Assembly (NCBI RefSeq): GCF_006345805.1
Contig: NC_043005.1
Coordinates: forward strand, 22,940,001-23,004,000
Reading direction: 5' to 3'
DNA length: 64,000 bases
Source of the DNA: Octopus sinensis
Taxonomy: Eukaryota
Shown here: one piece after another, positions 1 to 64,000 of the stretch
Layout: each line of letters begins with the position of its first letter
Numbering within the stretch: the first letter of the stretch is position 1
The notes under the pieces: generated by a model
The model's input: only the letters and a program-made list of their open reading frames with translations
The model's database searches: none
Told to the model about the DNA's origin: nothing
Made by a program: the position numbers and the translations under genes

Positions 1-149
1 TGGCCTTATGTGGTGGTAGTTCCAGCTTTGTGTTTGTAGCCAAGTCAGCTGCTGGACAATTTTTTGTGCCATGCACAAAAAGAATATATATATATATATA
101 CACACACACACATATATATACATATATATATAAATAAGAGAGATAGAGA

Positions 150-572
150 TCAACAGAATCAAGAACACATGCGTCAAGAGCAAAGGCAGCCATACTTAGA
201 AAATATGAGAAACAGAGTTCAAGAAAGAAGGAAAAATATGGAAGATGAAACACAGAATTATCTTATGATAGACAGAGCTCAAATAAGAAGATGGAATATA
301 ATGGAACAACAAAATTCTCAATTTATTATTGGTAAGATGAACATAATATGCCCGCACTGTCATGCATTTAGATTTCTGCAGGAAGCATTTAATTGCTGCC
401 ATAATGGTAGGTAGATTAGGCAAGGTTTCCTTACCTAATCTACAAAAATATCCTGACCAGTTAAAACAACTTTTGGAGAATATTGACATTGAAGGAATGA
501 ACTTTAGACAGAACATCAGAAACTATAACTAAATGTATTCATTTGCCTCATTTGGAACCAATGTTTCACCAC
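150..572 (+). mobile_element. Helitron RepHel N-terminal fragment (degenerate)
   Basis: ORF 64..414 ends in GKMNIICPHCHAFRFLQEAFNCCHNG; another frame continues KVSLPNLQKYPDQLKQLL...FRQNIRNYN*MYSFASFG, matching the CxxC-CC-GKVxLP...NIRxYN region of Helitron RepHel; frameshift and stop present. Confidence 0.8.
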
Positions 573-2149
573 CAATAGATAGATAGATACAAACATATAT
601 ATATACATTTGTGTGTGTGTGGGTGCATGTGCACCCATGTGCACACACGTAAGATTGATCGTTTGACTGACTGTAGAAGTAAAGTGATATCAATAATATT
701 AACCCTACATTATTGCTACATAGTTTATCAACCCTAGAAACATGAAAGGCTACGTCGACCTTGGCTAGATATGAACTCAGGATGCAAAATAATATATCTA
801 GATATAGCAAAATATTTTTATCTTGACTCCTCCCTTTTTGCTGCCCACCAGCTTAATTATTTTAAACAATTTCTTTTATTAATAATATTGAATTCTAATA
901 TTATTAATAACAAAGAAAATAATTTATATAGCATTATAATATCACTAAATGAAATCACTAAATCTAATTAAAATAAATTATTCATTATTTATACAAATGA
1001 AAGAATGCAAACATTTTGTTTGGCTTTGTTTAATGACGAAATAGCTAACTAATTAATAAAACTTCTAGTATATTACTTACACTTCACTGATTTCATTTTC
1101 TATTCTATTCTGCACATTTTTAAATGATTTTAAAATAGAAAAAATCCTGTATTATTTCAGTTATTCAATAGAATCTTTCTTTTTTTCCTGGACATTTTTA
1201 CAGCTAGTTATTATGTTTTGTTTTTTTCTCTATGCTTCTGTTTTAATATTTTCTATTTTGGACTTTCATTGTTATAATTTATATATATATTTTATACCAA
1301 ATATTCAGATATGACAAAAGAATTTACAGCTATTTCACAGCTTAACAGAATTTGTCTTATGTGAGGCCTGAACAATCAAGTAAAGCCTCTACATAGCTAT
1401 TCATTCTGTTCAATGTAGTAACCAAATTGACCCTCAACAAACTGCTTTCAGACTTGAAAATGGATATTGTATTGTTATATTGTTCTTTAACTGCAGGCAA
1501 CTCAGCTGAGCAAACATAATCAAAAACATTCAAAGCATGACCATCTTTCTATTTATTCTGGATTCATACGTATCCTTCTCTTTTTAAGATAATAGGTTCC
1601 CTTTTTAAAATTAGAGGAATTTTTTACATGCTATTTTTAGCAGGACATGCCACAATATATAAACTACCTTTTTCACATTCAACAACTGTTTAATGGTTTT
1701 GCATGGTGTATTCTATAATGCAAAAGAGCAAGATTTTCACATTCATTTTCAGTATTCAAATTGCAGATCACATTATACACAAAGTGACATTGTGCATTTA
1801 TAAAAAACCATAAATTCTTCATTTCAAACATCTTTGGATTACCTCCATTGCAAGAATATTACATCAACAGTTCGGAAACTCTTTTTAACCCAGAATGTTT
1901 AATCAATTCACATTGTATGTTCATAGCAGTTGGTTTTGAGTTCAATGCCACTGCATGACACCTTAAGCAAGCATCTTTTTGTGGGTAGAATCTGGGGAGA
2001 GGGAAACTATGCAGGAACCTGTCACACACGTATGCATGTGTGTTATGGTTGCATGTATAAAACTATCATGTGTCAAAAGTTATTCACAAAGTATAGTTTG
2101 ATAAATAACTAGCAGACTGAGATAAATACTGGGCCATTGTGATCAATAT

Positions 2150-2440
2150 GGAGGCACATGACCTAGAGCAGCAGACTCACAGTCAAGGGATCATGGGTTC
2201 AAATCTCAGACTGGGCGATGTGTGTGTTTATCAGCGAAATACCTAAGCTCCACACAGCTCCAGTACAAGGTAATGGCGAACTTCTGCTGACTCTTTCGCC
2301 AAAACTTTCTCTTGGTCTCTCCTCCTGCATCTAGCAGCCCACCTGAGACAGACCGGTGTCCCATCCAAGTGGGGAACCTATACGCCAATGAAATCAGGAA
2401 ACCAGCCTAGCATGGCTTGAGAAGGAACAAACAACAACAT
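2150..2440 (+). mobile_element. tRNA-derived SINE (same family as 42772..43090)
   Basis: GGAGGCACATG head, B-box-like GGTTCAAATC, body homologous to the copy at 42772, (AAC)n-like tail. Confidence 0.7.
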
Positions 2441-2909
2441 GGTCAATATGACCAACTAATGATTCAATATGGTCAAATCAAAATAATTGAAACAAGTAAA
2501 ATAAAACTATCTTCTTTCTATTTCTTTGTACATCCATCAATGACTTCAATGTCCAGTCTGCTTCTCAACTCACTTCTACTTAATCTATCTCTTAAACTGA
2601 CATTGCACATTCACTAGATTAGCTTTATTACATTTTCAAAAGCTAACATATATTATTCTAAGGAAGACTATTAATGTCCAAGATTCTTTGAGGTTCTTCT
2701 CATCTGACAGATAAAGGTAGTTTAGTGGGTTTGATGAAGATGATATTCAGTTTGTTTCCTATTAAAGTTAGTTTAATCAAATTGTGCAACCCATATCAGT
2801 ATGGAAAATGAACATTTCAAAACATTAAACATTATATTTTACTACGTTGAACATATTTCACAACATTTCAAACAATTTTTATATTTTTGATATCAAAACA
2901 AGTCCTTAC

Positions 2910-3004
2910 TCATCTGGTATCCCAGAAATAGGTACTGGTCCAAGGAACAGTAGGACAAATGCAATCATAAAGAATCCTGCTATAAGTAATTTATTAGCAT
3001 CATC
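2910..3004 (-). CDS. SLC18B1: SLC18B1-like coding exon 9 ([31 protein letters not shown])
   Basis: ttcttacag acceptor, GA|gtaagg donor, 95 nt, phase 0 to 2. Confidence 0.9.
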
Positions 3005-3253
3005 CTGTAAGAAAAATAAATAAATACATTGATGGTGATAGTCAGCGAGGGAGAAGGATAAGGAGACCATTTTTATTGGTCCTAAGGTCTCATAAGCACA
3101 CATATAAGACACATGTAAAAGGGGATAACAGAACATGTGGAATGTGCAGACAGATGGATAGATAATGAACATAGTTGCAAAGGAAAAACATAATACAAGT
3201 TTAAAATTCAGTTTATAAAACAAATAAAGACAACTCTTGTATGTATATATGTG

Positions 3254-3285
<32 letters not shown>

Positions 3286-3332
3286 ATATATATACATACA
3301 TACACACACACACACACCACACACACACACAC

Positions 3333-3427
<95 letters not shown>

Positions 3428-3762
3428 TATATATACGCGCACACACACACATGCACACAACATATATATATATTGTTGTATTTCAGGGTGGTCATTATAT
3501 TTATTACTTTTTTTTTCAAATAAACACACACACACACACAATATTTTTTTCTTCACTTGTTTATTACTGTTATTTTATTGCTTTACTGCCTGGCATTAAA
3601 ATAATAAAATAACAGTAATAAACAAGTGAAGAAAAAAATATTGTGTGTGTGTGTGTTTATTTGGCAAAAAAAATTAAATAATAAATAAAATGATCATCCC
3701 GAAATACAAGAATATCTGTTTCAACACATGATTTCACATCCAGAATCTTGCAAAACAAATTG

Positions 3763-3798
<36 letters not shown>

Positions 3799-3813
3799 CA
3801 CACACACACACAC

Positions 3814-3854
<41 letters not shown>

Positions 3855-3883
3855 CACACACACATATATATATATATACACAT

Positions 3884-3931
<48 letters not shown>

Positions 3932-4819
3932 TATATCATCATCATTATCGTTTAATGTCCGCTTTCCACACTAGCATGGGTTGGATGGTTTGACTGAGGG
4001 CTGGCGAACCAGATGGCTGCACCAGGCTCCAGTCTTGATCTGGCAGAGTTTCTACAGATAGATGCCCTTCCTAACGCCAACCACTCCAAGAGTGTAGTGG
4101 GTGCTTTTACATGTCACCAGCACGGGAGCCATTCAGGCGGTACTGGCAATGACCTCGCTCGAATCTTTTTACACATGTCACTGGCACAGGTGCCAGTAAG
4201 GCGATGCTGGTAACGATCCCGCTCGAATGGTGCCTTTTACATGCCACTGGCACGGAAGCCAGTTAGCCGACCTGGCAACGATCATGCTCAGATGGTGCTC
4301 TTAGCACCCTACTAGCACAGGGCACAAGTGCCAGTAAGGCGACGCTGGTAACGATCACACTCGAATGGTGCTTTTTATGTGCCACTGGCACAGTAGCTGG
4401 ATAGCCGCTCTGTCAACTATCACTCTCATATGGTGCTCTTTGCCATCATCGAATTTTACTTTGATTTTGATTTCACCTGCCTCAACAGGTCTTTGCAAGC
4501 AGCGTTTAGTGTCCAAAGTAGGAAAATGTATGCACAAGTCGGCTGGTTATGACCCTGGCATAGGCCATGAGGTTATGGTCGCATTTGGCTTGCCGGGTCT
4601 TCTCAAGCACAGCATGTTTCCAAAGATCTAGGTCATTAGTCATTTCCTTGGTGAGGCCTAAAGTTTGAAGGTCGTGCTTCACCACTTCATCCCAGGTCTT
4701 CCTGGGTCTACCTCTTCAAAAGGTTCTCTCAACCACTAGGATGTGGCACTTTTTCCCACAGCTATCCTCAACTATTCTCGCCACATGTCCATACCAGTGC
4801 AGTCGTCTCTCTTGCACAC

Positions 4820-4864
<45 letters not shown>

Positions 4865-5008
4865 AACACATACACACACACATATATATACACACACACA
4901 CACACATATATATAATTTACAAGATAAGGGCAAAAGAAAAATTCTAATGCCAAATATGCCGAAACAAAAATTGTCAATGACCATTATAATTTATGTGTCT
5001 CGAAACAC

Positions 5009-5041
<33 letters not shown>

Positions 5042-7590
5042 TACACATATATATGTATATACAGTGTAGCCAAGTATAATCTTATAGATTAAAGCGGATG
5101 CATTTTTGTATATGTTTGTATAAGTGTAAAGGAATCTCTGTATTTTCTATAACTATTTAGTATATGGTTGGTCATTGTGACCATTTAGCATTGACCTAGT
5201 TTTCTTGCTACAAAATCTAATTGCCAAATAGGAGTAAAGTCTAAGACAATATAATCCCCTTTCCACTTTAATTTTCTTTAGGAATAACTTCTGAAGTTTA
5301 TTTCACCCCTACCTACTTCTATAAATAGAAAATCTCTTTTGTCTCCATTCAACAGAAGATCCCTCCCTACTTTCTAGCAGTTCAAAATAACTTAAAGAAT
5401 ATTCTTCAGTCAGAAGATAAATTCTAATACCTTAATGTTCTTAACATTCAAATGAACATCTGTCTATATATCTACCCTCTTTATAATGTTATCAATTAAC
5501 ATGAAAATACGTATATGTATTGATGGAGAACCTCTATTAATGGCTGATGATTGCTCAACATTTTAAAACTGTTGTAATACTTACAATGTTTAATAAAATG
5601 ATGTAGCGTGAAACGATCGTACCAAATTACCAAAGATATTCTTGTTGCTTATTTTGATTATAATCACCCCATGGATTTATATGGATAACACCATACAAAA
5701 TTCTGGTGCATCTAATTTAAGTACCACATTCATTTGAATCTAAATTTTGCTGAATATATATATATTATTTGGACCTTTGGTATATGGCTAGAAGTATACC
5801 AATTAAAGCACTGTTACCATTCAGGCTACCTGATATCATCCATAGTTATGATATAACTGTCAATGGATCTACGTCAGGAATTTCACAGTGTTTGTTGAGT
5901 TTATAATGAATGAGGGAAATGGAAATGGAGTGTACAAGAATCTTTATGCAACACAACAATGATTTCGACCCATCCTACATCTGTCCATTGCAGATGGGAT
6001 ATTGTACAGCTAGGTGTTGCACCCACCAGTGCAGAATGCATCCCATTTTAAATTAGCTATTTTGCTAAATATACTTGGTTTCACTTGGCATGTTGTGGTC
6101 ACCAGTAGGTTGTTGGCTATAGTAATAGAGGATGGATACAATTTCTAGGTTATAACTGGTAAATGGGTCTGGCTATAGCTCACAGTGAATACACACCATA
6201 GGGTAAAGTAATAAAAGATAGAGAATAAAATAGCTAGATGACCTGAGCTGGAAAGCCCTTCATCATACATCTTTTCAATAAATGCTGACCTAGGATTAAA
6301 CAGCAACCACAACATATTATATTCAAATATTTATTTACCATCATTTTAACAAGATTGGTAAAATATGACATAGTAACACATGGGAGAATAAGTTACAGAA
6401 CAATAATAAGGTACAATTAATTGTAATAAAATATGAAGAGATGTATCAACTTACCACTCTGTCTGAGAGTTTACCCCAGAAAGGTGAAGCAATAGCATAC
6501 GTCACAGATATTAGAAGAAACACAAGACCAACAAGTGAACCACTTAATGAGAACTGAAACAAACAGAAGTACAGATATCAATGAATGTGTGTGTGTGTGT
6601 GTGTGTGTGTGTTAGTAAGTAAAACCTTATACACATATATGTAGATCTCTAATACTTATTACTAATCTATGATTTTCATTCTGGGCTCTCATGGCCAAGA
6701 AAAAAGAAAAATATAAAGAAAATATTAAACTATCTATTAAATTATATTTAGTATTTAGCCACTAAAGCTGCTTGCAGTAGATCTCCTTTGTTATCGTTTG
6801 GTTTGGGTTTTGATGTGGACAACACTTTTCATATCCCACCAAAGAGATAACAATACCTTACATGGGTGAAAACTTTTTTTAGCCTGGGGTGCCAGTGTTT
6901 CTCCTTTCCTTACCCAATGTCTTCGGTGCTTGACATTTTTATAGAGAACCCATTTCTCATCACCAGTCACTATTCAGTCTAAAAAAGGTTCATTCTTGAG
7001 ATGTGATAGCAAAGAAGAACATACATTCACTCTCTGCATGCGATTAACCTCAGAAAGTTTGAGGAACCTATTGACCCAATTTGCTTTTCCAATGGCACGC
7101 TGATATCGATGACTGGTTGAATGAACAAATCAAAGCTTCTCTGCTAGTTCCTCAACAGTTATGATGAGATTTTGTTCCACCAGGGTTTGCAGGATATTCT
7201 CGCTGAGCTCTACAGATCTTCTAAGATGAGGCTCATTGTGGAGGCTGTAGATTCCGGTTTGGAATTTCTGGAGCCACTGTTGACATTGGCTTATGCTTAC
7301 TGTCCAGTCCCCATATACTACATTAATATTCCTCACACTTTCCATTGTGTTGTTGCCTTTATTGAACTCATAAAGCAAACTATGCCAAATATGCTCCTTT
7401 GTCACTTCCATTATAGCTTTGAAAAAAATAACTGTTACAATTGATCTGCATTCTTCAAAACTTGCACTAAAAATAAGGTGAAGGTAAAATTACAACCTGC
7501 TTTTATAGCCAGTTGATGCAGGTAGTTTATCCCATCCCTCTCTGGCTTTTAGTTCATGCAATTGAAAAACCCACATTATTTATGGAATGA

Positions 7591-7626
<36 letters not shown>

Positions 7627-10600
7627 TTTATAAGGAGATTTTGACAGTGACATCAAAGTTTTGATGGGTTATTATTTGCCTCAATAAATTTCATCTAACC
7701 CATGCAAGCATGGAAAATTGGATGTAAAATCATTGCTAAATGCTACTGCAGATGATAGTGATATGAATGTAATTTTGTGTGTATGTGTGTGTCTGTGTAT
7801 ACCTAGTATTTTTTTTCTTTTTTGAAAATATGAGAGAAAGTTAATGTAGTGAATTAAATCAAGATTCAAACACAGATTTAAGCTTAATGCTTAATATGTC
7901 TTAATAATTCTATTAAATATATATACTAACATATTTTATATCTGTGATTTTATTTATGTCTATAGTGCATATTCTTGGATCTGAGTGTATGTGTGTGTGT
8001 GCTAGCATGAGTTTGCTTGTTTGTGTTTCGATGTGCATGTTTTATGTGTGTGTGTTTAGTTACTTTGTCTAAATTTTGGCTTTTTAAGAAGTATAGTTTT
8101 CAGACTATTTCAAGTTAATGTATCTGCTACAAATAGAAATACTTACTTACCATACGTAAATGTGGTTCAAGTATTGGATCTAAGCCTGCCCAGACTGTTG
8201 ATGACATGAAGATTACAAAACACATTACTAATAACATTGGAGACTTTAATAATGGCCTCATAATATTCTTCTTCTGTTCAACTTTCCAGTCTGAAAACAA
8301 CAAAAATGCAAAGTGATGACTTTATATATTAACACACCTAAGACTATTCAATTTCCTTTGATATAAATTTAAATTGGAATACAACCAAATACTAACTTAA
8401 TTATAGAGAAGTTAGACATTTCTATAAATCTCTCTAAATTCTTGATTATTTTAACCCTTTAGTGTTTAAACTAACTCTGTCTGACCCAAACAGCCTAACT
8501 GTACCATATTCAAAATAGCTAAATCTGGCCTCTTATCCCTACTTTACAACATCATTCTAAAAATAAACAACCACATCATTGAAATCTAGAAGCTAAGAGA
8601 TAATACATTATTAATTTCAAAACAATGTGAATAAATAAGCATTAAATTTAACAGAATAGTCTGAATGTTAAAGGGTTAAAGCTTACAACAGCCTTCATTG
8701 TGTTGGTAACATGGTAAAATGTACCCAGTATACCCTATAAGGTGGCTGGTGTAAGGAAAGGTATCCAGCCATGGAAACCATGCCAAAACAAAATATCAGT
8801 GAAGTGTGGCTCCCAGACATACCCCAAATAAGAACTAACTTAGACTGTGACAACAGATGCAAAATGAAGATGATGGTAATGAAACACATGTATTCATTTG
8901 AAACAATGTCAAGAATAGGTTAATTATGTGATCTACATTCATTTTTATATGTCAAAATTGGACAGGTTTATTTGTTGGAACAATTGCTTTTTTATTGTTT
9001 TTATTATTTCTTGTTTTCACATGATAATTTTCTGGATTTTACCTTTAGAGTCTAAATTTACAAAATTTATATTTATTCTATGTTTAACCCTTTCGTTACC
9101 AAACTGCCCAAAGCCGCCCGAAAAAAAATTTTGGTTAATGTGACCAAACCGCCCAAACCCGCCCGTATTTACCTATTCATATTTAAATGAGAATATCAGA
9201 ACAAATCTCTTTTGTACATTCATGAAAAGACATATTATACTTCATAAACAGTTCATCTACAGTTTTGTACAATAATCGAAGTGTAATTTTAATTCCGTGA
9301 ATTTTGGGAGATTTTTTTCCGAAATTTGTTCCTATTGTGTTTTCAAAATTTGTAATTCTGACAAAAAATGGATACGAATTTCATTATATCAAGCAGCGAG
9401 TCAGAATTCGAAGGATTTTCTACTGAAGACCTTCATAAATCTAACTCTATGACTGAAAAAAAAAAGCATGTGGTATTTGACAATGAATCTGATGTTTCAT
9501 TTTCCGAAAGTGAAAACAGTGAATCCAAGAGCTCCGACAGCGATAAAGAAAATGAATTGGCACCTGAATGGAGTGAAAATTTAAAAACTGTTTCTTTCGG
9601 TGATTTTTCTGAAGAAACTGGACCAAGCCACAGACTTTCCCAGGAGAGTAAAGCCTTAGACTATTTCTTTTCACTTTTTCGAATGAGCCTATTTGAAATC
9701 ATTACGGCAGAAACGAACCGTTACGCTAAATGTAAACAAAGCGAAAGAAAGGATAGTTAGTGGTTTCCCATAACCTTAAATGAAATATTATTATGGGTAT
9801 CAGAAAGTTACCCAGAATAACAAATTCTATCATAAAATTTTGTTGTATACCCAATTGAATATTAGCTAATAACCCATTTTCTATAGTGATGTTTGAACAA
9901 AATTTTAATAATTTTATATTTTGTTGAATTTACCTGTATCTACCTGCAATTAGAGTCACTTTGTGACAAAAATTATAGTATAGAATTGGTTTAGAACATT
10001 TCATTAAATTATCTTCCAAAAATCAGATTAATATATTGATAAATAAAAAAGTTATAGTTGTTTAATAAAACCAGACTAAATTTATGATTATGTTAGAAAT
10101 TAATTGAAACACTTAAGGGGTGTATTTTGGTCAGAAATATAGTAACGAAAGGGTTAAATTGATTCAGTTTCTTATCATCATAACATAAACTCTTCAAATT
10201 GGGAATTTTGTTTATTTCTAAATGTAGAATGTTAATATTTTGCCCACTAAGTCACTGGATGAAATTTGATGCTGATTGAAATGTGTGTGTGTATTTGTAT
10301 ATATAGGAAACAGCATATTCAAAACACAATTATATTCTAATATGATCTTTTTTATTAAAGCTTTCTCATATCTGCATATCAGACCCTTATAGTTCATTTG
10401 GGACAACAAAACCCCTAAGTTCATCTTTATTGCCAATGTTTCCAGACTAGCTCAACTTCATCATCAGGAGGTGCAGTAATTTTAACTTTTGTGGTATATA
10501 TATGTATATAAAAAATTAATAATATCAAAGGGTAATCTGGAATATTATAAATTTCCATTACCAGTGGCCTAGCATGTAAAAATTTAGTCAATAGACTATA

Positions 10601-11052
10601 TATTATTCATATAAATACAGTGTATATTTAAACACATACCTCTTATGTGTTTAAATGTACACTGTATTTATATGAATAATATATTGTATATTGACTAAAT
10701 TTTTACACGATAAGACACTGGTAATGGAAATTTGTAATATTCCAGATTACCTTTTGATACTATTAATTATTGATAATTTTCTGGATAATTTTCGAAATGA
10801 AAAAGCTGGCATGTTTATTTACTGCCAACAGGTAGCTGCGCTTGTGCAGTAGATTTGAAAAATTAGAATGTATCAGCATGGGGCATATACTGGATTGCCT
10901 CGTGTATATATATTTAATCTAAGGTGCACCTGCTAAAGAAGGCTTCACCTAGCAAATTATTTTATTTGCTAAAAAAATCTGAAACCATTGGTCCAGGAGT
11001 TAGTGCAAGTAGTCCTATGATGGCTACCTCTTATGTGTTTAAATGTACACTG

Positions 11053-11102
<50 letters not shown>

Positions 11103-11167
11103 TATGTATGTATGCATGTATATATATGTGTGTGTGCATGTTATATACACACATATATATGATGATG

Positions 11168-11198
<31 letters not shown>

Positions 11199-14100
11199 TA
11201 TGTATGTATGCATGTATATATATATGTGTGTGTGTGCATGTTATATACACACATATATATGATGATGATATATATATATATATATGCCATCATTATCATT
11301 TTATAACCACTTTTCATGTTGGTATGCATTAGATGAGTCATCAGGTTCTAAGTTCTTATTCAGATTTACTTTCCTCCCGGACTTATCAGGGAAGAACATC
11401 TTACTCAATATTTTATTTTCACATGGTTTCTAGGACTGGATTCTCTTCCAAATACTCACCACTTACAGAATGTAGTGGTGCATTTTACTGTCATACTAAC
11501 ACAAGAGGCTGTTATGTCTTCAACAAGACAATACAACAAGTACCTCCCACCCTCATGTTGTCTCTACTTAACAAAGTGTGTGTGTGTGTGTGTGTGTGAG
11601 AGAGTTGTGTATCAGTTAGAGGATGGCCAATAAATCAATGCAGCAAGCAAAAATACTTATGGTTCACCCATTTACATTTCTTAGATGAAATGAGATCAAC
11701 AAAATTTGTATCAGACAAAGTACCAGAGCCAAAAAAATTGACATGAAAACCCTTGTATGCAGTGCCCAAAAATAGCCACTGTCTAATGACTTTAAATTAT
11801 TAATTCATGTCTATATCAAATATTTCATTATTTCTGAAATCATTTATATAACAAATGGATTTGGGAAATCTGGGATTTTTGTTTGTAACACTTGGGACAA
11901 TTTCAAAAGACTGAAAAATATTAGCACAATTCACAGAAAAAAGCCTGGTGAATATGTCCAGGTGTGTTACATCATGACAGACTTTACATTATAGCAATGA
12001 GAGCACATCATTGATTAAGTCATTAATATCAATGAAAAAACTCTGACAAGCCAACTGATTGATGGAGCAAACAATTAGCTAAGAAATCAATTACTTAATT
12101 CATTAAAGAGAATATACCAAGTCTGAATACATCATGACAGAACTAGAACAATGAGGCAAGCTGCTGATGAGGTGATAAATGGTAATGAAAGGACTCTGAC
12201 AGACCAAATGATTGACTGATCAAACAATTAGTCAAGCAATTGATTAGTTAATTAAGAGAGTATATCCAGTTTGGATACATCATGACAGGCCTGTAACAAT
12301 GAGGGCACATCTTTGATGAGGTTGCAAATGACAATGAAAGCACTCTGAGAAACCAAGTCATTAAGTGACTGATTGATTAACTGATTGATTGATTGATCAG
12401 TTGGTTAGTTGGTTGGTTGGTTGGTTGGTTGATTCATTCATTGACCAAACAATTAGTCTATTGACTGAAACCAATAAAAGAATAAAAGAGTGAAACACTG
12501 ACCTTTTCGTTTTGATAATATCCAAAAGGTGAAAGGAACCACACACCAAAATATAGAACCAACAACAACAAATGGTAAGATGAAGCCTCCAACCTGATTA
12601 TTTCCAATAGAAAATAGAAATCATATAAGAAAAGAATTATTGGTTAATTCTATATTTGTTGGACAAATAAGAAAATGAAACATTCAAAGACATTGTTAGA
12701 ATATACACAGGGATTGTCCGTTTATTCATAAACACACACCACACACACACACACACACACACCTTACAAACACATACACATATATATCTGCAAGGAAGTC
12801 TAAAATTCAGTTTCCATTATACACTCAAGTTCATACATTTTGTGGAAGGGTATAATCAATTATACTGAACACAATATTTAATACGTACATTAATATATCA
12901 ACCACAGAAAGTTAAACTAAGGCATTTACTCTAGTGATTCTACCAATTTTGTCTTATCATGTCTTGGGCCCTCAACTTTTGATAGAGTCATAGGGATGCT
13001 ATCATGACAAATTGCACACCAGTTTTCTCTATGTGTCACAGTTGTATGCCAGAGCTCAAGTGTCTGCTAACAATTTGCCTGTCCATTCCTTGATGTTGTT
13101 TGTACATCATTTTGCCAGTTGGTTCCTTAAAAAATGGTTTTCATGAGTCTATTGGATTTCGTTAGATGGCCATATCATCTCAGCTTTCTTTTCTTCACCA
13201 TTTTAAGAAGATCTTCAAGGAGGCTAATGCAATACTGAATGGTTTTGTGAAGTTCCATTTACGATATGATTTAAGTACAAAATGTTTAAGGTGTTGTGAT
13301 AGCATCTCATTCACAATGCTTGTATCTTCCTCAGAATCTCTGCTGTGAGAATCTATGCCTCAGTTGCATACAGAAAGATGGAAAATAGCAGTATACAACA
13401 TACGGAGTCTGATTTTCCTGGCAACGAGTGCAGTTTTCACACAAGGCACCATTGGAGAGTGGTTCCATTTCACCATAGGTTTCCATTAAGCCTGAATCTT
13501 CTCTCCACCCACTTCAACATCTTCATGGAACTGATCATGAGCAATGTCCTTGAAAACCATATAGCAGAGTCAGTACTGGAGATGAGTACATCGAAAATCT
13601 AAGATTTATTGATAACAGTGAGGGGCTGGCAGGAAGGGAAGAGGAAATGATTGAATTAGTCAGCCATCTTGATAGAACTTCTGCCAAGAATGATATGGAA
13701 ATCAGTGCTGCAGAAATACAAACTCATGACAAATACCAATGATTTCATCTCATCCAACTTCTCTGTACAAGGACAGAAACTAGAAACGGTGCAGCAGATT
13801 AAATATCTGGAAGCAATTATTAATGATAAAAGATTAAAACCTGAAATTCTCACAAGTGCCATACAGATAATAACTGCACTAACAAAACTCATGGCAATGC
13901 AGAAAATTAAAAAGATTGATATAAACAACAAAACCAGAGTTTTGGGTACACTGGTACTTCCCATTAATACACAGTGGTCTCATATACAGTTACACTTCCA
14001 CCCTGGGCTATCAAAACATAGATGTGCCTCATTTCAGAAATTCGCAGAATTGTTAGAGCATCAGAAAAATAGCTATCTGTATTTCTTCCAATTCATATTA

Positions 14101-17100
14101 TCCATCTCCCACCAAGGTCAACTTTGCCTTTCATCCTTTCAGGGCTGATCATATAAAGTACCAATCATGTACAGGGAACAATGTAATCAACTAACCCCAA
14201 CCGAAAATTTGAAATGATTCTCCTTTTTATTAAGGCAGTGAGGTGGCAGAATCATTAACATGTTGGATAAAAATACTCAGCGGCATTTCTTTTGCCTTTA
14301 CATTCCAAGTTCCATTACACCTGAGGACAACTTTGCTTTTCATCCTTTTGAGAGTCAATAAGGACAAAGTACCAGTCACGTATTGATCAAATAGCCCCAC
14401 CACCTCTTAAAAATTGCTGTCCTTGTGCCAAAATTTGAAATTATTATTGAGTGAACAGTGCATGCCATCAAAATGACACTGGGGTAAAATATATGAAGCC
14501 CAGTATACCCATCATGACTATCTGTCTGATAAGGGTACACCAGGCACAAGCATCACAACCATATGTACATGAAATGGTGATCTCATCTCAAGGTAAACAG
14601 TACATGACATTATTATTATTATTATCATTATTATTATTATTATTATTATTAAGGCAGTGAGCTGGAAGAATCATTAGCATGCTGGGCGAAATGCTTAGTG
14701 GTATTTCGTATGCCACTACGTTCTGAGTTCAAGATCTGCTGAGGTCGACTTTGCCTTTCATCCTTTCAGAGTCAATGAAATAAGTACCAGTTATGCACTG
14801 GGGTCAATGTAATTGACTAGTCCTCTTCCCACCAAAATTTTCAAGGCCTTGTGCCTAGAGTAGAAATAATTATCATTATTATTATTATTATTAAGGCAGC
14901 AAGCCGGCAGAATCGTTAACATGCCAGACAAAATGCTTGGTGATATTTTGCCCATTGTTACATTCTGAGTTCAAATTCTGCTGAGGTCTACTTTGCCTTT
15001 CATCCTTTCAGGGGTCGATAAAATAAGTACCCGTTGAACACTGGGGTCGGTGTAATCGATTCATCACCTCCCCCAAAATTCCTGCCCTTGTGGCAAAATT
15101 TGAAACCATTATTTTTTTTTTTTTCTGTCGAGGTCAACTTTGCTTTTCATCTTTTTGGGGTCAATGTAATCAATTCATCCCCTCCCACAAAACTGCTGCT
15201 CTTGTGGGAAAATTTTAAACTATTATTGTTATTATTATATATACTAATTACACTACATCACCTGTAATTCATTCATAATTTATCATTTGAATTCTCATAA
15301 TCTAAAATAATTTCATATAATGCTTCAACAATATGAATTATCTAGGTATTTGATCAGAAAACAAAAGAAATTAGTTATTACACTGTATAAAGCTCCACCA
15401 AGTGCTGGTCCTACGGCAAGACCAATTCCTACAAACGTCTCTGTTATACCCTGTAAAAAGCATAAAATCAATGAGAAAGAAAACATATTTTATCAAAAAT
15501 ATATAATGAATGAGGTGTGTGGTGAAAAGGAGGAAGAGATAGAGACTTGTAACATAAAGGAAGAGATGAAAAGGAGGCAGAGATCGAGGCTTGTAACATA
15601 AGTACAACTGTGAGTTTTTGTGAAACAATCAGCTATGAGACATAGCCTGATCTTTGGGTGGAATAAGATTCCAATCTTACAGGAGGTAACATAATGAGTC
15701 ATGAAAACTAAAAGAAAGATTGGGAGAAATTGTAACGTGAAAGGATCTATCATCGAAGCACTGGCAGGGTGTCGAGATCCTTTCTAGTCACATACAAAAA
15801 TTCTTGTAGAAAACAAACAGACGAAACTCAGGTTAAAGGTGAACAGACAACTTGGTTTATTGATTCATGGTTGTACGTTGTCTGATGGGGAATAGACAGC
15901 CTCTGATATACTGCTGGTGTTGGTCGTTGAGGTTGGTTGAAGTTGGTTGAAGCTTGGTGTGTGGCTGTCAGAGCCAGGAAAACCGTGACCGATCGCAGTG
16001 CTGTCTTGAGCCGAAGAGAGAGATTTGAGGTTCGCGGGCTCGAGAGATGTTTTCCCGCACATGCGCATGGGGAAGACTTCCGGTGGCCACCCGGAAGTAG
16101 TCCCATTCTGCGCATGCGCGCCGAACCCTACACAGTAGCATCACTACAGGGCTCCCCTCCGAGTGCGAAGTACGGCAACCAGAATATTGTGGTGGTGCTG
16201 CAGAAAACAGAAGGCTTGCCGATCCCCCAGAAGACTTGGTACATACTATTATACAATAAGAAACATTTTAAAGTTAAATGTAAATTGTTTTTGAAAGTTT
16301 CTTGGGCCAATGCACTGTTCTGCCCGATTTTGTAACATACGGTGTGCTCGGGGCACCCGTTGACGGCGAGGGTGGTGTTGTAGGAGCCGGTGAAGGTGTT
16401 GGGCAGGTGAAGGCGTTTGTGCAGGTGAAGGCGCTTGTGCAGGTGAAAGTGTTGTTAAAGGTGCATAGGTGGGTGTGTCAAGGTTGTCATCAAAAGATGA
16501 AGACGTCTCAAAATGTGCCTTTTTTAAACGGTCCACGAAACGGTCTCCGAACGACCATTTATCTCAATCGTGAAAACCTTTGGTGTGCGAGAAAGCACAC
16601 GAAAAGGTCCTTTATAGGGAGAAACAAGTGGGCCCTTCACAGAATCGTCCCGAACAAAAACATGCGACCAGGTGTTCATATCCGGTGGAAGATGGGACGG
16701 TGGAGATTGCTTTCTGGGAAGCATGGGCGGAAGGTTTGAAAAATATTCCCGCAGTCTGGTGACATAGGTCGCCGGATCATGGGGCGGGGAAGTGTCTGGC
16801 ACCAACATCGTACCGGGCAATGCCAGTGTGGTACCATACAGCAGCTCTGCAGCAGAAAACCCCAGGTCTGCCTTGACAGCAGTCCGACAGCCGAGAAGCA
16901 CAATGGGCAGAAATTCGATCCAGGACTGTGGGTCCGAAGAGGCACGAAGAGCGGCCTTGAGCTGTCTATGGAACCGCTCAACCAATCCATTAGACGCTGG
17001 ATGGTAGCTTGTGGTGTGGATATGGTGCATACCCAAAATTCGCGACAATTCGCGAAATAGCGAGGCCTCAAACTGTCGTCCACGATCAGTTGTCAATCGG

Positions 17101-20100
17101 GACGGGACTCCGAAGCGAGAAATCCAGTTTGAAACGAAAGCTCGCACAACAGTCTCAGCAGAAATGTCTGCTATCGGAATGGCTTCTGGCCAGCGGGAGA
17201 AACGATCGACACAAGTTAATAGATAAGAGAACCCGCGACTCACAGGCCATGGTCCAACCAGATCGATGTGGACATGGCGAAAACGGGCCTCCGTGGGGGG
17301 AAATTGTCCAAGCGGGGCACGAACGTGCCGTTGAATCTTGGATCGTTGACACTTGGAGCAGGTGCGTGTCCAACAAGTAATTGTGCGACGCATATTCGGC
17401 CAGAAAACCGAGCAGTGATTAGTTTGAGGGTGGCAGCGATGCCAGGATGTGATAAGGAGTGCAGTGCTTCAAACACTGAGCGTTGATGGGTCTCAGGCAC
17501 CAGTGGCCTGGGAGATCCAGTTGAAGTGTCACAAAGAATGGTGCCTTCGGCTGACGGAAGCGGAAGGTAGGAAAACTGGCACACAGAGAACTTGGGAGAA
17601 GTTAAATCTAACGACGCCAAAGGTGGCTGCTCCTGCGATATGGCAGCTAAGTCGATAGCAGCAGGAGACGAAAGGGCGCAAACTGGAAGGCGAGAGAGAG
17701 CGTCAGCAGGAACGTTCTCTTTTCCAGGTATGTGTCGAATGTTGCTAGTAAATTGAGAGATAAAATCCAGGTGCCGAAAAGCACGGGGTGAGAGTTTGTC
17801 CGTTTTTGAAAACAGGGCAAACGTAAGGGGCTTGTGATCCGTATAGATCACAAAATCTCGCCCTTCAAGTTGATGCTGGAAATGACGAACCGATAGGTAG
17901 ATCGCTAGGAGCTCACGATCAAAGGTGCTGTATCGTCGTTCAGCTGGTTGCAGTTGACGGGAAAAGAAGGCTAGAGGTCGAACATGGTCATCCACTGTGT
18001 GTTGTAACACAGCGCCAATCGCAGTGTCCGATGCGTCCACAGTCAAAGAGAGAGAAGCACCAGGAACTGGATGTGCAAGCAAAAAACAGAAGCCAGCTCC
18101 TTCTTAATGGACTCAAAGGCTGTCACTGCCTCAACAGAGAGGGTGACTTGACTGTCCTTTCTAGGAGAGTCCTTTAACCCTGGTGAGAGGTAGCAGCTTA
18201 TCTGCACAACCGGGAATGAAGCGTCGGTAGAAATTGACCATCCCTAGATAATGCCTGAGCTGGCGCAAGGAAGTGGGGGGTGCGATGCGTTGAATGGCAT
18301 CGACTTTTGACGAGAGGGGGCTGATTCCAGTCGAATCAATATGATGCCCTAGAAAATCTAGGGAAGAGCGTCCGAAAACACACTTGTCGGGGTTTATGCG
18401 TATGCTATACGCGCGAAGACGCTGGAAGAGTTGAGAAAGGTGCCGGAGATGATTTTCTCGTGTGTCGCTCGCAATGAGTATGTCATCGACATAGGCAAAC
18501 ACAAAATCAAGACCGCGGACAACCTCATCAATGAAACGCTGGAAGGTGCTAGTAGCATTCCGCAAACCGAAACTCATGTACAAAAACTCAAAACACCCAA
18601 ACGGGGTAGTGATTGCAGTTTTTGGAACGTCGGCTGGGTTGACCGGTATTTGGTGGTAAGCGCGTATCAGATCGACCTTCGAAAAAATGGTACAACCATG
18701 GAGATTTGCTGTAAAGTCCCGGATTTCTAATCGGATAGCGATCGGCTATTGTGACGGCATTGAGGCGTCGATAGTCTCCAACCGGGCGAAAATCAGACTC
18801 GCCCTTTCGCGCCAAATGAAGGGGAGATGCCCATGGGCTGGTGGAGGGGCGTATAAGCCAAGTTGAAGCATGTGCTCAAACTCGGCTCTGGCCGTTTTAA
18901 GTCGGTCTGGCGCTAGGCGCCGGGGGCGTGAGAATACAGGTGGCCCATTGGTGGTGATGAAATGGAGGGTCGAGTGGGTAGGATTTTCCGGTTTAAAGGC
19001 AATGTCCACTAGCTCCGGAAATGAAACAAAAGAGAGTGAAAAGGGTCTCCAGAGGTGGCAACAAAGAATGTCGGGCTAAGGACCGCAGTGGTGGAACTCC
19101 CAGTCGGTGTAGAGAGCGACGTCGTGCTATCAAGAAGCCTCCGACGCCTGACATCCACCAATAGGTAAACCTATCCAGGAAATCAGCGCCGAGAATAGGA
19201 TGCGGGATGTCAGCGATGACGAAAACCCATCGAAAGTCTCGACGAAGGTTGAGGTTGAGGCGCAGCGAAATCTGACCGTAAGTGGTTATGGGAGACGAGT
19301 CAATAGCATGCAAGACAATCGAAGAGCGCTTGGGCTTGTCTGCAGCCAGACGAAGGGGCCAGATGCTGCAACAGGAGCCGGTGTCTACCATGAAGAATTT
19401 CTCCGACACCAGATCTTTTACAAAAACTGCACGATTTTTGGGAATGGCGATGGAAGAAGGTGACGTGCTCAACTCCTCCGGACTTAGTTTTCCGAGGGCT
19501 TGAAAATGCACGGCTGGGTACACCGATCTGCCCTTTTGGTAGAGCGACTACGACTGCGTTGTCGGCGCTCGATCGCACGGGATAGATCGTCGATTCGCCG
19601 CGTGAGCGCATCAATCCGCTCGGTTAGTGAAATTTGCGCAGGGCCCCCTATACATGCACAGAGGCCTCGCGATGGAGATGGATTCGGAAATTCCAGTATT
19701 CCATCGGCCATCGTGGCAATCTGAATATTGCTCTCCCCCGAACGTGTGTTGCGGCGGAGGATTTCTGCTTTCACAGACGCGTATGTGGCATCCGGGTGGG
19801 GACTTATTATTAGATCCCTGATCGATGCGGCGAGTCGGGGATGTAAGCCGGAATATAGCAGGTGCAACTGCTGCTGTGGAGAAATGGCATGTGCATCAAA
19901 ATACCACTCCACTTGGGCAAACCACAGGCCCATATCCCCCGTAAATGAAGGCAAACCTGAAGCCGTGCCTTTGTCGGAAGGAATCTGTGAGAAGGGGGCA
20001 GAAGGTATGGTCTAGAAGTGGAGAGAGAACACGTGGAACCGAGAAGGCAATTCAAAATTGTGTTTGTGTGTGCACCTCGTGGGTAGCAAAAAAAGGAATA

Positions 20101-21046
20101 GGTGTGTACAAGGAAAACAAAATACAGAAAAGAAAAAAAATGAATGTGTGTGTGTTTTTTCTTTTTTCTTTGTTTTTTTTTTTTTGTACTGTGTGCGATG
20201 AATAAGGCTATTTGACCCACCTCGCCGTGCTGAAAAGGAGAAAATAGGAAAATAAATGTGAATTTCCGCGCTCTTCGGCCCCAAAAAACACCTGTTCGCT
20301 GTGTCTTTTTCTATCCTGTTCTTTTTCTCAACTAGGGGTCACCAATTGTAACGTGAAAGGATCTATCATCGAAGCACTGGCAGGGTGTCGAGATCCTTTC
20401 TAGTCACATACAAAAATTCTTGTAGAAAACAAACAGACGAAACTCAGGTTAAAGGTGAACAGACAACTTGGTTTATTGATTCATGGTTGTACGTTGTCTG
20501 ATGGGGGAATAGACAGCCTCTGAGATACTGCTGGTGTTGGTCGTTGAGGTTGGTTGAAGTTGGTTGAAGCTGGTGTGTGGCTGTCAGAGCCAGGAAAACC
20601 GTGACCGATCGCAGTGCTGTCTTGAGCCGAAGAGAGAGATTTGAGGTTCGCGGGCTCGAGAGATGTTTTCCCGCACATGCGCATGGGGAAGACTTCCGGT
20701 GGCCACCCGGAAGTAGTCCCATTCTGCGCATGCGCGCCGAACCCTACACAGTAGCATCACTACAAAATAATAGGTGTGAGGTATTCAGATTGTAAAACAA
20801 TGGGTCAGTATAAATCAGGACATTGTTGCAGAATTCGAACACTGGACCTCAAGAAGACAATGTGCCCAATGTCAGTAAATGCATAAAAGAACCTATTACA
20901 CTCTCAGAGTGGCTGGTGTTAGGAAGGGCATCCAGCTGTAGAAACCTTGCCAAATAAGACTGGAGTTTGATGCAGCCCCTCAACTTACCAGCTCTGGTCA
21001 AACCATCCAACCCATGCCAGCATGGACAACGGACGTTAAATGATGA

Positions 21047-21118
<72 letters not shown>

Positions 21119-21306
21119 TTGACACAAACATATATGCACACATTTTATTTCAATCAACTCAGCGTCGTGCTACTCTGAGCACACTTACCTGAAGATGCTA
21201 TGACCCTGCATGTGAAACTCAGATTACAAGAGGCTGACTCGACTAAAATAAAATATCATTAATCTCAGCCATAGAACTGTGTGCTCTTTTCCAATAGTTA
21301 ATGCTA

Positions 21307-21347
<41 letters not shown>

Positions 21348-23326
21348 CTTGACCAAAGAATGCATAAAACTTCTCTGCCAGCATAAAAGTATTAATGTAG
21401 AATTTAAGATAGAAAATACAAACAAGGAGTTAGAGTAGAAGAGAGAGGGGCACAGACAGACAGATGGATGAACAGGTGGATAGACAGAAAAAAGAGAATA
21501 AGTTAGAAAGGAAAGGAAAGAAGAGAAAGAGAATAAACAAGAAAGAAAACAAAAAGAAAGGACAGAGTGAGAGAAAAAGTATAAAAGAGGAATAAAAAAA
21601 GTATAAGTTTACTTACAAAAGCAGTACTGATGTCATCGGGGAATTCCAAAGACATAATGGTAAAACTGCTACAGTTATAGGCTGTACAACCAATGGCCAT
21701 AAATACTCTCAACACAAAACATAGAATCAAAAAGTGGAAGTTGTTATTTGGATCTATTGGAAGGAACTGCAAAAATCTAAAAAAAACAGAAAATGAAATC
21801 AAATTGTTATTTTTCAGAGGGGTTTTGATACCAAACCTAAATAACAGAAATCACCCCTTGGTCCTAATCTACAAACCCACCTAGACTGAGGCCATCCCTA
21901 GTCCCTTGCTACCAAACCAACTAGATCACCTCCAGTCTCAAGTTACCAACTTCATGCCATAAACACACCTGAGAACACTCCTGACCCCTATGATACCAAC
22001 CCATTTTGATAGCATGTCTAGTTCCATAGTAGCAACCCATCAAGATTACCTTTTATCCCAAACTACAACCCATCTCAAAACTCACCTTCTCCTGTGTTAT
22101 GAACCCATCTGAGAATACTCTACTCTCATCTGACACCATGTTAACAACTCACTTAAGAACACTACTGTTCCCAATTCACCTGAAACTACTCTTACTTCCA
22201 TGTTATTAATTTACTTGAAACAACTTCTGGTCCCATATTACATGACCACTCCTAATCCAGTGTTAACATACTTGAGACCATCCAAAATTATGTTCATACA
22301 GAAATTAAAATATCAGTAAAAATTTCATCATTATGATATGATATAATGAGATAAAATTTCTATTATAGTATTTCGTAACAAACTTTTATTTCAAACATCA
22401 GATTAATATACCAATAAATGGATATGAAGGAAACAGTCTATTTCAGCAATAAACTCCAATCCACACATTGTCTCTCATATGTAGAATTACCTCCAAACAT
22501 ATTAACAATACCCAAAACACATCTTCAATACCCACCTACTAAACCCAGGTAAACTAACACAGAAAAAGAAAAATAGATTCAAAAATAACAACAGCAGCAT
22601 CAATAGCTTCAGATACTGTGCTGGGATACATACCATCAGTGATATGTAAAAAGGGACATTAACTGCCATGCTCCAAGTTCATCACTCATTTTATGAAAGA
22701 TGATGATGGTTAAATTTTGGTTAAATGGGCTTATTTTAACTATGCAACTGTAGATAGGTGACAAGAATTGAGAGAAGCTGCTTGCCTTTAGTGTCTCATG
22801 GTTGTGTGTAGGACGTTCCAAATTACCCTAAATGGCTGCCACCATTTTGGTTATCCTTCCACAATGTTATTTATTATTATAATAAAGATATTAATATGTC
22901 TTTATTATTATGGTTTGATTTCATCTTATATTTAATATAAATCCCTCCATCATTTCTTTGTTGTTTTCTTTTGAGTAGATGTCTTCTATTATAGCCTGAG
23001 ATTGATGAAAGCCTTGTGAATATAATTTGGTTGATGGAAACTCTATCGAAGCTCTTCAAAGAAACCATTCCCATTCTTGGATGGAAGATTTAATACATCA
23101 CCATACATCACTTGGTTACACACCATGCTGTTACAAGCATTTACACCAGATTGTTGGTCTGAGCATAACTTTCTCCCTTAATCCCACAAGCTATAAAGGT
23201 CCTCAAAATAATCATGGGTACTATCCTTAATCCACTGACCAAACTATTAAAAGAATGTTGACTAAAGTTGACTAATGTCTTGTGAATGAAATTTGATAGA
23301 TAAAAAACTGTGGGGAAGCAACACAT

Positions 23327-23370
<44 letters not shown>

Positions 23371-26300
23371 CGTGTGTGCATGAAAGTGAGAAAGTCTGTG
23401 CCTATATACCAGTGTAGGTGTCATATTTAGAATTGCACCCCTTTATGTCAAAAAATAAATTTGCTTTTCAACAAATAATAATAAAATAAATGCCAGACTA
23501 AAATAAGTGAAGGCTAATTTTGATTTAAGGGCAAAGTCAGTCATTTGAGGGGATAGCATTAATCAGTTATATCAATCTCAGTATTAGACAGGTATTTTAT
23601 TTTACCAATCCCAGAGGGATGAAGGGCAAAGTTGACCTTATCAGGATCTGAATTCTAAAGGTAAAGTGCTGTAAGAAATACTACAAGGCATTTTTTCAGT
23701 GCTCTGACATGAAACTGGTAAAATAATAAATGAATAATAATGTACATATATCAACAGCCACTAAGAAAATTTCATTTTTTCATCATTTAGATGTGAACTT
23801 AAATTTATATTAGGTACTGAAGGAATAAATATGGACCCTTAATTCTTTTATGTAAACTTCAGATTCTATTAAATTTAAGAAAATTATGCAAGTAAATATT
23901 TTTAATTAACCTTTCAATGCTATATTAATTAAATCTGTTAATACTAACAACGGATTTTCCTGCAGTTGACGTCACTGAGTAACTTAGTCTAAAAATATGA
24001 CAATTCTTTAAAGTATATTAATTGGCGTACTTAGTAATTCTCATTAATATTTTGGCTGATACAGTAAAGTTTGATTGACTGAGGTCGCGTGAAGATTCTA
24101 AAGATATAAACACGTCCAGAGTTGTCTCCCATAATTCCTGATTAAAATATTACTTTTAAGTAACACTACTATTTTTTCCTTGCCACAAAATAATCACTAA
24201 TTATTTTTTTAATCCTCAAATATTTCTATATGTTAACAGTAAGTTGACTATTGTTTGTTTGAGGGTGGTGTCTCTAAGTAATTTATTCTCAAGTAAAAGA
24301 CGTTCGCACTGGGCCAGCTCAGTTGAATGCCAGATTAAAAGTCAAAGGATCAGTTATTTAAACAATAAGTGTAGATGCCTTCTAAACCCTAGCTTTAGAA
24401 AGGAAACCTATCACAAGAAACATTCCCAAGTCAAGTGATTTGGTGAGAACTATTCCTGGGTGGATTGAACTAATGTAGAACTGTGTTTTGCCCAGAAACA
24501 AGAAAGAGAATAAGAGATAAATTGCCCCTTTGTTATGACAGCAGGCTTTCACAGGTAACAATCCCAGAAAACCTAACGATTATATTATCTCCCAAGAGCT
24601 GGTTGATCTAAGATAGAAAACAGTGTTCTATTCACTGAAATATTGCTCCCATATCTGGGATGAAGATACTACCATGCATACAGAATACCCTGGACTACAT
24701 CCAAAATCAGGCCAATGGACAGATAGACATGGAGTTGCTCACCAACACAAAACCTCAGGCTCACTGGAATACTGTCTCCTCACTGTCTTTCACTCAGGTA
24801 CTGAATAATGGTACCTGCTCTCTAGAATTGGATAATCCCATGCCAATTCCAATCAGCCTCACTTGACAAACTCATATTGTGTCCACCACAAACTGCAGAC
24901 CCCATACTGACCACTACATCCAACCCCTTCCTTCTCAGAATGTCATCTCTCTGAAATTTCCTCCCTGTCCATGTCTTTTATGCTGTCCATGTCTGTCTCA
25001 TAGGTTTGGAGGATCAATAAAGGATAAGAACACAGCCCCTTCTTCCAGGCTAAGCTAAAAACACATTCACAAAATAGAAAGTATGCTATAAATTTTCCTG
25101 TGTATATGATACCTGTTTGTCAAGAGATATCATTCACATATGAGATGATATCATCATCATTATTTAACATCTGCTTTCCATGCTGGCATGGGTTGGATGG
25201 TTTGACAGAAGCTGGCTAGGCAGAAGACTGCATCAGGCTTCAATGTCTGATATAGTGATGTCTATTCTTACCAACAACTAAATGCCCAGAAACACAATGA
25301 AGTACCTTGCAACAGATCTGAATAAAACGGCTAAGAGATCATACTCATCAAAGACATTTCAGATAAAAAAAGACAACACCAAGTATGAACAGACAAGCAA
25401 GAGCTCTCTCAAAAACTGTCAAATTAATTTATGCAGTAGAAAGATTATAATAGACAACTTACCCAAATAATATTGTACATCCTCCAGCAAAAAATAATCC
25501 AGACAAAAACAAGAATTTAGTTCCGACAACTGATACCTGTGGAAATTTAATAATAATAACAACAATAACAACAACAACGACAAACTCAGTAATGGGAATG
25601 GGGGGAAATGATTTATTTTATTTGCCACAAGGGCTGAAGACATTGATGGCAATACAAAGGTGGAATACAGCACAAAGGTGGGGTTTACACTGAACAAAAA
25701 GAAATCAATAAAGGCAAAAAAAAGTGAACAAAAGATATAACAAAATTTCATCAAAAACATTTCTCCCAATACTGGAGAAGACCACCTAAGTTAATTTGAG
25801 GAAACCCTACATAAACACTCGTTAAATGTGTCACATCACTGCATCAAAAGTGCCTTCTCTTATCTAAAAAGTACATTCAAGGCAGGCCTGTTCAAACTCA
25901 CCAGTTTTACAACTCTCACTCATCTTTTGTTAAACACAGTAGAAGATAGCACTTACCTAACATCAAATGCAGATTATTTACTCAGTAAATGAGGTGACTG
26001 ACCACATTATGTTTTGTTGTCTAGTCTTTGCCAAGTGAAGTATATCTATAGAGACAATTGCAATAGCAGTTTTGGGCAGTGAGCAACATTCCAACACTTC
26101 AAAGTGAAACTATACGTATCATAAAATATGGTACATGACAAGGCTGAAATGCATCTGACACTGCCACTAGTTGCTACTTCAAAGGAATTTTTGTCTTTCA
26201 TTGATATTTATTGTATTTAACACAGCAAGTCCATAAGAGATGTTATGATGTTATCCCGGGACAAACATTGTAGTAACTGCCCTATCAACAGTGTGTACAC

Positions 26301-29013
26301 ATTAAGTATGATACACAGGTGACTATTTTTTATTAAATACAACTCAATTGCAAACACCAGACACACACATAAACATAACTATATATATATATACACACAC
26401 ACACACGTATACAAATACATATATATTAAGGTTTGACCAACAGGACACTTTTAAAGAGCTAGCTTTTCAAGTAGGGCATTTCTTACTTCACACAACTTCA
26501 AAAGTGCAAAGAAAATTTCTTGTCAGGGAAAATGACAATAACACTGCTCAAATTTGAAAACTTTCATTGAGTTATGCACACAAACACTCATTCACTCACA
26601 CACACAAACATACATTGGGTCATCCCATAAATAATGCAGTTTTTTTCAATTGCAAGAACTATAAGTTGGAGAGGGACAGGATAAACTACCTGCATCAACT
26701 TGCTATAAAAGCACGTAGTAATTTTACGTTGTACTTATTCTTAGTGCAAGTTTTGAAGAGTGCAGTTCAATTTTAACTTATTTTTTTTAAAGCTATAATG
26801 CCAGTGAAAAAGAAGCATATTCGGCATATTTTGCTTTATGAGTTCAATAAAGGCAACAACACAATGGAAAATGTGAGGAATATTAATGCAATATATGGGG
26901 ACTGGACAGTAAGCATAAGCCAGTGTCAACAGTGGTTCCAGAAACTCTAAGCCGGAATCTACAGCCTAGAAGACAAGCTGCATCCTGGAAGATCTGTAGA
27001 GCTCAACAAGGACATCCTACAAATTCTGATGGAACAAAATACCATCGTAACTGTTGAGGAACTAGCAGAGAAGCTTGGATTTGGTTATTCATTAACACCT
27101 GCATGCCATCGAAAAAGTTAGCTAATTGGGTCAATGGGTTCCTCACAGACTTTCCGAGTCTAATTGCTCACATAGAGTGAATGTGTGCTCTTCTTTGCTG
27201 TCATGTTTCATGAATGAACCTTTTTTGGACCGAATAGTTACTGGTGACAAGAAATGGGTTCTCTATAAAAATATCAAGTGCCAAAGAGTGGGTTGGGAAA
27301 GGAGAAACACCAGCACCCCAGGCAAAAGAAGGTCTTCACCCACGTAAGGTGTTGTTATCTGTTTGGTGGGATATAAAAGGTTTAGTCCACTTCCAACTTT
27401 TAAACCCGAACCAAATAATAACAAAGGAGATCTACTGCGAACAGCTTGAGCAACTTAAGTCAGCACTAGAAGAAAAGAACCGTCTTTGGTTTCAAGACAA
27501 AAGATGTTCTTTCATCAGAATAATGCATGGCCACATACAGTGAGGATGACATTCCGAAGGCTGGAGCAGTTTGAATGGGAAATGATACCCCACCCACCAT
27601 ATTCGCCGGACACTGTCCCATCTGATTATCATTTATTCTGCAGTCTTCAAAATCATTTGAACAGAAAAAATATGAATTCTGTAGACAAGGTCAGAACAAT
27701 ACTGGAGTATTTTTCATCATGGACAAGTGAATTTTTGGAAGAGAGGCTTTGCAAGTCTACCAGATAGATGGAAGAGCATTGTAGAAAATGAAGGAGAGTA
27801 TATTTTAGATTAAGAAAGAACTTTGTTTACCTTAATTTTGAAAAATAAAAGAAGTATAAAAAAACCCACATTATTTATGAGAAGATCCAATATATATATA
27901 TATATTATATATATATATATATATTGTTATATATATATATATATATTGTTTCTATCAACCAAATTCAACCACAAGCCCTTGGTCAACCTGGATTTATAGC
28001 AGGAAACTTGTTCAGGGTACTGCAACTCATGTGTGTGCATACTGACATGGCTTCTTGAGTTGATCACACCTATAATTGTAAAATGAATGTTATTGTCGCA
28101 GAAGCAGTCATTCATTTCCAATCTTCTGTGAAAATATGTCTGGCCCTGGAGAAATATTACCTTGCTTAGAAATAGGTAAAGGTTGGTGACATGAAGGGCA
28201 CCTGGCTGTAGAAAATCTACATTAATAAATTTCATCCAACTGATCCAAGCATGGAAAAGTGAATGTGAAAATGATGATGATGATCATGATATATATAAAT
28301 ATAATTTGCAATAAATGTGAAGTAATAAACGAGACTTACAAGACGACCAAAAATAACTGACATAAAGACTGAAGTTAAAGAAAACACTCCAAATATCCAT
28401 CCTGATGTGGTAATACTGATTCCACGATCCTCTGCCTGAAAAAATGTAGAAAAATAACATAGATTAAAGACAATTAACATCCTTGTTAATGAGTTGTTAA
28501 TGGGTTATTAATAGTACGTTATTAGGGTTGTAAACATGTTAATGAGGTTCTAATAGGTTGTTGACAATTAGTTAATCATTCATTAATTCCTTTCTTATGT
28601 TTTTGTTGAAATACACTCCTTTTGTTTCAATTTCACTGAGGTCAACTTTGCCTTTCATCCTTTCAGAGTCGATAACTTAAGTACCAGTTGTGTACTGAGG
28701 TCTATCTAATCGACTGCCCCCCCCCACCCCCCACCCCAATTTCAGGCCTTGTACCTATAGTAGAAAGGATTATTATTATTATTATTATTATTATTAAGGC
28801 AGCAAGCTGGCAGAATCGTTAGCATGCCAGGCAAAATTCTTAGTGGCAGTCCACCCATGTTCAGGCTTTGAGTTCAAATTCTGCTGAGTCAACTTTGCCT
28901 TTCATCCTTTCGGAGTTGATAAAATAAGTACCAGTTATGCGCTGGGGTTGATGTAATCAACTCACCTCCTCCTCCTCAAAATTTCAGGCCCTGTACCTAT
29001 AGCAGAAAGGATA

Positions 29014-29045
<32 letters not shown>

Positions 29046-32000
29046 ACATTTGATAGTTTCAGGCAAATTTCTACAGCATCACCTGCAACACCTCCATGTT
29101 GCTGGGGTATGTGCAGTATTGTGTATTCTTTTTGTTGCTAGGAGTGTGCAAACTCTTCCCAGTATTGTATTGCATTAGTTCCTTTTCTTATGGGGTGTGG
29201 TGCAGTCTTTTGTTGTATTAATGTTTGTATTGTGTTGTGTTGTGTGTATAATGCATTGGGTAATAGCCTTTTGGTGGTAGTTTATTTCATTGGATATTTT
29301 CTATATAGAGTGTGCCTTGTGTTTGTGAATTGTTTTGTTTAGATTGTATTTTTTTATTGAATTGATAGTGCCTTGCATAGGATGGAGGCTGTTCCTAGCA
29401 GAGCTTTTTTTGGATAATGTGTAGTGTTGGGAATCCAGATATAACTTCTACACTTTTGTTATGCTTTTTTGCCCAATGCATTTCTTATGTTGGTACAAGA
29501 CTACAAATACATAGGGTGGGACAATAAACTGTTGGAGTGGGCTTGGTACATCTGTAGATATGCAATAAAAAGAAGGGCCACTGCTTCCTACAGGTTTTTA
29601 ACTCAAAATATATACAGGGATAAATATTAAATGCCACAATGATTCAAGTTTGGTGCTTTACTATATGCCTTTTTCATCATATTTAAGACATTTGTAATAA
29701 AAGCAAAGATAGTGAATACAATTTCAATGATGATAACTATCAAGATAATGTTGAACATAAGGGTGATGATAATGATAGTGGTATTGAGGATGATGATGAA
29801 GATGATGATGGTGATGAAGATAATGAATCTATGGAGAAGTGCAATGATAAAAATAACAATAACTACAATAATAATAATACAACCAATTCCATTTAACTGT
29901 ATACTGGATAATTGCAGTGTTAGGATATTTATAAGATTTCAAAACACCAAACTATTTAGCATTAAATTTAGGTTAAAATAATCAGTTAAACACATCTGTA
30001 AACAACTTAGCCAGACATAACTGGTTGTGTGATCAAGATGTTTGCTTAACAACTACATGATTTTCAGTTCAATCTCACTGTGCAGCAATTTAGACAATTG
30101 TCTTCTACCATAGCCTCCAGTTGACCTAAGCCTTGAGAGTGAAATTTGATAGATGATGAAACAGTATGTAAGCTTGTCAGAGGGACCATTTCTATTTTGG
30201 GTGTTAGACTTAATTTTATTATCTACCTTAACATTACCATCTAGCTCAAGGACACCTTTAGCAGAGATCACTGCAGTATGCTTCTAAACTAGGTCTCTAG
30301 TCTGAGGACAACTTATCCCCTACTAGCCAAGGAGGCCTTGAAAAGAATCAGGATACTGCCTGTTCTTCCTTCTCTTTCTGGCTAAGCCATAAAAATAAAG
30401 AACTCCAATTGTCAAAGTGTTTTCCCTGATATTTTTCTTTTCTGCTTTTAGTAAAAATTTGTCAAAATGTTGCATAAAAATTGAACATTTATTTGATTTC
30501 ATATTAAAATGAACATGAAAGCTTATAATTTTAATGATGAGTTAAAATGACAGAAGCCAGAACATCATGTTTACCAACAACTGCTGTCAAAAGAGTCAAA
30601 TGTATTCAAGTTATTTTATACAATTTCAATGAATTAAAAGCTATCAAAGTTTCCTTTCCACTGTATTTTAACCTTACTATAAGATATATAAATTTTTTCA
30701 ACACCTAAAAAACATCATAGTAGCTAAAATTATTTGTAAAAAGATACTTTCAAATCAAGTGTGAACAATCAATATTTGTTATTTTATTATAGTGATTGAT
30801 TAGCCAGTGATAAGATTAGCCAGTGATTGACCTAGATTATCTTACCTTAATCCACACAATCCTAGTTGTTATCACCAAGTAAATACAACGTGGGAGGAAA
30901 TTATTGTCAGGACATATGAATCTGATCTAAGCTTGAAGAATATTAGAGGATAGGAAAACTTTTATATACATCATTAAAAAAAACTTGGAGCAAGCAGAAC
31001 ATAGTAAGTCTGTTATATGTACACAAAAGTGCACTGGAGACATAAATGCCTTATTCTTGTTCTGTTATATAATTGATACAACTGTAACTCAAAAACAAAA
31101 CCCTACAACATTAAGATACTGAAACCCAGTAGCATATCACCTACTATTGTGAATTCAGTTAATTGCATAAGAATTTCCAATCACCCAGGTAATGCGTGTA
31201 AGTAAAAAAAAATAGACTTATAACAATGAAAAATGGTAATAAAAACAATGGTGGTGGTGGTGATGCTGATGGAGATGATGATGATGATGATGGCAATGAG
31301 AACAACAACGATGACGACATTATGCTAAGTTTGATAAACAGCTGCACTGATCAGAGACTTCCAGTTCATTAAGCAGTTTATTTATGAATAAACACACGGT
31401 GTCAAGTGGAAATTAGATTGACATAGGAATATAATGAGTGTAGTGAGGGTTGGCAGGAGGGAGAAAGAGAGAGAGGGAGAGAGAAAAAGAGAGAAAGAAA
31501 GAGAGAGAAAAAGAAAGAGAGAGAGAGAGAGAAAAGGAAGGAAGGAAAGAACAGACTGTGAAATGAGAAAGAAAGATAAGAGATAAAGGAAGATAGAAAA
31601 AGGGAAAGAAAATAAAAGAAAGGTAAAAAGAGAGAAAGGAAAATGAGATAAGTGTATGTATGAGGGAGAGAGAGAGAGATGAAAAAAAAGAATGCAAAGG
31701 AAAAAGTGAAGGAAAGAGAGAAAGAGAGAGAAAAAGAAAAGAACATAAGAGTATGAGGGAGAGTGAAAGAAAGTGGGAGAGGTGAGAAGAGGGAGAAAGA
31801 GAGAGAAAAGTTAATGAAATTATGGAGAAGGCAAGGAAGAGTAAGAAAAAAGAAAGAAAGAAAGAAAAAGACTGAGATTAAGATAATCTAAGCAAGAGTC
31901 CAATATGATAGACAAAGCTTACCTATGTAAGATAGAAACATATATACATGACAGCAGCACAAGTGCTTTTAAGGTGACATCAACACGATTTCTAAATATA

Positions 32001-32523
32001 TATATTTATATACGTATGATATGTATGCATGAGACACTTTTTAAATGTTAGCTGGTCCTGTGAACTCTAGACACAGAAGCATTGAGGAGACCTGATATCC
32101 TGAACATTGAGGTGATGGTGCACAAGTATTGTTTAAGTTAGACTGGACACCTTGTTCGGATAAATGATTGGAGGATCCCTAAGCAGATGCTATGTGGCTA
32201 ACTTGTTTATGGAAAGCATCCCCAGTAGAAACCAAGATTACAATTAAAGGATTGTATGAAGTCCATGTTGAAAGCATATGAAACAGAGGAGGTCAATTGG
32301 GAAAGTAAGGTTTGTCATTGCCACCAATGGAGGCAACAAGTAAGGGAAGGAGTGGATGTTTTCAAAACAACGTGCATCTTTCATGTAAAATTTAAGCAAG
32401 TTGCTTGAAAATGCACTACCAGTATAGTGAATAGGGAAGCTCAATCTGCAATATCTAAAGTTGTTTATCATGGGCTGAGCTCATTATTCACCAGTGGACA
32501 GCCATCATCATATCATTTATCTA

Positions 32524-32565
<42 letters not shown>

Positions 32566-35500
32566 TCATCATCATTTAACATCCATTGTCCATGCTGGCA
32601 TGGGTTGGACGGTTTGACTGGGCTGGCACACTGGAAGGCTGCCATCTCTTGCCAGCCTCACAGCATACCTAATTAAAGGACATAACTCCTAAACTAATCC
32701 CCTGGCCCCTTTTCATTCCACCATCTTTTCCACAGCAGCCACTGACCGGTTGTGCTAATCTGTCTCCAGGAATAGAGAGCATTCACCATATTCCCTTCCA
32801 TATCAGCTAACTCTGATAAGTGTAAAGTTATGTAATTGGTTTGTTACCTAACACCTTAATTGTATTCTTTACATGAAACCAATTGGTAAGACCAGCCATG
32901 CTAGATATTTAATACTATACATTTTGGATAATATATATATTTAATATATATATATATATATTCAAATATGAATTAGAAGCATCTCAAGGTATATAAACAA
33001 AACTGAATACACACACACAAGATGTGTGTGTCGTTAGTTCATCAAGTGACTGCATTGTTTAGGTGTAAGAGAATATATTCTTAATGTGTATGTGTGCTCA
33101 ATTTTGTTTATATATCTCAAGCTGCTTCTAATTCATATCTGAATTCTTTCCATGGCATGAAACATTGGGACATGCCAGCAGATGGTTCTTAAACCATTTA
33201 ATTTATAGTCATAGCTGGTGAGAGAGCATGCAGCAAGCCCTATTCAGTATGTGACATTGATAAGTCAAAACAATGATGAAACATCAATGTTTGTCACTCC
33301 GAAAAAGAGATTTTGATATGAGTTGTCTTGCTTGTCTATGTCTTGTTTGTCTATGACTTACTTTCAGGCATTGAGAATATATTCTCTTTGCCTTAAAAAA
33401 CATTGCCGGCAAAGGACTGCGGCTGCACAGTAGATTTTGAAAAAGTTAGGACATATAAACACAGGGCAAGTAGTTTCGATCGTCCGTGTGAATACGTTTA
33501 GGTGGTCCTGCTGAAGAAGATTGCACCTAACGAGTTCCTTCACTCGCTAATCTAAAATCAGAAACCAATTGGTCCAGGAAACTAGATGGTAAAATGTTTT
33601 TCAGTTTTCAATTCGTTCCTGTTGAATTTTATCCCTAATTTTTGTGGTTATAGAACCTAGCTGTTCTTTCTAGCATGTTGAATTCCTATAAGTGGATTCT
33701 TTATGTGTTTAAATGCACACTATATTGTATATGTATATATATATCTTTAAACAGATTTCTTTCAGTTTCTGTCTACTAAATCCATTAACAAGGCTTAGGT
33801 CTGCTACAAGCTACATAGAAGACACTTGCTCAAGGTGCTATACAGAAGGACTGAACCCAGAACCATGTGGTTGAGAAGCAAACTTCTTACCACACATATA
33901 TAATCATCAAAGAATTTCTTCATCAGAAAATATAGACACTTGTATATTTGTGAATAGAGTGGGTACATTAATCAAAGTATACAGCATAATATATCCATTA
34001 CAGCCATTTAACCAATTGGTCTCACATATGAAAGTTAGATAACTGGACTGTTATCTAATAGATGTGCTCTTCAGAGATTGCAGATACTGAAAAAATATGG
34101 TGACTGCTCTCTGTTATTGGAGATGAGGTTATGTCAAATCCGGTTTGTGGGTGCTCTTGAAAAGACAAAACAAAGGTACATAAGGCAATAAACTGAGGGG
34201 TTGATCAAAAGTTATATCTCTTGGCCTCAAAAACCTGAGTGAGTTGTCATATAGCAAGTCTGGTGGGTAAATATGCATGCACAGGGGAAAACTAAAGGGG
34301 TCAGTATGTGTGGAAGGTTGATATGTGTACATAGGGCCTTTTTGATATGGGAAATTTGGTGGGTGCCCTATCTTTTAACCCTATGTTTGGGTACAAATGT
34401 GTATGTGTGTCCATGTATGTATGGTTCAGACAAAATTTTGCGGGGTCCTCAAGGTGTAATGGTGGGAGGACCAATGGTAGCAGTCCCAGCATTAATAATC
34501 ATGGTGCTCACTCACTTTCCATAGGCAAGCCATTATATACCTTCTCTCATGTTGGGACAGGCTGAAAATTTAATTTCTGCAGTTTAGGTAGATGTCTGGG
34601 TGAAGAGAATTCTTTTAACACAATTCTTTTCTTGACTAGGCATAACCTGCACTTTCTGTTACTATTAAAATGAGGCTTGCACTTTTTCAAGATTTTCCAC
34701 TTAGTGTTGAAATCTATAGTACTTTTCTTCAACGACCATATATGCCCTGCCAGAGCATCTCTCCTGGATAATTTGAGGATTTATAGTTGTTAAATCTGAT
34801 CTTAAGAGGGCCATCTGTCATACCCATATACTTCTGCACATTTGCTTGCCTGCTGAGGTCCTTTAAATTACTATTACTTCATAAACGACTGTTTCCATGT
34901 TGCTGTGGCCTTTAAAGGGACAAGTGGTGTTGCCTCTGCATGAGCATCTTGTTTCTGTCCCAGGCGTGGATCCACCCTACTAATATTTTCTTTATACTAG
35001 ATGCATTGTGTGTGTGTGTGTGCACTTGCATGCATGTGTGTGTGTGTGTGTGTGCGTGCACATATGTATGTTTGTGAGTTGGTGTCTTCTTGTTATGATA
35101 TTGGATGAATGCTGTAAATAAGTGTCACTGTTATACAAGCGGTGTCCTTCATTTCCAACCCACAGTGAAAGCATGTCCAACCAGGGGAAAAAATTTCTTT
35201 ATTTGGAAACAAGAGAAGGTTAGAAGTAAGAAAGACATCTGGCTGTAGAAAATCGACCTCAACAAATTTCATCCAACCCAATCAAGCATGGAAAAGTAGA
35301 CATTAAATAATGATGATGATAATGATGAGGATGATATATTCATATTTATGTGTGTGCATATAAATATGTATACATGTGCAGATCTATGTTCAAGTGTGTA
35401 TGTGTATGTGTGTGTTTGACACTGCACTGTAGATTATAGAAAAGGCAAATGATAACTTATAGATAAATACAATGTGTTAAACTGAAATAAGTACTAAGGT

Positions 35501-36014
35501 CAATATGACTGACTAACCTTGAAGGCAGTGCCTTGACCTGGTTGTAGCCTAATGACAAAAAGCAGCAAAAGAACGAAACATGCATGCATGCACACACACA
35601 CACACAAATGGAGACAATATTAATATGCAAGCATACATTTATCATCATCATCATTTAATATCTGCTTTCCGTGCTGGCATGGGTTGGGCGGTTTGATTGA
35701 GGATTGATGAGCTGTGGGGAAGGCAGTTCTTTTAGCAGAGAGATGATCTGGCATAAAACTTGCTGTTAAATTAGTACCAGTTGTCTTGCAATGCTTTTCC
35801 CTGGAACCTACTATGGTGAGCAAGAGAGTGGTGAAAGTCTTGTACAAGCTTTTGTCACTTAAATCCACTTATGTAACAGATGTCACACTGTCATTTCGTT
35901 TCTTAATCTGTTTTGTATTTTATAAAGTCCGATGATGATGGCTATCCATGCACATACAAGGACAAATGTAAATCAGAAGAACCCGGCTGAACGTGAGATG
36001 GCAAGGCAGTCATC

Positions 36015-36048
<34 letters not shown>

Positions 36049-37016
36049 GTGCACATATGTATGTTTGTGAGTTGGTGTCTTCTTGTTATGATATTGGATG
36101 AATGCTGTAAATAAGTGTCACTGTTATACAAGCGGTGTCCTTCATTTCCAACCCACAGTGAAAGCATGTCCAACCAGGGGAAAAAATTTCTTTATTTGGA
36201 AACAAGAGAAGGTTAGAAGTAAGAAAGACATCTGGCTGTAGAAAATCGACCTCAACAAATTTCATCCAACCCAATCAAGCATGGAAAAGTAGACATTAAA
36301 TAATGATGATGATAATGATGAGGATGATATATTCATATTTATGTGTGTGCATATAAATATGTATACATGTGCAGATCTATGTTCAAGTGTGTATGTGTAT
36401 GTGTGTGTTTGACACTGCACTGTAGATTATAGAAAAGGCAAATGATAACTTATAGATAAATACAATGTGTTAAACTGAAATAAGTACTAAGGTCAATATG
36501 ACTGACTAACCTTGAAGGCAGTGCCTTGACCTGGTTGTAGCCTAATGACAAAAAGCAGCAAAAGAACGAAACATGCATGCATGCACACACACACACACAC
36601 AAATGGAGACAATATTAATATGCAAGCATACATTTATCATCATCATCATTTAATATCTGCTTTCCGTGCTGGCATGGGTTGGGCGGTTTGATTGAGGATT
36701 GATGAGCTGTGGGGAAGGCAGTTCTTTTAGCAGAGAGATGATCTGGCATAAAACTTGCTGTTAAATTAGTACCAGTTGTCTTGCAATGCTTTTCCCTGGA
36801 ACCTACTATGGTGAGCAAGAGAGTGGTGAAAGTCTTGTACAAGCTTTTGTCACTTAAATCCACTTATGTAACAGATGTCACACTGTCATTTCGTTTCTTA
36901 ATCTGTTTTGTATTTTATAAAGTCCGATGATGATGGCTATCCATGCACATACAAGGACAAATGTAAATCAGAAGAACCCGGCTGAACGTGAGATGGCAAG
37001 GCAGTCATCATATATA

Positions 37017-37098
<82 letters not shown>

Positions 37099-37509
37099 AT
37101 CACCATCATCATCATCATCACTTAACATCTGTTTTCCATGCTGACATGGGTCGGATGGTTTGACTGAAAAACGGTAAGCTGGGGAGCTGCACCAGGTTCC
37201 AATCTGATTTGGCAAGGTTCCTACAGCTGGATGCCCTTCCCAATGCCAACCACCCCGAGAGTGTAGTGGGTGTCTTTTACGTGCCACCAGCACGAGGGCC
37301 ATTCACCTGACACCAGTATTGGCCTTGACTATGGTCTCACTTGGCTTGACAGATCTACACAAGCAGTGTATATCGCCGAAGGTCTCAGTCACTTATCACT
37401 GTCTATGAGGCCCAATGCTCAAGCAGTGCATTTTACGTGCCACCGGCATGGGTGCCAGTCAGATGGCAGTGGCATTGGCCATGACTATGATTTCACTCAG
37501 CTCGACAGG

Positions 37510-37542
<33 letters not shown>

Positions 37543-38059
37543 ATGGAGTGGATTAGTGAAAGAAAGGAGTACTCAACACATTGATAGAATTTACATACAT
37601 TATTATTTAAAAGTTTGCTTCCGTTCCATGCAACTTAAAGTTTTGTAGGCTTCTAACAGAAACCCAGCTCATTCAGGTTAGAGTACTGAATGAAGAAAGA
37701 CAGGAAGTCCAAGATGGCTACTGGAAAATGGGCTGCTGTTGATAAAGGCAGGTGACATAATGATGTTAGAAGTAAGGTTGGCATTTCAGTGACACCAGAT
37801 ACCTTTATACATAAATGCAAGACTACATACACACAGACATGCATGCACACACACATGCATGCACTCATCTATGTACATATACTTCTCCTCTCTTCCCTGC
37901 CCCTACACCACCAAACCTCAGTCCAATGCCTATTCCCACCCCCAGGGAACAAAAACAATATATACAATACACACATATATATATGTGTGTATATATGTAT
38001 GAAGGGATGTGTGTATGTATGTATGTATGCAGGGATTCGTGTGCATGTGTGTGCGTATG

Positions 38060-38151
<92 letters not shown>

Positions 38152-38560
38152 ATCACCATCATCATCATCATCACTTAACATCTGTTTTCCATGCTGACAT
38201 GGGTCGGATGGTTTGACTGAAAAACGGTAAGCTGGGGAGCTGCACCAGGTTCCAATCTGATTTGGCAAGGTTCCTACAGCTGGATGCCCTTCCAATGCCA
38301 ACCACCCCGAGAGTGTAGTGGGTGTCTTTTACGTGCCACCAGCACGAGGGCCATTCACCTGACACCAGTATTGGCCTTGACTATGGTCTCACTTGGCTTG
38401 ACAGATCTACACAAGCAGTGTATATCGCCGAAGGTCTCAGTCACTTATCACTGTCTATGAGGCCCAATGCTCAAGCAGTGCATTTTACGTGCCACCGGCA
38501 TGGGTGCCAGTCAGATGGCAGTGGCATTGGCCATGACTATGATTTCACTCAGCTCGACAG

Positions 38561-38592
<32 letters not shown>

Positions 38593-39112
38593 ATGGAGTG
38601 GATTAGTGAAAGAAAGGAGTACTCAACACATTGATAGAATTTACATACATTATTATTTAAAAGTTTGCTTCCGTTCCATGCAACTTAAAGTTTTGTAGGC
38701 TTCTAACAGAAACCCAGCTCATTCAGGTTTAGAGTACTGAATGAAGAAAGACAGGAAGTCCAAGATGGCTACTGGAAAATGGGCTGCTGTTGATAAAGGC
38801 AGGTGACATAATGATGTTAGAAGTAAGGTTGGCATTTCAGTGACACCAGATACCTTTATACATAAATGCAAGACTACATACACACAGACATGCATGCACA
38901 CACACATGCATGCACTCATCTATGTACATATACTTCTCCTCTCTTCCCTGCCCCTACACCACCAAACCTCAGTCCAATGCCTATTTCCCACCCCCAGGGA
39001 ACAAAAACAATATATACAATACACACATATATATATGTGTGTATATATGTATGAAGGGATGTGTGTATGTATGTATGTATGCAGGGATTCGTGTGCATGT
39101 GTGTGCGTATGC

Positions 39113-39144
<32 letters not shown>

Positions 39145-42100
39145 AAAAGAGAAAATTGAAAGTGGGAGAGGCAAATATACACATACAAAGACATGAACAT
39201 TTTCCATGTTTTAAATTCAATGCACAGTGAGAAATAATCAGAAAGGTGGCATATTTTATGATAATAGCAGAAATTAGAGATAAAACTGAAAATACGTGTC
39301 AAAAACAACATTTTAAGAATTCAGTTCATTGTTTATATACATTTTCAGATATAAGAGTTCAGAAGGTCATGATTTAACTCATTTTTTCTTTTTCTCTTAC
39401 ATAATAATTTCATAAATTCAGATAATGGAATCTTTAAGGACAATTGTATCCACAGTGAGCACAAAAAACCATCATGATGTTCCCAGATGACATTCAATTT
39501 ATCAAGATATTAAGTGAAAGAAAAATACCAGTGTTTCAAGGCTAAGAAATTAGTTTATCACAAGATTTACATATCATATTGATATCCAAGGTGCAGGCAC
39601 AGCTGTGAGGTTAAGAAGTCTGCATTTCAACTACATGGTTTTGGTTCAGTCCTACTGTATGGCACCTTCTAGTATAGCCCTGGGCCAACCAAAGCCTTGT
39701 GAGTGAATTTCATTGACGAAAACTGTCTCTCATACACAAATATGTGTGTATGTGTGTGTGTGTGTGTGTGTGTGGGTGTGTGTGTGTATGTGTGTATATA
39801 CATACATATATCATATATGTGCTTTGTGTGTGTGTGTGTTTGTGTCTCCTTGTTTTGACATCACATGATAGTTGTAAGCAGGTATCACCATCAATCAAGT
39901 GATGTCCTTTGTTTCTAAACTTCTGTCTAGCTATAGGAAAATATTACCATCCTTGGAAACAGGCAAAGGTTAGTGAAAGAAGGGTATCTGGTCATTAAAA
40001 ATTATAATTCTATGAATTCTGTTAGACCAGTGCAAGCATGGAAAAATAAACATTAAAAATGATGAAGATTTTTAATAGTCATTTTTCTATATTAGCATGA
40101 GTTGGGCAAGTCTGTAGCATGACATATCTCAAGACCCACTTATTCTCTATCATCTCATGTGTGAAATTAAATTTCTCTTATTCAAGTTCATAATTTCTTT
40201 CAATGTTGTCCTTGGTTTGCCTCTACAACAGATGATACATTTTACCCCAATAACAATTGTCATGTGATATAGAACATGCAATATAAGTGCTGGTACATGT
40301 GATATAAGTGGACAGCATTAGTCTATTTATATCACATCCTAACAATATAGCTATCAAGCCTCTTCATAGTCGCTTGGCCTTTACAAATAATAGCTAGATC
40401 TGCAGCAAATCACACATTACTAATTTCAGTGTGCAAAGAACACACTGAAGGAGGTTTGTAGTCTTTTATATACTACTAAAAAGACTGCATGGTCAAGGCG
40501 AGAATATCTTTGATTTTCAGACTACTTAGACAGGGATGACATATGGTTAAACAACACTAAGCAATGTTTCAATTCCTGATTAAAACCAATACGATTCATT
40601 CATAATGTTACTGATCTTAAGAAAGACATGGACATCATAAATTATTATTATTTTTATTATTTATTCTTTTTCCTCTCGGGTTTTGTTGTAACTCCAAGAG
40701 TTTTGCATGTATAGCAGGCTTGCTGCCTGCAGCCTAAGGTACCATGCTATCTGTTCTTTTCAACTACCTAATACTTTCCTGATTATTCTGGCCATACCAA
40801 AAAGGCAAACCTTTTGTAACAGTTCTACTGGGCACTCTATTCTGATTTCCTTTATATTCCCCTTGATGCCTTCTGATACTGTCCTTAGGAAACCAACAAT
40901 AACTGACACTATCTTCACCTTCATTTTCCATAGCCAGGCTATTTCGTACTTAAGAGGGTTGTATATATCTTTTTTTTTTTCACCTTCTTTCTTGACTATT
41001 CGTGGGTCAAAGGGGCATGCAACATCAGCTATAAAGCACATGTAGTGCATCTTGTTCACCACCACTAGGTTCAGTCTGTTATGCTCTAGCACCTGATCTG
41101 TTTGGATTGGTAAATCCCACAGGATTTTGCAGGTCTCCGACTCAACCACTCTCTGTAGTTTGTGCTCATACCATGTTTTGCCTCTATCTAACCCCCACTT
41201 TTTGCAGTTTCCAATGGAGCACTTTTGCTACTTCATTGTGTCATCACAACATGTAATGGTTTTGGGAAAGTCTAGGACATTCATTCCCTATATGGGCAAT
41301 AGTTTTGTCCACTCTATTACAGATGCAGTACAGTGGAGACACTTGCTCATTCCTAAGGCTGACCCTCCAATCCATGGCCAAAGACTGGTTTTGTGCAGCC
41401 AGTATAGTGCTCTCAGTCTCTTTTCTCAGTGTTCTTTCTTCAGCCAATCCTACATGTTTTCCAGCAACTTCAGTTGCAGATACATGGAATTGATTGTGTA
41501 GTCCCTTGTTGCATAATGCTTTTTCATGTCCTTTTTTGTATTTCTTCCTTTGTTTTTCCCTTTTTCTCTGCTTTCAATACTCCCTCATTCCTAACAGATA
41601 CTAACAAGGTTTCCTTACTTTGGGAAAAGTATCTCATTAAGCTCCCAGTTTGATATGCACACAGTCTTCCTCCATTTGCTCTTTCCATGTATAGGTGATC
41701 AGTGTCTGCATGTGGATGATAGACTCCATGTATCGTTAGGAGCTTTCTTGACTTCCTGTCCATCTCCTTCAGCTCCTCTTCGAGCCACTTCAGGATTCCA
41801 ATGCCATACCAGACTATTGCAACTACACACAAGTTTATTGCCAAAATGATGTTTCTGGCATTCAACTTTGAAACCAATTTTTTTTTTCTCACTCACTTCC
41901 TTTGTCTTTTCTTTCATAGTATTATGTTTAATTTCATCTGCCTTTTTCATAACTGGATTATTATTATCATTATTATTAAGGTGGTGAGCTGGCAGAATCA
42001 TTAGCATGCCAGGCGAAATGCCTCGCAGTATTTCATCCATCTTTATGTTGCGAGTTCAAATTTCACAGAGGTCGACTTTACCTTTCATCCTTTTGGTGTT

Positions 42101-43694
42101 GATTAAATAAGTACCTGTTGAGTACTGGGGTTGATGTCATCAATTTACCCCCTCCCCCAAATTTCAGGCCTTGAGCCCATAATAGAAAGTATTATCATTA
42201 TTAATTCTCTTTATCACAGGTTTTGTTGGACCTCCTGCTACCTACAGCCTACGGTACCATGCTAGCCATTCTTTTCAGCTATCTAATACTTCCTGATTAT
42301 TCTGGCTGTGCCACGGAGGAAAACCTTTTGTAACAGTTCTACTGGGCACTCTATTCCAATTTCTTAACTTCCTGTCCATCTCCTTTAGCTCTTCTTCTGT
42401 CCACTTCACGATTCCAGTGCCATACCAAACTATTGCAGCTGCACGCGAATTTATTGCCAAAATCATGTTTCTGGCATTCAGCTTTGAAGCCAATAATTTT
42501 CTCACTCACCACTCTTTGTTTTTCCTTCATGTTGATATGCTTGATTTCATCTGCCTCAAGTATTCCCAGGTATTTATAGCTGGATTGAGGTTGAATTGTC
42601 TTCATCGTTTCACCACTTAGCAACCATACGCTGTCTGTCCTAACAAGTTTTCCTCATCTCATCACCATCATAGCACATTTTGACAGTTCAAACTCCATCT
42701 TAATATCATTGGAGAGATTCTGCACAGACTAGACTAGGCTGTCCAGTTCTGCCTTAGCTTTTGTGAATAGCTTGGAGGCACAATGGCCCAATGGTTAGGG
42801 CAGCGGACTCGCGGTCAGAGGATCGCGGTTTTGATTCCCAGACCGGGCGTTGTGTGTGTTTATTGAGCGAAAACACTTAAAAGCTCCACGAGGCTCCAGC
42901 AGGGGGTGGTGACCCCTGTTGTACTCTTTCGCCACAACTTTCTCTCACTCTCTCTTCCTGTTTCTTGAGTAATGCTGCGATGGTCTGGCATCCCGTCCAG
43001 CTGGGGGAACACATACATCACAGAAACCGGGAAACCGGGCCCATGAGCCTGGCTAGGCTTGAAAAGGGCAACGTTTATGGGGTTTTTTTGTGTGAATAGC
43101 CTCAGGTCATCCATGAAATAGCAAGTGGTTCAGTTTTCCTTTGCCACTTCCCAGATCATACCTGAACTTTGTTTTCTGTAGAATTTCACTCATGGAGATC
43201 ATTCCTAGCATGAAGATCAGTGGGGACACACTGCCTCCCCTGAAAGATTCCTCTCTGGATGTTCACCTCTCCTAATATTTGATTCCCTGCTGTCAATTCC
43301 GTTCTCGAGCACTTCATGCTATTCCATATAAGGCTTCTCATATTTTCTGCTACTCCATACATTTCCATTGTTTTTATTATCCAGGAGTGTGTTATCGTAT
43401 CGTTTATGATAATCAACCCATGCCATGCTCATGTTTGTGTGTCTTCTCTTGCAGTTCCTGATAATTAGATTATTAATTAAGAGCTGATCCTTCATACCCC
43501 AGTTCCTCTTTCGGCACTCTTTCTGTTCAATGGGTAGCAGCCCATTATTTTCCAAGTATCTGTACAGTTCACTGGCCAAAGCACCAGACATTAGTTTCCA
43601 CATTAACAGAAAGCATGTTATTGGTCTAAAGTTGGATGCAACATTTTCCTTTTCATGATCCTTGCCACATAACAATGTCTTTCCTTTGTCATCC

Positions 43695-43730
<36 letters not shown>

Positions 43731-44579
43731 GTTATTATTATTATTATTATCATTGAGTGAGAGAGCAGTTCATGCCATCAAAGTGACACTGGGGTAAAAT
43801 ATACGAAGCCCAATATACCCATCATGACTACCTGTCTGATAAAGGTACACCAGGCACATGCATCACAACCATATGTGCGCGACATGGTGATCTCATATCA
43901 AGATAAACAGCACATGACCTTGCAGGTGGGGCCCAGTTAGAATTTTCTTCAGGTTGAGTAGCTCATCCCGCTCAAACGGTCCCTGAATAAGGGTTGTTTA
44001 AGGATGTTGAAAGAACCACCCATGTTTCCAGAGGTGAACTATTCAAACCCCAAAGACTCCCTCTCAACACATGGCTATGATGCTCCCCCACTACTTCTGC
44101 TCGTGATCAGAGATGCACATATCGTCAGCCACTAAGGGACATGCTCAACTGGTTAAGGTCAAACAACTGACAAGCAAATCTGTGGTATTGAGCAGAATAT
44201 TTGCTGTAGCCCATCTTTTATACCAAGACAAAACAATGTACATGATAACACTTCCAATCAGTTAAGATCAGAAGCCATGAGAGCCACTGCCTGGTACTGC
44301 ATCAGGGCATTATTTATTATCATTATTATTATCATTATTATTATCATTATTATTATTATTATTAAGACAGTGAGCTGGCAGAATCATTAGCATGCTGGAC
44401 AAAATGCTTAGCAGCATTTCACCCATTACTACCTTTCTGAGTTCAAATTCTGCTGAGGACAACTTTACCTTTCGTCCTTTCAGGGTCAATAAAATAAGCA
44501 CCAGTTGAACACTGGGGTCAATGTAACCAACTCATCCCTTCCTCCAAAAGTCCTGCCCTTGTGGCAAAATTTGAAACCC

Positions 44580-44620
<41 letters not shown>

Positions 44621-44710
44621 GCATGAGTTCAATGAGTAGTCACAATCTGAATCATTTCTTACTGGGAGGTAATGCTCCTGAAGAATGGTCCTCTATTATT
44701 ATTGCTGTTG

Positions 44711-44744
<34 letters not shown>

Positions 44745-45468
44745 AAGCAATATCCATGGAAATTCCACAGTTATTTTGAAAACTGTAAAATGGATGAAAG
44801 TTTATTTCTTTTGAAATTGTATTTTTTTCTGAAACAAATAATTCTTGAGATGGTGTAAAAGTTCACATAGGCTGTATTGAAGGTGCAATCTTAGGAATGG
44901 CACCGACAGTGACAGCTATGACAATGATAAAGAAAACCAGGAAGGTGAAGACAAACATAAACAAGAAGCTATGAAGAATTTGGATCATTGAGGAGTTAGT
45001 ATTCTTGGATGACAATAAACTTAACTTCAACAAATTTTTTGCCCAAATCATCCAAATATTTACCATAGTTAATCAAACTTCACACAATTATCACTAAAAT
45101 ATTCACAATTATACAATTTTTTTCATAATCACTCATATTTTCTCAATAATCACCCAAATGTTTTCAATAATCATACAAACTTTTCTTTAAAAGCAAAAAC
45201 ATCAAGCAAAAACAAAAATGATAAAAACCTCTTTGGGGAAAAATGGTGCCATAATGGAAAGGGATATTGATGATAAAAGGTCACTCAAACATATTCCACC
45301 AATGAGAAGTTTTTGGTCATATGAAAGACTGGACCATAAGAATCTGTTGTTAGAATCTGTGTCAGAAGGCACTGATTTAAGATTTGAAACTGCTTCCACA
45401 ACTTTAGTATCATTGTGAAAATAATCTTCTGTCCGTGATTTAGATCGTACAAGAAAAGCATTAGGCAT
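2910..45468 (-). CDS. SLC18B1: MFS-type transporter SLC18B1-like (vesicular polyamine transporter); 9 coding exons in window (1064 nt, about 354 aa), 3' end outside window
   Basis: Exons 45229-45468, 28340-28435, 25463-25536, 21617-21776, 15382-15450, 12503-12593, 8151-8290, 6455-6553, 2910-3004 join in frame with GT-AG sites; peptides ([66 protein letters not shown]) are collinear with SLC18B1 as recalled. Confidence 0.9.
3471..3714. repeat. Long inverted repeat / hairpin (arms about 115 bp)
   Basis: cacacaatattttttcttcacttgtttattactgttattttatt mirrored by aataaaataacagtaataaacaagtgaagaaaaaaatattgtgtg; centre about 3590. Confidence 0.9.
3936..4820 (-). mobile_element. RTE-clade LINE 3' fragment
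   Basis: [16 protein letters not shown]-terminal peptide; 3' UTR shared with the 55493 element; (GAT)n tail. Confidence 0.85.
5541..5624 (+). ncRNA. Type I hammerhead ribozyme motif
   Basis: TGG-CTGATGA-(59-nt stem II hairpin)-GAAA-CGATCG-TA-CCA; stem I TGG/CCA, palindromic stem III ACGATCGT, predicted cleavage after A5621 (GUA). Confidence 0.7.
6455..6553 (-). CDS. SLC18B1: SLC18B1-like coding exon 8 ([33 protein letters not shown])
   Basis: gtttcag acceptor, GTG|gtaagt donor, 99 nt, phase 0 to 0. Confidence 0.92.
6765..7594 (-). mobile_element. Mariner transposon, 3'-truncated degenerate copy
   Basis: One TIR at about 7565-7594 followed by (TA)n; ORF 7130..7411 encodes mariner N-terminal HTH; homologous to 26615..27890. 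Confidence 0.88.
8151..8290 (-). CDS. SLC18B1: SLC18B1-like coding exon 7 ([47 protein letters not shown])
   Basis: ttttcag acceptor, ATG|gtaagt donor, 140 nt, phase 1 to 0. Confidence 0.92.
8455..8675. mobile_element. piggyBac-type MITE
   Basis: TTAA|CCCTTTAGTGTTTAAAC ... GTCTGAATGTTAAAGGG|TTAA; 221 bp, imperfect TIRs, no ORF. Confidence 0.75.
9088..10153 (+). mobile_element. Internally deleted piggyBac element with transposase N-terminus
   Basis: TTAA TSDs (9084-9087, 10154-10157), 12-bp perfect TIR CCCTTTCGTTAC, ORF 9368..9760 with acidic N-terminus then ALDYFFSLF...[10 protein letters not shown]. Confidence 0.9.
10514..11060 (+). mobile_element. Penelope-like pseudo-LTR / retrozyme-like unit with 5' fold-back hairpin and hammerhead remnant
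   Basis: Hairpin 10514-10768; 33-bp direct repeat TACCTCTTATGTGTTTAAATGTACACTGTATTT at 10637 and 11025; hammerhead motif 10929-10997; ends in (TA)n. Confidence 0.65.
10929..10997 (+). ncRNA. Type I hammerhead ribozyme, decayed copy (core G5>A)
   Basis: CCTG-CTAAAGA-AGGCT...AATCT-GAAA-CCATTGG-TC-CAGG; homologous to the 33506 copy. Confidence 0.6.
11950..12360 (+). repeat. Tandem trimer of 148-160 bp units, each with a degenerate hammerhead core
   Basis: TACATCATGACAG anchor at 11968, 12128, 12276; each unit has YTGATKA-N16-GAAA-N4-TC-TGA. Confidence 0.75.
12503..12593 (-). CDS. SLC18B1: SLC18B1-like coding exon 6 ([30 protein letters not shown])
   Basis: aatcag acceptor, G|gtcagt donor, 91 nt, phase 0 to 1. 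Confidence 0.92.
12990..13965. mobile_element. Degenerate RTE-like LINE fragments
   Basis: [14 protein letters not shown]...VLENH and [27 protein letters not shown] remnants on +; C-terminal remnants on - at about 12990-13380. Confidence 0.6.
14085..15220 (+). mobile_element. Cluster of head-to-tail SINE copies separated by (ATT)n
   Basis: Repeated GGCAG..AGCTGGCAGAATC head and GTCAACTTTGCCTTTCATCCTTT...AAGTACC core; same family at 28635-29010, 41979-42190, 44366-44580 and inverted at about 23520-23700 and 53250-53450. Confidence 0.8.
15382..15450 (-). CDS. SLC18B1: SLC18B1-like coding exon 5 ([23 protein letters not shown])
   Basis: tttttacag acceptor, AGT|gtaata donor, 69 nt; MFS motif C-like GxxxGPxxGG. 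Confidence 0.93.
15731..16148 (-). repeat. 3' LTR
   Basis: TGTAAC...ACTACA; 3 differences from the 5' LTR by eye; minus-strand AATAAA at 15856-15861. Confidence 0.97.
16152..16160 (-). promoter_or_regulatory. Polypurine tract
   Basis: GGAGGGGAG 3 nt before the 3' LTR on the minus strand. Confidence 0.85.
16524..19523 (-). pseudogene. pol: Gypsy pol (protease, RT, RNase H, integrase), split by frameshifts in this sequence
   Basis: VDTGS/ILGADFL (PR), DYRRLN and YVDD (RT), VDASD..IGAVL/ELLA/TDHKPL (RH), HSLSHPG..CSKCQ, HIDL/TDRG/VERFH and PYKGPF (IN). Confidence 0.95.
19484..20008 (-). CDS. gag: Gypsy gag-like ORF (short, probably internally deleted)
   Basis: LWFAQVE...IRDLI...[23 protein letters not shown]; ends G GAA AAC TAA overlapping pol; open frame starts at ACC-ATA (20008) right after an in-frame TAG. 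Confidence 0.8.
   Translation of the reverse strand: MPSAPFSQIPSDKGTASGLPSFTGDMGLWFAQVEWYFDAHAISPQQQLHLLYSGLHPRLAASIRDLIISPHPDATYASVKAEILRRNTRSGESNIQIATMADGILEFPNPSPSRGLCACIGGPAQISLTERIDALTRRIDDLSRAIERRQRSRSRSTKRADRCTQPCIFKPSEN
20335..20344 (-). promoter_or_regulatory. Primer binding site, tRNA-Trp type
   Basis: TGGTGACCCC 2 nt after the 5' LTR, complementary to the GGGGUCACCA 3' end of eukaryotic tRNA-Trp. Confidence 0.8.
20347..20764 (-). repeat. 5' LTR
   Basis: 418 bp, near-identical to 15731..16148, adjacent to the PBS. Confidence 0.97.
20870..21050 (+). mobile_element. RTE 3' end fragment
   Basis: AGGAAGGGCATCCAGCTGTAGAAAC...CCATGCCAGCATGG...(GAT)n. Confidence 0.8.
21617..21776 (-). 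CDS. SLC18B1: SLC18B1-like coding exon 4 ([53 protein letters not shown])
   Basis: ttttttag acceptor, TTT|gtaagt donor, 160 nt, phase 2 to 0. Confidence 0.92.
25463..25536 (-). CDS. SLC18B1: SLC18B1-like coding exon 3 ([25 protein letters not shown])
   Basis: ttccacag acceptor, GG|gtaagt donor, 74 nt, phase 0 to 2. Confidence 0.93.
26615..27890 (+). mobile_element. Full-length degenerate mariner (D,D34D type) transposon
   Basis: About 28-bp imperfect TIRs (TTGGGTCATCCCATAAATAATG / CATTATTTATGAGAAGATCCAA) with TA at the right; [30 protein letters not shown]; multiple stops and frameshifts; 1276 bp. Confidence 0.95.
28340..28435 (-). CDS. SLC18B1: SLC18B1-like coding exon 2 ([32 protein letters not shown])
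   Basis: ttttttcag acceptor, CTT|gtaagt donor, 96 nt, phase 0 to 0. Confidence 0.93.
29043..29495 (-). mobile_element. R4/Dong-like LINE C-terminal remnant
   Basis: Minus strand ...[16 protein letters not shown] near 29360-29420; abuts (ATT)n. Confidence 0.5.
32961..33730 (+). mobile_element. Penelope-like pseudo-LTR / retrozyme-like unit with 5' inverted repeat and hammerhead
   Basis: Inverted repeat 32961-33143; homology to the 10820-11060 unit; hammerhead 33506-33579; shared 3' end TTATGTGTTTAAATGYACACT then TA-rich tail. Confidence 0.65.
33506..33579 (+). ncRNA. Type I hammerhead ribozyme motif with intact core
   Basis: TCCTG-CTGAAGA-AGATT...AATCA-GAAA-CCAATTGG-TC-CAGGA; 5-bp stem I, palindromic stem III ACCAATTGGT, GUC cleavage site (after 33574). 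Confidence 0.8.
34547..34960 (-). mobile_element. Penelope-like element GIY-YIG endonuclease remnant
   Basis: [13 protein letters not shown]...[50 protein letters not shown] in broken frames. Confidence 0.75.
35035..37016. repeat. Near-identical tandem duplication A-A (period about 993 bp)
   Basis: Identical ORFs 35093/36086 and 35620/36615; junctions in (TG)n. Confidence 0.95.
37017..39140. repeat. Near-identical tandem duplication B-B (period about 1052 bp), each copy with an RTE 3' fragment
   Basis: Near-identical ORFs 37270/38322 and 37789/38840; junctions in (TG)n. Confidence 0.95.
40665..41957 (-). mobile_element. R4/Dong-clade (RLE) non-LTR retrotransposon, 3' portion
   Basis: [11 protein letters not shown]...LYMERANGG; [15 protein letters not shown]-x2-C..HI...C knuckle; [14 protein letters not shown]...IADVACPFD...KKDIY restriction-like endonuclease; (TAA)n at both ends. 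Confidence 0.85.
42205..43697 (-). mobile_element. Second R4/Dong-clade copy (RT region, internal deletion, SINE insertion)
   Basis: [45 protein letters not shown]; flanked by (TAA)n. Confidence 0.85.
42772..43090 (+). mobile_element. tRNA-derived SINE with 10-bp TSD
   Basis: A-box TGGCCCAATGG, B-box-like GGTTTTGATTCC; TSD TGTGAATAGC at 42762-42771 and 43091-43100; CpGs retained. Confidence 0.88.
43756..44310. repeat. Interspersed non-coding repeat embedded in (ATT)n; partial copy at 14449-14607
   Basis: Shared CATGCCATCAAA.TGACACTGGGGTAAAATATA...CCCATCATGACTA sequence; ATT tracts on both sides. Confidence 0.7.
45229..45468 (-). CDS. SLC18B1: SLC18B1-like first coding exon ([10 protein letters not shown]...[27 protein letters not shown])
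   Basis: ATG at 45468 with upstream in-frame TGA; acceptor ttttccag puts the exon start at 45536; donor GAG|gttttt; TM1 motif APFFPKE. Confidence 0.85.
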
Positions 45469-46762
45469 TTTTTTGTCCAAGTATTTTTTAACATCCCACA
45501 CGAGTCAGCTTCAGCAAATTTTGGATTAAAATAACTCTGGAAAAGAAATGAAAAACAATATTAGAGTAATAAAAACAAAATATTAAAATTTTTTTTTAAT
45601 GAAAAATGAATTTTTACATAGGTTTATGATCAATGAATTTAGAAATGGCAGAGGCTGAAACAGTGAAACAAGCTACTAAGGGAAAAAGTCTGAAAACTAA
45701 GGCAAAGGAACATCAACATGGTCATTTATAGAAATCATATAAGAATTTGAAATGATTTAAAATCTGAAATATTGTATCAGTTGTACACTCTCACTCTCTA
45801 TAATGTTTACACTTATAGGGTTACTATTATATTGTAACTTATTTACTTTTTACTTACAGGGGCACTGCCTTGAAGGGCTTTTAACAGATCAACCCCAACA
45901 CTTGTTTCTTAAGTCTCAAATTCATTCTAGTGATATTTTTTGACAAACTGCTAAGTTAAGGGAAAGTAAGCAAACCAGCCTTAGTTATGCAGTGGGGGAA
46001 GAACAACATGGACACAAAGACACACATACAACAGGCTTCCACACAGTTTCTGCTTATCTTACAAGACATTGATTAGCCCAGAGCAATAGTGGAAGATTCC
46101 AAGGTGCTGCACAGTGGGACTGAACCCAAAACCACATGATTGCAAAGTGAGCTTCTAAACCACACAGTCATGCTTACTTCATTTAATTTGTTTTGCTTTG
46201 ACTCATTTCCATTTAGTGACAGCTATAGATAGAGCTCATTAAAAGTCACAATATCACTAAATATAGCCTTTCTCCAACTGATTATTATCATGAAAGATAT
46301 GAAACTTAAGCTTAGATATGGGTAATATACATTCACTTTGATATATACTTTGTGATTTGTTTTTCAGTTTCATTATTTACATTAACTGCATTCTATTTCT
46401 AATACAAATTACTGACTAGTCTTACAACAATTACAATATACTGATACGTTTTGTGAAACATATATATATATATATAGAGGTTAGTTGAGTTAGAGGTTAT
46501 AATAACCATCTAAGGGATGAAAGTATCCAAAATACTACTGGTATATTACCTATATTTAAACATGGGTAAAAGTATTATGCTCATAAATTATAGGTAAAAA
46601 CAAGGTTAAAAAAGAGTTTATCAAGATTCAAAATTTTCTGTTTTCTACCAAATCTACTCGAAGTTTTGACCAGCCTGAGACTATAGAAGAAGATACTTGC
46701 CCAAGATGTCACACAATCAAACTGAACTTGAAACTATATGGTTGAGAATATATAAATATAGA

Positions 46763-46970
46763 TGTACCGGCCTTTGCCTTTCCCTTGGACAACATTGGAG
46801 ATGCAAAGAGGGGAGGCCGGTGTGCATGGGTGACTGCTGGTCTTCTACAAACAACCTTGCCTGGACTTATGCCTTGGAGGGGAAATTCCTAGGTGCAATC
46901 TTATATATAATATATATAATCTTATATATATATATATATATATAATCTTATATATAATATAATATATAGT

Positions 46971-47015
<45 letters not shown>

Positions 47016-47201
47016 TATATAACTAAAAGGGTAAAGACCTCCTTTGGTCATGAATGACCATAAGATTGCACCTAGGAATTTCCCCTCCAAGGCATAAGTC
47101 CAGGCAAGGTTGTTTGTAGAAGACCAGCCGTCACCCATGCACACCGGCCTCCCCTCTTTGCATCTCCAATGTTGTCCAAGGGAAAGGCAAAGGCCGGTAC
47201 A
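46763..47201. repeat. Inverted duplication, 142-bp arms around (TA)n
   Basis: 46763-46904 is the reverse complement of 47060-47201 with one mismatch seen. Confidence 0.93.
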
Positions 47202-47324
47202 CCTTTGCATCAGTGACATAACTAATTTCTACAGTTGAGTGAACTGGAGCAATGTGAAATAAAGTATCAGGATTGTAAATCCAATGCCCTAATCACTGAG
47301 CTATGTGCTGTCATTCATTCATTC

Positions 47325-47518
47325 ATACATACATGCATGCATACATACATACATGAATGCATGCATACATACATACATACATACATGCATACATACATGC
47401 ATACATACATACATACATACATACATACATACATACATACATACATACATACATACATACATACATACATACATACATACATACATACATACATACATAC
47501 ATACATACATACATACAT
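47325..47518. repeat. (CATA)n microsatellite
   Basis: Direct reading. Confidence 0.98.
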
Positions 47519-47647
47519 GTACTCACAGGTTATCCATATCTAATGGATACCAGTTGCATCTATAGAGTGACATCATGTGTTGCTGATTACTGAAACAAAT
47601 GTAACAATTGGAATAAAGGAGTAGCAAGTTATGCCCATCTTCTCTTA

Positions 47648-48750
47648 TATCATCATCATTTAAGGTCCATTTTCCATGCTGGTATGGGTTGGATGATTAG
47701 ACCAGGGCTGGCCAGCTGAAGAGCTGCTCAGGCACCATATCTGTTTTGGCATGGTTTCTACAACAGGATGCCCTTCCTAACACCAACCACTTTACGGAGT
47801 GTAATGGATGCTTTTACGCAGCACCAGCGTGGGTGCATTAACATGGTAGTAGCACAGGTGCTTTTTATGTGGCACTGGCACCAATAAGCCTGCAAGATTA
47901 GGAACACTCAGCTGAAGAGGGGTGCAGGGGACATGTCTGTATGCATAGATGACCATGTATTTACTTAACTTGATGTGTCTTCTGAAGCACACCAGGAGTC
48001 TCAGTCCCCTGTCATCCCCTCCGTGAGGCCCAACATCTGAAGATCATTTCTCACCACTTCATCCCACAACTTCCTAGGTTTACCCCTTCCACATGTTCCC
48101 TCCACAATTAGAACTTGGAACTTCTTGATGAAACTGTCTTCATTCATATGCATTACATGACCATACCAGCGCAGCCTTCTCTCTTACACACTACATCTGA
48201 TGCCCCATATACCCAGATTTTCTCTCAAACCACTTACACTCTGTTGTATATGTACACTGACATTACTCATCCAGTGAAGCATACTGAAGCCTTTGCATGT
48301 CCTCAGTAGTCACAGCCCATGTTTCAATGCTATGTAGCATAGCTCTTTGTACACAGGCATCACTCTGAGGGAGAGGCCCTTCATTACTAACAGAGGTAGT
48401 AGTTCTCTAAACTTTGCCCAGCTTATTCCCATTCTAGTGGCTATGCTTTTGGAACAACTGCCACCACTGCTAACTTGGTCACCTAAGTAACGGAAACTGT
48501 CAACTACTTCTAAGGATCTCCAATGACATTTGAGGGAGTCAATTTTTTGTACATTCTTTGTGTTTAATGTACCTGTACATCTTCCACATGTAAAGACTAT
48601 TTTCTCTGTTAGTCTTCTAGCAATACCACTGCCCCTCTTATGTGTCCATAGCTTGCACTGAGTACACCATATGGAGTTTCTCTCAATGCCTTCTCTACAT
48701 AGAGAGCAAGGCCATCTCCCAAACAGGATCTGTGACTTGTCCATTTTCCT
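47648..48750 (-). mobile_element. RTE LINE 3' fragment
   Basis: WPCSLCREG...WCTQCKLWTHKR...FRYLGD...WAKFRELLPLL plus RTE 3' UTR. Confidence 0.88.
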
Positions 48751-50557
48751 AATTAGATATAAATATAACTACACCTGTGCTTTGCTTACAATTAGTCTTC
48801 ATGATTGAAGAAACTATGGAAGTGATTGTATTTCTTTGTTGCAGATGAACATATCTTGACAACCACAATGACAGCAACCACCCAACATCCTTAGTCTACA
48901 CTGCAGTAAGAGATAACTAAGCAAAGGAATTTTATAGTGGGAATGGGAATGTACAATTCTCTGAATCACTATCTTTACTATGAAGAAGATCCAGTGACAA
49001 GAGTCACCTAAAATAGTTGGTGTGTCCTCTCGACTTCAAGGGCCTGTCAGAAACCACCTTTTAGCTGTCTGCCACGGCTTGTTTTTCTTTCAGGGTATAC
49101 TCTTCTCATCGTTGTTTTTTGGGTTTTTTCTGAACCCAGACATGAAATGGTAGGTCAATGCAGAGGTCCCTTCCACTATCTCCAAGGATCTCTATTTATC
49201 CCTTTCTTAGACACATGCTTTGACAAGAGCAGAAGGTCCAATCACTTGCAAGTGGCCTTATAATACTCATTCATGATCTGAAGTATTTATTTGTCTTGTA
49301 TATTATTGGTAGATAGTCACTGACCCTAGCTGGGTTTCTCCATCCTTGCATTTGTCCTACTGAATTTGTCAGCTATTCTCATCACCAGATTAACCTGGTA
49401 GGATGGGAGTACTGGTTTGGTCACCTGTGACCAATTGTATTGTAGTAGATTACAAAACACTGGTAATACTTGGAGTGACCTGAAGCGTACATTACATACA
49501 CACAGTCAATAACTCACAAAGAATCCTTATAAAACTCATTCATCCTTTTATAAACATACAAACAATGGGTATTAAAGATACAATCACTGTTCTATGAAGA
49601 TACAGAGAATGCTTTTTTTTTTAAATACTTACTCTCTCTCACATACAGATACACATACCACATAAGATGAGAATCAAAACTAATAGATGAAAACATTGCA
49701 CTAAAATTCAAAAGCCTTTCAAACATTGCACTAAGTTCAAAAGCCTTTCAAAAGTATTTGAAAATGAAAAATGACCAACAATAATAACATTATTTAATAA
49801 TAATAATAATAATAATAATAATTACTATTAACAATGCTAAGGTTTTGTTATATATCAAATACAAACTTAACAAAAACGTATTCTACCTGAACAAAAGAAA
49901 AAGAAAATAATTGAAATAAATGGTTATAAATAAAACTGCATAGTCATCCTGTGTTACATTACCTCAGCTGTTAAATAGGAACTGCATCACAAGAGATGAC
50001 AAACACAACAAACAATTATGTGGAAGGGACAAAAGTAAAAAAAGAAAATGGAATATAATGATATAAAGTATTAATTATTATATTTTAGATAAAACAAATT
50101 CAAGAACTTCCGTTGTTTGTTTCATTGATGACAGGAAGAGAAGTAGAGTCCATGACCTTCACATATAAGCGCCACCACCTACCTCTGAGAGGTGAGAATG
50201 GTGTGAAATGAGTAACACTCAGTTTGAGCATCTGTAAGTCAATATATCTTTTTTTCCCAAAATTAAGTGGATGTTAAATCAAATAAATTATAAATATGAT
50301 ACAGAATCCAAAAGCAGGCATCTCATCTTTAATTGAACAGCAGTTAAGTCATTTGAGTTTGAAAGGGCATCCAGCTGTAGAAACCATGCCAGAACAGACA
50401 TAGCACCTGAACAGCCCTTCAGTTGGCCAGTTCCTGTCAAACCGTACAACCCATGCCAGCATGGAAAGTGGATGTTAAATGATGACGATGATAACGATGA
50501 TGTAATATTAATATATTTTATATATTATTATGATGAATTAATGATAACTTTTAATTT

Positions 50558-51890
50558 TGGTACATGGAAGCAATGTCTAGAACTGAAGGGCCTTAGAGTT
50601 AACCAAGCAAAAACCAAAGTCTTAGTAAGTAGGAAAGCAGACAAATCACAAATTTCTTCAGGTAGATGGCCCAGCTCAACCTGTAGAAAAAGCAGAGGTA
50701 CAAACTCCATAAGACATACCCAGTGTAAGCTATGGACACATAAGAGGTGCAGCAATATCAGAGGAAGGTAAACAAGGAAAATAGCTTTTCTGTGTAGAAG
50801 AAGGACAAGTACAATAAACACTGAAAATGTACAGAAAATAGACTCCATCAACTGCCAGTGAGGTAAATAGAAGTAGTATATAGCTTCCATTATCTAGGTG
50901 ACCAAGTTAGTAGTGGAGGTGGATGCTCCAAGAGAGTAGCCGTGAGAATAAGAATAGATTAGGCAAAGTTCAGATAGCTCCTACCTCTGCTGGCAACAAA
51001 GGGCCTCTCCCTCAGAGTGAAAGGCAGATTGTATGATGCACATGTGAAAACAGCTATGCTACACGGCAGTGAAACATGAGCTGTGACAGACAAGGACATA
51101 TGTAGGCTTGAAAGAAATGAAGCCAGTATGTTTCACTGGATGTGCAATGTCAGTGTGCATGTTCGACAGAGTGTAAGCATCTTGAGAAAAATGTTGGGCA
51201 TAAGAGGCATCAGATATGGTGTGCAAGAGAGTTGACTGTGCTGGTATCATCATGTGATGTGTATAGACAAGGACAGCTATGTAAAGAAGTGCCTATCTCT
51301 AATTGTGGAGGGATTCTGTGGTAGAGGTAGACCCAAGAAGTCATAGGACAAGGTGGTGGTCTTCAAACTTTGGGCCTCATAGAGGTAATGACTAGTGACT
51401 GAGACCTCTGGCAATATGCTGTGCTTGAGAAGACCCATCAAGCAAAGTGAAATCATAATTGTAACTAATGCTGGTGTCATGTAACTGGCACCCATGCCAA
51501 TAGCACATAAAAAGCACCTTTTGAGCATTAAGCCTCACAGAGGCAAGGTGGCCAATACCGGTGGCACATGAAAAGCACCTTTCATGTGTTGGGCCTCAGA
51601 GAGGCAATGATGAATGACTTTGGCATTATGTTGTGCTTGTGAAAAAGACCCATCAAGCCAAATAAAACCGCAGTTGTGGTAGATACTGGTGTAATGCAAA
51701 TGGCACCAGTGCTGGTGGCACATAAAAACACCCATTACACTTTCAGAATGGTTGGCGTTAGGAAGGGCATCCAGCCATAGAAACCATGCCAAATCAGACA
51801 GGAGCCTGGTACAGCTTCCAGTTTGCTAGCCCTGGTCAAATCGTCCAACCCATGCCAATATGAACAATGGATGTTAAGTGATGATGATGA
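50558..51890 (+). mobile_element. RTE LINE 3' fragment
   Basis: WKQCLELKGLRVNQAKTKVL through to 3' UTR and (GAT)n tail. Confidence 0.88.
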
Positions 51891-53521
51891 TTAATGCTTA
51901 TTAAATTGACCTTACAATGTAACTGGTACTTGTTTTTATCACACTCAAACGGGGGAAAATTTTAAATTGATCCTTAATTATTAAAAAAAATTTTTTTTAT
52001 TCTACAGCTAATGAACAAAAGCACCATTGATTACAAGTTTCCAACAGGCAAACCATTCATTGACTGTTTTTCTAGTGATTAGAGTAACCAGGCTGCATCT
52101 AACTTGATGTAAAACAACCAAGTTAATAAAATAGGGGTTGCCAATACACATTGCATGTACACACACATCATATATGCATGTATGTACATATATATATGTA
52201 TGTATATATATATTGAATAATACAGTTATGGAGACTCACATACACTGATCGCCACACTTCTGTTGTAAGTCTAGTGCCCACAGCACCATCAATTTGTGAT
52301 CGATGGTGCTATGAGTACCAAACTTATGACATATACAGACAGACATATGGATTGATAGATAGATAGATGTAAAGATATATGATGGACTTCTGTACAGTTT
52401 TTGTCAAACAAAAGCCAATCACAAAGTATTGGCCAACCCAAGTCTATGATAGAAGATGGTTATTCAAATGGTACACAGTGAAATAGAACCTAGAACCATG
52501 TAAATGAAAGTAAGCAGCTAGAATAAAGTAGTGTATTCCAAGTCCTACTGGTTCTGATGTCTGACATTTTTGATACAAGTTGAAAGTATGATTTTTTTTT
52601 ATATTTAAATAATTAGTTATCCCATAATAATATTTCAATAAAACAAAAGAGAAAAACGATATTTAAAAGTTAATATATGTAACATTTCTACAATTTCTAT
52701 CATAGTTTTTTTTTATTCTTTCTGTAACACTGTCCATTCGTAAAACATTCATCAATGTACTGGAGGACAGCATCAAAGTGACATATGGGCATCGGGGACA
52801 AAACAGCCACCATCAAATGAAAAAGAAGGTCCTCACAAAAAATATACTAAAATGATGAAAACAAGAATAACTTCAATTCTAAGTTTGTAAAACAACTATG
52901 CAAAACAAACAAAAACTGATGACTATACAAGGTCTTAACAATATGATCATGCAAAACTGAAGTGTACTTCACTGAATATTTATGGATATAAATGTCATGA
53001 ATCATGCATGTACACACAAACATGCATGTGCAAGCATTTATGCAAAATTGAATAATTTAAATATCCAATTATGTGTATTAATAAATACATTAATCATCAT
53101 TGCTGTATACATATGAATAATTTTAAATACACTGATATATGCAATGATGAAGATGTAGACATATCATCACTGCTGCATCTAAATAACTGTTATTTCAAAA
53201 AAAAAAAAAAAAAAAACACCTGATGGTTTATAAACATTTAATTTTTGATTTCAAATTTAGGCACAAGGTCAATAATGTTGTGGGTAAAGTCAGGGATAAG
53301 TTGATTACATTGACGCCCAGTGCTCAACTGGTATTGTTTTTATCAATACCAAAAGGATGAAAGGCAAAGTCAACCTCAGCAGAATTTGAACTCAGAATGT
53401 AAAGATGGATGAATGCTACTCAGCATTTTTGCCTGCCGTGCTAATGTTTCTGGCATGCTATGATAAACATAAATAATATATATGAATATGATATAATATA
53501 ATATACACATATATGATATAT

Positions 53522-53840
53522 ATCCGACTCGTGGCCGATGCCAGCACCGATCCGACTCGTGGCCGATGCCAGCACCGCCTCGACTGGCTTCCGTGCCGGT
53601 GGCACATAAAATACACCAATCTGACCGTGGCCGTTGCCAGCCCCGCCTGGCACCTGTGCAGGTGGCACGTAAAAAGCACCCACTACACTCACGGAGTGGT
53701 TGGCGTTAGGAAGGGCATCCAGCTGTAGAAACATTGCCAAATTAGACTGGAGCCTGGTGCAGCCTTCTGGCTTCCCAGAACCCCGGTCGAACCGTCCAAC
53801 CCATGCTAGCATGGAGAACGGACGTTAAACGACGACGATG
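53522..53840 (+). mobile_element. Young RTE 3' end with 28-bp tandem duplication at its 5' junction
   Basis: ATCCGACTCGTGGCCGATGCCAGCACCG x2; CpG-rich; GACGACGATG tail. Confidence 0.8.
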
Positions 53841-53961
53841 CTATATATTATATATATATATATATCATACATATATGATAAATATATGTGTGTGTGTGTG
53901 TGCTATATAGGATATGTATTATATATATATATAAATATTCTCTAGTTTCAGCTCAGAGCTA

Positions 53962-54428
53962 TGAGAATTAAAATAGTAAAAAAAGGGGGAAATTACGGTT
54001 TCTCAGACCTTTAAACAATCTTCCATCCAGGTTTCGAAACCGCAGCTCCAAATCACCACACAAACACAAGATGCTGACATCACCCACCTCCAGTCCAACG
54101 AAATTCCACAAACACCAGTTGCTGACGTCACATAATTCCAAACCAATCAAAATCGAACTTCAACGAATACAACGAAAAGACCCTTTAAGAGAACCAACCA
54201 GCCAGAATGACCTATAACCATATCTTGCAAGGAAACCAACCAATCAGAACAAACTTGACCATGGAAGAAAAATGTCATCAATTTTTTAACAGATCAAAAT
54301 CAGATCCACTTGCAGAAAAAAATTTATAAATACATCTTTCCCTAAAACATACCATTGCAAGGGGAAGCGACTGTTTAAAGATCTGAGAAACCGTAATTTC
54401 CCCCTTTTTTTTACTATTTTAATTTTCA
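53962..54428. mobile_element. MITE-like element with about 56-bp terminal inverted repeats
   Basis: AATTAAAATAGTAAAAAAAGGGGGAAATTACGGTTTCTCAGA.CTTTAAACA mirrored at 54372-54428; no TSD recognised. Confidence 0.75.
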
Positions 54429-54820
54429 CACTAGTTTTTTTCAGTATGACTTGTTGACCACCACTGAAATTAATGAACCTTGTACATTCTAACAAATTAA
54501 TATACAGTTTTAATTTCAAACTTACATCTTCTGTTTTCAACATGATAATTTATCAACATTGAAACATTTTAATTTAACAACATTGAAACATTTCAGTTTG
54601 TCAAGATTGAAACATTTTGATTTATCAACATTGAAACTTATAACGATGTTTTTCTAATTTTACACTTTTACCATTGATAAACAAAAAATATTGTTGGAAC
54701 TAGTTTAGTATATATGTAAATAAATGTATTTTAAACATTTACGAGCTTTGAAATTCAAGTACATTTTCAACACATTTTCCTATATTTTTTTCCTGCATGG
54801 AAACACTACTCCCTCTTTTG

Positions 54821-54872
<52 letters not shown>

Positions 54873-55492
54873 ATACACACATCATCATCATCAGCAGCAG
54901 CATTATCCTCATAATCAATTTAATTTCACTTTTCTTCAACACTGACATAGCTTTGGCAAGTTTGCAATAAAGTATATCTGCAATACTTTCAAGATTGGGT
55001 TTTCCTCGCTTTTATGCCCAGATCTGACCTCATTATTTTTTCTTCATAAACATGTCTTAGATCTGATACCTACACTTTTCCCAATATAACTGTATCAGAG
55101 CTTCTTCTTTACATTTTTGTGTGTGTGCATGAGGGAGAGAGAGAGAGAGAGAAGAGCTAGGGAGAGACAGACAGGCAGAGCATATATGTATAGATAGACA
55201 GACAGAATGTTATGTACACTATCTAAATTTGAAATTAGATACAACAAAAACATTGTCAACAAATGACTACATGAAACTTGCAATTTCTATAACTATTTTA
55301 TTGCGCGTGTGTGTGTGTGTGTGAGTGCATATTTGGCACAGGTGTGGTTGTGTCATTAGTTCATGCCACAACCACCTGGTTTCAGGTTTAGTTCCACTAT
55401 GCAGGTCACCTTAACCTTAACATTTATGTTATGATTTTACCAAGATTAAGTGCAGGGAAAGCAGTAGAATCATCACTGATCAAATTAATTTA

Positions 55493-58400
55493 CATCATCA
55501 TCATCATTGTTTAACGTCTACTTTCCATGCTAGCATGGGTTAGATGATTTGACTGATGACTGGCGACTCACATGGCTGCACCAGGCTCCAATCTGATCTG
55601 GCAGAGTTTCTACAGCTGGATGCCCTTCCCAATGCCAACAGCTCCAAGAGTGTAGTGGGTGCTTTTACGTGCCACTGGCACAAGGGCCAGTCAGGTGGTA
55701 CTGGCAATGGCCACATTCAAATGGTGCTTTTTACATGCCACCTGCACAGGAGCCAGTCCAGCTGCACTGGCAACGACCTCACTCAAATGTTTTTTAATGT
55801 GCCAGCAGCATTTTTACGTGCCACTGGCATAGAAGCCAGTCAGCTGCTCTGGCAACGATCATGCTCAGATGGTGCCCTTAGTGCTCCACTGGCACAGGTG
55901 CCACTCATCAAAGTTGATTCGATTTTGATTTCACTTGCCTCAACAGGTCTTTGTAAACAGAGTTTAGTGTCCAATGAAGTAAAGGTACACATAAGTGGGC
56001 TGGTTACACCCCTGGCATAGGCCACTTGGCTTGCCAGGTCCTCTCACACACTGCATATTTCCAAAGGTCTCGGTCACTAGTCATTGCCTCAGTGAGGCCT
56101 AATGTTTGAAGGTTGTGCTTCACTGCCTCATCCCAGGTCTTCCTGAGTCTACCTCTTCCACAGATTCCCTCAACCGCTAGGGTGTGGCACTTTTTCACAC
56201 AGCTATCCTCATCCATTCTCGCCACATGACCATTCCAGTGCAGTCGTCTCTCTTGCACACCACATCTGATGCTTCTCGGGCCCAACTTTTCTCTCAAGGT
56301 ACTTACACTCTGTCGAGTATGCACACTGACATTACACATCCATCGGAGCATACTGGCTTCATTTCTTGCGAGCTTACGCATGTCCTCAGCAGTCATGGCC
56401 CATGTTTGACTGCTATGTAGCATGGCTGTTCATACACATGCGTCATACAGTCTACCTTTTACTCTGAGCGAGAGGCCCTTTGTCGCCAGCAGAAGTAAGA
56501 GCTCTCTGAACTTTGCCTAGGCTTTTCTTATTCTAGCAGCTATACTTTCAGTGCACCCTGCCCAGCTATTGACTTGGTCACCTAGGTAACAGAAGCTATC
56601 AACTACTTCTAGTTTTTCTCCCTGGAATGTGGCGGAAGTTGTTCTCTGCACATTTTCAGTGTTTATTGCTCCTGAGCATCTGCCACATACAAAAACTATC
56701 TTCTCAGTTAGCCTTCCTTTGATATTGCTGCACCACTTATGTGTCCATAGCTTACACCAGGTACATCTTATATAGTTTCTATCTACGCCTTTTCTACAGA
56801 TGAAACAGGGCCATCTACCTGAAGGGATTTATAGTTTGTCTGCCTTCCTACTTATTAGGACTTTGGTTTTAGCTAGGTTAACTCTAAGGCCCTTCAATTC
56901 TAATCCTTGTTTCCACACTTGAAACTTCCCCTCTAGTTCTGATAGTGACTCAGCAATTATAGCAAGGTCATCAGCATAGAGGAGCTTCCAGGGGCATCCT
57001 GTCTTGAATTCCTCTGTTATTGCCTGGAGGACTATGATAAATAGAAGGGGGCTGAGGACTGAACCTTGGTGGACCCCTATCTCTACTCTGAATTCTTCAG
57101 GGTACTCCTTGCCAACTCTCACCTTACTTACAGTGTGCCTGTACATGGTTTGCACAGCTCTCACTAACTATTCATCTATCCCTAGTTTCCTCATTGACCA
57201 CCAGATAAGGGATCAGGGGACTCTGTCAAAGGCTTTTTTCATGTCAACAAAAGCCAGGTAAAGAGGTTTATCTTTGGCTACGTATTTCTCCTGCAGCTGT
57301 CTTACTAGAAATATAGCATCAGTGGTGCTTTTCCCTGGCACAAACCCAAACTGCATCTCATCTAAACTGACTCTCTCCCTAATTAGTTGGGCTATGACCC
57401 TCTCTGTGACCTTCATTACCTGATCCAACAACTTGATACCTCTGTAATTATTTGTATCTAAAGCATCACCTTTACCTTTGTAGCAGTTGACTATAGTGCT
57501 GCTACACCAATCATTCAGTATGACTCCTTTGTGTATCACCTGGTTAACTATACGGGTGACTAGGCTAATGCCAACACTGCCAGATATTTTGAGCATCTCT
57601 GCAGTGATTCCTGATGGGTTGGGGGCTTTCCCTGTCTTCAAACTCTTAATTGCTTTATCTACCAAGGCACTCTCAATTTGGATAGCTGGTCCCTCTGTTG
57701 GGTTGACATTCGGCAGACTCTCTTTCTGCCATTCACTATATCCTCTTCTATTTCGTCAAAGCTTCGAGTAATATGTCTCTAAATCTTTGTCCATTTGTAG
57801 GATCTTTCAGCTTCTAGACCCTTCTCCTCCATGCTGGTCGTCTTCTGGGCATCCACTTAGCCCTGATCCTACCAGTCACTAACTACCAGTCTATGTTGTG
57901 GGGTACATCCTTCGCTTGGGAAGGTTTTGGCATTTATAAGCAGCCATCTTTCCCTTTTTCTGACAAGGATGTAGTCAATTTGGCTAGTGTGTCTGCCAGA
58001 ATGGTAGGTGACTAGGTGACTGGCAAGTTTCCTGATGTTAGCATTGCAAACCATAAGATCGTTTGCATTGCAGAACTTCAGCAGCCTGGTTCCCTCCTCA
58101 TTGTGGGAACCAAAACCGTAGCCTCCATGTACGCCATGGAAGCCCCCTGTATGTCGTCCAACATGTCCATTGAAGTCACCAGCCACAAAGAGAAGGTCCG
58201 TGTCATTCGTCAACAAGGTAGTCTGCAAGAGGGTGTCATAAAATTGGTTTTTCTGTCCATCGTGCAGCCCCAGCTGAGGGGCATAGTCTGAGATAATGGT
58301 TGCTAACCCATGATGAAGCACTAATCTAATCTTAAGTATTCTGTCGCATACTCTGACTACCTTGATTACCTTATCAACCCATTTCCCCGCATGAAGTATA

Positions 58401-58690
58401 CCCACGCCCCCAACCTCATCAGCGTTCCCTGCCCAGAAAATCTTGTACCTGTGTTCTTTGCCTGTGAGGAACCTAGCAGAACCGCCTCTCCACCTTACTT
58501 CTTGGAGGCAGCACAAATCGACACATCTCCGTTCAAGCATCTCAACAGTCTCACTGGACCTACCTTTCAGTGTGCCAACGTTGAGAGTGCCAACCCTGAG
58601 GGTTTGGAAGGTGTAGGCCCTTGAGACCCTGGGACGGGGGACAGCAGCTTAATGTACTTGAAAAGAAAGCTCGCATTTGGCAGAATTCAT
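55493..58690 (-). mobile_element. Near full-length degenerate RTE-clade LINE (APE endonuclease + RT)
   Basis: GTLNVGTL, CLQEVRW, AGDFNGHVG, SQIDY, QHRLV (APE); NYRGIKLL, QFGF, FVDMKKAFD, HQGSVLSP, LYADD (RT); coding sequence interrupted at about 57737-57868; (GAT)n tail. Confidence 0.95.
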
Positions 58691-59307
58691 AAACAAACAA
58701 TAGCTTTCAATTCAACCTGCATACACTTCACCATCATATTTATGCACTATATGATCACTACCTTACATAGGAGATAAACCGTAAATAGGGGTGGGGATGG
58801 CGTAAAGCCTTTAGAAGTGTTTATGAGAGACAACCAAAGGATGATAGACGATAGGAACTTCCGGTACAAGTGGAGGGGGGCAGACATACCGTGAACTAGC
58901 AAATTTACACAAGAGCATCTTCTGGATATGTATTCTTTCGGCGGAGGTATTAAAAAAAAAATCGAGTAGGGGGAATCCAAGTTCATGCATTAGTTTATAT
59001 AGCGTGGGGATGGAAGAGGAAGTCTTGGCAAAGCAAGCGGTAATCGAGAGAGAGAGAAACAGACAGACAGACAGTCAGTGAGGCCAAGAGAGAGAGATGG
59101 AGTACCAGAGTTAAGATGGTCAGAACATGAGGGAGAAAAATATTCTTTTGGGATTTGGGTAGCATAAATTAACGAAACAGCAAATGTTGATAATAGTAAA
59201 ATAGAATTTTACATAATGATACAAAAGAATTAGACTTGTTCAGGCTTCGGGTAAAGTTAGAAATGTAGCTTTCAGTTCAATTATATTCCATATAAATTCA
59301 GTTAGGA

Positions 59308-59950
59308 TTATTTGTTGATTTTGAAAATTGTGTGGTTGAAAGAAATTAACCCTTTAGAATGTCTGTTAAGAAAAGTAACCTTAGTAAAGATTTCATATGC
59401 TTTCATAGTACAAAGGTAACAGGGTTTTCTATTGTCAGAGTAAGATTTGGCCTTGGTAAAGATTCTCCAATTTAGGTTAGAGGGTGTATTTTTATTCTTC
59501 AATCCCCAGATGCAGTTTGAAAGAAATGTGGTATTGCAACCAGAAGCATTTATAAGAGGTGAGTTAACCATTTTTGGATTACATTGGTACACAATATCCT
59601 TATTGAACCAGTAAGAGTTCAGAACATACAGAAGAGTCAGTACATTTGCAATTATTAGGATGAGTGGAGAAAGGACTGATTTGATTAATAATGCTATTTT
59701 CATATTACTCTATAATAAAAATTTTATGATACATTACTATGGGAAGTGATTTTGTTTTTTTAAGTACAAAGGAGAAACTTTTAGCTGTGAGTGTAGCTTC
59801 TTCTAGAACATAAGCTAGATTGAACAAGCCTATGTTCCTTTTCTTGTTTCTATGGTGAGCTATCTTCAGTATGAGTTCAGTATATGTAATTTTCTTCTTG
59901 TCTTTTAGAAGTTCATTATAATACCTAGAATGACTATAAAATTTTGCATG
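59308..59950 (-). mobile_element. Penelope-like element GIY-YIG remnant
   Basis: IVYQC...TFLSNCIWGLKNKNTPSNLNWRIFTKAKSYS...CYLCTMKAYEI...FLNRHS. Confidence 0.7.
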
Positions 59951-61760
59951 TTTACAAAAAGATTAATCTAAATGGAGCACTGCCCGTGTAATAAAGGATG
60001 ATATCACACTTTTTACTGCTAGCCATCATTCTTTCTTTCCCTCTCACATCACTCTTTAATGACATCTACAGTTCTCACCCATCATCACCCATTTCTATCG
60101 CTATTTATCATTTGTTCCCTCTTACCATCACTTATCCTTTAATCCTTCACTCTCTCCCAGACACATTGCTCTATTACTCCCTGCTCCATTACCCCTCCTT
60201 TCATCACCTTGCTTTTCTCTAACATTTCTTTATCTCTCTCTCCATGCTGCATCAGCAGCCAATCTATAACTGCCCATCATTGTGTCTCTTCACATACTCC
60301 TTCCCATAATACCCTCTTTGTACTCTTTTTATGCATACAATGTCTCCAGCATTATACTCATACCCTATCTTTTTTCACCCTCTTGGTCATCACTCACTCT
60401 TATATTCATCCTCTGAGTCATGTTTGCTTTGAAAAAACAGAATCAATGTTGAGCAGAGAGGACTTTTTGGTCTTTCAGGTGCTATAATAAAATGCCTCTG
60501 GTATAAAGTTACTGGTATAAGAAAGCACATCCAGCTATTGAAACCATGTCAATATCAAACATTCAAGCAAAAAATGGTACTCCAACTCATTTAAGAGGTC
60601 AAAAATCCAAATTGGAACCTATTTGATTAGTGACACCCTATTCCAATTATAACAGTATGGAAAATTAATGATAATGATGATGATTATGATGGGATCATGA
60701 TGATGATAATGATGATCATGATCATGATCTCTATATAGTATATTACATAGAAATGGATTCATTTTTAAAACTCCCCCTCTAACTTTTTCATATCATTCCT
60801 TTTCTTAAAAATGAAAACGGTCTCAGGATTTTTGATAATATCCTATTCAGGAATTGCAATCAAGATGTTTTCTTTATTTTTTTTTTTAATATGATACTTT
60901 TTAATAAAATTAAATAGAAATTGATTAACGATAGAGGAATTAATAACCACAAAATTTTTTTCTACATTTTATATATATTGCACTTATATTTTGTTTTATT
61001 ATATATATTGCACTTATATTTTATTTATATTTAAAAGCTTTAGCTTCACTTTCTATACTTTTGAATGTATTAAGGACGAAAGTGTAATTATAAATGCAAA
61101 CCAAACATATTCATACACTTCAAACATAATCACGATATAGTTTATATAGCCATAAATCCCCTAATTTTCATTTTTTTTAATATTTTAAATTTAAAAAAAT
61201 TTAATCTCTGAGTTTTTGATGCTGAAAATATAAAAATCTGATCACAGTTTTTTGAGAAAAGGGCATGATAAAATAAATGTAGTATTCTTTCGGTTCTTGA
61301 TTACAAAACGAAAGTGAAAATATACATACAGTTGTCGAATTCGATGCGAAACCATAGGCATGTCTACATCAAGTAAACAAACAACTGTGAAATAATACCG
61401 GCACGAGAGAAGATAATCGCCTTTACCCAACAAATCGATACTAACTAGGCTTAAAAAATATAAAGAGCACCATTTCATTTGATGTAATTAAACAGGCGAG
61501 TGAAGGCACGAGACAATCCCGTGTCCCTCCCTCAGTTAAAATCAGGTCTGTTGCACTTGCAAGCTTTCTTAGAACAAATCCTGTTTAGGCGGACTTAGCC
61601 TTTCATCACACTCACGCCGTGCACAAATACAAACATACACACACGCACACATATGTATGTTTTCAGCAGTATGTGAGTGTGTATACGTATGTGTATGAAT
61701 ATTTAAATATATAAACAATTACAGACGCGCACGTGCAAACGCACACGCACGCACACAAAG

Positions 61761-61798
<38 letters not shown>

Positions 61799-61907
61799 AA
61801 ATAATTTATTCCCTATTTCCGGACTTAAATTTTTGTTTCATGAAGAATGTATTCATTAGGTACTTTTTATTTTCTAATTAAATATTTATAAGAGCAATGA
61901 TATGTAA

Positions 61908-61955
<48 letters not shown>

Positions 61956-62044
61956 GCTGGTGTATACACATCCGTTTATCTAATGGCCAAAACTAAAAAT
62001 AGAAAAAGAGGAACAAAGAAAGAAAAAAGGGAATAAACATCAAT

Positions 62045-64000
62045 GCAATACCAAGTACTTCAATTGGTCGCACACCACAAGGTTCGACGGAACTTACTGA
62101 AGCAAGTCAACATGTAAGATCATTTGGTCTCTTCGCATCACTTCTGGATAACCCCGCCACATGAGGGGGTATTAACACGAGCCAGGGCATACAAAATGAT
62201 TAAGTTTAGCTCGGTGTGACGAGCGAAGTGATTGGCATTTAGGCGGCAAAACAGACCGTGAAAACCTATGGAGTCAAGGAGCCTACCACAGCAACATCTC
62301 AGTCCCCTACAGACGTCGGCTCCCATTCTGAGTGCGATGGAGATGTGGAGCTCATCTAGACTGAGTAGACCACTAATGTGTCTAGAATTTTTCACAAGCA
62401 GGAAGTAGGCGGCACCTTGAAAATTGATCAGATTGATCAAGGAGGGAGTCGAAAGTGACACTTGAGCGCATACTCTCTGCTTCTATCTATCCTCAACTGT
62501 AACAGGGACTGACAAACCCAGTTCTCTCCACTGTAACAGAACTTCATCCATCTCCTTGTTGGAACTAGTCCATGTTGGAGAGCAGGCAAAACGGAAAGAA
62601 AACAGGGAAGAGATAGAGACAAGCACTTACGCAAACCTCGGCCCCCAAACCGTTTGGGCAAAGCAGCCTGGTCGTGGGACTCTGGAGAGAATCTGACAAT
62701 GACCAAGCTTTCGAGTTTCCTGAAGATTGGGTCGTCAAAGTATTGAAGAGACGACAAGAATCTATAAGGACTAACTCTAAGAAAATACAACTTAGGAATC
62801 GACAAGTAATTCCTAAGTATTAAAAATCCTGGTTGGCCTCAATTACCTCAAAGTTTTTTAGAAGTTGCTCAAGGTTAACCATATTGGGTCGAAAGATGGA
62901 CTCGAGAGCTCGGTCGGTAATTGGGGCTCCAACGGAGCACCATGCTGGTGAAGGAGGAACCGCAATAGAAGGGAAGGAGTCTGTAAACAAGTTTACAGTC
63001 TGCTGATGTGAAACTGGATGACTGAGGAGCCAGAGCACGCATTTGAAACTATTACGGCTAAGCTCCCTACGACCAAGTTCCTCAATCATCGTCCTCGCAG
63101 TTGCAAGGACTTTGTCAGGGGAGCTCCTACCCCACCAAAACAAGCATCGTAGAGATACCAGACAATCAAGTCTAGGTCAGCTCCCATCGTTGTAACATCA
63201 TCATTACCCAGTGCAAACAGAGCAGGCCCAAGTGTGTCACCTTGTTGGACTCCAGGGGCAGATAGGATGAGGTAGTCACCAAAAGAGCGGTAAGAGGGCT
63301 TCCGATAAGCTTGCCAAACAAAGTAATAGAGCTGTGGAGCATTCTCCCTTACTGCCCGGAGGGTGACATCCCGACTGATGGAACTGAAGGCATTCCTGAA
63401 GTCTAGTTTGAGGATGACCTTTTAGGACTGTGAGAGTAAATTGGTGAAAGCTCTAGTGGCATAAGCAGCAGCCTCACAACCTAGCTTAGTACTCACTAAG
63501 TAGGGGAAAATTCGGTGGACAGGCAGTGAGAAGCCGAAGACAGACACACTTTTGCTGTGAACCGTCGCAGAGCACAACCAACTATTATAGGGCGGAGATC
63601 ACCACTGAGTTTGGTGAGACCAAATATTTTAGCCCCAAAGAACAAGGGACAAGGACAAATTTATGAACTGCGTTAGGATCTCTAAGAGCTCAAGACCAGC
63701 ATCACCAGTTGACAAGGAAATACCGTCTTTGAGATGCTGAGGTCGTAAGCCATCAATCCCAGTGCCAGAACCCGCCGAAAATTATGCAATGGCCTTCCTG
63801 ACATTGTCGGAGTGAAAACAGGTTGTAGAAAGCCTGGTAGGTCGTGCCAGTGTAGGGAGTCATCTGAAGGGGCAAGAAGATGTTTCTCTTTCAGTCGATT
63901 GAAGGAATCTGTGGTACACTGGGCGAGGGAGAACAGAGAGTAGGAGGAGGCGTCAATTTCTTTAGGTTAGGTAGTCAACCATTGTTCGGAGTTGTGTTGA
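62045..64000 (-). mobile_element. CRE-clade (RLE) non-LTR retrotransposon, degenerate, runs off window
   Basis: GLRPQHLKD, LRPIIVG..LRR, KLDFRNAF, GVQQGDTLGPALF, WYLYD (YLDD-like), AALPKRFGGRGLR, IALRMG...C.CG..LDSIGFHGLFC...ARH. Confidence 0.85.

What the first reader, a model, noticed from the sequence alone, without database searches (positions are those of the whole stretch)
10514..11060. 388-bp direct-repeat-bounded hammerhead unit with a 255-bp fold-back head
Seen: a 33-bp sequence recurs exactly 388 bp apart (10637, 11025) and encloses a hammerhead motif. The first ~125 bp of the unit is also duplicated in inverted orientation immediately upstream (loop about 5 nt), and the unit ends in (TA)n. 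Known: Penelope insertions show partial tandem pseudo-LTRs and inverted 5' copies, and non-LTR retrozymes are small hammerhead-containing repeat units with circular RNA intermediates. Inference: this looks like slightly more than one pass of reverse transcription around a circular or tandem template. No protein-coding remnant was recognised. This copy carries G5>A in the core, so it is probably inactive.
Basis: partly seen in the sequence, partly recalled or inferred. Interest (0 to 1): 0.75.

Follow-up and report, generated by a model that had tools for sequence, protein, structure and literature searches.

The report
Non-coding Penelope mini-element with hammerhead
This is a worn, partly deleted copy of an abundant 471-base non-coding repeat that carries a predicted self-cutting hammerhead RNA and is likely copied around the genome by Penelope-type jumping-gene enzymes; the kind is known, but its two-armed insertions show clearly that the two arms almost always end at two different fixed points.

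Summary
In detail: an exact 33-bp repeat 388 bp apart, a 132-bp fold-back (91%, 5-nt loop), a type I hammerhead with G5>A, and a (TA)n end. But 388 bp is not the unit. The family unit is about 471 bp; this copy lost 83 bp. The family has 1,654 exact 19-mer hits (about 3,600 segments estimated), several subfamilies with compensatory hammerhead changes, and no RT/GIY-YIG in register in 137 loci. Copies are 5'-truncated, under two units long, end at two fixed internal sites about 97 nt apart, and half carry a head-to-head inverted arm. In two-armed insertions one arm uses each site (31 of 34; 16 of 17). 5' ends are modestly enriched at the predicted cut site. A young Neptune-type Penelope element in the genome has a similar hammerhead layout, but the true partner was not found. 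Verdict: a non-autonomous Penelope-like element (non-LTR retrozyme type), a new member of a known kind; a circular RNA is neither shown nor excluded. The scan noted similar elements on other DNA.

The parts
10495..10511 (.). TA-rich left flank (likely left half of the target site; TSD not resolvable)
   Evidence: sequence
10512..10638 (-). Inverted arm, unit positions about 134 back to 8; its outer end is the family's site B 3' end
10639..10643 (.). 5-nt loop CCTCT of the head-to-head junction, closed by a TA shared by both arms (2-bp microhomology)
10637..11003 (+). Forward arm, first pass: unit positions 1 to about 370
10929..10997 (+). Type I hammerhead motif: stem I CCTG/CAGG, core CTAAAGA with G5>A (10935), extended stem II, near-palindromic stem III ACCATTGGT, predicted cut after 10993
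11003..11004 (+). Junction of a private 83-bp deletion (unit about 371-453) that removes a GT..AG intron-like stretch plus 5 neighbouring bases
11004..11057 (+). End of the unit and second pass (unit 454-471, then 1-33); includes the 33-bp repeat copy 11025-11057; ends at the family's site A
11059..11099 (.). (TA)n at the 3' junction (target microsatellite)

Best explanation
This is a decayed copy of an abundant non-coding 471-bp repeat that carries a predicted type I hammerhead ribozyme and is likely copied in trans by the reverse transcriptase and GIY-YIG nuclease of a Penelope-like element, probably of the Neptune type. Shown: family size, unit length, lack of linked coding sequence, two fixed 3' ends (site A, unit about 33-49; site B, unit about 124-139), variable 5' ends, head-to-head arms in half of the loci, one A end and one B end per two-armed insertion, TA-rich junctions. 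Inferred: the enzyme cuts both strands of a (TA)n target and primes two cDNAs inside the unit RNA, one at A and one at B; each runs 5'-ward, past the unit boundary when the RNA holds more than one unit, and the two cDNA ends are joined through 2-3 matching bases, which here made a near-perfect fold-back. The hammerhead would cut as a dimer through its palindromic stem III and would set the 5' end of part of the templates. This copy would be inert: one hammerhead, G5>A, a broken stem II pair and an 83-bp deletion.
For: Family: 1,654 exact 19-mer matches, reversed control 0; about 3,600 segments estimated from 44 exact of 97 coverings. Period 433-489 bp in 44 tandem copies, consensus 471. In 86 loci from the first 100 listed matches on contig C1: 113 of 139 3' ends at A (66) or B (47); 43 of 86 loci with a head-to-head arm; 75 of 139 ends next to (TA)4 (no background control). 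One A plus one B end in 31 of 34 classifiable pairs (permutation mean 17.1, 0 of 100,000) and 16 of 17 in the top-hit loci (mean 8.7, p=0.0006). Hammerhead: 89.5% of cells paired and 25 cells with both sides changed against 9.7 shuffled (0 of 500) in 20 hand-picked rows; stem III is ACCATTGGT, ACCATGGT or ACCAATTGGT in 40, 6 and 4 copies. 5' stops within 10 nt of the cut: 15 of 62 at risk against 92 of 976 elsewhere, p=0.0005. A young element with 99.3% identical 1,676-bp pLTRs, RT plus GIY-YIG and a CX4CxxC linker carries a hammerhead followed by TAGCATG, as the unit has TAGCGTG. Literature: inverted 5' copy and a tail at one end only (PMC8557442, PMC3846280, passages); extension of both strands and internal initiation at two sites (PMC11167929, parts 1-2).
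Against: The partner element was not found in 42 stretches (360 kb) around 40 of 147 listed GIY-YIG hits; unit versus Neptune pLTR alignments barely beat shuffles (45 vs 44, 54 vs 53). The A-B tail is about 97 nt, longer than the 30-40 bp in print. 12 of 43 junctions are near-perfect fold-backs (null 4.0, p=0.0003), more than two independent cDNAs would give. The 5' excess is not nucleotide-precise (about 354-370; several starts lie 3-7 nt before the cut), and for site-A arms three other 20-nt bins are as high (11/55, 8/43, 8/25 against 8/35). 'Pairs with a change on both sides' did not beat shuffles (6 vs 5.0, 158 of 500), and one subfamily often has a degenerate core. PMC11167929 found hammerhead cleavage dispensable for insertion in vitro.
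Confidence: 0.78

Rival explanations
1. Same element, but the template is a circular monomer RNA made by hammerhead cutting and ligation (the retrozyme model); copies over one unit come from rolling around the circle. Not exclusive with the best explanation.
For: 17 of 139 segments are 471 nt or longer and cross the cut site seamlessly; 6 of 51 top-hit loci and 1 of 143 C1 segments hold two whole hammerheads. The consensus folds strongly as a circle (z -4.8; this copy z -2.3; 40 shuffles). A circle explains how full units survive rounds of 5' truncation (inference). Mussel and coral retrozymes make circles (PMC7229834, part 2 and passages).
Against: No copy reaches two units: longest 871 bp in the top-hit loci, 682 in C1; a 856-bp tandem query found no other copy covering it whole among 40 scored. 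The tail of lengths is too thin to prove a ceiling. The 5' excess at the cut fits linear ends better. Uncleaved read-through RNA or template jumps explain the same copies.
Confidence: 0.3
2. The inverted arm comes from one cDNA folding back on itself (self-priming) and the outer end is then set by the nuclease cutting the new hairpin at an AT-rich site of the element. Concerns the head only.
For: This junction is what a 2-bp TA snap-back with a 5-nt loop would give; 12 of 43 C1 junctions are near fold-backs, many with 19-20 of 20 paired bases and 4-16-nt loops. PMC3846280 (passages) reads such palindromes as self-priming.
Against: 31 of 43 junctions join two distant unit positions, and both arms end at the same two sites used by solo copies (21 A, 14 B of 42). 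Template switching would have to be added.
Confidence: 0.3
3. Ordinary 5'-truncated pLTR ends of a coding Penelope element that I did not find.
For: Coding Neptune-type elements with hammerhead pLTRs exist in this genome; only 40 of 147 listed and 5,029 candidate GIY-YIG sites were examined.
Against: The unit closes on itself every about 471 bp in 44 copies; 0 of 137 loci run into RT/GIY-YIG sequence in register; the 5 loci with a fragment within reach have it detached, inverted or behind TA; no shared long 5' flank.
Confidence: 0.06
4. A one-off local duplication and fold-back, or a satellite.
For: The locus itself lies in a 12.7-kb duplicated block.
Against: Thousands of dispersed copies on many contigs with element-defined ends.
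Confidence: 0.01

Closest known systems
Non-LTR retrozymes of animals (PMC7229834, part 2 of 6 and passages; bioRxiv 10.64898/2026.07.22.740005, parts 1-3 of 5)
   Same: Non-coding, low-GC repeat unit with a type I hammerhead; thousands of copies; coexists with PLEs, which both papers propose as the mobiliser or source.
   Different: 471-bp unit (above the 150-450 bp of the first paper, inside the 51-972 bp of the second); no dimers or multimers of whole units among 137 loci; circles and cleavage untested; fixed internal 3' ends and inverted arms (the word 'inverted' does not occur in the main text of PMC7229834).
Insertions of EN+ Penelope-like elements: partial tandem pLTR, inverted 5' copy, tail (PMC8557442 and PMC3846280, passages; PAc in PMC11167929, parts 1-2 of 4)
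   Same: 5' truncation, partial tandem, head-to-head inverted arm, tail on one arm only, two internal initiation sites, AT-rich or (TA)n targets, palindromic junctions.
   Different: No ORF; the unit repeats directly; the tail is about 97 nt rather than 30-40; A/B asymmetry counted in 51 pairs.
Non-autonomous Chlamys PLEs such as MRC1 (PMC8557442, passage)
   Same: Non-coding, pLTR-forming, PLE-type passenger.
   Different: Those resemble their autonomous partner at the 3' end and often form multicopy arrays; here no partner was found and arrays are absent; most Chlamys lack hammerheads.
Minimal/dimeric PLE hammerheads (PMC4209133, passages)
   Same: Short palindromic stem III, extra base after position 9 before a G-C pair, families with covariation.
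   Different: Long two-part stem II; activity untested here.

Membership tests
Non-LTR retrozyme | Type I hammerhead in the unit | tested here: met
   Family core CTGAnGA/GAAA/GUC intact in 54 of 88 spans; covariation in stem II. This copy has G5>A.
Non-LTR retrozyme | No protein-coding capacity, small low-GC unit | tested here: met
   471 bp; no long frame; no RT/GIY-YIG in register in 137 loci; 29% GC over 10001-12000.
Non-LTR retrozyme | Tandem repeats, dimers to multimers, with two or more complete hammerheads | tested here: inconclusive
   Not met at this locus (one hammerhead). Two hammerheads in 6 of 51 top-hit loci and 1 of 143 C1 segments; none reaches two whole units. Only 137 of some thousands of loci were read.
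Non-LTR retrozyme | Self-cleavage and linear plus circular monomer RNA | not testable with these tools
   Only folding and an indirect 5'-end excess.
Non-LTR retrozyme | Target-site duplication larger than 4 bp when present | tested here: inconclusive
   Junctions read by eye lie in TA runs; no TSD could be called; no formal test run.
EN+ Penelope-like insertion architecture | 5'-truncated partial tandem forming pLTR-like repeats | tested here: met
   44 copies with period 433-489.
EN+ Penelope-like insertion architecture | Adjacent inverted 5'-truncated copy | tested here: met
   43 of 86 C1 loci; 27 of 51 top-hit loci.
EN+ Penelope-like insertion architecture | Tail between two internal initiation sites, on one arm only | tested here: met
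   A/B in 31 of 34 and 16 of 17 pairs; tail about 97 nt, not 30-40.
EN+ Penelope-like insertion architecture | Insertion into AT-rich or (TA)n targets | tested here: met
   75 of 139 3' ends next to (TA)4; genome is TA-rich and no background was computed.
Autonomous Penelope-like element or its pLTR | RT plus GIY-YIG ORF continuous with the repeat | tested here: not met
   0 of 137 loci; no copy of the unit in 42 PLE stretches.
Neptune-clade passenger | Shared terminal sequence with an autonomous Neptune element | tested here: inconclusive
   Shared order hammerhead, TAGC[AG]TG, AT-rich end sites; alignment scores only 1 above the shuffle maximum.

The most novel reading that the evidence does not exclude
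A dispersed, sub-dimeric hammerhead mini-element whose copies record the Penelope mechanism in vivo: a two-headed enzyme primes the two target strands at two different fixed sites of one RNA (one site each, 47 of 51 pairs), on templates whose 5' end is set by the hammerhead, with full units regenerated by passing the cut site on a circle or by template jumping rather than by genomic tandem arrays.
Probability: 0.3. Interest if true: 0.55.

Novelty: new member of a known kind. Interest (0 to 1): 0.3.

Why it matters
The locus itself is a dead copy. The family is useful as a short natural read-out of how Penelope enzymes insert: it puts numbers on the 'tail at one end only' rule (47 of 51 pairs) and hints that hammerhead cutting acts in vivo, which PMC11167929 could not show for PAc. 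A 471-nt RNA with two mapped candidate start sites is a convenient substrate for the existing in vitro PLE assay. Six paper searches listed no paper on such a family in octopus-like genomes; repeat libraries such as Repbase and Dfam and supplements were not searched and may hold it.

Tried and rejected
Rfam: no hammerhead hit; only microsatellite-driven miRNA noise. Search for the partner: GIY-YIG scan of G000 (147 listed of 5,029 candidates); 20 loci of +/-1.5 kb, then 42 stretches of 8-10 kb: no copy of the unit, only a distant sister mini-family. Many tblastn hits came from frames that are not PLE proteins and were ignored. Spliced copies: a junction pattern allowing 0-6 bases matched only this locus and its duplicate, so the deletion is not a recurrent splice product; the intron reading stays unproven (one subfamily has GA in place of GT; a sister family lacks the donor). 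Expression: no RNA holder listed; contigs of 4 guessed-RNA runs lay on the unit, no joint of intron size among those shown, no piece spans it; no evidence either way. Arm-versus-arm identity could not tell one template from two: the mate was the best hit in 14 of 52. A recalled resemblance of 9500-9757 to a piggyBac transposase was not confirmed by Pfam. Look-up by sequence in earlier findings: nothing.

Full report
Observation. The 33-bp exact repeat (10637, 11025), the 132-bp fold-back with a 5-nt loop, the single type I hammerhead motif with G5>A and the (TA)n end are all present. Rfam does not score the hammerhead. The window lies in a 2.72-Gb, AT- and microsatellite-rich animal genome; 'octopus-like' is my inference and comes from no call.

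It is one of thousands. A DNA search of G000 gave 2,379 candidates; the 40 scored were 85-90% identical apart from a near-identical duplicate. An exact 19-mer of the unit occurs 1,654 times, its reversed control 0 times; 44 of 97 coverings in top-hit copies keep it exactly, which suggests about 3,600 segments. I read 51 distinct top-hit loci and 86 loci covering 99 of the first 100 listed matches on contig C1. The C1 set is chosen only by that 19-mer; the top-hit set is biased to long copies of this subfamily.

The unit is 471 bp, not 388. Other copies carry 83 more bases right after the hammerhead; 44 tandem copies have periods of 433-489. The short junction occurs only here and in a duplicate 42.9 kb upstream, inside a block of at least 12.6 kb at 97.9%. 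The lost stretch looks like an intron (ATG|GTAAAT...CTAAT...TAG) but the deletion is 5 bases larger, no spliced copy was found, and the donor is not kept in all subfamilies; I leave that reading open.

No coding link. None of 137 loci runs into RT or GIY-YIG sequence in register; five have a detached or inverted fragment nearby. The unit was absent from 42 stretches around 40 GIY-YIG hits. The genome does hold coding PLEs, among them a young one with 1,676-bp pLTRs at 99.3%, a 479-aa frame and a 781-aa RT plus GIY-YIG frame with the CX4CxxC linker that PMC8557442 (passages) gives for Neptune and links to (TA)n targeting. Its pLTR has a type I hammerhead followed by TAGCATG; TAGC[AG]TG also follows 4 of 12 other hammerheads found near PLEs, and the unit has TAGCGTG. 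Direct alignments to that pLTR are marginal, so a Neptune-type mobiliser is likely but not identified.

The hammerhead is under structural selection at family level. The best segment per C1 locus is 65-97% identical to the consensus of this subfamily. In 20 rows that I picked from the matches, 89.5% of cells pair, and 25 cells change on both sides against 9.7 in shuffles (0 of 500); the count of covarying pairs alone is not significant (6 against 5.0), and relatedness inflates such counts. Stem III changes length but stays palindromic or nearly so, the mark of dimeric hammerheads in PMC4209133 (passages). The core is intact in 54 of 88 spans. This copy has one hammerhead, G5>A and a broken stem II pair, so it would not cut.

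Ends show the mechanism. Of 139 C1 segments, 66 end at site A (unit 25-56; TA runs blur the edge) and 47 at site B (120-142); 26 end elsewhere; 75 abut (TA)4. 43 of 86 loci have a head-to-head inverted arm (44 without the centre filter). Of pairs with both ends at A or B, 31 of 34 have one of each (permutation mean 17.1, never reached in 100,000), and 16 of 17 in the top-hit loci (p=0.0006); 10 pairs in each set had an end elsewhere and were left out. This locus fits: B on the inverted arm, A on the forward arm. PMC3846280 and PMC8557442 (passages) describe a 30-40-bp tail on one arm only, and PMC11167929 (parts 1-2) shows that a PLE protein, predicted to be a dimer, cuts and extends both strands and starts at two internal RNA sites that bound the tail. 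The simplest reading (inference) is two primings, one per target strand, one per site. 31 of 43 junctions join distant unit positions, while 12 are near fold-backs against 4.0 expected, so self-priming may add to it; this locus alone fits both.

Linear or circular template. 5' stops within 10 nt of the predicted cut are 15 of 62 at risk against 92 of 976 elsewhere (p=0.0005); the densest 20-nt window starts at unit 354-356; 6 of 28 inverted arms of the top-hit loci start in 351-370. The peak is clear for B arms (7 of 27) but not unique for A arms, and some starts lie a few bases before the cut, so stalling at the ribozyme fold is an alternative. Copies that cross the cut (17 of 139 are a unit or longer) need uncut read-through RNA, a template jump or a circle. 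The longest copy is 871 bp. The unit folds well as a circle (z -4.8). The data do not decide.

Comparison and verdict. It works like a Penelope insertion and is built like a non-LTR retrozyme, which bioRxiv 10.64898/2026.07.22.740005 (parts 1-3 of 5) argues are non-autonomous PLE derivatives; PMC7229834 (part 2, passages) reports such circles in a mussel. It fails the test for an autonomous PLE and is inconclusive on tandem arrays and circles. PMC13282606 (passages) lists Penelope-like families in an octopus and does not use the words hammerhead or retrozyme in its main text. Supplements of these papers were not read and may list the family. Earlier notes of this scan describe similar elements on other DNA. 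New member of a known kind; interest 0.3.

Noticed in passing
window 15728-20764: Young Ty3/Gypsy-type LTR retrotransposon on the minus strand: two 421-bp LTRs 99.3% identical, with RT and integrase frames in pieces.
   Followed up: partly
window 2871-15457: Block duplicated 42.9 kb upstream at 97.9%, at least 12.6 kb long; real segmental duplication or uncollapsed haplotype.
   Followed up: partly
G000:C1 about 207,472,500-207,480,100 (L205, L083): Young Neptune-type PLE: 1,676-bp pLTRs at 99.3%, period 5,933 bp, a 479-aa upstream frame without Pfam match and a 781-aa RT-GIY-YIG frame, hammerhead in the pLTR; many near-identical GIY-YIG hits genome-wide.
   Followed up: partly
L094:5136-5729: Distant sister mini-element, period about 456 bp, hammerhead with CTCGAG stem III, profile match E 7.7e-7.
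   Followed up: partly
L085, L089, L094, L102, L214, L217, L220, L227, L229: Several unrelated type I hammerhead families near PLE fragments, most with a 6-nt palindrome in stem III (CTCGAG, CATATG, CGATCG, CAATTG, CAGCTG); TAGC[AG]TG lies 50-100 nt downstream in 4 of 12: a possible shared PLE cis motif or splice acceptor.
   Followed up: partly
L198: Complex multi-arm copy whose two arms are 98.8% identical while the best other copy is 91.5%.
   Followed up: no
unit 177-203 (window about 10810-10836): Weak 25-27-nt match (E 0.04) to another repeat in L086 and L098; may be chance.
   Followed up: no
window 11995-12356; 57213-58648; 36925-39140: A 153-bp degenerate tandem repeat; RT and endonuclease-like frames of a LINE relic; microsatellite-rich stretches repeated about 1,052 bp apart.
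   Followed up: no

What the first reader, a model, noticed from the sequence alone, without database searches (positions are those of the whole stretch)
11950..12360. Fossil tandem hammerhead array (retrozyme / satellite-like trimer)
Seen: three diverged units (periods 160 and 148 bp) each carry TTGATTA, CTGATGA or TTGATGA, then exactly 16 nt, then GAAA, 4 nt, TC and TGA. Inference: reversing CpG-type decay gives approximately GTCG-CTGATGA-G-GTTG..CAAC-GAAA-GCGC-TC-CGAC, a type I hammerhead with palindromic stem III AGCGCT. Known: tandem hammerhead repeats occur as Schistosoma Sm-alpha, newt satellite 2, Dolichopoda pDo500 and metazoan non-LTR retrozymes. I do not know of one described for this unit. 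It lies 150 bp from exon 6.
Basis: partly seen in the sequence, partly recalled or inferred. Interest (0 to 1): 0.7.

Follow-up and report, generated by a model that had tools for sequence, protein, structure and literature searches.

The report
Decayed Penelope terminal-repeat hammerhead trimer
These are three worn, side-by-side copies of what is likely the end piece of an old Penelope-like jumping gene, whose family consensus is predicted to fold as a minimal hammerhead (self-cutting) RNA with one unusual core pair; the copies have broken stems and are likely inert, so this is a fossil of a known kind.

Summary
The trimer and its boxes are real. The unit is not a satellite or retrozyme monomer. 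It is the 5' half of a dispersed ~305-nt repeat (family A1, roughly a thousand copies). A1 has Penelope-like (PLE) insertion anatomy: head-to-head arms in 38 of 79 loci and two fixed 3' ends. All 16 clean pairs have one short and one long arm. A1 is homologous to the 3' terminal repeat of a young PLE with an 882-aa RT plus GIY-YIG frame. The CpG-restored consensus folds into hammerhead stems I and II (1 of 60,000 shuffles matches), and three sister families keep the stems by compensatory changes. The three window units have broken stems, lie antisense in an intron, and are likely dead. The class is published (PLE minimal hammerheads, PMC4209133). This scan noted the same class and the U·G step before on other DNA. 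Cleavage is untested.

The parts
11950..12109 (+). Unit 1: 5' ~170 nt of a Penelope-like terminal repeat (family A1, subfamily with a ~30-nt longer 5' end)
12110..12257 (+). Unit 2
   Evidence: nhmmer E 7.5e-20 to the family model
12258..12497 (+). Unit 3, running on into an expanded GATT/GGTT tract and probably further family sequence up to the host splice donor (assignment beyond 12417 uncertain)
12007..12047 (+). Decayed minimal-hammerhead motif 1 (core 12011-12017, GAAA 12034-12037, predicted cut after 12043); 14 of 45 positions differ from the consensus, 3 of 5 stem I and 2 of 5 stem II pairs remain
12160..12200 (+). Decayed motif 2 (core 12164-12170, GAAA 12187-12190); 14 of 45 differ, 3 of 5 stem I and 4 of 5 stem II pairs remain
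12309..12349 (+). Decayed motif 3 (core 12313-12319, GAAA 12336-12339); 11 of 45 differ, 2 of 5 stem I and 4 of 5 stem II pairs remain
12503..12593 (-). Host-gene exon (hydrophobic reading frame, GT donor at 12502); the array lies in the next intron, antisense to the host transcript
   Evidence: contigs of three runs guessed to be RNA leave the sequence at both 12503 and 12593; translation and splice sites
11797..11941 (+). A separate old dispersed repeat directly upstream; not part of the element
   Evidence: 17 other copies found; no hit of its model in 81 A1 loci

Best explanation
The three units are decayed tandem copies of the 5' half of a dispersed repeat that is likely the terminal repeat (pLTR) of an old endonuclease-bearing Penelope-like retrotransposon, whose master likely carried a minimal type I hammerhead with a U3·G8 wobble core. 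Shown: the family, its two fixed 3' ends, its inverted pairs, its homology to the 3' repeat of an RT plus GIY-YIG element, and the compensatory stem changes among four related families. Inferred: the element's protein nicked AT-rich DNA and reverse-transcribed its RNA from two internal start sites about 60 nt apart, which left solo and head-to-head stumps. The RNA was likely copied uncut, because stumps begin upstream of the predicted cut. The trimer likely arose once, at or soon after insertion, by template jumping or local duplication, and has since decayed neutrally. The ancestral motif would have cut weakly, as a dimer or with protein help. The window copies likely do not cut at all.
For: Dispersed family: 43 matches among 40 scored of 142 candidates. 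Across 81 independent loci, 147 arms average 84% identity to the consensus. Their 3' ends cluster at consensus ~246 and ~307. There are 39 head-to-head pairs in 38 of 79 loci, and the cleanly classed pairs are 16 short+long, 0 long+long and 1 short+short (a second listing of one locus) (p 3e-5). This is the published inverted-pLTR-plus-tail pattern (PMC3846280, PMC8557442 passages; PMC11167929). The A1 model hits the 3' repeat behind an 882-aa RT plus GIY-YIG frame (L278, model 49-308, E 1.2e-22). GIY-YIG remnants precede sister repeats in L184/L206 (PF01541 over cut-off), L179, L169 and L080. The consensus folds to stems I and II with pair probabilities 0.8-1.0. Sister families keep the fold with other letters: A2 has stem II GUCACA/UGUGAC with the same 5-nt loop and C3-G8, A3 has stem I CUA/UAG, stem II GUUGC/GCAAC and U3-A8, and A4 has stem I CCA/UGG. 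The unpaired G before stem II, the 4-5 bp stem I and the opposite-strand pairs match PLE minimal hammerheads (PMC4209133). The units differ from each other (0.23-0.31) as much as dispersed copies do (0.275 +/- 0.074). Contigs from runs labelled as two other organisms cover the array.
Against: No RT or GIY-YIG remnant was seen next to an A1 copy itself in 81 loci of +/-1.5 kb; the link runs through sister families. Pfam's RT hit on the 882-aa frame is below cut-off (E 0.0022) and Pfam reported no GIY-YIG on it. No Rfam hammerhead model hit the window region or five well-kept loci at E<=10. Stem III is not palindromic (self-duplex -1.7 versus -7.5 to -8.3 kcal/mol for palindromes). Between A1 and A2 the motif (34 of 41) is no better kept than the stretch before the tail (44 of 54), though better than the 35 nt upstream (20 of 35). 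There is no excess of copy ends at the predicted cut (2 of 25 in A3, 1.3 expected). The target-site duplication signal is weak (57 of 2000 controls as high). The window itself has no inverted arm and no tail. How the trimer formed is not resolved.
Confidence: 0.87

Rival explanations
1. A non-LTR retrozyme: the ~150-nt unit was a small RNA circle, cut and closed by its hammerhead and inserted as a multimer by PLE enzymes.
For: Unit length and tandem layout fit metazoan retrozymes (150-450 bp, PMC7229834 passages). The units are about as old as the insertion. Retrozymes are proposed to derive from pLTRs (bioRxiv 10.64898/2026.07.22.740005, abstract).
Against: The family is dispersed: 1 of 69 motif-bearing loci has two same-strand motifs, and the array's junction is found only at this locus and its duplicate. 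The junction joins consensus ~142 to the 5' end, not the predicted cut at 80/81. In other copies the sequence runs on to a tail.
Confidence: 0.06
2. A fold-back DNA element (MITE-like) with long inverted arms and central deletions; the hammerhead shape is incidental.
For: About half of the loci are palindromic with variable centres. The core has U3 and no Rfam hit.
Against: The arms are unequal by a fixed tail (16 of 16). The repeat is homologous to the 3' end of an RT plus GIY-YIG element. The stems covary across four families. Shuffles match in 1-6 of 60,000.
Confidence: 0.03
3. The array has been kept by the host as a functional RNA element in its intron.
For: It is shared with at least two other labelled organisms and lies 143 nt from an exon.
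Against: It is antisense to the host transcript. Each motif differs at 11-14 of 45 positions with broken stems. The contig from organism D differs at three positions inside stem II of unit 1. Divergence equals that of ordinary dispersed copies.
Confidence: 0.04

Closest known systems
Minimal type I hammerheads (min-HHR) in pLTRs of metazoan Penelope-like elements (Cervera and De la Pena 2014, PMC4209133; read parts 1-2 of 4, no supplements)
   Same: 4-5 bp helix I, one unpaired base between positions 9 and 10.1, G10.1-C11.1 pair, tiny helix III, mostly solo copies, pairs on opposite strands; the U3-A8 variant (here family A3) is described there.
   Different: A1 has U3·G8 as the family norm, a non-palindromic GGAC in helix III and a 5-bp helix II (7-8 bp in Schistosoma). 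The window copies are a decayed local trimer.
EN+ Penelope-like insertions with inverted pLTR and one-sided tail (PMC3846280 and PMC8557442, passages; PMC11167929, parts 1-2 of 4)
   Same: Head-to-head inverted arms, two fixed 3' ends in AC-rich sequence, tail on one arm, an ATG frame starting just before the tail, RT plus GIY-YIG upstream of the repeat in sister families.
   Different: The tail is ~60 nt rather than 30-40. No coding remnant was found beside A1 itself. The window holds only truncated direct copies.
Metazoan non-LTR retrozymes and hammerhead satellites (PMC7229834, passages; bioRxiv 10.64898/2026.07.22.740005, part 1 of 5; Sm-alpha, newt satellite 2 and pDo500 recalled)
   Same: Unit of ~150 nt, head-to-tail, one type I motif per unit, AT-rich.
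   Different: The family is not tandem, the motif is minimal rather than canonical, no unit is intact, and the junction is unique and unrelated to the cut site.

Membership tests
PLE minimal hammerhead | Core CUGANGA and GAAA, or a compensated 3-8 pair | tested here: not met
   U3 in 69 of 83 arms with G8 in 75 of 83; other core positions match. The 8 C3 copies share no linked variants. Sisters have C3-G8 and U3-A8.
PLE minimal hammerhead | Helix I of 4-5 bp closing an NUH cut site | tested here: met
   5 pairs with probabilities 0.81-1.0; triplet CUU or CUC
PLE minimal hammerhead | Unpaired base between 9 and 10.1, and G10.1-C11.1 closing helix II | tested here: met
   G in 71 of 83; helix II 5 bp after CpG restoration, pair probability 1.0; same layout in A2, A3, A4
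PLE minimal hammerhead | Palindromic 15.2-16.2 and loop 3 for dimer formation | tested here: not met
   GGAC; self-duplex -1.7 versus -7.5 to -8.3 kcal/mol. It could dimerise through tandem G·A pairs (inference).
PLE minimal hammerhead | Self-cleavage as a dimer or with protein | not testable with these tools
   No excess of copy ends at the predicted cut
EN+ Penelope-like element | Inverted 5'-truncated partner, head to head | tested here: met
   39 pairs in 38 of 79 loci
EN+ Penelope-like element | Tail on one arm only (two RT start sites) | tested here: met
   16 short+long, 0 long+long; 22 further pairs had one or both ends unclassified; sharper in A3
EN+ Penelope-like element | RT plus GIY-YIG frame upstream of the repeat | tested here: inconclusive
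   Met for sisters A2, A3 and A4; not seen beside A1 in 81 loci
EN+ Penelope-like element | Repeat plus tail hold the start of the ORF | tested here: inconclusive
   An ATG frame of ~28 codons is kept across the four families, 9 of 16 A1/A2 differences at third positions; no full-length copy with that start was found
EN+ Penelope-like element | Variable target-site duplication | tested here: inconclusive
   Mean shared flank word 5.5 versus 4.96 +/- 0.26 nt; 57 of 2000 controls as high
Non-LTR retrozyme | Family occurs as tandem multimers of one unit | tested here: not met
   1 of 69 motif-bearing loci with two same-strand motifs; junction unique
Non-LTR retrozyme | [quoted passage not shown] | tested here: not met
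   All three units have broken stems
Non-LTR retrozyme | Linear and circular monomer RNAs | not testable with these tools
   Only contigs, none on record as RNA
Rfam Hammerhead_1 (RF00163) | Score at the gathering threshold | tested here: not met
   No hit at E<=10 in window 11000-13200 or in 5 loci, a young A4 copy among them; other families in this genome do pass
MITE / fold-back DNA transposon | Equal terminal inverted repeats | tested here: not met
   0 of 16 clean pairs have equal ends

The most novel reading that the evidence does not exclude
Family A1 is a natural stepping stone: a Penelope lineage that spread to about a thousand copies while its hammerhead carried an uncompensated U3·G8 wobble, lying on the tree between C3-G8 and U3-A8 lineages. 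A young sister with intact frames carries C at position 9. Together these would show that Penelope hammerheads are held to their fold while catalytic-core letters drift, so they act as slow, protein-assisted ribozymes or as protein-binding scaffolds. The four related natural cores could be compared side by side.
Probability: 0.35. Interest if true: 0.5.

Novelty: new member of a known kind. Interest (0 to 1): 0.24.

Why it matters
The locus itself is an inert fossil. Its use is as a pointer to a set of related Penelope terminal repeats with natural core variants (C3-G8, U3·G8, U3-A8, C9) that Rfam models miss. They offer a ready series for asking whether Penelope hammerheads must cut at all, a question left open by PMC11167929 (cleavage needs protein and is not needed for insertion in vitro). 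It is also a small example of a terminal repeat turning into a local tandem without being a retrozyme.

Tried and rejected
Rfam scans gave no hammerhead hit on the window region or five loci. The Rfam hits elsewhere in the genome (8 over cut-off among 52 matches) are other families. An early idea that the head is a coding remnant of a hAT-like transposase was dropped: the majority consensus has a stop there and the coding signal lies in the tail. The upstream repeat at 11797-11941 as the element's body: rejected, no hit in 81 A1 loci, although 2 of 17 of its loci had an A1 arm nearby. An intact 811-aa PLE family found by RT similarity is not the parent: different endonuclease, no shared repeat. 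A C3 subfamily inside A1: no linked variants. Copy ends at the predicted cut: no excess in A3; A1 showed 5 arm starts within 76-84 by eye, not tested further. Expression: no RNA holder listed. Short contigs from runs guessed to be RNA cover 12160-12363 without differences and show no joint, which cannot show strand, ends or circles. The protein-database search needs 40 aa and the tail frame has 29. Lunse et al. 2017 on PLE hammerhead variants was not held.

Full report
Observation. The array is real. TRF gives 11995-12356, period ~153, 2.4 copies, 75% matches. The array has no CpG left. Rfam finds no hammerhead in 11000-13200 at E<=10.

The unit is part of a dispersed family. The window lies in a 2.72-Gb animal genome (G000; octopus-like by earlier scan notes and my recall of its repeats, not tested). 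Unit 2 has 43 matches among 40 scored of 142 candidates. I gathered 81 independent loci, 57 anchored on the head and 24 on the tail, after dropping 14 duplicates or window copies. The element is ~305 nt. 147 arms in 79 loci average 84% identity to the consensus. Copy number is rough: the tail pattern has 26 exact hits and matches 1 of 71 head-anchored arms, and the head pattern has 33 hits and matches 0 of 17 tail-anchored arms, so the order is a thousand.

The consensus motif. Column counts over 83 arms give stem I GUCA/UGAC (plus a U-A pair), core UUGAUGA, one G, stem II GUCGC/GCGAC around a 5-nt loop, GAAA, GGAC, U, then U or C. Four CpG sites in stem II show the expected mix of CG, TG and CA, which justifies restoring them. 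Position 3 does not: T 69, C 8, A 5, G 1, followed by T. In the 17 arms not chosen on the head it is T 10, C 4, A 2, G 1. The C copies form no subfamily. So the master likely had U3 opposite G8. The restored consensus folds into stems I and II as its minimum-energy structure. A descriptor written after seeing it is matched by 6 (relaxed) and 1 (strict) of 60,000 shuffles. In tail-anchored arms the boxes are 141 of 159 identical, the stems 184 of 211 and the rest 2610 of 3199. The rest includes a repetitive tract, and dead copies are not expected to keep the boxes better.

Covariation comes from sister families. A generic pattern with C3 gave 50 hits and 0 control hits, mostly a family A2 that is homologous over head and tail. 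A2 has C3-G8 (C in 7 of 9 arms not chosen on the core), the same extra G and loop, and a 6-bp stem II with one swapped pair and one pair added on both strands. The swapped pair is also what CpG decay would give, but it is fixed in A2. A translated search with the tail (17,924 candidates, 150 scored) led to A3: stem I CUA/UAG, U3-A8 (U 22, A 23 of 25), stem II GUUGC/GCAAC, palindromic minimal stem III. A4 has stem I CCA/UGG and C at position 9 in 22 of 22 matched copies out of 30 loci. On an unrooted tree of the tail region (28 rows, one A4 row mislabelled A3), A1 copies sit between A3 and A2+A4, both outer groups with strong support. The direction of change is not shown. Against over-reading: the A1/A2 motif (34 of 41) is no better kept than the stretch before the tail (44 of 54).

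The family is a Penelope-like terminal repeat. Arm 3' ends pile up at consensus ~246 and ~307, with a third pile at ~175 that I take for alignment breaks at an AAT tract. Of 39 head-to-head pairs, 16 are short+long, none long+long, one short+short (the same locus listed twice), and 22 have an unclassified end. PMC3846280 and PMC8557442 (passages) describe this inverted repeat with a one-sided tail. PMC11167929 (parts 1-2 of 4) ties the tail to two internal RT start sites near the ORF start, and reports that its hammerhead cuts only with protein and is not needed for insertion in vitro. Here an ATG frame starts just before the short end and is kept across all four families. GIY-YIG remnants lie upstream of A3 (L184/L206, PF01541 23.1 bits against a cut-off of 22.6; L179) and of A2-type repeats (L169, L080). 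L278 holds an 882-aa frame with RT and GIY-YIG motifs, a 3' repeat that the A1 model hits at E 1.2e-22, and an inverted copy at its 5' end. Pfam's RT score on it is below cut-off. No coding remnant was seen next to A1 itself. PMC4209133 (parts 1-2 of 4) lists the short helix I, the unpaired base, solo copies and opposite-strand pairs for PLE minimal hammerheads, with low activity even as dimers.

The trimer. The units belong to an A1 subfamily with a longer 5' end (L004, L015, L027, L030). They differ from each other by 0.23-0.31 at non-CpG sites, like any two dispersed copies (0.275 +/- 0.074), and share few private changes. The tandem therefore formed at or soon after insertion. Its junction occurs only here and in a duplicate of this locus, and is not at the predicted cut. 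Two A1 loci show short direct tandems of other parts, and one A2 copy is duplicated with its flanking microsatellites, so such tandems arise now and then. Template jumping and local duplication cannot be told apart. Each window motif has 11-14 changes in 45 nt and broken stems. The array is antisense in the intron after exon 12503-12593. Contigs from runs labelled as organisms D and E cover it.

Novelty. The class is published. Three searches found no family-wide U3·G8 core in a PLE. One passage in PMC7151607 lists a natural prokaryotic variant with U3 and G8 behind a 2-nt insertion, and PMC3088659 (passages and section 3 part 2 of 7) covers U3-A8. Lunse et al. 2017 was not held and no supplements were read; either may already hold this variant. 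PMC13282606 (passages) reports Penelope expansions in an octopus and does not mention ribozymes. PMC6765202 and PMC7229834 were seen as passages, the 2026 preprint as part 1 of 5. Earlier scan notes describe the same class, and one names the U·G stepping stone; I read them after reaching each reading. No note matched this sequence or place.

Verdict. A real but ordinary fossil: a dead trimer of a Penelope-like terminal repeat with a minimal hammerhead, not a retrozyme. Interest 0.24.

Noticed in passing
G000:C9:22903000-22912500 (L245) versus window 5887-15386: A second copy of this whole region 43 kb upstream, 97.8% identical with 138 gap openings against 36 mismatches; looks like an uncollapsed, indel-rich assembly duplicate.
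   Followed up: partly
L247-L279 (family A4): Young Penelope-like family with frames of 882-914 aa; its hammerhead-shaped motif has C at the normally invariant position 9 in 22 of 22 matched copies.
   Followed up: partly
L178-L205 (family A3): Very abundant younger family with a U3-A8 minimal hammerhead and very sharp short and long ends. L177 mixes the A1 stem I with the A3 core.
   Followed up: partly
L158:1470-1960: A 275-nt direct duplication of an A2-type copy with a palindromic stem III, including its flanking TA/TG tracts; two identical motifs.
   Followed up: no
window 11797-11941: Copy of an unrelated old ~190-nt dispersed repeat.
   Followed up: partly
window 12455-12489: A 35-nt stretch matched by contigs with summed depth 266,000 against 36 for single-copy DNA; resembles the tail of a very abundant short repeat.
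   Followed up: no
L068-L087: Other hammerhead families that do pass Rfam Hammerhead_1, mostly followed by AATAAA.
   Followed up: no
L238-L243: A young PLE family with open frames of 811-850 aa, unrelated in its 3' end to A1-A4.
   Followed up: no
window ~15900-20800: Broken frames with RT-, RNase H- and integrase-like motifs between two similar end segments, likely a Gypsy-type LTR retrotransposon (motifs recognised from recall).
   Followed up: no
window ~35000-39150: Runs of near-identical ~1-kb blocks, seen as repeating microsatellite patterns in TRF.
   Followed up: no
window 4109-4440: A 64-66-nt tandem repeat, 3.3 copies.
   Followed up: no
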